DNA of 64,000 nucleotides from Calcarisporiella thermophila CBS 279.70 (taxonomy: Eukaryota > Fungi > Calcarisporiellomycota): contig NW_027192199.1 in NCBI RefSeq assembly GCF_041956535.1, positions 825,693-889,692 on the forward strand, written 5' to 3'. Positions 1 to 64,000 of the stretch are shown piece by piece (position 1 is the stretch's first letter; every line of letters starts with the position of its first letter). The position numbers were made by a program, and so were the translations under genes. The notes below the pieces were generated by a model. It ran no database searches and had not been told where the DNA came from. It saw nothing but the letters and a program-made list of their open reading frames with translations.

Positions 1-659
1 GAGACGATGAGCTCATGGTTTGCAAATTTGGTGTGAAGCAGAGCCTGAGTGACAACGCGTCCGATATCACGACACGAGGTGAAGGTGACCTTTTGCTTGC
101 CGTCGCCCACAATGGTCCAGTGGCGTGCTGCGTATTGAATCTAAATCAGGGGCTGAAAGCTAGATCAAGGAAGAAGCCTAGGTAGATGACGGTGCACTCG
201 ATTCTGCTAGCTTTGACCTCGACAAAATGTTCCATCTTGTTCGTTGTTCTGAGTTCTTACAGGCGGAGTGTAGCGCATTCGGCGATGATCATAACTGAAT
301 TTAGAGGGGATGTAGCGTTACACTCCAGTAGCCTCGGCCGCCTCAAACACCGCCTGCTCCACCTTCACACCGGTTGCCGTTCCGGAATGACGGTTTTCCC
401 AAAGTGCGATTGCAATCACCACTGCATCCGACCCAGCAAGGGCGCTTCGGAGGGAGGTTTGGTCGGAATAGTCTGCAATGGGGACGAGTGATGGGCCGAG
501 TCTTCGCAGCTCGTCAGAGGTATTGGATCGTGTTGACTCAGGGCGCGTCAGAACGCGAACTTGAGAGAATGCTCCAGATTTGAGAAGTTCCCGGAGAATG
601 TGGGAGCCAAGATACCCCGTGCCTCCGGTTACAGTGACAATTGTACATCCCGTGGACAT
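1..659 (-). pseudogene. NmrA/isoflavone-reductase-like NAD(P)-binding protein, disrupted; 3' end runs off the window
   Basis: Rossmann motif VTGGTGYLGSHI after the ATG at 659. An in-frame TAA at 318-320 interrupts the family motif GV[K/Q]RYIPS(E)F, which continues as *RYIPSKFSYD. After a frameshift the frame reads IECTVIYLGFFLDLAFSP*F, and after another WTIVGDGKQKVTFTSCRDIGRVV. Confidence 0.75.
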
Positions 660-1892
660 GACAGACGATAGAATTTTTAACAAATAAATTTTAACTAGGA
701 ACAACTATTGACAGTAGAATGTGCAATATATGTTTTCAACAACCAACCGGATTTATACCCTTTTCATCCCCCATAATAGTGCTTTAATCTAAATTTTACT
801 CACTTGTGCACAGCTACTTCAAACAAACATCCAAACAAACATAAATAGGATATAGATGGGAATTAGAGCATGTTCACACCTCAATAAAGATGTTCGAGAA
901 TATATACTGTAGGAATTAATTAAACCCGTTCCCAAATAATATTTTTAACTTTGCGATTTAATCACAATACTAATGTATCTCTGTACACCTCCCTTTAGGC
1001 CATCCAATGGTGTATACTATGGAGTCATTTGAATATAGGCCTTTAGTGAAAGAATATACTAGCATAATATGCGTAGACGAGCCTACTCCAAATTCCTCGT
1101 ATTTTCCCTACAATGAATCTCTGAAAATCTCTGTGCTGTTCAGAATATGTGGAACGCCTTCCTATTTCATTCGCCCAATTGGCGGTTATTGCGTTTGTCT
1201 GGAACTGAGAAGTTCGAAGACTTGAATTCTCAGGGTATCGTGTGATAAGAAGATTTGATAATGAGATCTGATTTATGCACCATTGAGGAGAGTCAAGCAT
1301 CTTTTAGATATTCAAAAAATCCAGTACACAGCACAGCCGAGATATGCCATTTTTCCGGTGGGAAAATTAGAGGTGGGCTGATAATAATAGACAAGAGGAT
1401 TCAGGCGAAGATGGCTTTATTAAATAGAATAAGCGCATTGTGTGAAATGTGGCCTAATTGACAAAAGACCTGAATGAACTTTTACTTAAGATAGACGCTC
1501 TTCTGCCCTCAATAGAATCCTTGATAGTCATAAGGATCTATTTTGCCAGGATAGTGCCAAGTTTTTTTTATTTTTATTTTTTCTATTTATAAATTGAGTA
1601 TTAATAGAATCAAGGAATAAAGATCCGTTTTTTGATTCTCATGTGAAAGTGAGAGTAGATAATTTTGAATAGGACATTCATCTTTTAATTTTGGGTGGCG
1701 TGAAGCATTCTTTTTTACCCCTGCAATGAGAAGTACCCGGATCCATCGGGCGCTCTGTTGCAATGAGCCCAGCAAGAATAATTTCCAAATCGAAGGGCTC
1801 AATCCAAAACAGTACTCTGCTCCCATAAAGGATCCTGGGTACTCTTGATTCAAATAAGAAACAGACGGCTGCTGCCGTTCGTTTATCGAAGG

Positions 1893-1900
1893 CGTGAGAA
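1893..1900 (+). promoter_or_regulatory. CSL-type motif CGTGAGAA about 150 bp upstream of microprotein copy 1; equivalents at 4028-4035 (TGTGAGAA), 5014-5021 (CGTGAGAA) and a degenerate one at 6125-6132 (CGTGTAAA)
   Basis: Positionally conserved upstream of all four paralogues; three match the CSL consensus YGTGRGAA. Confidence 0.5.
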
Positions 1901-2041
1901 GTGGTGGAGTGTACCGGAGTGAAGGGTAACGCATGGCAGCCCTCGAATTCTATATATTGTCCTTGCACTGTATTGATCCTCTACTTCCTCTTCGTATCAC
2001 TTCAAAAGTTAATCGAAATCGAACTAATCAATTCATCAATT

Positions 2042-2230
2042 ATGGAGCAACAATATAATAAGGGCGATCGTGTTGAGTTCCGCAGCCAACAACACAATAA
2101 CCAAAAGCGCACTGGTGTGATTCAAAACGTTCAGGGATCTGGGCAACAGTGCAAGTACACGATCCGTGACGATAATGACAACCAGAATGTGCAGTGCCAG
2201 CAATCGAACATTGAGCGCAAACTAGAGTAA
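2042..2230 (+). CDS. Small 62-aa Q/N-rich SH3/Tudor-like protein (Hva1_TUDOR/DUF2945-like), copy 1
   Basis: MEQQYNKGDRVEFRS...RTGVIQNV...KYTIRDD...IERKLE; paralogous to three downstream ORFs; TATA-like sequence near 1951. Confidence 0.8.
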   Translation: MEQQYNKGDRVEFRSQQHNNQKRTGVIQNVQGSGQQCKYTIRDDNDNQNVQCQQSNIERKLE

Positions 2231-4177
2231 TTAGGCATGCTTTGACCCGCCTTGCGTTACTACTTAGTTCAAAAGAATATATTATTATACGGCTCTTGTA
2301 TATTAATAAAGTGACCATAATTTGCGCTTGATAACATCCAACACACAAGACTATTATTATAGGCTCCCATTTACAACAAAAGAGCTTCCGCTCCTCACCC
2401 CGCACGATTACATGGAATTTCTTCCAAATCAAGTATCTAATTAGACCACACCATCCAACCCAAAATGACGGGTTAGAGTTCGATTTACGCGTAAATCCTT
2501 TGCATATTTTCACACATATCGTAGCTGCAATCAGAAAAAAAAAGGATTCAGCAACCAGATGCAATACAACCCCAATTCAAGGGGGATAAATCAGGTATTT
2601 GGAAACAGTTGATGAATGGAACAGGGAAATAAAAGGATATATTATACTATTTACAAATAATGAATAATATCACTCTGCAACTATTATTTTATTATATCCC
2701 CAAAGAAAAGATAATTAAATTATAATTTTTAATGGATTCCCTGTATAGTCTTTGTTCTTTTTTCCTCATTCTCTAGTCGCCACTAGCAACAACACTAAGT
2801 ATACATATTAAGTAACTTTGGCGCAACTCAAATGTGGGAATGAATCTCAGTTCTCAATTTATCCTGGATTTCGATATTCACACCACACCCTTAAAGAACA
2901 CAACACAGGTTGAATACTTGTTTAATTCCATCAAGAGCAATAAATGAACATGAAAGCTCGACTCTCCTCCTATCTAACTTTGTCCACACTATTGTCTTCT
3001 TGCAGTTTTCTTGGCGATAGGAAATTTATCCCCAAAATCCGACGATCAAATGTTTAAAATCCGCCAAGATACGGCCACGTAAAAATTCAAGGCAGACTAA
3101 ATCCTAATTGTATGCATTTTTGCCTTTCAAGCGGGTGTGATAAAAAAAAGATTGATAATCTTATCCAAATATCCATCAGGTAGATGCTAACACAGTGGTG
3201 CCACTAGTTCTTAAAGCCAACTCGGCCATCCTCAATTTTCAGTGAAATCGAGAGCAGCCTTCCCCCCCCGAATTGTGTCAAATCGCAAATTTCATTTGCA
3301 CTATATTTAGAATATGAAATTTAAAATGAACATGGATACACAGCAGCAAATTATTCGGTGTTTTTGATGGCAATGCCCTTAAAGACAGGTGTCACTGATA
3401 TCCTGGTCTATTTCTCATCCCGCGGCCAAAAAATTGCCAATAGCATCTTTGGGGGATTTCGAAAGGTCAACTACGGGATCGCGACATTTTTAGCTCCTCA
3501 TCTCCGTGATCGTTGATTGCACCGGATTTTACTCTCGGTAATGAATAGTAGCCCGGAACTTAGAAAATATTTCGTATGATTCTAAGATTCTCACAAGTTT
3601 GAGTTTTCTGGAACGAGATAAAATTCGCATAAAATATAATACAATTAATTGACTATGGAGAAACGCTCACAAATATGCCAATCTATCGATCTGGCATACC
3701 TAAGGGTATTTACTCTGGCTCAAAACGACAGCAACACTTACTCACCTACGATATTTTCAACTAAACGATAGTACTCCATCTCGATCTTTCGCTTTCCTTC
3801 GGCATCATCTTATGCTACTTTAATCTCTGCCTTTTGCTTTTTTTTAGTTTTTGTTTATGCACGCAGTTCTTTTACACCCCCGATGGGAAACTAGCAAATT
3901 CGCCGACCCATTCTCAAAGGTACCCAAAATACTCTCACGCATGGGGTTCATACAGCCTTTTGCATTCAAACGAGACATTTTTTGCTCACCACGGGGGGCG
4001 CATTAAGAAAAAAAGCGCCGCCGAACGTGTGAGAATAACGGAGCGCATGAGAACAACACATCGGCGCGGGGCCTTCTCCAAACATATAAATAGGCACCTG
4101 TCCCCGAAATGAAAATTCATCAATTTCAATTCAACAAAAAAGGAACTTAATCTCTTACTAAACGACGCAAAACTACC

Positions 4178-4363
4178 ATGGAACAACAATACAGACAAGG
4201 TGACCGTGTTGAATGGAGGGACCAGCAAAACAACCAAAAGCGCCAAGGCACCATTCAACAAGTCCAAGGATCTGGACAAAATGCTCGATACACCATTCGG
4301 GATGATCAAAATCAGCAGCAACAGGAGGTCCAGCACAATCGCATTGAGCGCAAGCTTCAGTAA
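4178..4363 (+). CDS. Small 61-aa Q-rich SH3/Tudor-like protein, copy 2
   Basis: MEQQYRQGDRVEWRD...QGTIQQV...RYTIRDD...IERKLQ; TATAAATA near 4086; ACCATGG start context. Confidence 0.85.
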   Translation: MEQQYRQGDRVEWRDQQNNQKRQGTIQQVQGSGQNARYTIRDDQNQQQQEVQHNRIERKLQ

Positions 4364-5173
4364 GCCTTTCAGCATGTCGTCCTCTTGTGTAATCAATGAA
4401 AAAAAAACTCTTCAGTTTTTGTATGCAATAAAGTGAATTTAACTTCACAATAAACATTCAATGAATTTCAAAAATTTTGCGGACCTCTCCATATCTAATG
4501 TCAGTAAGTTAGTTACTGCTTACATATTGGTGCTATTTCTCTTCCCCCTATCAACTATGAAGGCTGGCAAGGTATTCCATAGTGAAATGATATTAAGCAA
4601 TATTGTATTATCTCTAGAATATTTAAACACTAAGATTTAATAATCGCAGAGTTAATAGAGAGAGATTCAATTAAATTTAGAACCCCAGCAATCAATCGCA
4701 GAATTATTATGTAAAATCTGAAGGCAGCGTTTATAGGGTAAATATGGGCTTTTGTTCTTCATATTCAAAGAAGTCTTGGGCTTTCGAAAGATAGGAACAA
4801 ACTTGAAGCTGCAAAGGCCATCTTAAGCAGACGGTAGACATACTTTGTCTACAAACTTGAATTTCTAGAATAAGGTAAAATACCTCTTTAAAACGCGAGC
4901 TCTCGTTCTTGAAGCTTTCCAATAGGGGTATCGACTCAAATTTTCCTTCGTACGTGAAACACTACTCACTTTCTCCACGAGGGCGCATTGGAAAAAAAAA
5001 ATGCCGTTGACGGCGTGAGAATGCCTGAAATGTATTTTGAGAATAACCCATGGGTACAGATTCTTTCTTGTAATCTTATTATTTCACTCTTCACCATATC
5101 ACTCTGGCACTTTTGCCCAATTTCATCCCAATATTAGCATTTATAAACAAGTCTATTACTTTGCCGATTTGCC

Positions 5174-5362
5174 ATGGACCACGAAGAGCAATGCCGCGTG
5201 AACGATCGCGTTGAATGGCGAGACGATAATAATCAAAAGCACACTGGAGTAATCGTGGGAGTCGACGGAATTGGGCTACACGCTAGCTATAAGGTCCTTA
5301 ACGAAAAAACCCAACAAGAGGAACAATGCCACCATCATCAGGTGGAGCGCAAACTCCAATAA
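5174..5362 (+). CDS. Small 62-aa SH3/Tudor-like protein, copy 3 (Cys/His subtype)
   Basis: NDRVEWRD...HTGVIVGV...YKV...CHHHQVERKLQ; GCCATGG start context. Confidence 0.85.
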   Translation: MDHEEQCRVNDRVEWRDDNNQKHTGVIVGVDGIGLHASYKVLNEKTQQEEQCHHHQVERKLQ

Positions 5363-6270
5363 AGGACTTTACGGTGCTTTCTTTTCTTTGGATAAGATTG
5401 AAGTAGAATGCTGTGAATATTGTATTTTGGTATTGTTTTTTAAGGCCTTTTCTTCGAATATTCAATTGTCAGTCAATAGTTGTAAAATAACATCTCACTA
5501 AACTTCACTGGTAGTGAGTCCTTTAATGACAATGATTATGTACTATTTATGTCCTTTGGCAATTCAGTACAAACTCTAGTATGATAGTATTACTAAAAAA
5601 CCGTCTGATTATGTTGTGAATATTTTCTATCCCACAACAACTGTGAAAGAAATATATTTGAATGGTCCGATATAACGGAGCTTTAGGAAGGATTCCACCT
5701 TAGATAACTCAATGAGTTTTATTAATGGCATATCAGTGTATCAAAGAAATAACGTGCCTTAAGTGAAGGACACCCAGATAAATTCGAAGAATTAGGTTAC
5801 AGCTGGAAGTTTACTAGAGATACTGCGAAGTATTTAGGGGGTAATGATGAATTTACTACGACCAAGAGAGAGCGCCTTGACAACGGATTAAGAAAATATC
5901 TCACGAAATACCCGAGCAATGACTTGGCGCATGACACTAGTTATTTTGTTAAGTTTTTGGGCGCCAGAACAGTCTCTCACCTGGTGAAATAGGCCACTAG
6001 TCTAAAATTGCTATTGAATACAGGCTTTATTTCATGCACTAAACCATGATCCTCTAATTCAGATCACTTTTATATTCTCTACAAAGCAGTATTGGGAAAA
6101 AATAGATCGAAAGCCCCATATCGGCGTGTAAATTAATGGCAAGTTACAGAGTAGGACTTTGTTTATGGTGTTTTCTTTAAAATCTATATATATATGATAC
6201 ATTTCACTCTGTTTCCTCAACACTATTTTAATCCAAAACTTTTCAGAGAAAATCGAACAGTCATAACACC

Positions 6271-6459
6271 ATGGACCCTGGTTACCAATGCCGTGTGAAT
6301 GATCGCGTCGAATGGCGCGATAATGACAACAAAAAGCATACAGGGGTAATTGTGGGTGTCGATGGAATAGGAGAGCATGCTAGCTACAAGGTATATAACG
6401 AAAGGAATCAGCAAGAGGAACAGTGCCATCATCATCAAGTAGAGCGCAAGCTTCAGTAA
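6271..6459 (+). CDS. Small 62-aa SH3/Tudor-like protein, copy 4 (Cys/His subtype)
   Basis: 52/62 aa identical to copy 3 by manual alignment, with many synonymous DNA differences. Confidence 0.85.
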   Translation: MDPGYQCRVNDRVEWRDNDNKKHTGVIVGVDGIGEHASYKVYNERNQQEEQCHHHQVERKLQ

Positions 6460-7267
6460 AACGGCTTTGAATAGATTCCCTAGATTCCTCTTTGATAGGA
6501 TAAAAGAAATTATATCAGCATTGCATCTTAATAATTATTTCTTTAGTATTTCAATTGCAGAAATGCTTGGAAACCTTTTACACATGAATTCAATTGAAGC
6601 TGTCAATAATAAAATCATTGATTCTCTATAGCAATTCGTCAACCTATTTTCAATAGAGTTTTAGTTCAACTTGATATATCTATCAATTAATGAGAATTGG
6701 AAATTGAATTGGATAGATCAATGGGATCTCGTTGATTGAATTCACGTCTCTACAACATCTAGGCCATATACACGAAATAGATGAATAGTTATCACTATTT
6801 TAAGGGAAAAACACCGGGTCTAATATAGCAAAGGATATATCTCTCTCAAGAGAGAGCTCTATTTATTTGTATTTTCATTTTCTGATATGTAGTACAAATT
6901 TTGTTTAGTTTTTTTATCTTTTATTTTTCGCTGCATCCGTTCATCGTAATAAATCACTCGTGAGCCGCGAAATTGATCGTTCAACTCGCATAAGCCAAGC
7001 AAAGGTGATGACTTAACCAGTGGTTCGTTATTTGAGGTTTGGCACATATTTCAAATTTACTAACATCATGCCTATATGCGTATTTTTATGCAAGTCGCTT
7101 TTAGTGTTAAGCGTATATTAAAGAGAGAAAGGGGTGGGAGAAGAGAAGGAAAAAAACAATCGGTCAATGCTTCAGGATTTATCCCCTTTTAAACTTAATA
7201 TAATTTTAGGCACCCATAGAAATCAAATAAACAAAAAATAGTAAAAAAATAAGTTGGAGAAACTAAT

Positions 7268-9034
7268 CTATCGCCTATTTCCCTCTGTTAGTGAGGAACT
7301 TGTCGAATGTCTCGATGGGGGGTTTGGACGGTGCCCGCCTCTACTTCCACTTCGGCCTCCTCCTCTACCACCACGCCTTGCATCAAGACCGCGATTGGGG
7401 TCTGCTTTTTTGATATTTAAGGTATTTTCTCCTAATCGCTGCCCATCCATCCTTAATGCCTCATCGAATGCGGCTTGATTTGTAAAGTCCACAAAGCACG
7501 ATGCACGCTGTTGCTGCGAATGACGATCATAAAGTAGCCGAACCCGTCCGATGCCTGCAGCGACGGGACCAAAGAAGCCTCGTATGTCTTCCTCAGAAAC
7601 CGGAGTATGCAATAACCCTGAAATATAAACGGTGAACTGGTTATGGGTCGTGCTTTGTCGTCTACTATCCCTCCAGCTCTCTTTGTTGTCGCCATCACCA
7701 CCACTTGGTGCTCCAAGCGCATTCTCGCCTCTCCAAGAGGCGGACGTGGACTCCTTTTTGGGTTTTCTCCGATACGAGAAATTGAATCCTTGTGCTTTCG
7801 ACTCAGCGACCATCCTCCCATTGCTTACCTCCAAGGCCAACCAACCAAAAGCGGCGTCCGGCATGTTGAAGTGCCATGTGTTTTTAAACGCTTGCTCATC
7901 TTTCTCCGTGCCATCTCTTCCCGTTGGTGGGAGCCTGTTTACAACCGTCATAAAGTGTTGTATTAGAGCTCGCTGACGCTCAGTGATGGAGGACTCGACC
8001 TCAGATTTAACACGGTCCCACACTTGCAAAATGGTACGCTGAGCCTGAATGAGTCGGTTGCGGAAGTGATCCTGGTCTGGCTGCACGGAAAATTCGTTAT
8101 AGGAGATTCCATATCGAAAATGCAAGCTGGCCGAAAGAGTGAAATCGGCGCGGAGGACAAGTGACAACTGGGCAATAAGCCCTTCGCGACCAGGGCTCGC
8201 GTGGGTAACTAGCATTCGAGTTTCTGAAGGATTGTAAAGACGCTGAGCCTGCTCAACCAGTTCCCCTATCTGTAATGCTGTGACCCACATCGTCCCGGAC
8301 CCGCCCGCAATGCTACCGTGTCCTTCTCCGTGGTCAAACAATTTTTGGGGTACAAAAGCGCCGCCCAACCCGAACAATCTCAATCCTACTCCTCCAATTT
8401 CCAGCAATGCACCTTCATCAATTAAATTCAAATTCTCCACTTTGTATTCACCCGCCTTCATTCGTTCAACTACTGTAACATCTTCGCAGGCACCCCACAC
8501 GCAGTATACAGGAACACGTAGTCGCTTTTCACCAGCTAAAAATTGCGGGAATTCAGAGAGATATGGAGTGTTAGATTCAGAAATGGTGCGACGAGCATCA
8601 TCGGGGGTAGCGCTATTAAGTCTGGCACGGATGTGTGGAGGGATGAGAGTGCTGTATTGAAGGATATGCTTAAGTGTTCTAAAGTATCACAGCTGATGGA
8701 TCAGTTTACGAAAACAATTAGATAATGCAAGAAAGTTTTCAACTCACCGATCACTCATCCGCCCAACGCTCGCCTTTTCTGGAATTGTATAATAGAGAAA
8801 GGAAAGGGGAGGAGAGTCAAATCTCTCTGTACTTCAAAAAAATATTTCTATAATTCTCCCTCCCATACCATAGAATCCGAAATCTCCACAGTGAATAATA
8901 TAATCTGCCCGCGTCTCCTCTGCTAATTGATTCAGCAACGATATGTTGCCACGCACATCGGCGCAACAAAGAACGCGTGCACTCCCCACATTCATGAGCT
9001 GGGGGCCATTTGAGGCGGGTGGCTTTGAGCTCAT
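7268..9034 (-). CDS. Calcineurin-like metallophosphoesterase (DUF2433-type) with C-terminal RRM and RGG tail; multi-exon
   Basis: Motifs [47 protein letters not shown]; RRM with VYISGL (RNP2) and RASCFVDF (RNP1); [14 protein letters not shown] tail. Short introns near 8690-8870. Confidence 0.8.
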
Positions 9035-9558
9035 ATCCTGGATGATTATGTTTTGGATTTTCGACGAAAAGAAGGGATAAATGAATGTAGAGGTGTTAGA
9101 TGATCTCTTGAGCTGTCCCAGAGCGCGGTAGTAGGTTAGGAAATTAAGTGAATCTTAAACAAATGTTGATTGTCTATATCTAGAAATTCAAATCGACCAT
9201 TTTGGAAAACTTGGCTTTTTTCAATAATGAGTTCCTTTCTTGATAAGAAAATAAAAAGTCATATTAGGCGTAAATATGATAAAAAAATTATATCTATAAG
9301 GCTTCATATTATGCTGGAAATTGAATGAAACGAATGTGAGAATATGCGGTGTGCGTCGTTGAGATGGATAAATTTTGTACTGTGAATATGTGAAACTGCT
9401 ATCCGATTCGTTAAATAAATATGCAGTTGAGTATGATGATGCATTTCATATTAGCAATCCCATTTCAAAATATTACTAATAACGAGAACAGAAAGATTGA
9501 ACAGAAAAGAGTATTGAAAGATTCTAGTAAATGATATGGAGACGTGACAAACAGGTTT

Positions 9559-11153
9559 TTAAAATTTTTTCAAATCCTCAACATCGTTAATAATAGCAGG
9601 CGTTTTGATAGTTTTACCGTGAAGCTGACTCAAGCCTTCGCCTGAGTAAGTAACCAACGGGGATATCTCCAGATCACCGTCACCCTCTACTGTCGCACCT
9701 GCCTTGTTCACAAACCGCAAATGCTGTTGCAAAATATCGCGGCGAGATGTCTCTGGACAATCCACATTCGATCCGGGGGCGTTTTTTAATGGAGAAAATT
9801 CATCCTGCCTCTCCACTTCCAGAACGGCCATCCGCTCAGTAAAGGGGAACACATCGAAAACAAACATCTCCATCTTCAGCGCATTTGGAGTTGTGGGATT
9901 TAACTGGTTTCCTGAAGATACATCGACGCATTTGACCTTCTTTTTGGCAACATGATACTCAAGCTGAGATTCAAAGTCTTTTATCCTTCGCAAAAAGTCA
10001 AGCGTATAGAAATGATTGGCGATGTTGGCTGCACCAAATGCAAGCTGGCCATTCGGCTTGGTTCGAGCAGCAATCTCAGCGTCAATCTCCGAATATTCCA
10101 CTACACCAAATTTACCATTGCGTAGGCAGACTACACCGACAGGCTCAGTAGGGCATGACTTAGGCACCGTCTTTGCGCCACAGTCTGCGCCTTTGGATAC
10201 GCAATAACCGACAAAGACCGGATCTGCAACTCGTACCAGACAGTTGTCAACGCAGTAGGCATGAAGATATTTGACACCTCGTGAATCCATGGAGTCGAGG
10301 ATTTTGTGTTTGCGAAGGGCCTCATAGACTCCACCATTGCCGTCGGGGGCAGCCGTAAGCTGGCTCTTGGTTTCAAGCAGGATTTTACCATCCATGGAAA
10401 AGCAAGGGAGGGTCCCTAAAGAGCAAGAGAAAAAATCACATATAGCTTGAGCTTCATTGTACCGAGTATAAATATCGTAAAATCACCCTGATCAAAGAAG
10501 AGTACGTTCTGCGCGTTTAAGCCGAAATAATTGTGATGTTTAAAGAATTTCTCCGTAGCTTCACGTGTAGGTCCACTAGTCATCACATACCAAGGAATTA
10601 CAACTGAACTCTCCTCCACACCACCGTGACTTGCCGCCAATACCTGCAGTCGCCTAATTCTTTCGGCCTGAATCTGGAAAAGCGATTTTTTACTCGGCAA
10701 ATTGATGTCATAGCAACCCTTAGGGGCTGAAGAACCGAGACGAGTACCCTGTCCTCCTGCCATTAATATTACTCCGACTTCTCCACGCGCAATAAGCTCT
10801 AGGCCTAAGCGTTTCCATTCGTCGATCTGCTCTGAGCTAGCCTCCAAAACAGAATCAAAGACGCTTGCAGGTAAAGGCTCTAGGTTGCATTTGCCACTTG
10901 TAGAGGCACGTTCAGCACCTTCGATTGCAAGTTGAAAGATGCGGTTACACCGCTCAACATCCAATTCTGAGAGCTGGTGAAAAAGTGCACGCTTCTCTGA
11001 ATCGCTAAGAGTGTCCCAAAAGGTAAGAAGATGTGCTTGTCCTGCTGAAGCCAAGCGATCGCGTAGTGCATCGAATTCTTCTTTAGTGGGCAATCTGGCA
11101 TTATGGAGCGTGTCAAGACCCTTGGTGATTAAATTATCAATTGCATTAATCAT
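9559..11153 (-). CDS. UAP1: UDP-N-acetylglucosamine pyrophosphorylase
   Basis: LMAGGQGTRLGSSAPKG, PWYVMTS, APDGNGG, YCVDN, VVEYSE, KMEMFVFDVF, EFSPLKN; one short intron near 10415-10487. Confidence 0.95.
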
Positions 11154-11606
11154 ATTGAGATTGTTCACTAAATAATAATAAGAATAGCAAATAGGAGTGC
11201 GATGGAGATGAATTAAAGAGAGGATGGAAATATTTTCTTATGAAAATGATGGTAAAACTCAAAGCTATTTTTTTTTTCCAAGGTTCAAAAATCAGGGACC
11301 CTTTTTGACCGTCTGGACGCTTGTTCTGCGTCATCAGTTCGGGCACGTTGAAACGTGTCTGCAACACGAGTGAAAGAAAATTGGAGCAGGAACAGGTTTT
11401 TAACTCTCTAGAACATATGGTTTTCATAAACTCTCCTAGTGTTTTTCCGCTTAGCAGCTTTTCACATTAACCTTCGCCCCCTTCTTTTCTCTATGAATGA
11501 TATACGCTTGATTCTTTATAAATGCGAGAAGCGAGGATAAACTAGATCGGCTTACTCTTCTTAATTTTCTCAGTTTTACACTTCAGAGTACATATCATCT
11601 TGAAAC

Positions 11607-12794
11607 ATGCAAAAATCCACCATGTCTCAACTGCCCCCTCCGCATGAACTGCTCAACATTGGTGGTTCTCATGACGCTTTACCGGTTCACCCATTGGTGA
11701 CCGTAGATCGCCATGGTAATTCTGAAAACCGTATGTCTACCCAAATTTTCTCGGCCAACGCCGGTTCCACAAAGAAAATAATATCTGACTAAAAGGGTTA
11801 TTAATTATTCGGTTTCATCATCTAATTTAGACCATTTGCAGCCAAGGATACTTCCTCCTCTTGATTCTCTGCACTCAAACGATACTGCACTTTCCCGTCG
11901 CGGTTCTACGGATCCAACGGGCCATCTCACAACACCGCCTGCTGATCCATTTCTTGCGAGTGGAATCCGACGCTTTTCTCAAACAGATGCTTATATTTCG
12001 ACATTTGCATCCTCGTCTGCCTCAAATCGGCGTGGCTCTTATACTTCGGAAACATCTGGAGGCGGACCGCCGTCGCCTCCCGTGCTTACTCATTCTTTTG
12101 AGCCGCGTGGCGAATCATCCAATAGTTTAATATCACTTCCTGGCTTGGGTGAGGCGTACCAAGCGAGACGACACTCCATTGCTACAGGAGAGTTCGCTAG
12201 ACTGAGGGACAAACAGAACACCGAAAACTGTAAGCATTTTTTTTTATCTAACAACTTTAGTCTAGAATTGTCCATGTTTTTGATTCGCTAGATGCCCCAC
12301 CGCAAGGCCCCATATTCTTTCCTGATACTCAGCCCAGTTCCTTATCTGTTCCCTCAAGCCCCCCTTTCCGTCCCCTCAGCGACCCCCATCACCGTTCGCA
12401 GTTACCTCTTAACCCACCGCTAGATACATCCTCGTCACTTTCCCAGCGATTCACACCACAGCACCACTCTCATCCCACATGGACCAATCAATCTCGTCGT
12501 TCAATCATGCCCATTGAGCGTCGCCACCTCTCCTCCGAAGCGCCTTACTCTCGTCCTCCTGAACTTAGAATTAGCCACAAGCTAGCAGAGCGAAAGCGCC
12601 GCAAAGAGATCAAAGACTTATTTGATGAACTGCGCAATTCGCTTCCATTTGATCGCAATCATAAAGCAAGCAAATGGGAGGTTCTCAGCAAGGCACTAGA
12701 ATATATTCAAAAATTGAAAGGAGAAGAAGAAGAGATGGCAAGAGAGATCGAGGGATTGCGACAGCAGATTGAGTCCTCAAAGCAGATAACTTAA
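11607..12794 (+). CDS. bHLH transcription factor; multi-exon
   Basis: C-terminal YSRPPELRISHKLAERKRRKEIKDLFDELRNSLP...KASKWEVLSKALEYI plus coiled coil; Ser/Pro-rich N-terminus with RRGS/RRHS sites; introns near 11732-11830 and 12229-12291. Confidence 0.85.
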
Positions 12795-13471
12795 TATTTT
12801 TTATTTTGAACATATAACACTTAATCCGTTCTTTTTACTATTAATTATTCTAATATTAATTTTTATATTTTTGAAATTCAATATATAAGGCTTTTTTTTT
12901 CATCTTCTTCACACTATGTATTATTTGGTATTATATATATATTTTTTCTTCACTCTTCAGATTTTCATTTGTCGTTCCTAGTGCCAATTCTATTCCAATC
13001 GATTAGAAGGAATTCTTAAATACAGATAGTATATAAGAGATCTTTTTCTCCTTAATCAGGGGATGAGGAGAACAGTTGGTATTGGAATGTGCGTCCGAGT
13101 TGTTCGCATTCTTCATCACGGACTCTGCTTCCGTTGCAAATCCGTTAAATTTTTTCATTCTACCATATATGAGCAGGATCTCCTAGTGAAAAATTTAGGG
13201 AAATTCTTCGTTGTTAGAGAATAAGCATACTACCTCGATGAAGAATGTTTGACGAAACCTTTTGCCTTGGTATTTAAAGACATCGGTTTTATTTTTGATA
13301 GGAAACTCCATTTTTCTTACTTCGCATTCTACAAACATAAGGGGGTAGCATTGGAGCAAAATATCTTATATATTCCTTTTCATTTTTAATACCACTTTGA
13401 TACCCTCTCTCTCTAAACCCTTCCTACAACCCCACCATCACCACCATCCCATAGAAAACTTCCCAATTAAC

Positions 13472-15037
13472 ATGAAAACACCTATTTTTATTGCGTTGAC
13501 CATCGCCGGTCTTGCGGCGGTTGCTCAAGGAGTTCCAACCATTGTGTCCAAGCGTGGCCTTCTTGATCAGTCAGTGAATGGGGCACATATCGTCGACCAT
13601 TTAAAACTCTTCAACTCTATGCAGGGATCGAACCCTCAACACTCTGAGAACTCCAATGCAAATACTAAGGCTAATGGCCCTGGCGATAATTCAAACCTTT
13701 CGAAGCAGAGTGGAGAAGGAGTTTACAAGAAGAAGAAGCATCATCATCACAAACGTGGTCTTATCGATAACACCTTGAATGGGGCACATGTCTTGGATCA
13801 TGTCTCCGCCATCAATTCGATGGTGAACTCCAACCCTCAGACTAGCGAGAATTCTAACGCAAACACGAAAGCTAATGGTCCTGGTGACTTCTCAAATCTT
13901 TCGAAACAGGGACCTGAGGGAGCATATGTGAAGCATCACAAGCGTTCGCACAAACTTCGTCGCGGCCTACACCGTCGTGGTGTCTTGGACAACACCCTGA
14001 ACAATGCCGATGTCGTTGATCACCTTTCCTTGATTAACTCGATGGTGAACTCCAACCCACAAGATAGCGAGAACCGCAACGCTAACACGAAGGCTTCTGG
14101 CCCTGGTGACAACTCCAACCTCTCCAAGCAGGGTGGTGAGGGTATCTATTACAAGGGAGGCCACTGTGATGATGATGATTGCCATCACCACCACTGGCGT
14201 CGTGGTGTCTTGGATAACACCTTGAACAATGCCGACGTCATTGACCATCTCTCCTTGATCAACTCGATGGTGAACTCCAACCCACAAGATAGCGAGAACC
14301 GCAACGCTAACACAAAGGCTTCTGGTCCTGGCGACAACTCGAACCTATCCAAGCAAGGTCCCGAGGGATTCTACTACAAGGGAGGCCACCACAAGCGAGG
14401 CGTAGAAAATAGAAATGCCAACACCAAGGAAACTGGGAATGTCGGCAATTCCGTGTACGCCCAGCAGAAGACTATAAAGCCTAAGAAGGGTCACAAGAAC
14501 AGCCTACAGCGTCGTGGTCTCTTGGATAACACCCTGAACAACGCCGACATCATCGATCACATCGAGGCAATCAACTCAATGGTGAACTCCAACCCACAAG
14601 ACAGCGAGAACCGCAACGCAAACACAAAGGCTTCTGGTCCCGGTGACAATTCTGATCTGTCCAAGCAAGGTCCCGAAGGATTCTATTACAAGGGCGGCCA
14701 TTACAAGCGGGGGGTGGAAAATAGAAACGCTAACACCAAAGAATCTGGAAATGTCAGCAACTCCGTATCGGCCCAGCAAAAAACGACGAAGCCTAAGAAG
14801 GGTCACAAGAACAGCCTACAGCGTCGTGGTGTCTTGGACAACACCTTAAACAATGCCGACGTCATTGACCACCTCTCCTTGATCAACTCGATGGTGAACT
14901 CCAACCCACAAGACAGCGAAAACCGCAACGCTAACACAAAGGCTTCTGGTCCTGGCGACAACTCGAACCTATCCAAGCAAGGTCCCGAAGGATTCTACTA
15001 CAAGGGCGGGCACCACGATTGTGGAGATCATTGTTAA
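13472..15037 (+). CDS. Secreted Kex2-processed repeat protein (KEP) with Asn-rich repeats
   Basis: Signal peptide MKTPIFIALTIAGLAAVAQG; six ~55-65 aa type-A repeats (G[VL][LI]DNTLN...NSNPQxSENxNANTKAxGPGDNSNLSKQG) and two ~39-aa type-B repeats, each preceded by KR or RR; intronless. Confidence 0.85.
   Translation: MKTPIFIALTIAGLAAVAQGVPTIVSKRGLLDQSVNGAHIVDHLKLFNSMQGSNPQHSENSNANTKANGPGDNSNLSKQSGEGVYKKKKHHHHKRGLIDNTLNGAHVLDHVSAINSMVNSNPQTSENSNANTKANGPGDFSNLSKQGPEGAYVKHHKRSHKLRRGLHRRGVLDNTLNNADVVDHLSLINSMVNSNPQDSENRNANTKASGPGDNSNLSKQGGEGIYYKGGHCDDDDCHHHHWRRGVLDNTLNNADVIDHLSLINSMVNSNPQDSENRNANTKASGPGDNSNLSKQGPEGFYYKGGHHKRGVENRNANTKETGNVGNSVYAQQKTIKPKKGHKNSLQRRGLLDNTLNNADIIDHIEAINSMVNSNPQDSENRNANTKASGPGDNSDLSKQGPEGFYYKGGHYKRGVENRNANTKESGNVSNSVSAQQKTTKPKKGHKNSLQRRGVLDNTLNNADVIDHLSLINSMVNSNPQDSENRNANTKASGPGDNSNLSKQGPEGFYYKGGHHDCGDHC
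13550..15010 (+). repeat. Coding tandem repeats in the order A-A-A-A-B-A-B-A
   Basis: Near-identical DNA units such as cgtcgtggtgtcttggacaacacc...aactccaacccacaagatagcgagaaccgcaacgc recur near 13973, 14198, 14509 and 14822. Confidence 0.9.
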
Positions 15038-15771
15038 AATAGTCGCTCCTTTTTATCTCTTTTCGTTCCTTTTAAGTATAGACTCTCATATTGATTATGA
15101 TGATCTGTAATATATGAATGTGATTCATTTGGAGTCCTCTATGTGCTTGAAGTACTGTAAGCCTTTTGATTTTTATTTTTTTTTTTTTTTTTACTTTCTA
15201 TGGACATTTCACTTTACTTTCTTTATTCAATCAAGTAATCTTTGTGGTCAAATATTACTATTAATTTTTTGATTAATCTTTAAAGAAAAATAAAACAGAT
15301 TTCAATAATCTTAAATCAGCATTGTATTATTATTACTATTATTTAATGAATCTATTGCTTTTTCATTGGAATGCGGTACTTATCATTTCAAATAGGAAAT
15401 TTCAACGACGAAGCTTTGGGCGTTTGCCATGGTGAAGCGTTCTTTAGTGCAGATCTTGATAGTAGTAGCTTATATTTAAATGAGAACATTAAAAACTGAA
15501 GAGAATGGGTAGAGAATACACCTCCATTTTCCACCTATTTCTAAATCTTATTGACTATAAGATTTAGGAATGTGAAATCGAATTTGAATTCCTCAATAAC
15601 CGCTGAATTGTAACAAATAACTCCTTTCAAAGCATACCTGAAAAAAAAAATCCAAAGAGTGCAACAATGTTCTCGCTAGTTGTTGTTGCAAATACTAAAC
15701 ATGACAATGGTAACAATAGTGATGCTTTAAAAGTATTTACAGAGGAGATATTAAATTAATCTCAACCACAC

Positions 15772-17674
15772 TCATAATATTTTCACCTTCAGAGTATTCT
15801 CTAGTTCTTCAAAGATCTCCTTGATCTTTTTCCTCAGGATTTTCGCAATTCCTTTTCTATTAATCTCTTCACATTTCAATATGCGTTCAGTTTTGATCAG
15901 GTGGCACATAGCAATGGGCTTGATTGAAGTTTCCTGATGTTGGATTATAACATAGGCATGGATACGACACGCAATAATATTGGAACCTAGTGCAGCAAAT
16001 CTACAACTATCTTTACGGAGATGGACTTCCTCCAATGCTAATGAGATCCACTGCGCTGTCTTTGAGCATTCATAAAATGCCAACGCACAAAGCTCGCGCA
16101 TTAATGGAGAATTAATTCTACTTGAAGGGAAAGAACTTTTAGAGGAAGGCTGAAGGAGGTCGAACCACCTCTGTGCCCAAGCTCCAAGTTGTATCGTTTT
16201 AAAAAAGAGGTAAGGAGATGAGAGATGGTTAAGACTGGAGAAATCATCTTCTGAATAAGTTGAGAAAGAAGGGGGAAATCTAGGAAGTAGAGGTTTCAAT
16301 AGGTCAATTATTTTGATAAGCATCGCAAGCGTCTCATTTTCTGTCACAGTCCAGTCAAGCTCGGGAATATTCATAAATATTAGAAACCATTCAACTGTAT
16401 CTACCATGTAACCCTATAATTTTGTGAGGTGAATTCAAATGGAGTTTGCTCAGCTATTTAAATTCAATCTAAAAAGAAATGACTTACAAGTATCTCTTTG
16501 GTTTCTTGGTCCTCGTGAGGAAACGAAATGGGTCGAGATTCAAATAAATTACACGGTGTATAAAGCATACGTGAATTCCCGCTATACATCGCAGCTGCAA
16601 TATCCCAGTAGAACAATGTCCACCTAAGCGGGAAAACATAGGTGAGAATCAGGAATGCTAAGGACAAGCTTCAAATAATACCCACCAGATTCTTCGCTTT
16701 ATTTCTCTCCAAAGCGGATCTCTTTCTCCACGGTTATCCCAGTCGATTCCAAGCTGTCTCGACATCGTAATTGCATGGCCCAACAGAAGATTTCTATCCT
16801 CTAGTCGGGATCGCACTGGTTGATAAACATGAAGATTGAGAGCTGCAAGACAAGTCCAAATTGTTGGCTCATCAAATACTTCACTAATAAGACGTTTGGC
16901 CTCGCCATAGCAATATTCAGAAAGTGAACGTAATTCCCCATCATATGAAGTAGCCGGATGTGATTCGTAGACGTGCTGTGCAGCCCAGGCGACGGCAGAA
17001 AAGAGGAAAGCCGGATCTAGTCCGGAAGTATTAAACAAATGCTGTATATGAGCCCGGTTTGGATACCGAAAGTAGATAAAGCACGGGGAGAGATAAACTT
17101 GGAATAAGAATTGGAAAAGATTGTGAGAAAGGGACACCTCATTAATTAGCGAATCTACCAGACTGATATTGGTACTTTCGGGCTCGTACTTATGACTTAG
17201 CATAGATTCAAAGAGCAAGATTCTCATTCTCTTCTTTGTACTATTAATTGCAGGATGAGCAAGCCGAAAGTGTGGATGTACGCTGTAATGTTTCCCTGAT
17301 GCGGTATCGAGGTATTCAGCAAGCAGTATTTGTAGATCCCCGAGAGTACGCAGATTAATGAATATATGAAAGTCGAAACAATTACAGCTATTCACGTGGC
17401 AACAGCTGTTCTTATGAACAGAAAAAATTAAGGAATTAGTCGAGTTTTTATTTTCATCTAGTGGTCTCTCACTGTGTTCCCTTGAAACTCTCGATACAGA
17501 GCAAGCGGAGCCAATCTCTATTACAGCTTTTGGCTTCACTGAATTATTAATAGCTTGAATTCCGACCACCTCCACTTCATCTTGTATGCTGTTTTGGTGC
17601 CTAAGCTGTAATGCCCCATTTTCTGCAGCCAATTGCCGGCTATATAAATCAGAGTTATGTTTGTAACATAGCAT
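15772..17674 (-). CDS. Fungal-specific transcription-factor middle-homology-domain protein; start uncertain, no clear Zn2Cys6 cluster
   Basis: EAKRLISEVFDEPTIWTCLAAL, AITMSRQLGI; splicing the GTGGGT...TTAG intron restores RRIW-WTLFYWD; a second GTAAGT intron joins to GYMVDTVEWF. Confidence 0.7.
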
Positions 17675-17803
17675 TGAATTTTGGAATTCGGGAAAAGCTC
17701 GAAATACTCGCGTTTTAACATAATCAGAAATTCGGCAATTAAAATTTTTCGAATATCAAAAATGGATAATTGAAATAGATGTTTGTTTAGCTGATATTTC
17801 GTC

Positions 17804-18298
17804 ATGAACGATCGCAGGCTATATGTGTTGTCGCTTTATAAGCGATTACTCCAAGTAGTACCGCCTCTTCCTCCGTGAAATGCCCACCGAATTTAAACTA
17901 ATAATATTCAAATTATGAAGATAGGTAAGAAGATGCCTAGCGCGACCCGCCAAACGCTAGTTACTACCCGTGTTCGCCAAGAATTTAAGGATAATAAGCG
18001 AGCATCCGATGTAGATTTTCTTATTAAGATCGCGGAGACACAGCTAGATAATTTAGAGGTAGTTTTGTATTCAGCTATAATCTCCATCCATCTAAATCTG
18101 ACCTTCTATTTATACCCATAGGCTCAACAACAACATTTGACTAATCTTGCAAAACGTACCGACCTTTTAATCCCAGTGGATCTTAACACTACTTCAATGA
18201 AAAAGAGTAGTAGATCAAGAGTAGGAAAATTCAATCGATTCATGCAAGGACCTGAACCAAGTTGGATTCGAAAAAAAAGAGAAGAACAAAATAGATGA
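17804..18298 (+). CDS. LYR-motif (Complex1_LYR) mitochondrial protein; 3 exons
   Basis: Spliced product MNDRRLYVLSLYKRLLQ|IGKKMPS...RVRQEFKDNK...IAETQLDNLE|AQQQHL..., with an LYK motif and downstream EF. Confidence 0.75.
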
Positions 18299-19355
18299 CA
18301 TGTATAACCTATATTTTAACCAATTTTTTTCTCTGTATATATATTATGAACAAGGTGCCTTTCTAGTTGTTAATAGATTTGATTGAATATTTCTGACTCA
18401 TATGGTACTTAGCTTCATTCGACATACATTATTGTGCACGAAACTTTGATTTACACTGAGAGTTAACCACGAGTCTCTAATAGGCATTACAGATTGATAC
18501 AAGGCAAACGTTAAAAAAGTCGCCGTATATTTTATCAAATATCTACACTCTCTATATATGTTTATTATAAAGATAGTCGAGGGCTCAGAATCCAGCTAAT
18601 GTGTTTTTATCTTGATTGCACAAAGAATTGGTTTCTCAGTTCGAGAAAGATGGCATTAACAACTTGTCCGAGTCTCCTATCGCCTCCTAAAAAGAGCTAT
18701 TTCTTATCCTGCTAGTCTGCTTCAATACGGAGTGCATTGGGCACGATGTGGCTTTTCATTCTTTTTCATCTCTTTATTTGCCGAGTATCGAGAATTGTAA
18801 AATTCTCTGAATCTGTCTGAAATCCGTTGAAAATATCCTCTAAACAAATTCGGTTCCGAATAATAAGCGCGCGTGCTAGTTATCTGCTCTCTCCATTTCA
18901 TTCCCCATTTTATAAAATAACTCTGTAAATCTTCTGAAGGTGTAGTACATTTCTTTTGATATAGCCAACCATTTCTTTTTTTCTTTCCTTTGAGCAAATT
19001 TGCTCCATAATAGATAGCTCATTTTGCGCTTTTAACTATCTTTTATTTTTGCCACCATTCTTATTACGGCATACAGTTCACAATTGCTTACTATAATGAG
19101 CTATTTCCATGTCCATTGCGTAACTATTAATTGAACCAGCTTATAAATTAATGGTGTTTTCCACTTATAATCCTTGCAACCACTCTGCTTCTCCAACTGT
19201 CTCTCTCCATTGTCTGGCACTAATAAGTAAAAGACGAATTGTAAAAATTCCCAATGCAAGTACTCTGGAATTTGACTCAATTTCATTGTTAATATATTGT
19301 ATTATTCCTCGAAATTAGCACGGCGGCACGCTAGTCAGTTCGTTTCTATTCCAAT

Positions 19356-22300
19356 ATGGAGCAAGAATCTGTTAATATGCAAGAGGTACTAGAAGGTCAC
19401 TTTACTCTAGAGCAGCAAGATTTTGAGGGAATGGATAACCCATATTCAGAAACTACAGACAATTTAATATTGAAGGATTACGAAGAGGTCATTATGAACC
19501 AGTTCTCTGAATATATTGTGAGTCAAAAAAAAGGTGAGAGAAATGGAGGAGAAATATTCTTCTGCAATCAGCGACCGGAAGATAGTAAAACCGTAGTGGA
19601 AGGATCAATAGCTTCTTCTTGGCAAGATGCAATGGACACTTGGGATAATAATTGCAGCGAGTCTTCAGTGACACTTGCCTCCGACCAACTCCAACGGGAA
19701 AATTCGTCATTGGAATGCACTTCCTATAACTATTCACGCCAAAGGCGGCAAGACTCACTTCGCCTTAACAACTTGTATAATCTCAATCCTTTTCTCAACA
19801 TTTTTACTCCTGAGCTGCAATGCTCTGGCCCGAACACAATTGCCTACTTCTCCAATAGCGAGCTGCCTACACCTCTAACACCCACAATGTTTTCACCAGG
19901 ATTTTCTAATGCACTTAATGCAATAGAACAAGGAATATTTCCACCAGAATGGTCACTTTCCTTTTCCTATAGCAGTAACATTTTGAGGTGTCCTCAAGTG
20001 ATTGAGCCTGAGTTCATGTTTAACACTACCAATCAAGATTTCTTGAATGCACCAAAAATCGAGAGGAATATAAACACCATTTGTGACGTGAAGGGATCCA
20101 ACTCTGACAGCGAAGGAAAACATAACACCTCCAGTTTATCCCTACAGACTACCTCATTGGATAAAAATTTCAAGTTGCATTCAAAAGGTATTTCTTCCTG
20201 CCAGCCCCCACCCTACAATTCTGCCACGGCAACTCCTTTGAATGCTTTCCCAGACGCAAAGTTGCTTAATGACATGCAGCTGGATCAAGTAGTTAATGAG
20301 TATGTATCATTGACTCGTCTAAAAGACGTGAGTCGTGTGGCCATCATGACCCCAAAAGTAGCAATAAAATCATACGGGAATGAGCGGCGCTTCTTTTGCC
20401 CACCACCAATTGTATTACTACGTGGAAAAATATTGACGAAAAACCCTCAACAGCTTAAGATACATGTGGGGCTCGGACTGTGTGAGTTGGCTCCCGTGAA
20501 CTTAGAGTGGATTGCTTTCTCAAAACCTGAGAATAAAGAAGAAGAAACTGTAGGCCGCTGTGTCGCGAGGCAACTTTATATTCCTGCTGGGCCAGAAGAT
20601 AGAAGAAGACAAGACGCTCGAGTACATTTTGCAGTCAAAGTTGAAACGTCCATCATGAAAGGAGAATTCACGAGCCGAGATATCAAGGTGATTTCAAAGC
20701 CAAGTAAGAAGCGGCAGTGTGTCAAGAATATGGAGAGTAAATACTGACTCAAACTTTTTTTCTTTTCGAGCAAATTGATATTTATCCTAAAGATCTTTGT
20801 ACTTTAATTAGTGTGTATCCACCATGGTGCAACTGTAGCTCTCTATCATCGATATCGTTCTCAAACTGTTACTACTAAATTACTCACTACCTCAACACAC
20901 CCTGAATCGAGAGATACCATGTTTGCCGCCCAACACGGAATATGGGACGTGTATCGAATCTGGATCGTAGATTCCGACCGATTAGCTGCACAAACTTCTA
21001 ATTCTTCGGCCCTGCTTAGTGGCACAGATATTCTTTCGATTGCAGCCCAGGAGGATTGTGAAAGATCAAGCATAATACATTATAACCAGTGCATTGTATT
21101 GCAGTGCGTAAAGTCTGGATTAATCAGCCCGGTATTTATTGTGCGACGTGTAGAAAAGGGCAGCTGGGTGGAGGGTGCTGAAGGTGAAAATAAATCTCAT
21201 AACAGTTATTCGATATATAGCATTGCTTACCGATAGTTAATAATTATTATCAGGGATCGGAGACCCTGTATCCCAACTTCATAAGATAGCATTACAGTTC
21301 GCATCAATTGATTTTGGAGAAGATAGATACAGAGGCAAGTACCTTTCTTTTCTCGACGGGAGTGTAGTGGGAACTTGGGCCATTAGAGGCAGCAAGATGT
21401 ATGAAAAAACAACACTTCAACCTAGCAGCCAATCGCTAGTTCAAAACGAGACTTTTCAATATTCAAATAAGCGGCGTAACAGTGAGCCTAGTCCATCGCC
21501 TGGTGAATCTTCACAAGCCGATTGTACCACAACTCTTGGAGAATTCATCAGCTTAACTAGTAGTGACCTGCTCGATACGTCCTATAAAAAATCTACTACT
21601 TCAAAGAAAGCTCGGGATATTTCGATACATTCAGGCTACCTCCCTTTGCATTCCAGAGCGTTCACTGATGATAGTCCCCCTTCACCTCGCAGACGTCGCA
21701 TTTCAGCCGATGCCATCACATCTAATCCTGGTTTGAAAGTACCCTTCTCACAAATGGCTTACAATCCGCGACGTATCAATAGTCTAGCGAGCTTGCATGA
21801 ATTGAGGAGGATTGGAATGAGTATGGGATCGGGCACTCCGAATACAACTGCAAATCATATGAATAGAGAAGAGAGTGAAATCGAAGATAGAGTTAGAAAA
21901 AAGAAGATCGAAACTAGAACGTTTGATAGAGAAAAGGGGTGGTGGGTGGAGGACGTGGGAGAGCCGGGTGTTTGGACCATTGTTGCCACTGGTTAGTACT
22001 GCTTATTCATTGCTTATTTTGAATATTTACAAGAAACACTTTTTTAGAAACTGTTGAATATACCTTTTCTACTCTCTCCACTGAGTATCCGGTTTACTAC
22101 AATCTTAACCCCGTCCCTAGAATTGATAGTCTCGCTAGTATGAGTGAGAGCTGTCTCGTACTTCATGGCGAAAATCTCCTTACTGAAGGGCTAAAGATAT
22201 ATTTTGGTGAGCAGCGCGTTACTAGCGAGTTCAGGAATCAAGAGGGCCAGGTGATGTGCCGGCTTCCGGAGAAAAAAAATGAATGGGATTCTTTGCCATT

Positions 22301-22448
22301 AAATCAGCATACACAAAAATGGGAGAACTGCCTTGAGCCAAAAGACATAAAAACCTCGCGGAAAAGTGTCCGAGACGATAAGGTTCCAATTCTACTTGTA
22401 CGTCAAGACGGGATTGTATATGATACAGGAAAATCGTGGAGTCTTTAA
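19356..22448 (+). CDS. CSL (CBF1/Su(H)/LAG-1) family transcription factor, fungal Cbf11/Cbf12-like; multi-exon
   Basis: KVAIKSYGNERRFFCPPP, IKVISKPSKKRQ, VALYHRYRSQTVTTK, GDPVSQLHKIALQ, WTIVAT, LVLHGENL and PILLVRQDGIVY match the LAG1 NTD, beta-trefoil and CTD motifs. Confidence 0.9.
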
Positions 22449-23243
22449 GCCCGTCCTAGTCAACTTGGCAAATTATGTATACATATTGCGAGTTCAAGTT
22501 GAATTCCTACTCGAATCTTCGTGTATTGTAGTTCAATTGTAGGGTGTTTTGAAGGATTTTTTGGTATTTTTGCTCTTCTTGCTATACTTTTTGTAAAGCT
22601 TTTTCCGATTAATTTCTCAAAATTCTCCAACTTCGAAAATTGTTATCTGCAACTTAAACGTATAAACAACTAGTTTTTGTTAATCTGTGCATGATGCAAT
22701 TTCATTTCATGAAATTTTTATTATATTCAATTTCTTAATATTGGAAAAGCGATATTCTGAAATGCTCGTAATTACAATATATTCACATTTATTCGATGGG
22801 CTTGGAATTGGTCTGCATTCTCAAAAATGGTTGATATAACGTCGAATATGACATTGTCAAATCTCTTACGAAGATCATAGCACAATGCAATGCAATCATA
22901 AAACAACTTCCAGTTATGCCTTGAAAGGGAGTATGCTATTTTACAGGTTCATCCAACTCTGGAAGCAACTGATTTTTGAGAAAAAAACTATCAAAGTATA
23001 TAGAATGGTAGTGCCTTTTATTAATGTAGTCGATTAAAGAACAATTAAACTGTTTCTTTTTTCTGTAATAATTTTTTTCACCAGGCACTCTCGCAAATTT
23101 GTCGACTATACTCCAATGTTACAATAGTGAATAAAGATAATCTATGCACAAAAGATATATGACTACTCGGAATTCTTTGAATACAGGTGCTACCATGCAA
23201 AATTGAAAACTATATATACAATGCAGCCTTAATAATAGAAACG

Positions 23244-24237
23244 TTAACTATGGAACATATCGCATATCATCTTCACTCCCAAGTAGTTGACATGATCTTC
23301 CAAGTCGAACTTGGTAACCGAATTAGAACATTTAGGATCCTCATCTTGCAAACACTGTACTGTCTTTTGACCGTTATGCCAAATCTCTACGCCGAAATGC
23401 CGCCACCCGTCTTTGGTTTTGGTTGCCTGTGGCACTGGGTCGGTATTTTCGACGATGCGCTTTGTTTTGATACCAAGTGATTCATAGAATTTAACAAAAT
23501 TCTGATCGCCGGCTCGTGGCTCACCAAAAGTATTTAGTCGTAAGTTAAGATTGGGAAATTGTTTGCGCAGATCGATAACGTTGTAAGTCGCTAGTGCGCC
23601 GCCAAGGCTGTGTCCCAGTACAAGAACCGAATGGTCAGGATGCTCCTGGATAAGTGTTGTAATGGTATTCATCACTATATCACGAGCGTCATTATAAGTT
23701 TCGAAAAAGCCATAGTGCACTTTTGCGCCTTTAGAGTGAGGATAATCGACCTAAGACAATGAAGTAAAAAAATAGGTCATATAACATTTTCAAAAAACTC
23801 AAAGATTCCAATGGGTATAATACCGGAAATGCTTTAATATCTTGTATGAGATTTCTTAGAGTGTTAGTACCACCCCATGAAACTACGATGATTTTCTCCT
23901 TCGAGTCCCGACCGATGAATCCGCGAGAGTCGAACTTTTCTGTTAACCATTTCTTCTCTAGCTGCATTCCCGAAAAATCAGAGCACTCGGCAGGACATGC
24001 AAACGGTGCGGTTATATTGCGACAATTTGCTATGAATGCAAGCTTCACCAGTTGGCGAAGTGCGCCGTATTCATTTTCATTAAGGTTATAGTAGTCTGTA
24101 GTGATGGGTATCTCATCAACTGCAGCTTGAAAATTTGCGATGCCATCGCCATCAGCTGCATCGACAGGGTAAACGCTGCTGTTGGAGGCTAAGGTAATAA
24201 TTGCCACGAGAAGGCAAAGGAGGACTTTGGGTTTCAT
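23244..24237 (-). CDS. Secreted class 3 lipase (triacylglycerol lipase / feruloyl-esterase-like); 2 exons
   Basis: Signal peptide; IVVSWGGTN; VHYGF; GHSLGGA nucleophile elbow; TFGEPRAGD; DPVP; HFGVEIW; C-terminal catalytic His (DHVNY). Confidence 0.9.
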
Positions 24238-25126
24238 ATTGTGGTGCGATTCCTCCTAGGCTACTCTTTTGTTCGAGAGAGATATCCGGAGCGATTTATA
24301 TATAGGCATGCGTGCTCAATTTAACTAGTGGAGAGTCAAAATTGGTGTTCAACAAGTGTGTATGATTAGGATCTATGTAAATGATCGGGTAAAACTGCTA
24401 TTATTTTCTGGATATTTTCAGCAAGAATGTTGCTATTTTAACTACAATACCCGTCTTTCCATCAATGTCGGAGTGGCTGTCTAAAGTATTCGGACTTCCC
24501 AAATTGAATGTTTTTAGGGAACGCTTACCACCCGAATTTGTCAAAAAGATCTTGCTGAAGTAAGACAAGAACTGTAGCGCTTAGCCTATTCCACTCGACA
24601 TTATTTTCTTCACTTGTGATATACTTTCGTGGTTTCACGCTATCCTAATCTTGAAAGAAAATGCCATGCTATTATTAGAACTCTTAATTCTTACCCGTAG
24701 CTTGAGGCTTTGTATTCTCTTCTATTGTATAGAGAGGGTACTTATTGTCTCTAATCTGAACTCGGTGTTATCCGCTCTTTAATATTTTTTTTTTCCCACA
24801 CATTGAGCCTAACGATGTCTGAAATAACTAGAAAATTGACAGATAAAGAAATGTCCAAGGTACATCTTTCCCCCGGTGCTATATGGCTTCCATGCTAAAT
24901 AATTGGTACTAAATATATAGCATTTTAACGCATACTACTTTATTTATTAGAAGGATATTAAGATACGACCAAAAAAGAAGAATTAGTTCTTCATAGGAAA
25001 TATACCATTATCTAAACTCTAACTCGGAATTATTCATATTTCATCATCGAAACCGATTTTGGCTTTACTCTATGTATTTCCTAAGTAATGTGTTTTCAGG
25101 CTATCGTTTGCCCCAATCATCCTATA

Positions 25127-26943
25127 ATGATGTTAATCCTACTTTTAATTGCATTCTCAGCTGTTGCTGCGGTGCCCTCCCAGTTTCCTTTCACGTCTGC
25201 TACACATGAAACTAATGTGTGCCCTTTCCCTCTGCCATATATTCCCCCTCCGTCATCTTCGCTACATGAACCTCCTCTACAAGCAGCGCTACATGACATT
25301 AAGAAATTGATTCTAAGATTTGAATCTGATTCAAGCGTTAAATCTCTCTCTGTTTCCTTGGTTCAGGGTCAGAATACTCTCTTGACTTACGGACCAGAAA
25401 ATTCCTACTATCTCATAGGTAGCATAACGAAAACCTTTGTGGGGCTACTCATGATGCTTATGCGAGATGAAGGGAAAATTTCACTGGAGGATAAACTAAA
25501 TAAATACATCCCCAGCTTCAAAATTCGAGACCCTTATTATGGAGGGTTCGCGTTGCCCACACTGAGAATGTTGGCTAGCCACGCCGCGGGACTTCCACGA
25601 GAACATTGTCCCGAACCAGATTGCAAAAAATATACTGAGGAACAAGTTTTGGAATATCTCTCTAATTCGGAGCTGCTCCGTCCGTTATACAGCGATACAC
25701 CTGCTTACTCGAATTTAGGAATCTCATTGCTGGGCCATGCTCTTGAGCGAGTATGCGGGAATGAATGGGGCGAATGTTTGAAGACATATGTTTTCAATAG
25801 GTTAGGAATGAACTCGACGGGCACGCTTGCAACTCCTGATCTCGTCGACAATTTCGCCCCGAATCCTTACGGGGATTCTAGCAAGCTTTTTAACGTTGGA
25901 TACGGAAATCCCTCTGGTATAAGTTTTAATATTTGCATATCTGGGTTTTTACTTGAGTTTATACTCTTGTTTTGAAGGTTCTATGTATACAACACTTCAC
26001 GATATCACCAAATTTGCTAAAGCTTTTCTAACCGACCAGCTTGGTCTTCAACCCTACTCTATCGATGAATGGACTCGCGCGCAAACCATACTCCCTGATG
26101 GGGAAACTGCGTTCGGAATGACTTTCGAGCTTTTACGCCCCTCGATTGAGACTGGATGGATGGTCTCCAAGTCAGGCAGTGTACCCGGATACAAATCCAT
26201 TATTTTATTCCACAAACAATTGAAGTTGGGGATCGTGGTTCTGGTAATTGTAGCCTCTCTCGTTTGCATTGGAAACAGAATGATATTTTGAATAATCATT
26301 ACAGGTGGGAGGAGAGAAGCGCCCCATTCTGGTGGCCACTGAAATAATGGAAAAAATTCTTCCTGCAATTAGAGGAAAGTTTGCTGCCTATGCTAAGACT
26401 CGCTATGTAGGCAAGTACGCGGGCGCGACGGATGAATGTACAGTAATGAAAGAGATAAATATTTGCAATGGGACATTGACGGTCGAGCTTAACAAGAACA
26501 AAAACACTCTGCGTGGCGAAGTGGATTTGAATTTTGTGTATTATAACATCACTGTGAACAACCGGTTTCAAGTCCTTCTCGTTCCGGATGAAGCCGATGT
26601 GGACAATAAGGTATGAGAACCATTGAATTTCACAAATGGCCTGTGAATCTAAATAACAGGTGGCATCCTTTGCCCGTGATTTTTGTCGATAACGCAGAGA
26701 TTTTATGTGGAGCCTGTTCTTGAAAATGACGAGGATATATCATGTTTATTCGCGGATTCCATAATAGGGGCAAGTACCAATGGTAAAGGAGTTCCAAACG
26801 ATCTAGTGCACTTCAGTTTCGAGCGTCAACATGAGTCAGACATGGGAAGCGAGATAATTTTTCAGAGGATCCCGAGAGAACGCTCTGCTACAAGTGTAAA
26901 ATGGATGGGGATGAATCTTGAAATGCTGAGACAAAATAACTGA
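25127..26943 (+). CDS. Secreted beta-lactamase-family serine hydrolase; multi-exon
   Basis: Signal peptide; SITK (SxxK), LASHAAGL, YSN and KSG motifs; introns near 25917-25977, 26243-26303 and 26611-26660. Confidence 0.85.
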
Positions 26944-27334
26944 TCCTAGAGCTCTACGAGCACATAGTATCCACCCAGCTAGTGATACACTTATGTCACT
27001 TAAAAGGTTTATCACTATAAGTTATGCTAATTTGGATTGATGAAGAGGCAGAGTAAGGATCTGGGGAAACTCCGCGTTTTTCAATTGGATGATTACCCCA
27101 AGAAAAAAAGAATGAAATTTGAATACAGAAGATTCAATATTCGAACAATAATGAAGCTGTCAAACGTGAACCCTTTAAGGGCGAAACAATATGGAGCAAT
27201 GCATCAGTTGAAGTGGAAATCGACAATAAATCGTTTATTTATACATATTAATCAAAAAATGATTTGGAAAACCGGAACCATGGAACATAGGCGGAGCAAT
27301 GACTCGGGTTTAAGCGTATGTTTTCTTCATTCGA

Positions 27335-27688
27335 TTACTGATAGCACTTATTGATAAACTGAGTGGATGACACAGCATACGCACCGCACTCTCTGGCAAA
27401 CCGGTCGCATGTGTCCTGGCAGAGGGCGACGTTCGAGTTGCACCTAGTGTCTCCAAAGCAACTTGGCAGAGTCGACATACAAACGCCTGAGGTCGCGTAT
27501 TTATTCTTGAGACATTCGACGAAGGCGGTAGTGTCCTTCAGCGGCATTGTCCATTTGCAGCTCTGATCACAGCCCTTTGAATTGTCCGTCAGGGAAACGT
27601 ACCATGTTTTGCACTCTTCATTATAAGATTGGGCGTTGACGAACAAGGCCATAGCGCATGCAACCAGGAGTTGAATTTTGAATGCCAT
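27335..27688 (-). CDS. Small secreted cysteine-rich protein (117 aa) with a Frizzled-CRD-like cysteine pattern
   Basis: Signal peptide MAFKIQLLVACAMALFVNA; 11 Cys in the mature part, including CMSTLPSC and LCQDTCDRFARECG. Confidence 0.75.
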   Translation of the reverse strand: MAFKIQLLVACAMALFVNAQSYNEECKTWYVSLTDNSKGCDQSCKWTMPLKDTTAFVECLKNKYATSGVCMSTLPSCFGDTRCNSNVALCQDTCDRFARECGAYAVSSTQFINKCYQ

Positions 27689-29108
27689 TGTGATGTTGTT
27701 AAGAGCAGAGGTAAGAATCAAGAAATTAACGGAGGCTAATGGACGAGTTGATTACGCAGCCGACCTCTTTACCCAAACCATGGTCCTTTTATACTTTCCA
27801 TCCTCCTTTACAATCACCCCATGGCAAATTACAGGCAAATTACGTTGATTAAGCTCTTTCCATTTGCGGGCAATTCTGGGTGCTTTTCGTGGGAATCAAG
27901 AATGAAACCCTAAGCATTGCCCTGAGTCTGGCCTCCAATCTAGATGTACCAACAATAAATAGAGCAGCTAAAACTCTCTTTATTCTCTATCTGCTAAGGA
28001 ATTGGTGCTTTCCCTGGGAATGTATTTTAGCAGACTTGCAATTGAGCGACTAATGTTTGACTCGCTCTGGGACAAGTGTCTGAGATGAGACGATTTGGAA
28101 AATTGAGTGGGGAAGGAACCTTCGATCTAAAATATCCAAAAACATAGTATATCGTTCTAAGATTGAGCTAAAAAGGATATTGCTTTGTTAAATTTGGGAA
28201 AGTGGTATTAGAGGGGAAAAGTAGCCTGATATTGGTGAAAATAATTGTAAAGAAATTCCACGTAGCAGCTCTTGTGCCTTTCCGTGACTGATATTAGTTT
28301 TGATATCCCGCCCGAAGTAAAACAAAGGAAATCTAGGTTTCACTTTTGCCACACGGAATAGAAAGCCGAAGCAGCGGTAATTCAGAACTAATTTTTCTTC
28401 TGATATTTCGAAACCTCTTTTTTTTTAAGACCATGCTCAATTAAAACACTTACATAACATGATTGACCTATCAAAGAATAATAAAATAAAGTAGGCTGCC
28501 AAGAGTAGTATACAATACGGTTTCTAGGCAAAACTAAAGAGATACTTTATGCAACACCAAAGAAAAAGAAAACAGTTAATTGTAAAACGGCTGAAGTTTC
28601 ATTGTAACTTTAGATATTCGATGCAGCTATTACCAAAGCAGAGAGAAGAAGGGCTAGAGGTGCGCACACGATTATGAAGAGAAACAAACAACTAAACTCG
28701 AGAATCAGAAAATCCGCGGTTAAGGTAGAGCGCGAGTCTTGGCAAAGAGATAGTTAATTCCAAGTATGCCCATGGTAGCGAATTTCTCCAACTTTGTAAG
28801 GATATATTATTCAAATATGGATTGATCTGAACGGGGCTCTATCCACGGCAGCAGAGGTTCCTTACACCTGAACTTTGTTCATTCTCAAAGAGTAAAATAA
28901 AATCTCCACGTGGTCTCTTATAATCAAGAATACAACAATTCCTAGAAATACAAGATGAAAATAAGAGCTGATTATAGAAGTGAAAAAAAATAAATGCGTG
29001 AAAATAAAAAAGCAATATACTGAAAGCATGTGTATTTGATAATCCCTATCAAAAGGTATGCCGAAAAAGGAAACCCAGGTATTTTGCCAGGAGTATGACT
29101 GACATTCA

Positions 29109-31716
29109 TTACGAGGCCTCATTTTCTCCAGGAGGCTTTACACTTGTAGCCGCTTTCACTAGCTGCTCCAGGTGATGGCGAACATTACATAACGCAGAAT
29201 AATCACTCCGTATGTCATTGAGCAGTGTCTCCTGACCTTTAAGAAATTGTTGGTCCTGTACAACTGTCTGCAGCTCTTGCTCCCATACTAGTCGCCATTT
29301 AGGCTTCACTGACTTTATACGCTCAGCTTGCACTGATATCGCAGCTTCCAGGATCTCGCTTTTCGCCCCTATTTCAGAGATATGTTCGGGAAGCGGAAGC
29401 AGACCATGCATCGTGGCACTTTGCATCGCATCCACCGTCTCCATCAGTTGTTTCAAATTCTCAGTGAGATACTCTGCCTGCAGAATTAGTTCGGACTTCA
29501 CCTGCCCTATCTCAGCGCGTTCATTAGAAACAGGTGGCGCCTGGCTAGCGTCTTGTGATGAGGTGACTTGATCCCGAATCCTGCGGATGGTGGAGCGAGT
29601 TTCGCACTGGATATGATAATTAAACTCGCGTAACATCTCGAACTGCTGATGAATCTCGCGCAGTTCTTTTTGGTGATTGCGAAGCTTGTTCACGGTCCTT
29701 GCATTGTTCATCGTCGCAGGCGGAGTTGTATCACGAGATTCTGCGGTGGAATTGTCTTCACCAACTGTTTGCGTGGCAGATTCATTGAGATTGGGCATAG
29801 TTGAACCAACTGGCCTCCAATGACGAGAATCGCCTTCGCTCAGATACATTGGATTTTGTTGACGTTGCGCGAACTGTAGAAGCAGATTAGTGTTTGTAGT
29901 CAGACTTTTCTTGAGACTAGCAAGCTCTTGTTCCATTTTCATTCTGTAGCTACTCTCTTCCGCTTTCTGCATTTGCGCATTGGTTTCTAACAGAAGCATA
30001 ACGGAAATCCAGTAAGATGTGAATAGAAAACAAGGGTGGGATAAAAATTCAAAAGCTACCATCGACATTGAGCGAAAGTATGGACCCATTACATATTTCG
30101 CCCACATTTTCCAATTCGTAAGATACTCTTCCATCGGGGGAGTAGATGTAGATGGGCGGAAAATCATATCCTTGAGGTGGTGTATAGCCAAACTTCTCGA
30201 GAAAGTGCACCCGGAGTGCAGAGATGGATAGTTCTCCTTCATGAAGTACCTTTTTCGTCTGCTTATCAACCCTCAGATAGAGCGTGATACCCTTGGACAC
30301 TTCCAAACTCTCTGTACCGTTAAACAGGAAGATCAGAAATCACAGTGAACGCTGTCATGGATGAATATGTCCATACGTTACCTTCAGGCTGGATCTGAGT
30401 TTTTTCAGCGACACTTGATACGTTTGCATTCGTTGGTGAAGTGGAAGGACTATCTTTTGACGATAACACCACCATTTCCCGTTCTTTCTTCCCCTCATCC
30501 CTCTCTGGTGTCTCGTCCGTCACCGTTGAATCAAGCCCAGTTTCTGTTGTCAACTGCCTCGAGTCCTCAGCAAACTTGCCTGGCTGAGAGAAGTACAAGT
30601 CTTTTTTCATAAGCACTGAAGAGCGTCGCTGCAGTCCCTCGCCGTGACTGAGAGCATGATATGCCGCAACAGCTTCGGGATTATTGCTCCACCCAGTCCA
30701 GGCATGCCGGAACTCCGGGTGCATTAGGGTTGGGACGGGTGCACGTCCTGGGTCGGGGAAGAGGTGGAAAGGTATAGGAGTAGTGGGAAAGTTTCCAGCT
30801 GAAGGGCCTACTCCTGGATAATATTCGCGGCCGGGTTGGAATATACCTCTTGGTGGAGGCGTGAGGACGGCCGGAGAGGGTGGATTAAATGGAGCGTGTT
30901 TAGCGGTCGTATCGAGAGCGGAAGGGATAGTTTTCATACTGTTGCTCATTGAGGTGCTTGAAAAGGACGAGGCTGCGTTCTTCATCTCAGGAGAAGTGGG
31001 AATAGGTATAGACTGAGTTGATGAACGTGATTTTTCCTCAGCGTCAGTAGCACCATTGCCATCTTGAATTGAACTTGTTATCTGAGGAGCTTGAGGTGGG
31101 AGTTGATGCTCATGAAAATGTTCTAAATTCGATACTAGATAGCGTACTTCGTCTTGCTTCTGGCGAAGCCCTTGTACTAAAGACAGTATTATCTTGCTGA
31201 TGTCCGGAAAATGAGATTGGAATGCCGCGGGGGGTTCTGCAAACAGAATGTTCAAACACGCTTCCAGCTTCGAAGGAATTAATTTCAACTCCCTAGTACA
31301 AAACCAGCAAGTTAGATAACACAGGCATAACCGACTGAAAAATATAAAAAAAGAATCCACCCTAGCTCGACTCCAAATCTTTGGAATGCCGCATTAGTTG
31401 CATTGAAGTTAATATTCAATGTGCTAAATGCTTCACGACAAATCTCTTCCGGGACTCTGGAGTGAGACCATTCTGAGAGCTGTGTGAGAAGCGTCTTAGT
31501 GGCACGTAACAATCGTCCTATGGGTTGCTCAATTTCATTTATCTAGAGCCAAAGTTGAATCGGGCTGCTGAAGTTAGGAACTATCACATAGTAAAAAATA
31601 AAAATAGAACACACAGGGCCACTCAGCCTACGTGAACTTGCAGGAGTCGAAAGGGATGGGGACACAGACTGTGGGCTCTGTGCCGTGTATTGTCGACCAT
31701 CGACTGATTCCGCCAT
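29109..31716 (-). CDS. BUD6: Actin-interacting protein Bud6/AIP3; multi-exon
   Basis: IEQPIGRLLRATKTLLTQLSEWS; LYLRVDKQTKKV...LRVHFLEKFGY...FPPIYI...YELEN...GSILSLN; KPKWRLVWEQELQTVVQDQQFL. Confidence 0.85.
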
Positions 31717-31871
31717 TGAGTTGAAAGGACATTCGATTCTTTTTCCCTGATCCGAGCACTATTAAGCTCGGACCTTATGTTCTGGCATGACCAAGCCACG
31801 AACCCTTTTACATGCTAACTCACGTTGAACCTTGATTTAATAACCACCGTTGTCCCTTTGAATTAGGGAGA

Positions 31872-33786
31872 ATGTATAACCCAAGCTCCTCGGCTCTGTC
31901 TTATTCCACAGCATTAGAGGAGCAACCAGGTGAGAATAGCCAGCTTTATCTACCAGGACCTTCCCTTTCTACAACCCACGAAAAACCGGCTTATTCGCAC
32001 GATGACAGAGAGATTGAAATGGAGGACAATGCTCAGGCAAGCCAAGAAGGGGATAAGCTCAAAACAGATCGGTTGCGTAAAATCGCGAACCAGATCGAGT
32101 TTTATTTTTCGGATGCCAATTTACAATGGGACATTCCACTGCGTGAGCGGCTGGACAAAAGTAGCGGATGTAGGTGTTCGTTGATAACTGTTGAATAGCT
32201 GTCTTGTTAAATACTTTAGAGTGCTTCCTTGGCTAACGAATTTTTTTCCACAAATTCAGTTGTGGAGTTGGAATTTCTTAACAGTCTGAGTCGTTTGACC
32301 CGGCTGAAAACAGATGAGCATGAATTGGAGACCGCGATCGCGGAATGTTGCATTTCCAAGCTTGAAGTAAATTTCGCTAATACTTTAATAAGTGTGCTTT
32401 ACTTTTCCTGATTTTTGCACACTTAAATTGTAGCTTAGTGCCGATAGAAAGCGGGTACGACGTATTATTCCGTTTCTTGCGCGCAATTCCGAAGAGGTGA
32501 CTGAGAGAACAGTATACGTGGTATGAAGTGGAATTCTTTAAATATCTTCGAGCAAGTCCTTACTTCCGGCGATTACATTCAACCCAGGAACATCTACGGC
32601 CTCCGTACACCACTCCGCACGCAATCGCTAGACTCTTCAAGAAACGCACCGGATTGCATGTTACGTTTGTGAGAGTGCCCGAGGTTCCCGGGCTCAAATT
32701 TTCTGGGTTTTGCTTTGTGGAATTTGAGAATGAGAGTGATATCGAGCGTGCGATTTCCGAGTTTCGGCCGAAGAGTCAGGATGGTGATGGTGGCGATTCT
32801 GATGAAGATAACTCGAAGGAGCTGAGAAAGGAAGAAAATCTAGCCCTTCGAATCATTCCAAAGTGAGTGTCTCTGTACTGAAAAACATTCTGACTCACTC
32901 GCTGACCCTGGTTGAATGCTAGGGCGAAATGGCTGGAATTGAAGGATGAATACTTGAAGTACCTCGGGGAGCGACAAAGGATGCAGCATAAAGTGCAACG
33001 ACAGATCGAATTGCGAAGAGAAGCATGCACTCAAGCCTCTTTGCAGTCTGCACCCTCCGAGGAGATGTCAGATGACTATCCAAAGGGCATCATCTTACTA
33101 GCACAGCATGTAAATGCGGACACCAAAAAAGATATATTGAAGGTGAGCATTTTTGTTCTCAATATGGATTCTGATCTGACCGCCTCATGCTTCCCGCTTA
33201 GAAACTTTTTGGAAAATACGGGGATATAGAATATGTAGACTACACAAGAAAAAACGACTTTGTATGTTGTATTTTGCTGGAGATATTTAAAATCGAGGCT
33301 AATATCACGAAATTTGTAGTGCTATCTTCGGATGAAAAGCTCGGAAGAATCCGAGAAACTCGCCAAACATTTCCGGGACCGCCGGCTTATGCAGAAATAT
33401 TTCGACGATATATCGCTAACGGAAGCCGACAATTCCAATCGGGCTCCGATCACTGTGCGAATCTTGAGTGGTAGCTCTTGCATTTAGAAATGATATAAGT
33501 CGGGATGGCGCCTTGTTTACACATTATTCTGTTTGTAGGCCAAGAGGAGGCTCAATACTGGCACCACATTGAGGCCATGCGCTCATCCAAACGTGCCAAA
33601 GATAAGCGACCAAACCCGAGTACATTACCACCTGCGCAACCCACTCCTATAATCCCCACCCTCTCTTCTAGTCTTAGCAAGGACGAAAACGAGTCCATTC
33701 CTCGTAAACGGCCAGCATCTGCTGTGACCTCTCCATCTGCATCCTCCGCGGCCAAACATATCCGCTTCGACGAGGACTCTGAATAG
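31872..33786 (+). CDS. La-related protein, LARP7/p65/Pof8-like (La motif + RRM1 + xRRM); multi-exon
   Basis: La motif QIEFYFSDANL; RRM FSGFCFVEFE; xRRM-like YPKGII...IEYVDY...RILSG-QEEAQYW; C-terminal KHIRF. Confidence 0.8.
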
Positions 33787-34327
33787 AAATCTACCGATAA
33801 AACTTGCATAGCATCTTATTTGCACTTAATCGCCTGTCATTCACTTTTGGAGCTTTTGACGCGAGCCAGTTAGGGTTGTTATATAAGCAAATTTGCAATA
33901 TGGTTTACACTTCGACAACAATCCCGACAAATTCTCTCTATTGCCATCCATCATTTCTAGAGATATCTATATAATCTTATCGTTTAACGCATAGCTCACA
34001 GTATAGTGCATTAATTCACTTAAGAGCTAATGTGCATGCGGATGTAGCTATGGAGGTCATCTAAAGAGTGGTTGCATAATAGGACCTAATTTGTAATACC
34101 AGGGGGTGGACCACGGTTTGATATTGCCCTAATTATTAATAAAAATGTGGGTGATATATTTTGTTCAAATTTGAGGCTCAAAGTACTCCCAGTAGCACAT
34201 ATTCAATGGAGATGGTGTAAAGAGTTTCCATTTCATGGTAATTATAATCCCACTATAAGTGGTTGTCTGAAACATTAATATTGCCAAATAGATCAAACCA
34301 ACTTTGACAAAAAATTGGACAAAAATT

Positions 34328-34400
34328 TGCTTCCACTGAGAATCGAACTCAGGACCTTCTGCTTACTAGGCAGACGCTCTGCCAGCTGAGCCATAGAAGC
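34328..34400 (-). tRNA. tRNA-Thr(AGT)
   Basis: GCTTCTA TGGCTCAGCTGGCAGAGCG TCTGC CTAGTAA GCAGA AGGTC CTGAG TTCGATT CTCAG TGGAAGC A folds as a cloverleaf; downstream TTTTT Pol III terminator. Confidence 0.93.
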
Positions 34401-34480
34401 TGATGAAAAGTTATCTCGTGATAAGTATTTATATCATCTATTTCTAATTTTCATCTCACCCTTTCGGGGGAGGGTTAGGG

Positions 34481-34556
34481 GGGAGGGTTAGTGTAGTGGA
34501 CTATCCCTGGTATGCCGATGAGAACGGCGTGGGTTCAAATCCCACTTCTCCCACCA
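34481..34556 (+). pseudogene. tRNA-like element with genomically encoded 3' CCA and an aberrant D/anticodon region
   Basis: Acceptor stem GGGAGGG/TTCTCCC followed by ACCA; A-box-like TAGTGTAGTGG; T-arm GTGGG-TTCAAAT-CCCAC; hairpin GCCG-ATGAGAA-CGGC; 5' end duplicated immediately upstream. Confidence 0.55.
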
Positions 34557-35811
34557 GCACTTACTCTTAGTTTGTGACTGCTGCCCACTTGATCAGAAAT
34601 TGAGTCTACATTATTGAAAGGATCCCTCCTACGATAAGTACAAAGATTACATCGGTTTCACGTACATGCTATTCACGACAACTGCGATACACGCATATTG
34701 ATTGAAAGTCTATCGATCAAGGACCTATATCTCGTTAAGTCCATTGACATTAACTTCATGTAATATATGGAAATTAAATAAAAGTTTCCATTGATTGATC
34801 AAAAAAAAAATTTGCCTTTTTTTTTTTCCTGGAGTGACGAAGCAACCCTTCCTCTCTCCCTATCCACTCTTTACTTCCTCTCCTCCTCTTTACTTCATAT
34901 CTCCCACCAAATACGCCCAACCAAGCAAAATATCGCTAGCTGAACAACTAGGACGCGAAATGCAAAAAATCGTGAGGTCCAAAGGGTGGTCAGCGTCCAT
35001 AAAGGATAAAAAAAGAAGATTTCCAAGCGTCTTGGTGTAAGGGAAGTTGGACACAAGTCCCAAGGAGACGAAATATTCTTCAAGCAAATCACTTAGCTCC
35101 AATACGACCTTGCCGAATACCCTACCACCCGCATTCCAATTTTTCCTTTTCCCCCTTTTTTTTTGTTTTTATTCTTTTCCTCTCTTGTATACTACCTTCC
35201 TTGAAAAATCGGATGGTATTCACACACTCTACCATTGCTTACATGTATTTCTTGTTTCTGAGGACTATCAAGTCACTTTATTAACGAAGAAGAATACTTT
35301 TTAATAAAGATCCTCCTAACAAAAAAGAAGCCTTTATTTTTGGCTGAATTTTACTTGAATGGTTGCATATTCTTAATTTTGGTCAATCATGTTCTTATTT
35401 ATAGACTTTTGATCCAGTATACTCAATCCTATTTCCGCGTTTTAACCGGAAAAATACCATCTGAGTGAGTTTCGATGCAAGACGAGGTTGAATTTGGGTA
35501 ACCACGAGGGAAAACGCGATGGCGCGTGAAAAAAGTCGGTTAAAATCCACCCTGGTAAAAGGGGTCTTTTAATACCGACCTTGTAGCAAAACCTGTATCT
35601 ATGTGGAGGCCAAATTTTCTTTTATACGGTTTTATATCGCCCTTTCATGTCCACTATTTCCTCCGCCCACTACATTTAAGATATTCTGCAGCTAAGCTCG
35701 AAAGAAGGCAAAGATTTTTATTGTCAGACAAAATTATAAGCCGTGGTATAAGAGGGTATGTTGTCAAATAAATTAACAAATAAACAGTCTATTCATAGTC
35801 TATAGTACAAA

Positions 35812-37597
35812 TCATTGGGGGACCCTCTCCCGCCAAACTGCACCGTATCTTTTGACGAGCAACAGGAGAAGCCCCGCCAAGACATTGATCCCTGCGAGAA
35901 GGACAGCAAGCCAGCCGTCGCCAAGTGCCTCTACCAGTGGCTGCGCAAATAAGGCAGAGACGGCGGCCATCAGGTTGCGAACAAAATTATTTACAGCCTA
36001 TAATGGATAACAAGTTAAGAAAGGATCGGGGGTGGGGGTGGGGGTGGGAGAAGCAAATGAGTACCGTGATGGAGGCGGTGCGACTTGGCATGGAATCTAC
36101 AAGGTAAGTTGAAATGCCCGTGAATACCAGCATAATGCCCAGCCCAACTATTCATTGATAATAGCTGTCAGCCAATATTATCGGGACATCTTAAGAGAAC
36201 CATATACAGGGATGAAAAAAAAAAAGAAAAAGCTCGTATTCTCACCGAAAAAATGCCCTATCAGGGGTAGAAACACAATCGAAACAGTGTCCAGCAACCA
36301 TCCATAGACGAGAGCGCCCGCGGGAACAAAAAGAAAGGACCCGGCCCACACATGCCATCCTAACCGATCCTCAGGAACAACATCACCCGCCCTTTTTCGA
36401 ACAAAATAGTCGCTTAGTCTTCCGCCCACGACACTGCCGAAGACGCACCCAACCCCAAGCCCAATGTACGTCAGCCCCGTTAGAGTGGAATCTAGCTTAT
36501 ACCTGGGGGCAAGCCGAGTTGGGATTAGAAGGTTCAGCACGGTGGCGGCGATAAAGGCGGACCCGATCTGGAATGCAGCAAGCAAAACAAATCGATACCG
36601 GATAAGGGCAAGGCTACGAAGCGGATTAAACAGCTTGAGTTGGTGGAAAATGGAATGCTTGATGGCCGGGGTAGAGGAGGCGAGAGTAGGGGGCTTCCGA
36701 TAGGTCTCGGGCAGGAAAAAAATAATGAGGATCAGCGTCACGGCGCCCATTAGGGCGGCAAAATAAAATGTAAATCGCCATGATAGTTTCGCCGTTAGAA
36801 CCCCCCCAATGACGGGGCCAATAATAGGCCCTAACAGTGGGCCAATATAATACATGCCAAATGCAGTTCCGCGCTCCTTTGGCTCCCATACATCGCATAC
36901 GATGGCGGCCCCTAAACTCTGGGGCGCCGATCCTCCTGTTGCCTGTAGCGCGCGGACTACAAGCAGGGCATAGACATTATCGAGAGAGGCACAAATGCAG
37001 GACGCGACAATGTGAATGATGAATCCAACCATAAGGATGAGTCGACGAGTACCTAGGCCTTCGCTGAGAGTAGCCCAGATGAGCGGGAAAATGGCCATGA
37101 AGATGGTGAACGAGGAAACTGCAGAATCATAAAAAAGGAAGCGCGTTAGTACTTGGAACACTGGGGTGACTCTAGCTGGGGAAGAAGAATACTTACCGGT
37201 GGCATTGACAGCAATGGCGGAAGCATTCAATTCGCGCTGAATGACGGGCAAAGCTGGATACTACGGGCGGCGAGAAATAGAAGTTTCATTAATCCCATAT
37301 CGGAGAGCTTAACAGAAGCCCCAAGAGCCAGCGACTTACATAAATGGTGCTGTTGATGGGCGATATTAGTCCGGAGAGGGCAATAATGAACAAAATGACC
37401 GTCTTGCGCAGAGTTGAAAAGTACTTTGGATCCTCCTCTACCGTAGCGCCGCAAAGATACTGAGAGATAACGCTTCTCCACCTGCTTCTCTTGTCAGAAG
37501 CCAAGGTCGCCTCCTCGCAGGCAAGGTCCCCGACGGTAATACGCTTCTCGCCCCGATCTTCGGTCGATTGCATCGATGTCGGTGTACTTGAGCCCAT
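35812..37597 (-). CDS. MFS drug:H+ antiporter (DHA1 family); multi-exon
   Basis: EEDPKYFSTLRK, ISPINSTIY, WATLSEGLGTRR, RALQATGGS, DVWEPKERGTAFG, GPLLGPIIGPVIGG, WRFTF, LPET, GGRLSD, PEDRL. Confidence 0.9.
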
Positions 37598-39888
37598 GGT
37601 TCCTTCGCGTTATAACGGAGGGGGGGAGGGGGGGAGAAGCAAGCTGGGCTCAAGTGGGTGGGAAAACAAGAAAGAAAAGCAACATCCTGGCGGTATACCG
37701 GGATTACTTTGTTTCATTAGGGAGGAAAAGGGTTTTTCCCTCTCACAAACGTTTCTCTCTTGACCTCCCCTTCAATTAAATTCATGTGGGACTACGATCG
37801 GGAAGAGAGGCCCATCATAAGCTCATAGGACGGAAAAGATTTGAAGCGCAGCCATGGAAATCAAACAACCGGGCAATACGATTGACTAATTAGGAGTCCT
37901 ATTCAACATTAATGGCGTTGTCTTAAATCCTTGTTTAGAGCAACTTCTTGTCTCCACTGCCGTTCCCACCCTCCCTCGCCGCTTCCCGCCTTGGCTTCTT
38001 TTAGCCGGGCCTGGCTCTTGTTGGTGAGAGCTGATAAAGCGTATAAGCATCCTTCTGTCCAATTCTATTGACGCTGCGGCTGATTCGCCCCGTCAGTATA
38101 ATTTACCGAAATTTTATTTATTTATTTGTTGTATTCTCTGACCCCTTTTCGGGAAAATTTCAATAAACCATGACAAAGGATTCGGATCCCACGGAGGCTT
38201 GAATTAAACCAAGAGGTTGTTTTACCGCAGAGTAAAACCCAAGCTCCACAGAATTCGACATTACTGGGCTTGCTGTGCTATGCAAGTAGGTTTTGTAAGA
38301 CTGCTGAACATTATGTGTGGGGGAAGGAGTGCGCTCTCCGTATTTTCTTTCCTGGTCCCATGAGTCCAGAGTGCTTCTCAGTGAATTGCAGAAAAGATTT
38401 CATTTACACAAAAGATGGAGCTTGGTCTATGAATCCCAATTTGGCGTAGGTTAAGAATATCCTCTCGTCTGAAAAACTCTCGAGGGATGGGGGGAGGGGG
38501 CATGAGCGAAACAAGAAGTTAAAGCATGTAGGCAACCTACCTTGGCAATAATATATAAATCGGCCATTTATAAGCCTAATAAGAATCTATTGTCGAACCA
38601 TATTTCCAGAAACTGTTGGCTTGCAAAGCCAGCCTCAATTGAGTTTTAGGCCGAAATCTTATCTTTAAGTCACCCATTCACATGAGGCTTAATGATGGGT
38701 GCCAATAACGATGTCGAGCATTCTTGGAGTTCATAAAATTAGGAGATGAAGGTGAACCAATCTGAGCCGTGCTAAATGGGAATATTCAGCTGATATTTTT
38801 CAATAGGATCATCTTCATGAGAAGTTGGATATCCTATTTATTGTAGATTGGCATCGATTACACTGTGTTCATGCGCGTATGCGAAGGAACAATAGCGGTA
38901 GAGATGGAGCTTGTTTTAGAGTTTAATACACGCCCAGCTGCTTCAAGCAGGTGTTCTTTACTTTTTTCGATTTTGTATATTCATGCAATGAGCTCATGGC
39001 AAACAAGCGGTTGCCTTCAGATCTGGGGACCAAAACAGAAAAGATGGGCACTCACGGTGAAACTATGATTTCGTGCTTGGTGTAGATTTCTACCGCGGTA
39101 GTCGGGGAAATAGCCTTCTATATTCTATGTTGCTGCACAATCCGCTACGCTCTATTCCGTGTCTTTACATCGACTGTGTTCCCCTGTTATTATACGCATG
39201 GCAGGCGGTACCTGGCGCATTCCCACTACGAATTTTGATGTCCTATGGGTGGGCGAGGGTCAACCATCTTTTGTTTCCCTTACCCATCACCTCCGCTGCG
39301 TGATAAAATCCTTTCCCCTGAATTCCAATGCTGAGACAACGGTGCCTCAAAACCTCGCCTGAGGGACATGGAATACTCCCTCCTTGAGAAGAGTTTAAAA
39401 AAATGCGTGCGAAAAAAGGCCGGGATAGTGCCCACTTTCCATTTTACCAGGAAGGGAATGCAAGAGACGTTTCGTATAGTGATTTCCATGTATGGCAGGG
39501 TAGATCTTTGCCACGTTATGACCAAAAGGGTTGAAATCGAAGTGATCGGAATTTTGCATATAGAGTTTTTGTTGATGGATGGTATCCCATTATTTTGCAA
39601 GGTCCGACAGAGCCTTTTCTCAGCTATGAATTTTAGCATACAAACTCAAATCTCGATGTCGGGGTCTGTTTCCCTGGAGGCCCTGCTTCTTCGACCATAG
39701 TTTCCGTTACTGATTAGGCCCTAATGGGCCGAGGTATTCCAGAGAAAACCAAGGAGAACGCTTCCAGCCTCTGCAGAGGCCAGTAGGGCTGTGCAGGGAT
39801 TCATCGCGGGAAGAGACTTTGAAAAATCCAAATGAAATGTGCATTCATCATTACACAAGCTCAAAAAACCAAATCAACATAGACTAAA

Positions 39889-40497
39889 CTAGAACGTGGG
39901 GCAAATCAAATTTTCAGAACTGAGCTGATAGTATCCATCAGAGTCAAATTGTACGCAACCATTCTCGAGTTGCTCGATCAACTTGGTCATCCACTCTTCA
40001 AAGCTCGACGCTACCCATCTTTTGTCTCGCGTTTCGTGATCGAAATGGAAAATCTGCCCGATGGTTCCGCCTTCGGCGGGGGCCAGATCTAGACAATGAC
40101 CATCGCCGCCCCCGTTGCTAGTGATGGGAATCCAGGACAAATGCCACCACTCGTCCATTTGAATAGGTCCAAAGGATTCCCCTACCTCTTGTTCAGAGTC
40201 GTCGTCATCTAATTCCTCTTCGTACACATCTCTCCATGTCTCCCATTCGCTTAAAATTTGGTCCAGCGGTAGCAATGTGTAACCCCCAATCAGACCGCCG
40301 ATTTCCTCCTGACCATTATGAATCTTCAATGAATGGCGAAAATCCTGCGGGAACTTCACCCCTAGCTGCTCTTCCAACGACGCTATCTCTGCTTCCGATG
40401 CCCCCGGTTTTAAGGTTTTCGAGTATAGCTCCTGCTTTGTATTGGCATTGAGCCAATTTTCCCAGCGCGTCCACAGCCCTTTCATTTGTTCTTCCAT
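39889..40497 (-). CDS. SMI1/KNR4 (SUKH) family protein, compact bacterial-like form
   Basis: LKPGASEAEIASLEEQLGVKFPQDFRHSLKIHNGQ; WWHLSWIPITSNGGGDGHCLDLAP..GGTIGQI; VASSFEEW; 202 aa, intronless. Confidence 0.85.
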   Translation of the reverse strand: MEEQMKGLWTRWENWLNANTKQELYSKTLKPGASEAEIASLEEQLGVKFPQDFRHSLKIHNGQEEIGGLIGGYTLLPLDQILSEWETWRDVYEEELDDDDSEQEVGESFGPIQMDEWWHLSWIPITSNGGGDGHCLDLAPAEGGTIGQIFHFDHETRDKRWVASSFEEWMTKLIEQLENGCVQFDSDGYYQLSSENLICPTF

Positions 40498-43400
40498 GAT
40501 GGGGTGGAGTCGTGAGCGCGCTACATCGATTGCATCCCTCGTTGATTTTATAGGATTCCCATCCAATTTACTCGATTTCTGTCTCACGGGTCAAACCAAG
40601 ATCTGCTATCTACACATTCCATCCAATGGCTTGGCCATGGTTCAAATTATGGACCTTGGCTGACTCTTGGTGACGCGTTGCTTACCCAAGCTCGGCTGCC
40701 TATTCGGCTGAGTATTCAAGAAGGGTGTCGAATGGACCCACTGATGTGAAGATGGTTAATGGGCCTAGCCTCCCTCCTACGTAGATGGGCAAAGGCCGAC
40801 TCTATCACACCTGCACACATTGTATCTCAATCTGTGGGATGCTTGCCCGTCTTCGGGATAGCGTCTGACTCCTAAGTTCGATAACACACCGTTTCTAGAA
40901 CGATCTCTATCATTTATCGTTCATTTCTGAGTACCAATAGTGGCCCAATTTATGCTTAGACCTATCGATTGCTTCATTCCAGTAGGAAAGGGGTAAGATA
41001 GAGCAGAGGCCAGGCTGAGTATGGACATCTATGGCCGAAGTCTTCTCCTTCTACGGCCTCTTTTGCAACACCGGACAAAGCGATGAAATCTTGTGGCAGA
41101 TGACATCACCATATTGGGTGGCATGTTCAGGAAACGAAAAGTAAACAATCACTCTAGTCTGCAACCCAGCTCCCATTGGACACGGGTTCAACGACAGCTC
41201 GTCGGTGCTCGATCCCAGGGCTACTCTAGTAGTTCCATAGGACAGCGCGAAAAAGGGGGCAAATGCTTGTGGGCAAGTTTCATCTCATAAGCATCTTTGT
41301 TCTCCTGTCCTCCGACCCATCCCTGGGCCTTGGTCATACTTGTCACGCTCGAGTTTTTAGTATGGCAATATAGATCGCTGAGTTATCTTGTTCTTTGGCA
41401 AGGGAGGGGAAAGCTTACTGATAAAGAGATTGAGGTGAGCTGGAGTCCAGTGGATCGGGGAGCTGGGGATCCAGTCAAAATCTCTAGCCGGCCTTGGAAA
41501 CGCCCGGCCCAGATCATGGAAGCTCCCTTTCCCTTAGCCGAGAGCCGGTGCCCCCCTTCCCCCCCCTCCCTGGAGCGAAAGGGAGGGGAAAGAGGGGCTC
41601 ATGCAGTCGGATCCGCGCCAGAGGATCCTACTCTTTGCGCAAGTGGAGTGTGCCCGACTCCTCCATCCACTACCCCCTCCTCTTCCATCCACACCTCTAT
41701 CATCACGGTCTTTCGTGGCTTATGGGATCGATAGGAATGTGATTCCTCTTGTTCGTGGCGAAGGCGTCTAAGCTTTTGTGTGCCTAATGCTTATCAACCT
41801 TAACTGCAAATATACGCCCACCCTATTCATCGCCGTTGCTCAGAATGGTAGAAAGATGGCCCCTCGTAGAGGCCGCAAATAGGAGGGGAAGCTTATGTCA
41901 ATGGAGGCGTAAAAGAAAAACCTTGAGTAGGAGTTTCCAGCACGCCTTCTCCCCCCTCTCTCGTTTAGGCTCATCTCCCTCACTCCCCGCCCCGAGTGTC
42001 AGGCTGCTTATTGCGCTTTAAGCTTCGATGGATCGGCTAAACTTGAGTCAAGACAGTTTAGTATTAGACTCGTAGCAAGGTGTTTTCGGGAGGAGAGAGA
42101 GAGACTTGACACTACTAGCGGTGGATGAATCGTGCGTAATCTTTTACACTCTATTGTACTTGACTTAATAAAGACAATCGCCCTCATAGTTCCTACAAGC
42201 AACCTTAACCTTTTTCAACTCCGCACCAAGAGGAGGTCCCCCCTCCCCCTTCCGCCCGTGGGAAAATGCCTCACAATCAGGCTTCGGAGTTGAGGGGAGC
42301 ACAAGCTAGCCGGGCACGAGCCTATTGGGGGATGGTGAGGGGAGCAGAGAGGAGAGGGGAGGAGAGGGCAGAGGAGAGGCCGCCGTGGATGGGAGAGAGC
42401 AGGAACTCAACCTCTTTGTTCGCAGACACAAGCGACGGCCGTGTGCGACGCTGGGTTTGCCAGCGGATTTCGGCCCCCGCCACTGTTTGTTTGTTAGTTT
42501 GTTTGGATGCCTTTGATCGCTCTCCATACCGATGCAAATCGGGCGGCAGATTTGGCCTGGAAAAACGAGACGACAGGTCTGGCCATGGGCATAATTCGAG
42601 GAGAATTGGAACACCAAATTGATTCATGCGGAAATTCGATTTATAATGAAATTAAAAAATCAGGTTTTACAATTTCAAACACTATCGTCCGTGTGAAGAA
42701 AAAATTAAGCGAGACGTGATCATTTCCTCCACCGGCATAATTGCAGGGTGCTTACTGGGCGGATCCGCCGCCCCAGGCTTGCCGCTGACGTGAGCAGCAA
42801 TAGCGGTTTTGTTCATATTGGCGGGCGAGGCAGGGAAAGGCAATCATGGTGGGAACGGCCGTGGGCCAGCGCAGGTCTGGGCTGGGCCAGGCCACACCGT
42901 TCCTCGGATCCGTGATCTCATCGAGGGGAAGGTTGGACTGTGCGACGCGGCTCGAGCAACCCATCAAGGAATAAGCATACGTAACGGTTTGAGACCAAGA
43001 GTCAAACTCTAATGGCATCCAAAAGCAGAGGAGGGGAGACGAAACACACCCCGCGTTTGCTGTAGCGCGGCGAACAGGGTTCACAGGTCCCGGCGAGGCC
43101 CGTGAAAAAAAAAACAGGGCCGCGCAGCGCCTGCCCGTCGCCCGCAGGCTGGCCGCGAATTTCACGGGAAAGCGCCTAGGTTGCATTAGCGTTAGCGTTG
43201 GCGGACGGGGCGTGGTAGCGCAATCTTGGGCCAGGTTGGACGTGTGCAAGCGCGAGCTTGTCCTCCGCAAGGTTCGCTGGGAAGCAGAGCATGTGCAATG
43301 CATCACGGGCGGAGAGGAGGACCCGCCGAGATAAGAATAGCACAGGGGGACTCCGGGAATAGAAGGGGGAGGCGAGGGGGGGGGGGGGAGGTGGCCGAGG

Positions 43401-44913
43401 GCCAGCGCGCACAGTACATTGGGCGCCGAGCAATGGTGCAAGAGAGTTTGGTGACATCGTCATGGGCCGGTTAGTGCTTTCCCTTATCGTGTAACCCGTG
43501 GCCAAAACCTATTGCAGGCTTGACAATTCCCGATTTTCTTGCTACGGCGGTTTCCCCTCGTTTGCCCTCTGCCTCCCAGCCAATTTACCCGCAACAAACC
43601 AAGAGTGCCACGGGAAACGAGGCTAAAAGACCTGAACACCGCGTGTCCCGATCCCCTCTCCTTGCTCTTGTTTTTCCCGCGCCGGCCTCCCCCGCTCCTC
43701 ATCGACATTCGCCATCTCGATCGCGGGCCAGCATTCCCCCCCTTGCGCTCTGCTTCCGCGACTCCACACTTTGTGTTTTTATTGCTCCGCACAAACTAAG
43801 CACCGAAGCAAGACCCTTGTGAAGCCGATGAAATCCTGCGAGATAAAATAAGCGTGAAAAGCCTTTTTCCCCCTTCGTGTCCCATTTGCATCTGCCCATC
43901 TCGCCGGCATCGAGCCTTAAGGTAAGCGCTTTCTCCCCTCTCTACTGCCCCCCTCCCACACAAGAGTGGCCTGCACTCCCGCAAGCCATGCAATGCACCC
44001 TCCTGCATCTCGGCCTGATATTGCCAAACCCGGGCCAAGCACAGGGCCGTGCAGCTGTGCGTGAGACTGGAACGAAAAGAGAGCGAGGCGGAATTGGGTG
44101 CAGGCCGGCTTGGCCCCCCTCCCCCCCCCCTCCCACCTCGCCTCCCCTCTCTCCCGTCGCTCGGCCGCGAGCATTGGGCGAGGGAGGAAGCGCGACTGAG
44201 GGGAGAGAGAGAGAGAGAGAGGAGGGAGGCGAGGGCGCGGCACGGGGGCGAGTGGCGCGTCACTGTTTCTCCCGGCGTTGCCCTAAGGGAGTAATAACCT
44301 GCTTGCGTCTTGCCCTCTCTTTTCCAGTCCGATGCGCTCTAGCTCCGAAGCCTAAGTTGTTCGAGCCCGGGTTCTGGTTTGACTGGTTTCAGGCTTACAT
44401 ATCGAGCAAGATGAAAAGGAGGGTGGTTGGGAATGCAATGCACTCGACGAGGCACCTGCCAAACTCTGCCTCTTCTCTCATGGTTGTCTGTGACGTGAAA
44501 CTAACACTGCTTTCCTTTTTCTCCCCCTCCCTCCTCTCCCCTCCTCTCGTGTCGCCTATATTAATCCCATCCTTGCATGCTCGGCCCTCGTCTCGTGTCG
44601 TTGGCGTATTCGTGGGTTAAAAAAAGTTGGAGTGCTTTTTTTAGCCGTCTTTTCTTAGTCAGTCCTGCGCGTGTATTGTTAGCGAGCAGTTATTAGTGAA
44701 CGTGGTATATAGCCGTTTCTCCTTCTAATTCTTGGACCCTCTCCCCCCCCCCCCTCGCCTCTCCCCTCCCCTCCCCCCCTCGCGCCTCCGCCCTCCTCTG
44801 CCTTGCTCCTCCCCCTTTCTTCTCCCCCATTGGTAATGGCTATCGTTAACATCCCCCATCTATCCCAGAACACAGCGCCCCACTTCCCCGACAGGTATGC
44901 CCAAGCATTCACC

Positions 44914-46617
44914 ATGAGCGCCATCTCAGAGACCTACTTCGGCTACATCGACACCACGCAAGATGCACTGCTCATTTTCGAGGCCTGCCAGCGTGGCCTC
45001 CTCCCAAAGCTCAACCGCCGCCTGCAGGAGAAGGAGCGCGGCATCGTCCGCAGCGGGAGCGTTTTCGTGTTCGATGAGCGGGAATCGGGGATCAAGCGCT
45101 GGACCGACGGGCGGGTGTGGAGTCCCTCGAGAATCCTGGGTAACTTCCTCATCTACCGCGAGCTGGACAGGCGCGGCCCAAGCGGGCGGCGGGAGCTGCT
45201 CTCCTCGCCCGAGCGCTCCACCGCCTTCCCCAACGACCCCGAGACCCGCGCCGAGCGCGAAAAGGAGCGCTCGCTCGTCGGGAGCCTCACTAACTCGTAT
45301 CGCTTCAAGCGCAACGGCCTCATCAAGAAGACGCTGTCGCTGGTCGTGAACGGCGTGAGCCAGCACCTCATCTCCTACTATGCGATCGAGGAGGTCAAGA
45401 TGGGCCGCCTCCGCCGCCCAAGCAGCGTGCCCGAGCTCGCCTCCCTCGAAATCTCCCCCGTGCTCCTGCTAAAGCAGAACTTCCGCGTCCCGCCCCTCGT
45501 GGACTCGCCCGCCGGGCCGGAGGGGGCCGCGGGCGCGGGGATGTCGGGCGCGCCCGGCTTGGACCTGCACACCTACCACGGGGCCTCCGGCGGCCTGGGC
45601 GGGGCGGATTACAGCCTCTACCCGTCCATGTCGCCGCCGGCCGGCCAGCGCGAGCACGTGGGGTCCGCACGGTGGATGCCCGCGGAGCCCCCGTCGGGCT
45701 TTCTTCCGGCGGCGGGCGGCTACGGCTCTGCCTCGGGGGTGCCGGATCCCCACGCCTCGCCCCCTTCCGACCTCCTCGAGCCTCCTCCCCACCCCACCCC
45801 GCCCGGCAGCGGAGCGCTACGCTCGCGCCCCTTTGACCCCGCCGCCTACGCACCGTTTCCCCAGTCCCTTTCGGCCGCGCCCCGGCAGCAGCCGTTCTAT
45901 CCCTCTCAGCCCATCCCCATCGTCTCCGAAGCCCAGAGCCTCTCCGCCGAGGGCGGACTTCGGTTCGTCTCGCCCCAGCAATCGTCCGCGTTCTCGAGCT
46001 ACGTCCCCCAGTCGTACATGACCGCCTTGCCCTCGCAGCTGGGCTACGGCGCCGCGTCGCACCCGTCCACTCCGCGTCAACCCCCGCCCATGCAGGCACA
46101 GCCGCGTGCCTCGGCCGCACCCTCCGTCGGTGGCTACTCGCAACCCCAGCCGTCCCCTTCCTACTCCACCTCGCCGGGCACGGGATTCAGCCCCGTGGGG
46201 GCTGGTTATCAGCCCCATGGGTCTCCGCTGGTAGGAGCCGCCCAGTTGTACTCAGCGTGGCCCGAGTATCCCGCCTCCTCCGCCTCCTCCCATCCCTCGC
46301 CGGCCTCCGTCCCCTCCTCGCGGCCGGCGTCCCACTACTCCGCGCAGCCTCCACAGCGCCAGCTCCAGCCTTCCCCCGGACTCTCGCATGGAAACCCGGC
46401 CTCATACCCTTCCCCCGCTCCCCCCGTCCAGTATGACACTCGGCCCGCGCCTGCCCACCTCTACCCCTCTCACCTCGGGTCTCAGCACCCGGGACAGCAG
46501 CAACAGCAGCAGCAGCAACCCGCACAGGGGGAGCAGCAGGCACAGGGAATGTATGCCTACAACTCTGGGCAGATCCTACCCATGTACTCGTCCTCTTACC
46601 CTGAGGGCTCATCATAA
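44914..46617 (+). CDS. Gti1/Pac2 (WOPR) family transcription factor, paralogue 1; possible upstream start at 44836
   Basis: ETYFGYIDTTQDALLIFEAC, GIKRWTDGRVWSPSRILGNFLIYREL, GLIKKTLS, HLISYY, followed by a Pro/Ser/Gln-rich tail. Confidence 0.93.
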   Translation: MSAISETYFGYIDTTQDALLIFEACQRGLLPKLNRRLQEKERGIVRSGSVFVFDERESGIKRWTDGRVWSPSRILGNFLIYRELDRRGPSGRRELLSSPERSTAFPNDPETRAEREKERSLVGSLTNSYRFKRNGLIKKTLSLVVNGVSQHLISYYAIEEVKMGRLRRPSSVPELASLEISPVLLLKQNFRVPPLVDSPAGPEGAAGAGMSGAPGLDLHTYHGASGGLGGADYSLYPSMSPPAGQREHVGSARWMPAEPPSGFLPAAGGYGSASGVPDPHASPPSDLLEPPPHPTPPGSGALRSRPFDPAAYAPFPQSLSAAPRQQPFYPSQPIPIVSEAQSLSAEGGLRFVSPQQSSAFSSYVPQSYMTALPSQLGYGAASHPSTPRQPPPMQAQPRASAAPSVGGYSQPQPSPSYSTSPGTGFSPVGAGYQPHGSPLVGAAQLYSAWPEYPASSASSHPSPASVPSSRPASHYSAQPPQRQLQPSPGLSHGNPASYPSPAPPVQYDTRPAPAHLYPSHLGSQHPGQQQQQQQQPAQGEQQAQGMYAYNSGQILPMYSSSYPEGSS

Positions 46618-47553
46618 CCCGGCCATATAATATATCCATAAAGGACAATGTTTATTCTTTGCTTCTTTCCTGCTCTTCTTTGCCTTTATCTCTCGCTCTC
46701 TCTCTCTCTCTAATCCTTATGCTATGCGACATATTTTTCTTCTTCTTCTCCTTATCCTTAATCCTCTTATGTTCGAGATCCTGTTTGTACTATGATAAAA
46801 AGGATGGGGAGGAAATCGCGGAACTTTTCATGGGAAAAACTAATTTTTTTTTCGTACTATATCATTACATTTATTTGTTTTTTTATATCTCCCTATCCCC
46901 TTTGACTTTATATATAATTGTGTGTGTTATTTAATTTTCTTTCTCCTTCTATATTCTCCTCCTTTCTCTCTTTCTTGATTGTTTCTCTGTCCTCTCTCCC
47001 CCTTTTTTATATATATTTTTGTTTTTGTTTATTTCATTTATTTCATTTGACGATATTTTTCTTTTTTTTTTGTCTCTCAACCCACGCCGTCAGAAGGCTG
47101 GCAGCGCTGGAAAAAAAAAAAGCTGCCCAAGTTGTTCTTGGGGGGCCACTACCATAGAGAGGAAGGACATTTCTATATTTTTTCAATAAAATAGTGGCTC
47201 AAAACCCATATTATACATCTTGGAAGCGAATCGATAGATAAGAATGATGATGAGATAGAAGAACAAGCAAAAGTGGGAAAAAAAAACATAGCCTTGAGCG
47301 TAATAGCAAGCTTTCTACAGTTTTAACAGAACAAAAAAATATCAGCAAATATAGGTTAGACGGGCAAGCGCGAAACGCCAGCGTTGTCATTGGTAGTATT
47401 TTCTAATTACTCTTGTTGTGTTGGCCGCTTCGGATGGATATAGAAGTGAAGGAGGAGGAGGGGAGAGGGGAGGAGCATGGCATATCGAAACACGTGAGTG
47501 CATGAACGAATGGCCGAATGCGAGAAACTCATGCTGACGGGCAGCTTTGGGGT

Positions 47554-48636
47554 TTATAACTCCTCGGTTGACTCGATGGTGCTAATTCTGCGCACCACAT
47601 CGAACACGACAAAGTTCAGGGCAGCCGCCGGGGCGATCACCCACATTCTTGCCTTCATTCCGGTGAAGAAGCCGTTCACTCCCTCCTCTTGCAGGATCTT
47701 ACGCGCCATCGGCACAAGGCGCAGATCGACGCGCCCCCCACCGGGTGCTGACTTGCGCGCAGTTTGAATACGAGTTTTGATCAGATCAAACGGTGCCGAC
47801 GTGAAGACGGCGGCGAGAGAAGCTACGGAGCCGGAGGTAGCGGTGACGCCGAAATACTGCGCGTACTCCCAGGAAAACGATGGCGGGACATTGGTGATGG
47901 AGAGCGTCTTAAGGAGGTTGCCGCGGATGCCCTCGTACACGGGGAAGATGACGACAAAAGGCATCGCGGTGAGCAGGGAGACCCCGTACCCTCGAAAGAG
48001 GAAACGAAGGCCGCCCTCATCCTTAACATGGCGGACAAGTGCGGAGAAGTGAGATTTAGGCTTGGCAGGAGCAGCGGCCAATGGGGCGGCGGCCAAGAGG
48101 GATGCCGCTGTGCGAGGATGAGACGACGTGTGCATTGCGTAGGAGCTCGGTAGCGGAGGCTTCATCCCGTTCGATTTCCCCGGCATCCCGGATGAAGCTG
48201 CAGGGGAGGGCGAGAGTCCTACAGTGAGCTGCTGGGACACCACATCAAAGGGCAGCATCATGGTCAACGTTGTGAACCCAGCAATGGCTCCAGCAAACGC
48301 CCCAACTCCCATCGGATGATGCATCCATGGAGCCTTGCTTTCCTCGGGCATGGCATTGATCTTTTCTCTGATAAAGTCGTAGGTGCCAAACTGACACAGC
48401 CGTGCGAATAAGGAACCTCCAACGAAGAATGAACCCCCATCGAACAGCCCCCGTATCCCACGAGTGCGGATCCGTTGGCGAAGGAGCTGGGTGACCGTCG
48501 CTGTGGAATTCTGGGTCTGTTGCAAGATCTTCACCGTACGGAATGGATAAAGAGCTAAGATAATGGGTGCATTAAGGATGGTGCCGTAGAAATAATATCG
48601 CTTGAAATCGATATTGGAGTTGGACGGAGTGTTCAT
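47554..48636 (-). CDS. Mitochondrial carrier (SLC25) family protein, SLC25A44-like
   Basis: Three carrier repeats with Px[D/E]xx[K/R]-like motifs (YPFRTVK, LPFDVVS, APFDLIKTR) and EGGLRFLFRG / EEGVNGFFTG; intronless. Confidence 0.88.
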   Translation of the reverse strand: MNTPSNSNIDFKRYYFYGTILNAPIILALYPFRTVKILQQTQNSTATVTQLLRQRIRTRGIRGLFDGGSFFVGGSLFARLCQFGTYDFIREKINAMPEESKAPWMHHPMGVGAFAGAIAGFTTLTMMLPFDVVSQQLTVGLSPSPAASSGMPGKSNGMKPPLPSSYAMHTSSHPRTAASLLAAAPLAAAPAKPKSHFSALVRHVKDEGGLRFLFRGYGVSLLTAMPFVVIFPVYEGIRGNLLKTLSITNVPPSFSWEYAQYFGVTATSGSVASLAAVFTSAPFDLIKTRIQTARKSAPGGGRVDLRLVPMARKILQEEGVNGFFTGMKARMWVIAPAAALNFVVFDVVRRISTIESTEEL

Positions 48637-49569
48637 GATCTCTGTTCTAAAATTGGAATCTAAGCAGATGGTAGGAGGGAATCCAGCATGGATATCTTGT
48701 AAAAGTGGGAGGGCACGGCGGAGGACGGTGAGGGGTGCACAAAGTCACAGTCAAAAGATAGCTGAAAAGCAGACGAAATCGGAGAAGAGTGAGGATCTAG
48801 TGCCGGAATAATTAATTACAAATCTATATATATACTCTATGAACTTGGAGATGTGAACTGAACGGGAAGAAAATGTTTAGTAAGTGGGTGCTATCTTAGC
48901 TAGTTATCCCGCCACGTGAACAAATATTTAAAACGTATGATGAATTTCGAGTGGGAATTGGATCAGCCTACTCTGCCAAAAGTCAATGGGCAATCCTTAG
49001 AAGGACAGAGCAGTTTTGGAATCAGCCAGAAATCTTAGTAATTCTCGGTGCCTCTGAATTTGCGTTTCCAACGCATGCTCAAAGAGAAAGGGGAAAAGAA
49101 GTTGGATACATACAAATTACATAGATGATAAAAATACTGATCTTGCGGATAAAAATTTAGGCTTTTTTTTCTCTTCCCAATCTGATAACCATCACTTACT
49201 CCAAGGAGTCCCTCCTTGTCCAGTACGAAAATGACATTTTCGCTGAGTCACTCTCCGAATATTTCCATGTGGTCTTAACAGAGTTTAGGAGGCATGGTTT
49301 ATCTTGGAAGAGAGGCCAAACTTGAAAAGGGCCGAGACGGAATCGGCCTGGACCACTGAGCACACAGTTAATAGTGCTTGGTATGGGCGATGCAAATGAA
49401 AAAGCCTTTTATTAAACTCATCCCAAAATTCAGTCTATTTATGCTCAATATAACAGCAAGTAAACGCGTGAGTGACTAGGATTTGCACCTTACAGCTTGC
49501 AATCTTGGTGTTTGGTTTGGTGACAACAAAAGGGCTCTCGGCAAAAATATTGCCGATGAGCGCCGGGAA

Positions 49570-51232
49570 TTAAACCTTTACAAAAATGCTCTTGTTGACG
49601 CGTAACCTCAACACAAGAATGATAAGGGCGGCGAGCACCGACAATGCGCCCGTAAATTCCGCGAGCGGGACGAAAGTGGTACGGTTCTGAGCATCCAAGA
49701 TCAGGCCTGCAAGCGGTGGGCCCAGAAGCGAGCCGAAGGTGGTCGCGAAAAAGATGAATCCAAACACGTCGTGTAGGTGCTGAATCGGCACCAACTCGGC
49801 ACACACCACGGGGAAGAGTGAAATAAACCCTCCTAATCATCAACAAACACAAATCAGATCATCTGCATATGCCTCTCTCTTACCAGGGTGTCGAAATACC
49901 TCCAAATATGCCGTAAAGTACCACAAAGAGTATGAGGATGTTTAAGGATTTGGCCAGCGGCCACACAATCATGGTCGAAAGGCCTCCGGCAAGAGTGCAA
50001 ACCAAGAATACGTTGATCCGTCCGCTGGTGGTTCAGAGTCAGGGTGAGTCAATACATCTATACACAAACGGCGATCTGCAAATCTACTTACAGGTAGTCA
50101 GCAGACATGCCAAGGCCTATTCTTGCCAAGCTGTTAATGCCGCTCATCACTCCAATGAGGGTGGCCGCAAGCGACGCATCCACCCCAATGAACCTCGCGT
50201 ACTGCGCCAACATGAAGAACGGCGCAGCATATCCAAAAGTAATAAAGAAGCCGATGACAAACATGAGCCGTACGTTGACATTGAGGATCTCCCAATCTAA
50301 AAACTTGCGCTTCCGGTGTCCGTGCCTGTTTGCATGGGCGGCAGAATGGGTATTGGGAGGGTGCCAGTCACGAAGGACGAGCGTTGCGCAAGGCATGATT
50401 AAGTAACCGATGAACGCGAGCACCCGCAGGGACCAGGCATACCCTAGCCGCTCCAGTACTGAACGAGCGATGGGTGTTAGTACTAGTCCCCCTATCCCTC
50501 CGCCGCTCATGGAGATTCCAATGGCAAGGCCTCGCCGCTTGGAAAACCATTTCGATGGGATAGTGATGGCGGGAAAATAGGCAAGTGAAATGCCGATTCC
50601 GAAAAGTATTCCTTGAGTCAAAAACACGTGCCAAATCTAGTACCCTAATAGTCAGAAGTGGGCTCCATCATTAGCCTACCCAAGGCTTACCTGACTAGCC
50701 CAGCTGGCCAAGAGAAGAGCCGTTGGCGCGACAAACGAGCCAATCAACATTGTGGAGCGGAATCCAATTAATCGTACAAAGAGGTTCACTACCGGCCCAA
50801 GCCCAAATAAACAAGCCGTCGTGATAGAGCCGACGAAGGATATTGCCAGAGTACTGATTTGGCCTTGATATATGTGATTGAGGTAGAGCTCTTGATAAAT
50901 ACCTAGACGATATTCTGCCAAGTAAGTAGTGGAGGAGATCAGTAGAACAAGTGGAATCATTACCCCAACAAAAGACAATTCCAAATGCGTAAAAATTGCT
51001 ATGATGGGGTGTGATTGTGAGCAGGGATGATGTAGAAATAAGGAACATGAGACCTATATCCTTACGCAAAAAATGCACCCAAGACCACCACCCAGCCATA
51101 TCCACCATCGGGCGGGGAAGCAACTTGGTGACCGTTTGGCTTCTGCCCATCTGCGACTTGTTTTTCTAATGCAGCTCCATCTTGGGTAGGCATCGAATTC
51201 TCTGAAATTTCATAACCGTTTAGCTCACCCAT
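49570..51232 (-). CDS. MFS monocarboxylate-transporter-like (MCT/Mch) permease; multi-exon
   Basis: PPDGGYGWVVV, TQGILFGIG, KWFSKRRGLAIGI..SGGGIGG, GYAWSLR, SLLGPPLAG. Confidence 0.9.
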
Positions 51233-52437
51233 TTTTCAGGAGGAATTTTTCTAGAGTAGCCAACGCTTCCTCCAGTATGTAGTATGAAGCTATTGTATTA
51301 GATTTTCCTGTACTCAGTCCTTTTTATAAGTGATGCTTTTATAGAAATGGATTGCTGTTTATAGCGGCAACTCTCGAGCGACGACCGGCGACGGTAAATC
51401 TCATCTCCGTCGGATACCGGAAAGAGAGATAACCATCGGGCTGCTTTGGGTTCATTTTTTAATGTAAACTCTTCAATAGTGTCTCTTTGTTTCGCCAGCC
51501 TTAATGAATTCAGGTTTTGCGTTCGGGTCACAAACGCCTGGTGATACAAAATTAAGGTTGCCCGAAGAATATTCAGGATGCGGATCGATTAAAGACTGTC
51601 CGAGCCGTAGTTTCCGAGGTAAAAGAGCCAAAGGAAGTAACGGACATGGCCTGGTGCTGACCACTTGGGGCATTGCGCCGCTTAGACTCATTCCTCTCAC
51701 AAGAGGATGCGCCTCCGGAAGAATTATTCAACAAAGCGTGCTTACGGAAATGAAATCCAAAAATTCAAAATTCGGCACTCCAAGAAAAGAAGAGGATCCT
51801 AAACTTAGCCAAAATAGACGGTGTAATATCAGAACAAATGCTTCGTTCAAAGCCAAGTGTTTTTCCAATGGCGGGGGGCATCAGATTACAGAATAAAGCA
51901 CGGCCAAAATTGTCCCTAATACATTCAGTTTCAATCAGACTCTTAGAAAAGCTATGTAAGATTTCTCCAGTTCTGGATGGTTCGGAGTTCCAAAATATTC
52001 CAAATCAAGTAATTTAAGAAGTAAAAGATTGATAAATTTATTCTTTACAAAAAATCAAGGACTATTTATAAACTTCAGAAAATACATTCTTTACATAATA
52101 CAAGTTGGCGTTAAATGGCTAATGTAAGACTTGCGTAATATTACAAAGCTAAAACATTATCTAAGGCAAGACATTATTCTAAATATGTTCTGTAAAAATA
52201 TAAAAAATAATAGTAAAGTCAATTCATTACAAGCTATCTTCAATCCATGAACGATAATATATTAATGGGAAGAGATCTAAAAGAGTACGGCCTATATAAA
52301 TAAATATAAACCTTGTTTTTCACATCTATTTCTTCAAACCGCAATATAAATGGAAGCCTAGTTTCATTCTAAAAAAGTAGGTTTATTTAAACACGAATGG
52401 GTGATGAATATACACCAAATGCGTCAAAAGCGCGTAA

Positions 52438-53816
52438 TTAATCGAGCAGCGGGACCGCCTCGATCACGCTGTGATAAGACCTCGTTGGCACCACTTTTCG
52501 AATCTCGAATCTCGCCTCCTGCAACAACCGTCTATAATCGTCCAGCGACCTTTCGCATGCGCCCTCCCTGAAAAACACCATCATCAATACATCCATGTTG
52601 CATTGCTGGCGAAGAGGCCGCTCTTCCATCACCGTTTCAGAGAGCAATAGCACCCCACCGTCCCGCATCGACTCTCTTACTTTGCATAAAATCTGCAAAC
52701 ACTCTGCATCGGGCCAGTCGTGGAGTACATGCTTGAGGAAGTAGACGCGAGCAGGCGGTAGCTGCTCAAAGAAGTTCCCTGAGAGGTAGCTTAGATTGGG
52801 AAGAACAGGGTGGAGTTGTTTTGCTTTTTCGATAACGGCGGGAGTATCAAAGACGACGGCGGAGAGCAGGGGATAATGGGTGAGGAGAGAGCGGGTAAAT
52901 CGCCCCAGCCCGGCCCCCACGTCTATGATGGTCTCGTTTGCATATTGGTTCCAATCATAGTCTACGGGGTCAGAGCAAGTTAGCGAGCTTGTCCTTGTGG
53001 TCCAAATTCTCTGCTGAACCTACCCGCTATCACGGCTGTTTCAATCTCCGCAGTCACCGCCAACATAACTCGGTTAAATTGCTCCTTCTTCTTCGCATTA
53101 TTCGGCATGTCAAGATACTCGAACAAATCCCTGCACCCTGTGGCCAGCTCGGCGCATGTCTGGGTAGATTTTTGGTCGATAGACTCTCCCAAATACTGGG
53201 AGAACAAAAGTGGCTCTTCCAATCTATCAAAGCATTAATAAATAGAGATGTTACAACGCAAGGGTCAGCACTCACTCACCCCAAGTGAAAAGCAGTGCTC
53301 CTCGGATGATCTCGACGTAGCACATCGGATTGTAGATTATTGCGATAAACATGGCAAGACACCTCTTCGAATATCCCAAGGCCCACCAATTGGCGCATCA
53401 CCCGTCCTAAGTTCGAGAGATTAGTAACTCAGCATAGTGGACAACGGCTCTTTTCTGCTCATACCAAGTTGCGTTGCCTTGGCCCCTGCTTTTTCTGCGA
53501 GATCTTCAAGCCTCATCTCCCCATCGCCCAGCAAATCCGCCACTCCAAATTTTGCTACCACGAGAAGGGATCTAGTCTCCAAAAACTGCCTAGCTATCCG
53601 CTGTGCTCTGTCGACCGGGGTCTCGGCAATGGTCTCGAAGTGAAGCAAGAGCCGTTGGGCTTCCCGGCGAGCTTTGACCACCTCCCAGGGCTCAAGTGTC
53701 TGCCTAGGGTCGGTGGCGCGGTGGCGGTGGATTAGGAGAAGATTATCGCTGAAGGATTTGATTTGAGATTGAAGAGTGGAGTTTGCGTCCACTGAAGTCG
53801 AACTCTTCCGAACCAT
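52438..53816 (-). CDS. SAM-dependent O-methyltransferase (COMT / Methyltransf_2 type); multi-exon
   Basis: N-terminal dimerisation region (VAKFGVADLL); IIDVGAGLG, VVFDTP, GNFF, LKHVLHDWPD, ERS motifs. Confidence 0.92.
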
Positions 53817-54891
53817 TGTGGGGATTTCAAACAAGTAAAATGCCTGTGAATGGAGAAACTATTCAAGTGTCGGTAAATTACAGAGACTATCGATCCAAGA
53901 AAAGAGGCCAATTTTATAACGAAGATAGAGTTATTAACTAGGAGGCCAGAGTTAAACAATAGCTTTTTGCTGAGCTGGTTATTCGACAAATAAGCGCCAA
54001 GCTAGAGCATACCGCGTTGGATGTCATCGAGTTGCGCTTCCAGAAAAACCAATCCCAAGGATTTTCATGGCATTAAACTCTGTTTGGTCGCAAGCTTCCC
54101 ACGAGAGTCCATTCCGCCATTAAGGGTTAGTGCGCTGAGAAGGAGTCGGATACGCGGATTTAAGGGCGACTGTGGTATAACTTTATTGGGAGGAAACGGT
54201 CTATGCGTTATTCCGCCAGCTCCATGGCAATCGCTATTGTTGCTTGTCTTAAAAAAAGAATAATAATTTAGAGTTTGAGCATCCAAGCAATGCCGTCCGC
54301 CAATAGCCAAGTTTAGTTGATTAACACGAATATTTTCTAATTAATTAAGCTTAATAAATAATTTTGAGATTAAAATCCAAGTGGTTGATTACACTCTTTG
54401 ACCTACAGCCTAAAGAATTTTCTCAAGGGCAAGCGGTAACTATTGCTGCTTTAGAGTTGCCATAGGGGCAAATATTTCCAAAAATATCAAACCTAAAGAG
54501 ATGAACAAAGCGAAATTAAATTATTTGATGAAGGGTTTGAGAATAGACCGGCGCTTTCCAGTTGGATCCGAGCAGAGATGGCTCGAGGCGCGCCGTATCG
54601 GCTGGACATTTATGGAGTATTGGAACCCACTTCATCAATGAATGGGGCAAAGCCTAAACTGTCACACTTACTCTAACTTTCGGAAGAGAGAGAAGCTAGG
54701 GGCAGGGAGCGAATTTGGGCCTTCTACCAGACTATGCCCTTGTTCTGAGATCAAACCAGGGGAATGCTTACCTCAACGGTCCCCATCTGCTTCTGCGACA
54801 GGTATATAAGGCCGCCATGTTTTGAGAATGGATTATCATAAAGCAAACGAAAAACAAAATTCTATCCATCCTCCCTCACTTGAATCATAAA

Positions 54892-57663
54892 ATGACCATT
54901 GCCGACCTTGTCCCGCTTCCCACCGTGCAATTCAGCGAAGCCGGAAACCTCACACGACTCCTTCTCCGAGCAGCCAAGACACAACCAGAACATGGAATAT
55001 TCTACATCCCAGATACCGAGCATATCGACAAGCCCCTCTTTACCACCTACCCATCATTAGTCTCGACTGCAAGGGCTCTTTGTGCCTCGCTCCAGCAATT
55101 GGGACTGCAGCCAGGCGATCCAGTCGTACTCTATTTCGATCGGCACCAAGATTACATTGAGACCTTCTGGGCCTGTCTTTTTGGCGGCTTTATTCCCTGT
55201 CCCCTCGCACCTCTGAGCCCTGATCTCAATCTACGATCCAAGCATCTCGAGCATATCCACACCCTCCTCGATTCCCCAATCTTTCTCACCAGAGGAACCC
55301 TTCTACCACAGCTGGTAGCTTCAGTGAATCTCCGCACCACGCCTCTGGAGTCTCTGAGCACGACAGAAGAGACTTTGACCTTGCATATGGCTGCTCCAGC
55401 CGACATCGCCGTGCTCATGCTTACCTCAGGCTCTACTGGCAACTCCAAAGCGGTCCAGCTAACTCATGACAACCTACTAGCCAGCATGAGCGGCAAGAAT
55501 AGTTGCCATATGCTTTCCGAGAAGGATCGTATTTTCAGTTGGATCGGGTTTGATCATGTTGCCTGTGTCACGGAGGGCCACCTGAATGCTATTACCTGGT
55601 GCGCAAGCCAAATCCATGCCAGCTCCTCGGTGGTATTGGCGGATCCTCGTCATTTCTTGAAGATCATCAACAACCATCGAGTTTCGTTCACGTTTGCACC
55701 CAACTTTCTATTTGCCCAAATTGAAGCTGCACTTCAACGCCATCCAGAGGACTCCTATGATCTTTCATCTCTACGCTTGATCACCAGTGGAGGTGAAGCG
55801 ATTGTGACTGAGACTGCAAAGCGATTTCTTGGCCGGTTGAAGCGGTTCGGGATGGCTCAGGATATCATCGTCCCAGGATTCGGTATGACGGAGACATGCG
55901 CAGGAAGCATCTATAACATGCATTTTCCCGAGGTTGACCAAGGCGCTGAGTTTGCTTCCCTTGGCCGCCCCGTCAAAGGGCTGCAAATGCGCATTGTGGA
56001 CGACGATGGCAAAAAGGTGCCGGAAGACACCGTGGGCGATCTCGAGCTCAAAGGAAGGATTATATTTGCAGGATATTGGAATAACCCTAGAGCCAATGAG
56101 GAATCCTTTACTGCGGACGGGTGGTTCAGAACTGGAGACCGTGGATATATCCGGGATGGCTGTCTTTCGCTCTCCGGCCGCAAAAAGGACAGCATCATCA
56201 TCAATGGCGTCAACTACTTTAGTCATGAGCTGGAAACAATGCTCGAAGAAGTTGATGGCATCGCTCGCTCACATGTTGCAGTGTGCCCCATCCGCCTGGC
56301 CGATTACGACACCGAACAGATGGGAATATTCTTCCTCCCCACCTTCGATATCACCCACGAAGAGCCCTTGATCCGCACGTGCACTGACATTCGTGACAAA
56401 GCTGTCCTGTATTGCGGAGTCAAGCCTCAAGTTATTCTCCCCCTCTCAAAGGATCTCATGAACAAGTCCAGCCTGGGCAAGCTCTCCCGTTCGCGTCTCC
56501 GGAATCAATTTGAAACAGGCCAATTCGTGCACATTCAGAAAGAGGTGGAGGCCATCTTTGCCAAAGCAAAGCACCGCGATTACCAGGCCCCCGAGACCCT
56601 GGTAGAGAAGACACTGGCCGAACTTTACTCCCAGATATTTAACATCCCTTTGGAAGAAATCGGTGCAAACACTAACTTTTTTGACTTGGGAGCTAGCTCG
56701 CTTCATGTGGTGCGCTACAAGGCAAAGGTGATGACCACCCTCCAACTTGATGACTTTCCGATCATCTGGATCATGCAATATCCCACCATCCGCGAGCTTG
56801 CCGCCAAGCTTGACAAAAGAGATGCGCTCACGGAGTACGACCCCGTCGTCCCGCTACAGAAGACCGGCAAAAAAACACCCATTTTCTTTGTCCATCCCGG
56901 GGTCGGCGAGGTTCTCATTTTCGTAAATCTGGCTAAGTACTTCGTCAACGAGAGACCGTTCTATGCCCTTCGGGCCCGCGGGTTCAACTCCAACGAGAGG
57001 TACTTCCAGTCGTTTGAGGAAATGGTGGAGTCGTATACGCGTGCGATTCGCAGAACCCAACCCAAAGGGCCGTATGCTGTTGCAGGCTACTCGTACGGAG
57101 GGGTGGTGGCCTTTGAGATTGCCAAGCAGCTCGAAGCCGAAGGAGAGGAGGTCAAGTTTGTAGGCGCAGTGAATATCCCCCCGCACATTAAACAACGCAT
57201 GGACCAGTTGGACTGGACGGAGGGCTTCTTGAACCTCGCGTATTTCCTCGACTTGCTGAGCAAGGAGCGTGCTCGTGAGCTCTCGCCTTATCTACACACC
57301 CTAACCAGAGAAGAGCAACTGAAATATATCTGGAGCATCGCGCCCCCCGCCCGCATCCAAGAGCTCGACCTTGATCTCAACAGGCTCGAGGACTGGGTGG
57401 ATCTGGCTCAATCACTGTTGAATGCGGGTCGCTTTTACGAGCCGAGCGGTAAAGTGGATCGGCTCACCGTCTTCTATGCCGTGCCCCTCTTCGGTACTAA
57501 ACAAGAGTGGTTGGAGAGGCAACTTAAGCCGTGGGATCAGTTTTCTCGCCGTGCCAACCGATATATTGACGTTCCTGGAGAGCATTATACCCTGATGGAC
57601 ATCCACCACGTTGCTCAGTTTCAAAAAATATTCCGCAATGAGCTTGCAAGGAGTGGGCTTTGA
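54892..57663 (+). CDS. NRPS-like enzyme A-T-TE (atromentin/TdiA-type aryl-alpha-keto-acid dimerising synthetase)
   Basis: A domain LTSGSTGNSK, FDHVA, GFGMTETCAG, WFRTGD, GRKKD, KSSLGKL; T domain FFDLGASSL; TE domain HPGVGE, GYSYGG, NIPPHI, GEHYT; no C domain; intronless. Confidence 0.93.
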   Translation: MTIADLVPLPTVQFSEAGNLTRLLLRAAKTQPEHGIFYIPDTEHIDKPLFTTYPSLVSTARALCASLQQLGLQPGDPVVLYFDRHQDYIETFWACLFGGFIPCPLAPLSPDLNLRSKHLEHIHTLLDSPIFLTRGTLLPQLVASVNLRTTPLESLSTTEETLTLHMAAPADIAVLMLTSGSTGNSKAVQLTHDNLLASMSGKNSCHMLSEKDRIFSWIGFDHVACVTEGHLNAITWCASQIHASSSVVLADPRHFLKIINNHRVSFTFAPNFLFAQIEAALQRHPEDSYDLSSLRLITSGGEAIVTETAKRFLGRLKRFGMAQDIIVPGFGMTETCAGSIYNMHFPEVDQGAEFASLGRPVKGLQMRIVDDDGKKVPEDTVGDLELKGRIIFAGYWNNPRANEESFTADGWFRTGDRGYIRDGCLSLSGRKKDSIIINGVNYFSHELETMLEEVDGIARSHVAVCPIRLADYDTEQMGIFFLPTFDITHEEPLIRTCTDIRDKAVLYCGVKPQVILPLSKDLMNKSSLGKLSRSRLRNQFETGQFVHIQKEVEAIFAKAKHRDYQAPETLVEKTLAELYSQIFNIPLEEIGANTNFFDLGASSLHVVRYKAKVMTTLQLDDFPIIWIMQYPTIRELAAKLDKRDALTEYDPVVPLQKTGKKTPIFFVHPGVGEVLIFVNLAKYFVNERPFYALRARGFNSNERYFQSFEEMVESYTRAIRRTQPKGPYAVAGYSYGGVVAFEIAKQLEAEGEEVKFVGAVNIPPHIKQRMDQLDWTEGFLNLAYFLDLLSKERARELSPYLHTLTREEQLKYIWSIAPPARIQELDLDLNRLEDWVDLAQSLLNAGRFYEPSGKVDRLTVFYAVPLFGTKQEWLERQLKPWDQFSRRANRYIDVPGEHYTLMDIHHVAQFQKIFRNELARSGL

Positions 57664-58646
57664 TTTTTTTTTATATATATATATTCTCTTTGTATTTCAT
57701 TCGTATTGTTTTTTTAAAAAAAATTGATGTTTTTTGATTCATTTTTGTTTGATTTATTGTTATGCCTGTATTTATTTGAAAACCTTGATATTATACATCA
57801 GCTCTATGTGGCGACTTTTGTTATTAATGCATTATGTTATCTTTCGTTTTCATAAAATCTTGGTGAGGGTTGAACTTTATTTTCAGGAAAAAGAAGGTGG
57901 CAATAATACGAATAACATGAAAATCGTGAATAATCCAACGACAAATAAAAAAAATACTCAATCTCTTCCTTTTCTATTGAATGATAAAATAGAAATATTT
58001 TAGAGGTAATCGTATTTTGAATTTTCTTATGACGAGAGAATATTCATTTCAATAACATCAAAATCTTTAACGTAAACTCAATAATTAATATGCATTAACG
58101 CAAATGCTAATTCCCAAATATGTTTAGCATCGACCAAGGAGTTGACTAGGGAAACCAGTGGCTCGAGCACGAATATTTTACTCAATTTTGATAAATCTAT
58201 CCAAAAGTCGAGAGGAATGTCTATTTTTATTCTTTATGAAAAGGTTCACTAAGGGAGAGACGAAGACCATTTTAAGTGGCCGGCCTAAATTTTAAGCATT
58301 TGGCTATCTTCTCTCTCTCAAAAGTTTACAGCCAATTTATTAATTCGCAACGTGATATAAAGGGAGACGATATTGGAAGGGCCAAGAGAACAATCGTATC
58401 ATATAGAAAATCAAGCCTCAATTTATCGCGCAGTTGAATGAAAAATCCCTGACGATTCACTAGGTCTGTATCAAGGTAATAGAATCGAAAACCATCTAAA
58501 GAATTCAATCAAGGAAAGCCATCCTACAATTTTGTATCGACGTGGTATTGGCGTTTTAGCGACTTCTCTCATAGCCCATTCCCACCCATCCGTGTCACCT
58601 CCATCACAAATCAAGAGGCTCAGCATCGGACCCTAAATCAGAACGA

Positions 58647-59144
58647 TTAGTCGTCCGTCACGCGCTTGCAACCATCATACGGTATATACTTATAAACCGC
58701 ATATTTTGGCAGTGTTTTGTCCAATTTCATCATGTTCTTCACCTGCTCAACGCCATTGTCCCAATAGATGTGTTGTCTCATTCTGATTTTGTCTGGATCG
58801 TCCAAGCTCCCCACGGTTATCCCGCGCCAACCTTGATCCTCGTCGGACAGCACGAACAATTGGGTCCCACACTCGGGGCAGAATCCCCGCCTGGTGTCCG
58901 CTGAACTCTGGTAGAACTTAGCTTTGTTTTCGACAGGCGTGAGGAACACGAGATGTTTTTCGGCCAGCCAGAAGTAGCTTGGGAGCATCGCGCCAGTGGA
59001 TTTACGGCATTGAGTGCAATGGCAGATGTTCACGAATGATGATGAAGCCGTGCTGAAGTCATGCGGCAACTTGGCACGGTAGCGGATATGGCCACAAAGG
59101 CAGCTGCCCTCGACAGTAAAGTTTTCACAAGGGCCCGAGTTCAT
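58647..59144 (-). CDS. GFA/CENP-V family zinc protein, copy 1
   Basis: GSCLCG, CHCTQCRK and RGFCPECGTQL zinc-ligand motifs; HIYW. Confidence 0.9.
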   Translation of the reverse strand: MNSGPCENFTVEGSCLCGHIRYRAKLPHDFSTASSSFVNICHCTQCRKSTGAMLPSYFWLAEKHLVFLTPVENKAKFYQSSADTRRGFCPECGTQLFVLSDEDQGWRGITVGSLDDPDKIRMRQHIYWDNGVEQVKNMMKLDKTLPKYAVYKYIPYDGCKRVTDD

Positions 59145-59747
59145 CGTCTTAGACTATACCTGACCAAGCCTTGCAGCAGGCGGGAAAGTTCATTATTTAA
59201 AGCGTGTTGAATTTCAGCCTCATCCCGGTTTTTGGTCTTCATATCTGGTGGAGTGCCCCTAGATTAGGAAATAACGAGGCCACGCCACCCTGGCACAATA
59301 GAAAAGGCAGAAGCTCTGACCTAAGCACCAAAGAGCTCTGGAGTTTGTAAGCAATAAGAAAAGAACAGACTTCGATCCATTGGATCTTTATTCGGTTACA
59401 AACGGTGACGATCTTCTTTTTGAACTCCGTGTACAAAAACAACACAGCAAAGTAATACGTGGGATTCAAATCCAAATAAAGCGGTTACTACTGTAAAATT
59501 GTGTATACAAGATCGAAGGCATATATATTTAAGATGAATATTCTTAAACCTCTCGGATTGGTGAAATGTAAAATGAAATTGATGGAATCCGCTGTATATT
59601 TATTGTCCGTTGTCGAAGGATTAAATTAGGCATAAGCCCATGCCAAACTGCACTTTTCTAAGTTCATAAATCGAGAGGTGGCTCATTGGAAACTTGATGC
59701 AGATATAAAAAGTGAGTTTAAAATCCATTTACATCACACGTGAACGA

Positions 59748-60197
59748 CTACTTACACTCGGCATACTTTGGCATCTGCTTGTCCAGAATGAGCAACTCCT
59801 TCATCGACTCAATGCCATGGTTCCAAAAAATATGCTGGCCGGGCTTGAGCCGGTTTGGGTCATCCAGGCTGCCAAGGGTGACCCCACAATGGGCTTCGTC
59901 ATGGCCTGAAAACATGAAGAGTTGGGTTCCACACTCAGGGCAGAAACCACGCTGCGTCCCGGGTGAACTCTCGTAGTGTTTTGGTTTGTTTTCTTCCGGG
60001 GAGAGGAAGGCAAGATTCTCTCGGGGGAACCAGAAATAGCTGGCAAGCAGTGCGCCAGTAGCTCTGCGGCACAAGGAGCAGTGGCAGATAGGGGTGTAAG
60101 CTCCTCCGATATCCTTGGATAGTGTGGCACGGTACCGAATGCGTCCACAGAGGCACCCGCCATCAACCGTGAATTCGCTCGAGGGGTTTGAACTCAT
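59748..60197 (-). CDS. GFA/CENP-V family zinc protein, copy 2; probably a short extra 3' exon ending near 59664
   Basis: GGCLCG, CHCSLCRR, RGFCPECGTQL, HIFW; GTAAGT donor at the ORF end. Confidence 0.9.
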   Translation of the reverse strand: MSSNPSSEFTVDGGCLCGRIRYRATLSKDIGGAYTPICHCSLCRRATGALLASYFWFPRENLAFLSPEENKPKHYESSPGTQRGFCPECGTQLFMFSGHDEAHCGVTLGSLDDPNRLKPGQHIFWNHGIESMKELLILDKQMPKYAECK

Positions 60198-60756
60198 AGT
60201 TCTCTGATATTGTCGAAAAACGAGAGTATGTGGAGCGGCAGGGTGGAACCATGCTGCCGACTGCTGAGCCATTTTATCATCTCCAAATGGATGAGTCAAC
60301 TTGACGATGCCCGGTACCCAATCAAACAGAAGACACGAAGTCGACTAGGAGGCGTCCAATTTTTCTAACTTTTTCTCCCCGCCATGATGCACGTAGCATT
60401 CTTTTCGGCCTATTGCAGTTGCTGAGAGGAAGCTTTTTTATACAATTGATGCTAGTCCAGAAAAGTTGGATTGCGGGCAGTGGCTCGGGGGAGAGACTTG
60501 GCCGGATTCTCACTAGACATGCTAAGGATTGCTATGAGATGTGGCTTAGTTGACATACAAGGAAAATGGAATAGTTGGCGACCATTTCGTGCATACATTA
60601 GGTGGGAATTAATGGAGGCCTCCTTGCATATGGATGCTCCCAAATTGATATATATGGAGCAAGACTCGCCCATCCGCCAAATATCAAATCAAGAAAACCC
60701 TATTCCCATTCCTGCATTCTCCTCCTCTGCTTAATCCATTTTTTCCTTTAGAAGGT

Positions 60757-61284
60757 ATGGCGGACAGCTCGAAAGATAACCACGACCATGCCCTAGAACT
60801 CGAGGGCGGATGCCTCTGTAAACGCATACGCTACCGCGTGTCGCTTCCCGTTTCCTACAACGAATGCGACCCCACCCCGGCCACCTACTGCCACTGCTCT
60901 GTGTGCCGTAAATCCACGGGGGCATTGCTCCCGGCTCTGACGACGGTCCCCGTCTCTGCGTTTACATTCCTCACCCCCCATCGCCCCAAATATTACTCCT
61001 CCTCCCCTGAAGTGTATCGAGGGTTCTGCGAGGAGTGCGGCAGCCAAATATACATGTGGGAGAGGGAGAAAGACGGCGCCAACTACGGGGTGTATGTAGG
61101 TGGGTTCGATGATCCCGACCGCATTCGGGTCGGGAGGCATATCTTCTGGGATTCCGGGGTGGAGCAGGTCAAGGAAGTGTTTGCTCTGGATCCATCTAGA
61201 GCCAAGTGGCGCGAAGGTATGGTAGAAATCGTCGAGGATTGGGTTGCGGGCATAGGTTGCTCACCTTGTTTATTATTTTTATGA
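60757..61284 (+). CDS. GFA/CENP-V family zinc protein, copy 3; 3' end probably spliced
   Basis: GGCLCK, CHCSVCRK, RGFCEECGSQI, HIFW; GTATGG donor near 61217. Confidence 0.9.
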   Translation: MADSSKDNHDHALELEGGCLCKRIRYRVSLPVSYNECDPTPATYCHCSVCRKSTGALLPALTTVPVSAFTFLTPHRPKYYSSSPEVYRGFCEECGSQIYMWEREKDGANYGVYVGGFDDPDRIRVGRHIFWDSGVEQVKEVFALDPSRAKWREGMVEIVEDWVAGIGCSPCLLFL

Positions 61285-61757
61285 AAGCCAAGTTCGAATC
61301 AGAGAAGTTTTATTGAGGAAGAGACCATACCGCTCAGAGGGCCTTGGTGTCCAATGGTGGACGTTGGGTCGTAGAGCCCCGACACCCTTTCGATCCCACT
61401 TCGCTTTCTATACAAGCCCCCATCATGGAAAGAGAGAGAGACATGTTTTCTTATTGTAAAGTCAAAACAACAAGGAAGGTGGTGAAAAAAAAATTACAAG
61501 GCAAAGAAGATTTTCGAGAAAGCTAATAAGCCCATGGGGCGAGATTAAATACATACATACTAAACAATAAACTCTTTCGGGAGGGAGAGAGCGAAAAATA
61601 ATATAGAGTTAATATATGGGGGAGTGAATAGAGCGGACGAGCAAAGGAGGGACCCATCCTCATCAAGATATAGAGTATTAACGATGTTGAATAAACTCGG
61701 AAAACATAAAGCTATCCAAAATAAAATAAATATATATATAAATAGTCATGTAGTAGG

Positions 61758-62166
61758 TCAGGTGGAATAGGGGGTGTTATAGACGGTTGCCGGGGGCGAG
61801 TAGTAGTATTCGCCAGGGGGTCGGGGGGGTTGCTGCAGCGGAGGAGCCGGCGCAGATAGGGCAGGCTGCTGCGGCGGCATGGGTAAGGAGTAGGAGAGCG
61901 GCTGCCTCGAATACTGGTGCGAGAATTCAGGTTGCGGGGGAGGGCGGTAGGCGTGGGGGGCGGCGGAGGGGTCTGCCAAGGCGGGCGCGTATACGGCCTG
62001 GGGGGAGGGGAAGTCGGCCGCGGTGGCTGCGAGGTCGGCGGCCGGCGGCTGGTATTGGACGGGGAGGGCAGGGGAGTAGCGGACGCCCGTGCCGGGGGGG
62101 AAGGTGGCCACGGTGGGGGAGTAGGAGGCGCGGCGCGGCACGATCGAGACAGCATCCGCCTGCGGA

Positions 62167-62199
<33 letters not shown>

Positions 62200-63029
62200 A
62201 CGTAGTATGGGTCTCGGCCAGGGGCGGGCACGAAGGAGGGGCTGACGCCCGAGGTTGCGGGGGCGAGGTCGCCCTGGACGAACGACGAGGCGGCGGGGAA
62301 ATGGCACCATAAGTCTGGGGCCTGCGGGGGCAGAGGCTCGTGGCCATGCTGGGGCTCGCGGTCGTAAGGGGGCGCGTAGCGGGCGTGGGGCGGCGGCGGC
62401 GGGGGGTGGTGGTCGTGGTAGGTCGGGCTCGGGTAGGCGTCGGAGGGGGGCACCCGGAAGTTTTGCTTCTGGGTGAGCTCGGGCGAGATGTCAAGGGCGG
62501 CCAGCTCGGGCACCGACGATGGGGTCCGGAGGCGCCCGGAGATGACGTCCTCCACGGCGTAGTAGCTGACGAGATGCTGGTTGACGCCGCCCACCACTAC
62601 CGACATCGTCTTCTTGATCAGGCCATTCTTTTTGAATCGGAATGCATTCGTCAGGCTGCCGATCAGGGCCCTCTCGCGCTCCCGCTCGGCGCGCACGGGC
62701 TCTGGGTAGGAGCCGGTCGAGGCACGCCGCTCCGAGTCGGAGAACGAGTCTTTCTTGTTGCCGGGGCCCCTCTTGTCGAGCTCGCGGTAGATCAGGAAGT
62801 TGCCCAGGATCCGGGATGGGCTCCACACGCGGCCATCGGTCCATCGCTTGATTCCCGACTCTCGCTCGTCGAAAACAAAGACGGTGCCCGAGCGGATCAG
62901 GCTGCGCTCCTTTTCCTGGAGACGCCGGGTCACACGCGGGAGGAGATTGCGCTGGCATGCCTCGAAGATCAGAAGCATGTCCTGGGTGGTTTCGATGAAG
63001 CCGAAGAATGTTTCTGTGACGGCGCTCAT
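61758..63029 (-). CDS. Gti1/Pac2 (WOPR) family transcription factor, paralogue 2
   Basis: MSAVTETFFGFIETTQDMLLIFEAC, GIKRWTDGRVWSPSRILGNFLIYREL, GLIKKTMS, HLVSYY; Pro-rich tail with polyQ. Confidence 0.93.
62169..62198 (-). repeat. (CAG)10 microsatellite encoding polyQ in WOPR paralogue 2
   Basis: Uninterrupted ctg run on the + strand; Q10 in the translation. Confidence 0.9.
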
Positions 63030-64000
63030 GGTGGGCTCGTCGCTGGCTGGGGATGGGGCTTGAGTTGCAGGCGGGGGTGGGGGCGGGGGCGGCAACAATC
63101 AATCTATAGGCAGAAGAGGATGAGAGCTGATTAGAGCGCTGCAATGCCAGACGAGAGAGAGCTGGGATGGGGAGGGGCTGGAGGCTCCCTAGGGAGGAAT
63201 CCGCCCGACAGGTTTTTCTCCTCCTCCAACCTGCTCGCGGTGCTTGGCTTCCCTCTCCCCTCCTTCTCTCCCTCCCGAGCGAGCCCAGCACGGCGGGCCA
63301 AACTCACCTTCAGACCGGGAGGATGGCGGCCGCAGCAATCCGCAGTGAGAGCGCGCTGATGATGGCGGGGGGGAAGCTTGCTGAGAAACCTTGTCTGGCT
63401 CCAGGAGCTTAAAGCCAAGAGCGGGAGCAGAGGCGCGAGAGGGGGAAAATAAAAATAAAGGCGATTTCAAGCTGAGCGCCAAAATTTATACACTATGCAA
63501 CACATGTACAAAGGGTTTGCCCGCCTCACGGCTCCCCTCGCCCTTCCTCGGGATAGCGCAACCATGGGAAAGATTCGCACAGAGCAAATCGATCACATCG
63601 TTACACGCCAGTCACGGATTTTTTTTTTTTTTTGCTTTTGTACCTGGTAATCCCACCTCTCCGTGTCGGCGTGGGACAACTCGCACCGGCCCTGCCTCCA
63701 TTGGGGTGTGCCGGCCCATCCGCAGCCCGGCTCCGAGCCCCCCACACCTCCCCAGCCGCAGGCCCATTGGCCCAGCCCTGGGCCAACGACCCGTGGGCCG
63801 CTTCGAAAGAACGGTTCGCAGAACAAATCTCGCCTGCTTCACGAGCAGTCACGGCCGATGCAGTCACGCCTCATCGTCCGGCCAACCGCGCGCGGCGGGG
63901 ATTGGAAGGCGGAGAGTTAAGTTTCTGTCAAAGAGGAAAGCTTATCCCGCCCGCTGTATACTTATATACCCGCCTCAGGGGCCGCTGCTCGGCATGGACA

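Follow-up and report, generated by a model that had tools for sequence, protein, structure and literature searches.

Does the locus described here encode a new aryl-quinone pathway, and is its central synthetase a long-standing fungal enzyme or a bacterial acquisition? Secondary metabolism is generally considered scant in early-diverging fungi, and the literature searched yielded no aryl-quinone synthetase described from this group. The original prediction for this window, the 64,000-nucleotide stretch of Calcarisporiella thermophila DNA analyzed in full, was of an O-methylated terphenylquinone-like cluster comprising an A-T-TE (adenylation-thiolation-thioesterase) synthetase, an O-methyltransferase (OMT), an MCT-type MFS transporter, an SLC25 carrier and three GFA proteins. 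The RPB2 sequence of C. thermophila matches an RPB2 exon of this assembly at 100% identity, which bears out the predicted early-diverging host and places it in the phylum Calcarisporiellomycota.

Layout of the Locus

Every gene of the original prediction was recovered in place with a Pfam match (table 1), and the gap of about 1.1 kb proposed between the synthetase and the OMT measures 1075 bp between the two ATGs (53816 and 54892). Two WOPR (Gti1/Pac2) genes, missing from the earlier picture, flank the gene set on both sides. The interval between these WOPR genes and the 10 kb further right contain no aminotransferase, P450, reductase or Zn2Cys6 regulator of the cluster type; reductase/dehydratase domains of the EchB/AlfC type were absent from all ORFs from 31.5 kb to the window end and in the next 10 kb, and neither the locus nor its flanking DNA showed the clustered aromatic aminotransferase of the atromentin-type clusters of Basidiomycota. 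A TATATAA box (54803-54809) lies ~85 nt 5' of the synthetase ATG. No Wor1-type TTAAAGTTT site occurs in the 1075-bp OMT/synthetase intergenic region, and the genes of the locus have no common promoter word other than A-rich ones.

Table 1. Features of the Calcarisporiella locus (positions within the window)
Feature	Position	Strand	Basis
Left WOPR (Gti1/Pac2) gene; GC-rich island, left border of the set	44803..46617	+	Pfam
SLC25 mitochondrial-carrier gene, intronless, 360 aa	47554..48636	-	Pfam Mito_carr 4.5e-39
MCT (SLC16)-type MFS transporter, ~5 exons	49570..51232	-	Pfam MFS_1, ORFs
O-methyltransferase, PF00891 plus dimerisation domain, ~4 exons	52438..53816	-	Pfam, ORFs
Divergent OMT/synthetase intergenic region	53817..54891	.	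1075 bp, sequence read
A-T-TE NRPS-like synthetase, intronless, 923 aa	54892..57663	+	Pfam, motifs, homologues, trees
GFA/CENP-V gene 1 (GFA1), 165 aa	58647..59144	-	Pfam, zinc-binding cysteines kept
GFA gene 2 (GFA2), 183-aa ORF, true start probably further in	59748..60299	-	Pfam
GFA gene 3 (GFA3), 175 aa; convergent with right WOPR gene	60757..61284	+	Pfam
Right WOPR (Gti1/Pac2) gene, right border of the set	61758..63098	-	Pfam

The A-T-TE Synthetase

The synthetase is encoded by an uninterrupted ORF (54880/54892-57663; length counted from the first ATG) as a single module with adenylation, thiolation and thioesterase domains in that order (AMP-binding 3e-55, PP-binding 3e-9, Thioesterase 1e-29), and its length falls within the about 900-1000 aa of the family criterion. 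The adenylation match spans ~55030-56079, with the catalytic Lys530 of this domain downstream of the match, followed by the carrier domain (~56611-56805) and the thioesterase (~56878-57609). Alignment with named members shows K530 (SLGKL), S603 (LGASSL), S734 (GYSYGG) and H898 (GEHYTL) to be kept, a check that covered the adenylation Lys, the carrier Ser and the thioesterase Ser and His, the catalytic Asp not being located; the further family motifs TFAPNF, SGGE, GFGMTETCAGS and SLGK are also present. V223-A224...E228 lie within (G)FDHVACVTE, and alignment with 17 family members puts Val at code position 1, where it replaces the amino-acid-binding Asp and is the mark of keto-acid activation (PMC10316625). 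The DHV[AGS] motif is found in 181 of 207 relatives. By motifs and phylogeny the protein is a true member of the aryl-alpha-keto-acid-dimerizing family, as had been proposed, and it is an intact, functional-looking non-reducing NRPS-like enzyme.

Code position 5 is occupied by Thr298, not by the Ile/Val that signifies phenylpyruvate or the Asn that signifies 4-hydroxyphenylpyruvate (PMC10316625). Among 193 relatives this position is Ile in 98, Val in 62, Thr in 4 and Asn in 3.

The O-Methyltransferase

The OMT, of the class-I small-molecule type, carries its dimerisation domain in the first exon and Methyltransf_2 (6e-30) in the last, and retains the catalytic His (LKHVLHDW); its coding blocks are approximate, the splice sites not being fixed (53816-~53440, ~53401-53276, ~53222-52980 and 52920-52438). 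It is the sole PF00891 gene of the 28 Mb genome, and the probability that such a gene would by chance lie no more than 5 kb from one or other A-T-TE gene is below 0.001. The A-T-TE relatives of Hyalangium and Burkholderia likewise adjoin an OMT with Dimerisation and Methyltransf_2 domains, though the protein is only 28-32% identical to these bacterial partner OMTs (tblastn). This shared pairing and the uniqueness of the gene make a functional link between OMT and synthetase credible, and the predicted O-methylation step plausible. The cluster as a whole had been called new; what is new is the pathway member, for the combination of A-T-TE and OMT is already known from the fungal alf cluster and from the ech/dat and BTH-II0204-207 clusters (PMC12105029, PMC9379647).

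The best solved relatives of the OMT are MmcR and isoflavone OMT. The nearest language-model clusters of an OMT exon are bacterial, an observation that serves as a lead only.

Transporters, GFA and WOPR Genes

The MFS gene has approximate coding blocks at 51232-~51062, 50984-50676, 50627-50088, 50005-49880 and 49809-49570. Among solved proteins, MCT10, MCT2 and MCT8 come closest to its largest exon, the only one compared (1e-12 to 6e-8), so the label "MCT-type" holds. The paralogous A-T-TE locus of the same genome, on contig C27, has no similar MFS gene. For the SLC25 protein, relatives above noise were solely proteins of Endogone, Mortierella and Linnemannia with 31-35% identity, and on these matches it is a lineage-restricted orphan carrier. 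It is not orthologous to the carrier at the Geranomyces A-T-TE locus.

The three GFA genes match PF04828 with E values of 1e-19 to 7.5e-25, and all copies keep the Cys ligands of the CxC, CHCxxC and CxxC motifs (C15, C17, C41, C43, C46, C89 and C92); their best PDB match is 8ajq. GFA2 and GFA1 are 56% identical, and the locus holds half of the roughly six GFA genes of the genome. The WOPR domains of the right and left copies are 72% identical. Contig C23 has a further WOPR-GFA pair in convergent arrangement, with a GFA protein 48% identical to GFA3. GFA3, if not the other two, is thus tied to a WOPR gene and not to the synthetase, which makes the proposed place of the GFA genes in the pathway doubtful. 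The proposed membership of the SLC25 and MFS genes is weakened too, as neither is conserved at the paralogous, Geranomyces or Basidiobolus loci; indeed, no accessory gene of the locus is common to any of these three. The GFA and SLC25 genes are probably bystanders.

Phylogeny of the Synthetase

Full-length A-T-TE homologues number in the thousands, and the best non-self matches of the synthetase are 48-52% identical. Among the best 119 non-self matches, which include many unnamed metagenome proteins, all named ones are bacterial except for one Basidiobolus protein. A maximum likelihood tree (IQ-TREE, LG+C20 mixture model, rooted on loading modules) places the synthetase inside the A-T-TE ingroup, apart from the loading-module outgroup (support 100), and within a fungal clade (SH-aLRT 95-98) with Basidiobolus, Geranomyces, Suillus and ascomycete enzymes. 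This fungal clade is sister to the bacterial one. Nesting of the synthetase among its top bacterial matches was rejected (AU test, delta lnL 92, p-AU 0.0004), and a position as sister to the whole bacterial clade was not (AU test, p 0.21). Its terminal branch is 0.49, and its GC content is similar to that of the neighboring genes, which together with the TATA box argues for a resident gene. The synthetase gene is best read as an old resident of a fungal lineage of the A-T-TE family and not as a recent bacterial import.

Proposed Pathway and Alternative Readings

We propose the following pathway, the mechanism of which is taken from the family. The adenylation domain would activate an aromatic alpha-keto acid (arylpyruvate) and load it onto the carrier serine, and the thioesterase would hold one aryl unit and condense it with a second to give a symmetrical bis-aryl core, most likely a 2,5-dihydroxy-3,6-diaryl-benzoquinone of the polyporic acid or atromentin type. 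The divergently transcribed OMT would then most likely methylate one or both quinone hydroxyls to a betulinan-like ether, and for the MCT-type transporter either export of the product or uptake of an aromatic acid may be envisaged. Taken as a whole, that is, a diaryl-benzoquinone synthetase, methylation of its product and an old fungal gene, we put this reading at slightly better than an even chance. Counting against it are the low identity of the OMT to its bacterial counterparts, the lack of accessory genes in common with the C27, Geranomyces and Basidiobolus loci, the missing reductase/dehydratase and aminotransferase that typify known terphenyl and atromentin clusters, the rare Thr at code position 5 and the unrejected sister position to the bacterial clade.

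The core could instead be a furanone, butyrolactone or dioxolanone assembled from two arylpyruvates, as by RalA, MicA and the aspulvinone synthases, with the OMT acting on this non-quinone core or on nothing related. One A-T-TE layout gives all of these cores, the thioesterase deciding which (PMC9047271), no sequence rule for core type is available, and the Thr at pocket position 5 sets the synthetase apart from the textbook polyporic acid/atromentin type. The thioesterase domain, however, is most similar (60-66% identity) to counterparts from Burkholderia pseudomallei, Hyalangium, Streptomyces, Basidiobolus and Geranomyces, thus to the enzymes of terphenyl-type operons and of the chytrid/Basidiobolus clade; the B. 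pseudomallei gene lies within an EchB/EchC-like terphenyl operon that includes an OMT, a type whose cluster logic and chemistry have been described (PMC9379647). Identity is 53% with a protein from a basidiomycete that bears the annotation atromentin synthetase, and lowest (37-41%) with the compared ascomycete proteins, which include an annotated microperfuranone (furanone) synthase. By this similarity the terphenylquinone-like product originally predicted is favored only indirectly, and a non-quinone core, furanones included, is a possibility that we regard as unlikely. Much the same standing can be given to the suggestion that there is no multigene cluster at all, the A-T-TE gene acting alone or being silent next to unrelated OMT, MFS, SLC25 and GFA genes, along a stretch of DNA that WOPR/GFA duplications have molded. 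The unconserved accessory genes, the duplicated convergent WOPR-GFA unit, the orphan carrier, and the lack of a common promoter motif and of a cluster-type transcription factor at the locus would all suit it. Against it stand the 1-kb divergent promoter that the synthetase shares with an OMT unique in the genome for its PF00891 domain, the recurrence of the pairing in bacterial relatives and the alf cluster (PMC12105029), and the concentration of half of the GFA genes at the locus; we hold it to be improbable.

Horizontal acquisition of the synthetase from bacteria, perhaps with the OMT, would make its placement in the fungal clade an artefact. Such an origin would accord with the bacterial character of the named best matches, the intronless gene, a patchy occurrence in early-diverging fungi (Calcarisporiella, Basidiobolus and Geranomyces only), the unrejected sister position to all bacterial enzymes and, as a lead only, the bacterial neighbors of the OMT exon; transfer of NRPS genes into Basidiobolus has been published, and is proposed for many (PMC7466969). 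Fungal monophyly in the tree, rejection of nesting with the top bacterial matches, and the native-looking GC content and promoter all speak against it, and short branches on both sides account for the high identity to bacterial proteins. Nor is the lack of introns diagnostic, since the SLC25, GFA and WOPR neighbors are intronless too. We therefore consider transfer quite unlikely and retain long residence in fungi as the preferred history.

Significance

The grouping of Calcarisporiella, Basidiobolus and chytrid enzymes in one clade with those of Dikarya suggests that the A-T-TE family is older in fungi than Dikarya. An intact, slowly evolving gene of this kind also warns against inferring horizontal transfer from best BLAST matches alone. 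Given its thermophilic source and unusual pocket residue, the synthetase may be a robust and useful catalyst for bis-aryl quinones. A bolder combination, which we rate as a long shot, would have arylpyruvate-dimerizing A-T-TE synthetases ancestral in Fungi, older than Dikarya and retained here and there in chytrids, Basidiobolus and Calcarisporiellomycota; in Calcarisporiella, where the pocket has its rare Thr, the substrate would be an unusual aryl keto acid, three thiol-chemistry GFA proteins would further process or detoxify the methylated quinone, dedicated SLC25 and MCT proteins would carry precursors, and the flanking WOPR regulators would be in control. If true, this would be an unprecedented cluster architecture.

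Comparison with Known Systems

The Calcarisporiella synthetase has the A-T-TE layout and all motifs of the bacterial polyporic acid synthetases (EchA/DatA of Streptomyces and that of Burkholderia BTH-II0204-207), with overall identity of ~50% to the B. pseudomallei, Streptomyces and Hyalangium homologues besides the thioesterase similarity given above, and it adjoins a Dimerisation plus Methyltransf_2 OMT as in the Burkholderia and Hyalangium loci. Unlike the ech/dat and BTH-II0204-207 operons, the locus contains neither an EchB-like reductase/dehydratase nor an EchC/SnoaL-like gene and hence does not encode reduction to a terferol-type p-terphenyl. It differs further from the bacterial systems in having Thr in place of Val/Ile at pocket position 5, a eukaryotic host, a TATA promoter of its own and a position outside the bacterial clade.

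With the quinone synthetases of Dikarya (AtrA/InvA/GreA/NPS3 for atromentin, CorA/HapA/PpaA1/AlfA for polyporic acid, and TdiA) the enzyme shares the family, the fungal clade and Val at position 1. Overall identity to these is only 37-41%, the host belongs to Calcarisporiellomycota, and position 5 has Thr in place of Asn or Ile/Val (PMC10316625); in contrast to the atromentin clusters the locus lacks an aminotransferase, and in contrast to alf a dehydrogenase/dioxygenase.

The closest eukaryotic relatives are uncharacterised proteins from Basidiobolus ranarum (K7432_012544, 51% identity) and Geranomyces michiganensis/variabilis (HDU86_008409 / HDU88_007836, 47%). Unlike the Calcarisporiella gene, theirs have introns and encode Asn at position 5, the 4-hydroxyphenylpyruvate signature, and the Geranomyces A-T-TE genes neighbor a P450, a multicopper oxidase, a BAHD transferase and a carrier unrelated to the SLC25 protein described here. 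The Basidiobolus and two Geranomyces proteins form one clade (SH-aLRT 99) beside the Calcarisporiella synthetase within the fungal clade, and their thioesterase domains are 61-67% identical to its own.

Host and locus organization

The locus is, judged by its sequence, that of an arylpyruvate-dimerising synthetase with a rare pocket residue in an unusual host phylum, and probably combines a synthetase of a known pathway kind with an O-methyltransferase (OMT) partner. The host assembly comprises 28.2 Mb in 116 contigs (window, C9:825693-889692). Contig C13 holds an RPB2 exon of 859 amino acids that matches NCBI RPB2 of Calcarisporiella thermophila at 100% identity along its full length, the second-best match being Jimgerdemannia at 87%. 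This match and the NCBI placement of the species in the phylum Calcarisporiellomycota confirm the original prediction of an early-diverging fungal host. No relevant paper on terphenylquinone biosynthesis in early-diverging fungi was found in the literature searched, and A-T-TE (adenylation-thiolation-thioesterase) quinone synthetases are not among the topics of a survey of secondary metabolism in zygomycetes (PMC7466969). Elsewhere in the genome, C30:28486-50094 holds several large open frames of up to 3619 amino acids with repeated adenylation and carrier matches, by which it is recognizable as a multi-modular NRPS region of C. thermophila.

The predicted gene set of synthetase, OMT, MFS transporter, SLC25 carrier and three GFA genes is borne out by Pfam and ORF positions, the family calls for all nine genes in the table being Pfam matches well above curated cut-offs. 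The spliced OMT and MFS genes were compared exon by exon.

Genes of the A-T-TE locus and its flanks (window coordinates)
Gene	Position	Strand	Family call	Gene structure
WOPR, left	44803-46617	+	Pfam	single ORF
SLC25 carrier	47554-48636	-	Pfam	single ORF
MFS transporter	about 49570-51232	-	Pfam	~five coding blocks, approximate
O-methyltransferase	52438-53816	-	Pfam	~four coding blocks, approximate
A-T-TE synthetase	54892-57663	+	Pfam	single ORF
GFA1	58647-59144	-	Pfam	single ORF
GFA2	59748-60299	-	Pfam	single ORF
GFA3	60757-61284	+	Pfam	single ORF
WOPR, right	61758-63098	-	Pfam	single ORF

The start codons of the OMT and synthetase, on opposite strands, are 1075 bp apart, and a TATATAA box precedes the synthetase ATG by ~85 nt. 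No tailoring enzyme, whether aminotransferase, reductase, P450 or other, is encoded by the ORFs between 31.5 kb and the end of the window or by those of the following 10 kb of the contig. The candidate genes have no promoter words in common beyond A-rich strings, and no Wor1-type TTAAAGTTT site occurs anywhere in the window. Genes for a CSL/LAG1-type DNA-binding protein (19356-20747, +), a Fungal_trans transcription factor fragment (16658-17674, -) and a beta-lactamase-family protein (25088-25975, +) lie upstream with no evident tie to the locus.

Synthetase and substrate pocket

The synthetase (P0001) is a protein of 923 amino acids with AMP-binding, PP-binding and Thioesterase domains in that order (Pfam). 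Among solved structures, McyG A-PCP (4r0m) and 6ulw/6ulx come nearest to its adenylation-carrier region; 6ulw/6ulx bear only the deposition title ‘amino acid adenylation domain-containing protein’, and 6ulw is an adenylation domain that selects keto acids. Alignment of P0001 with 17 relatives places Val223, within FDHVACVTE, at specificity-code position 1, where valine marks alpha-keto-acid activation (PMC10316625). Other adenylation motifs (TFAPNF, ITSGGE, GFGMTETCAGS, and SLGK530), the carrier serine (Ser603 in LGASS603L), and the thioesterase Ser734 (GYS734YGG) and His898 (GEH898YTL) are all present, and membership of P0001 in the A-T-TE family is clear at the level of sequence.

Code position 5, the residue directly before SGGE, is Thr298 in P0001, from which the substrate is not readable. 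Its equivalents are Ile298 in CorA, Val302 in PpaA1 and Asn323 in NPS3 (PMC10316625). Isoleucine (98) and valine (62) predominate at this position among 193 relatives, with threonine in four and asparagine in three, the last from Basidiobolus and two Geranomyces species. The genome encodes a second A-T-TE protein (P0152; gene at G000:C27:15521-18465, -), 41-43% identical in local matches and the whole alignment, with Tyr at position 5 and a long branch. Its gene has one short intron and is neighbored by those for an isochorismatase, a PEBP protein and an unrelated MFS transporter.

O-methyltransferase

In a six-frame scan of the entire genome the window OMT is the one PF00891 gene; the probability that such a sole gene falls by chance no more than 5 kb from one or other of the two A-T-TE genes is <0.001. 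The catalytic His is kept in its last exon (LKHVLHDW), the best solved relative of which is MmcR, a mitomycin O-methyltransferase acting on a hydroxyquinone. Hyalangium and Burkholderia relatives of the synthetase gene also have an adjacent OMT with the identical two Pfam domains, and in the fungal alf cluster an OMT acts after AlfA (PMC12105029). We consider it likely that the OMT partners the synthetase.

Relatives and origin of the synthetase

The 119 best non-self matches to P0001 in a word-based search are 47-52% identical. Many are metagenome proteins without a name; with the exception of a single Basidiobolus ranarum protein, the named ones come from bacteria (Hyalangium, Streptomyces, Burkholderia pseudomallei, and others), a pattern that, taken alone, resembles horizontal transfer of the synthetase from bacteria. 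Wider sampling, by a profile search run exhaustively against representatives at 50% identity (source names for 20), recovered homologues from early-diverging fungi (Basidiobolus and two chytrids, Geranomyces michiganensis and G. variabilis), Dikarya (Suillus, annotated as atromentin synthetase; Claviceps; a Colletotrichum ‘microperfuranone synthase’; Aspergillus alliaceus), and transcriptomes of protists (Dracoamoeba; Stephanopyxis, a diatom). An IQ-TREE phylogeny (LG+C20 PMSF, 41 rows, 942 columns), rooted on adenylation-carrier loading modules of larger synthetases, places all fungal sequences in one clade (SH-aLRT 95, or 98 without the long-branched second copy of this genome), with a bacterial clade (99) as its sister and the protist sequences outside both. 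The end branch of P0001 is short (0.49), and its high identity to bacterial proteins is explained by both branches being short and slow.

Forcing P0001 to group with its best bacterial matches, Hyalangium and P0009, costs 92 lnL units and is rejected by the AU test (p 0.0004), which excludes a recent transfer from a sampled bacterial lineage. However, a position as sister to all bacterial sequences (-18 lnL units, p 0.21) is not rejected. The tree favors long residence of the synthetase in fungi, with deep transfer as the remaining alternative. Joint transfer of the A-T-TE and OMT genes from bacteria may or may not have occurred: the window OMT shares 28-32% identity with the OMTs of the bacterial pairs, a level too low to establish co-inheritance.

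The protist homologues (P0148, P0169/P0308) are full-length A-T-TE proteins, 39-46% identical. The MMETSP transcriptomes they come from bear the labels Dracoamoeba jomungandri and Stephanopyxis turris, and they may be either genuine protist genes or contaminants. In the Suillus ampliporus ‘atromentin synthetase’ (P0157), GDNRTL replaces GEHYTL with loss of the thioesterase His, and the adenylation core reads AEFGMTE; despite its annotation, P0157 is possibly a paralogue that is inactive or has diverged.

Transporters, GFA and WOPR genes

The original prediction of an O-methylated cluster with an accessory gene set stands for the A-T-TE family and, probably, for the OMT as sole PF00891 gene; the SLC25, MFS and three GFA genes are unproven as pathway members. 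Their proposed linkage to the synthetase was not seen by synteny, none of these accessory genes being present at the Geranomyces (L017, L018) or Basidiobolus (L009) loci or in the readable part of the C27 paralog locus, which is partly N-masked and so only partially covered; the MFS neighbor on C27 is no counterpart of the window MFS. The sole clear relatives of the SLC25 carrier are Endogone, Mortierella and Linnemannia proteins (31-35% identical), and the largest MFS exon, the one compared, is MCT-like.

Each Geranomyces A-T-TE gene is divergent from a P450 and has a multicopper oxidase and a mitochondrial carrier nearby; genes for a BAHD-type transferase and an MFS protein were seen at the G. 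michiganensis locus only. The Asn at position 5 in both is the 4-hydroxyphenylpyruvate signature, and these loci may represent an atromentin-type cluster in Chytridiomycota. The Geranomyces carrier, ~5 kb from its synthetase, was ruled out as an ortholog of the window SLC25 (tblastn E > 0.1) and is treated as coincidence.

The genome has approximately six GFA genes, three of them in the window set and all three retaining the zinc-binding cysteines, and an unusually large set of at least six full-length WOPR genes. The two window WOPR paralogues form an inverted repeat around the locus (44910-45495/62445-63033), share 72% identity in the WOPR domain and 71-77% in DNA sequence, and lie within the two GC-rich islands (64% GC) flanking the gene set, with long C/CT-rich tracts (44109-44797). 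On contig C23 (L023, G000:C23:103000-112999) a WOPR gene (4970-6400, +) is followed by a convergent GFA gene (6929-7399, -), the same arrangement as GFA3 and the right WOPR (window 60757-63098). The C23 GFA is 48% identical to GFA3, and its WOPR 69-74% identical to the two window copies (74% to the left copy). This suggests that the convergent pair is an old duplicated unit occurring twice in the genome. Given its recurrence on C23, the GFA genes may be tied to WOPR, by old segmental and then tandem duplication, rather than to the synthetase, and WOPR-linked duplication is the better explanation of their presence than cluster membership. In the Candida parapsilosis gentisate cluster a co-induced GFA gene is a proposed glutathione-dependent isomerase (PMC8929692), which makes a thiol-dependent GFA action on an electrophilic quinone conceivable, purely by analogy.

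Product class and comparison with known clusters

Quinone, furanone, butyrolactone and dioxolanone cores are all made by the A-T-TE family (PMC9047271), and the core type is not decidable from the P0001 sequence. The thioesterase is its best-conserved domain, 60-66% identical to the counterparts in B. pseudomallei, Hyalangium, Streptomyces, Basidiobolus and Geranomyces. Identity drops to 53% for the Suillus protein and to 37-41% for the ascomycete proteins of Aspergillus alliaceus and of Colletotrichum, the latter with a furanone-type synthase annotation. These comparisons indirectly favor a quinone product. In B. pseudomallei, genes for an epimerase-type reductase, a SnoaL-type protein and an OMT come after the A-T-TE gene, which agrees with the ech/dat scheme for terphenyls derived from polyporic acid (PMC9379647).
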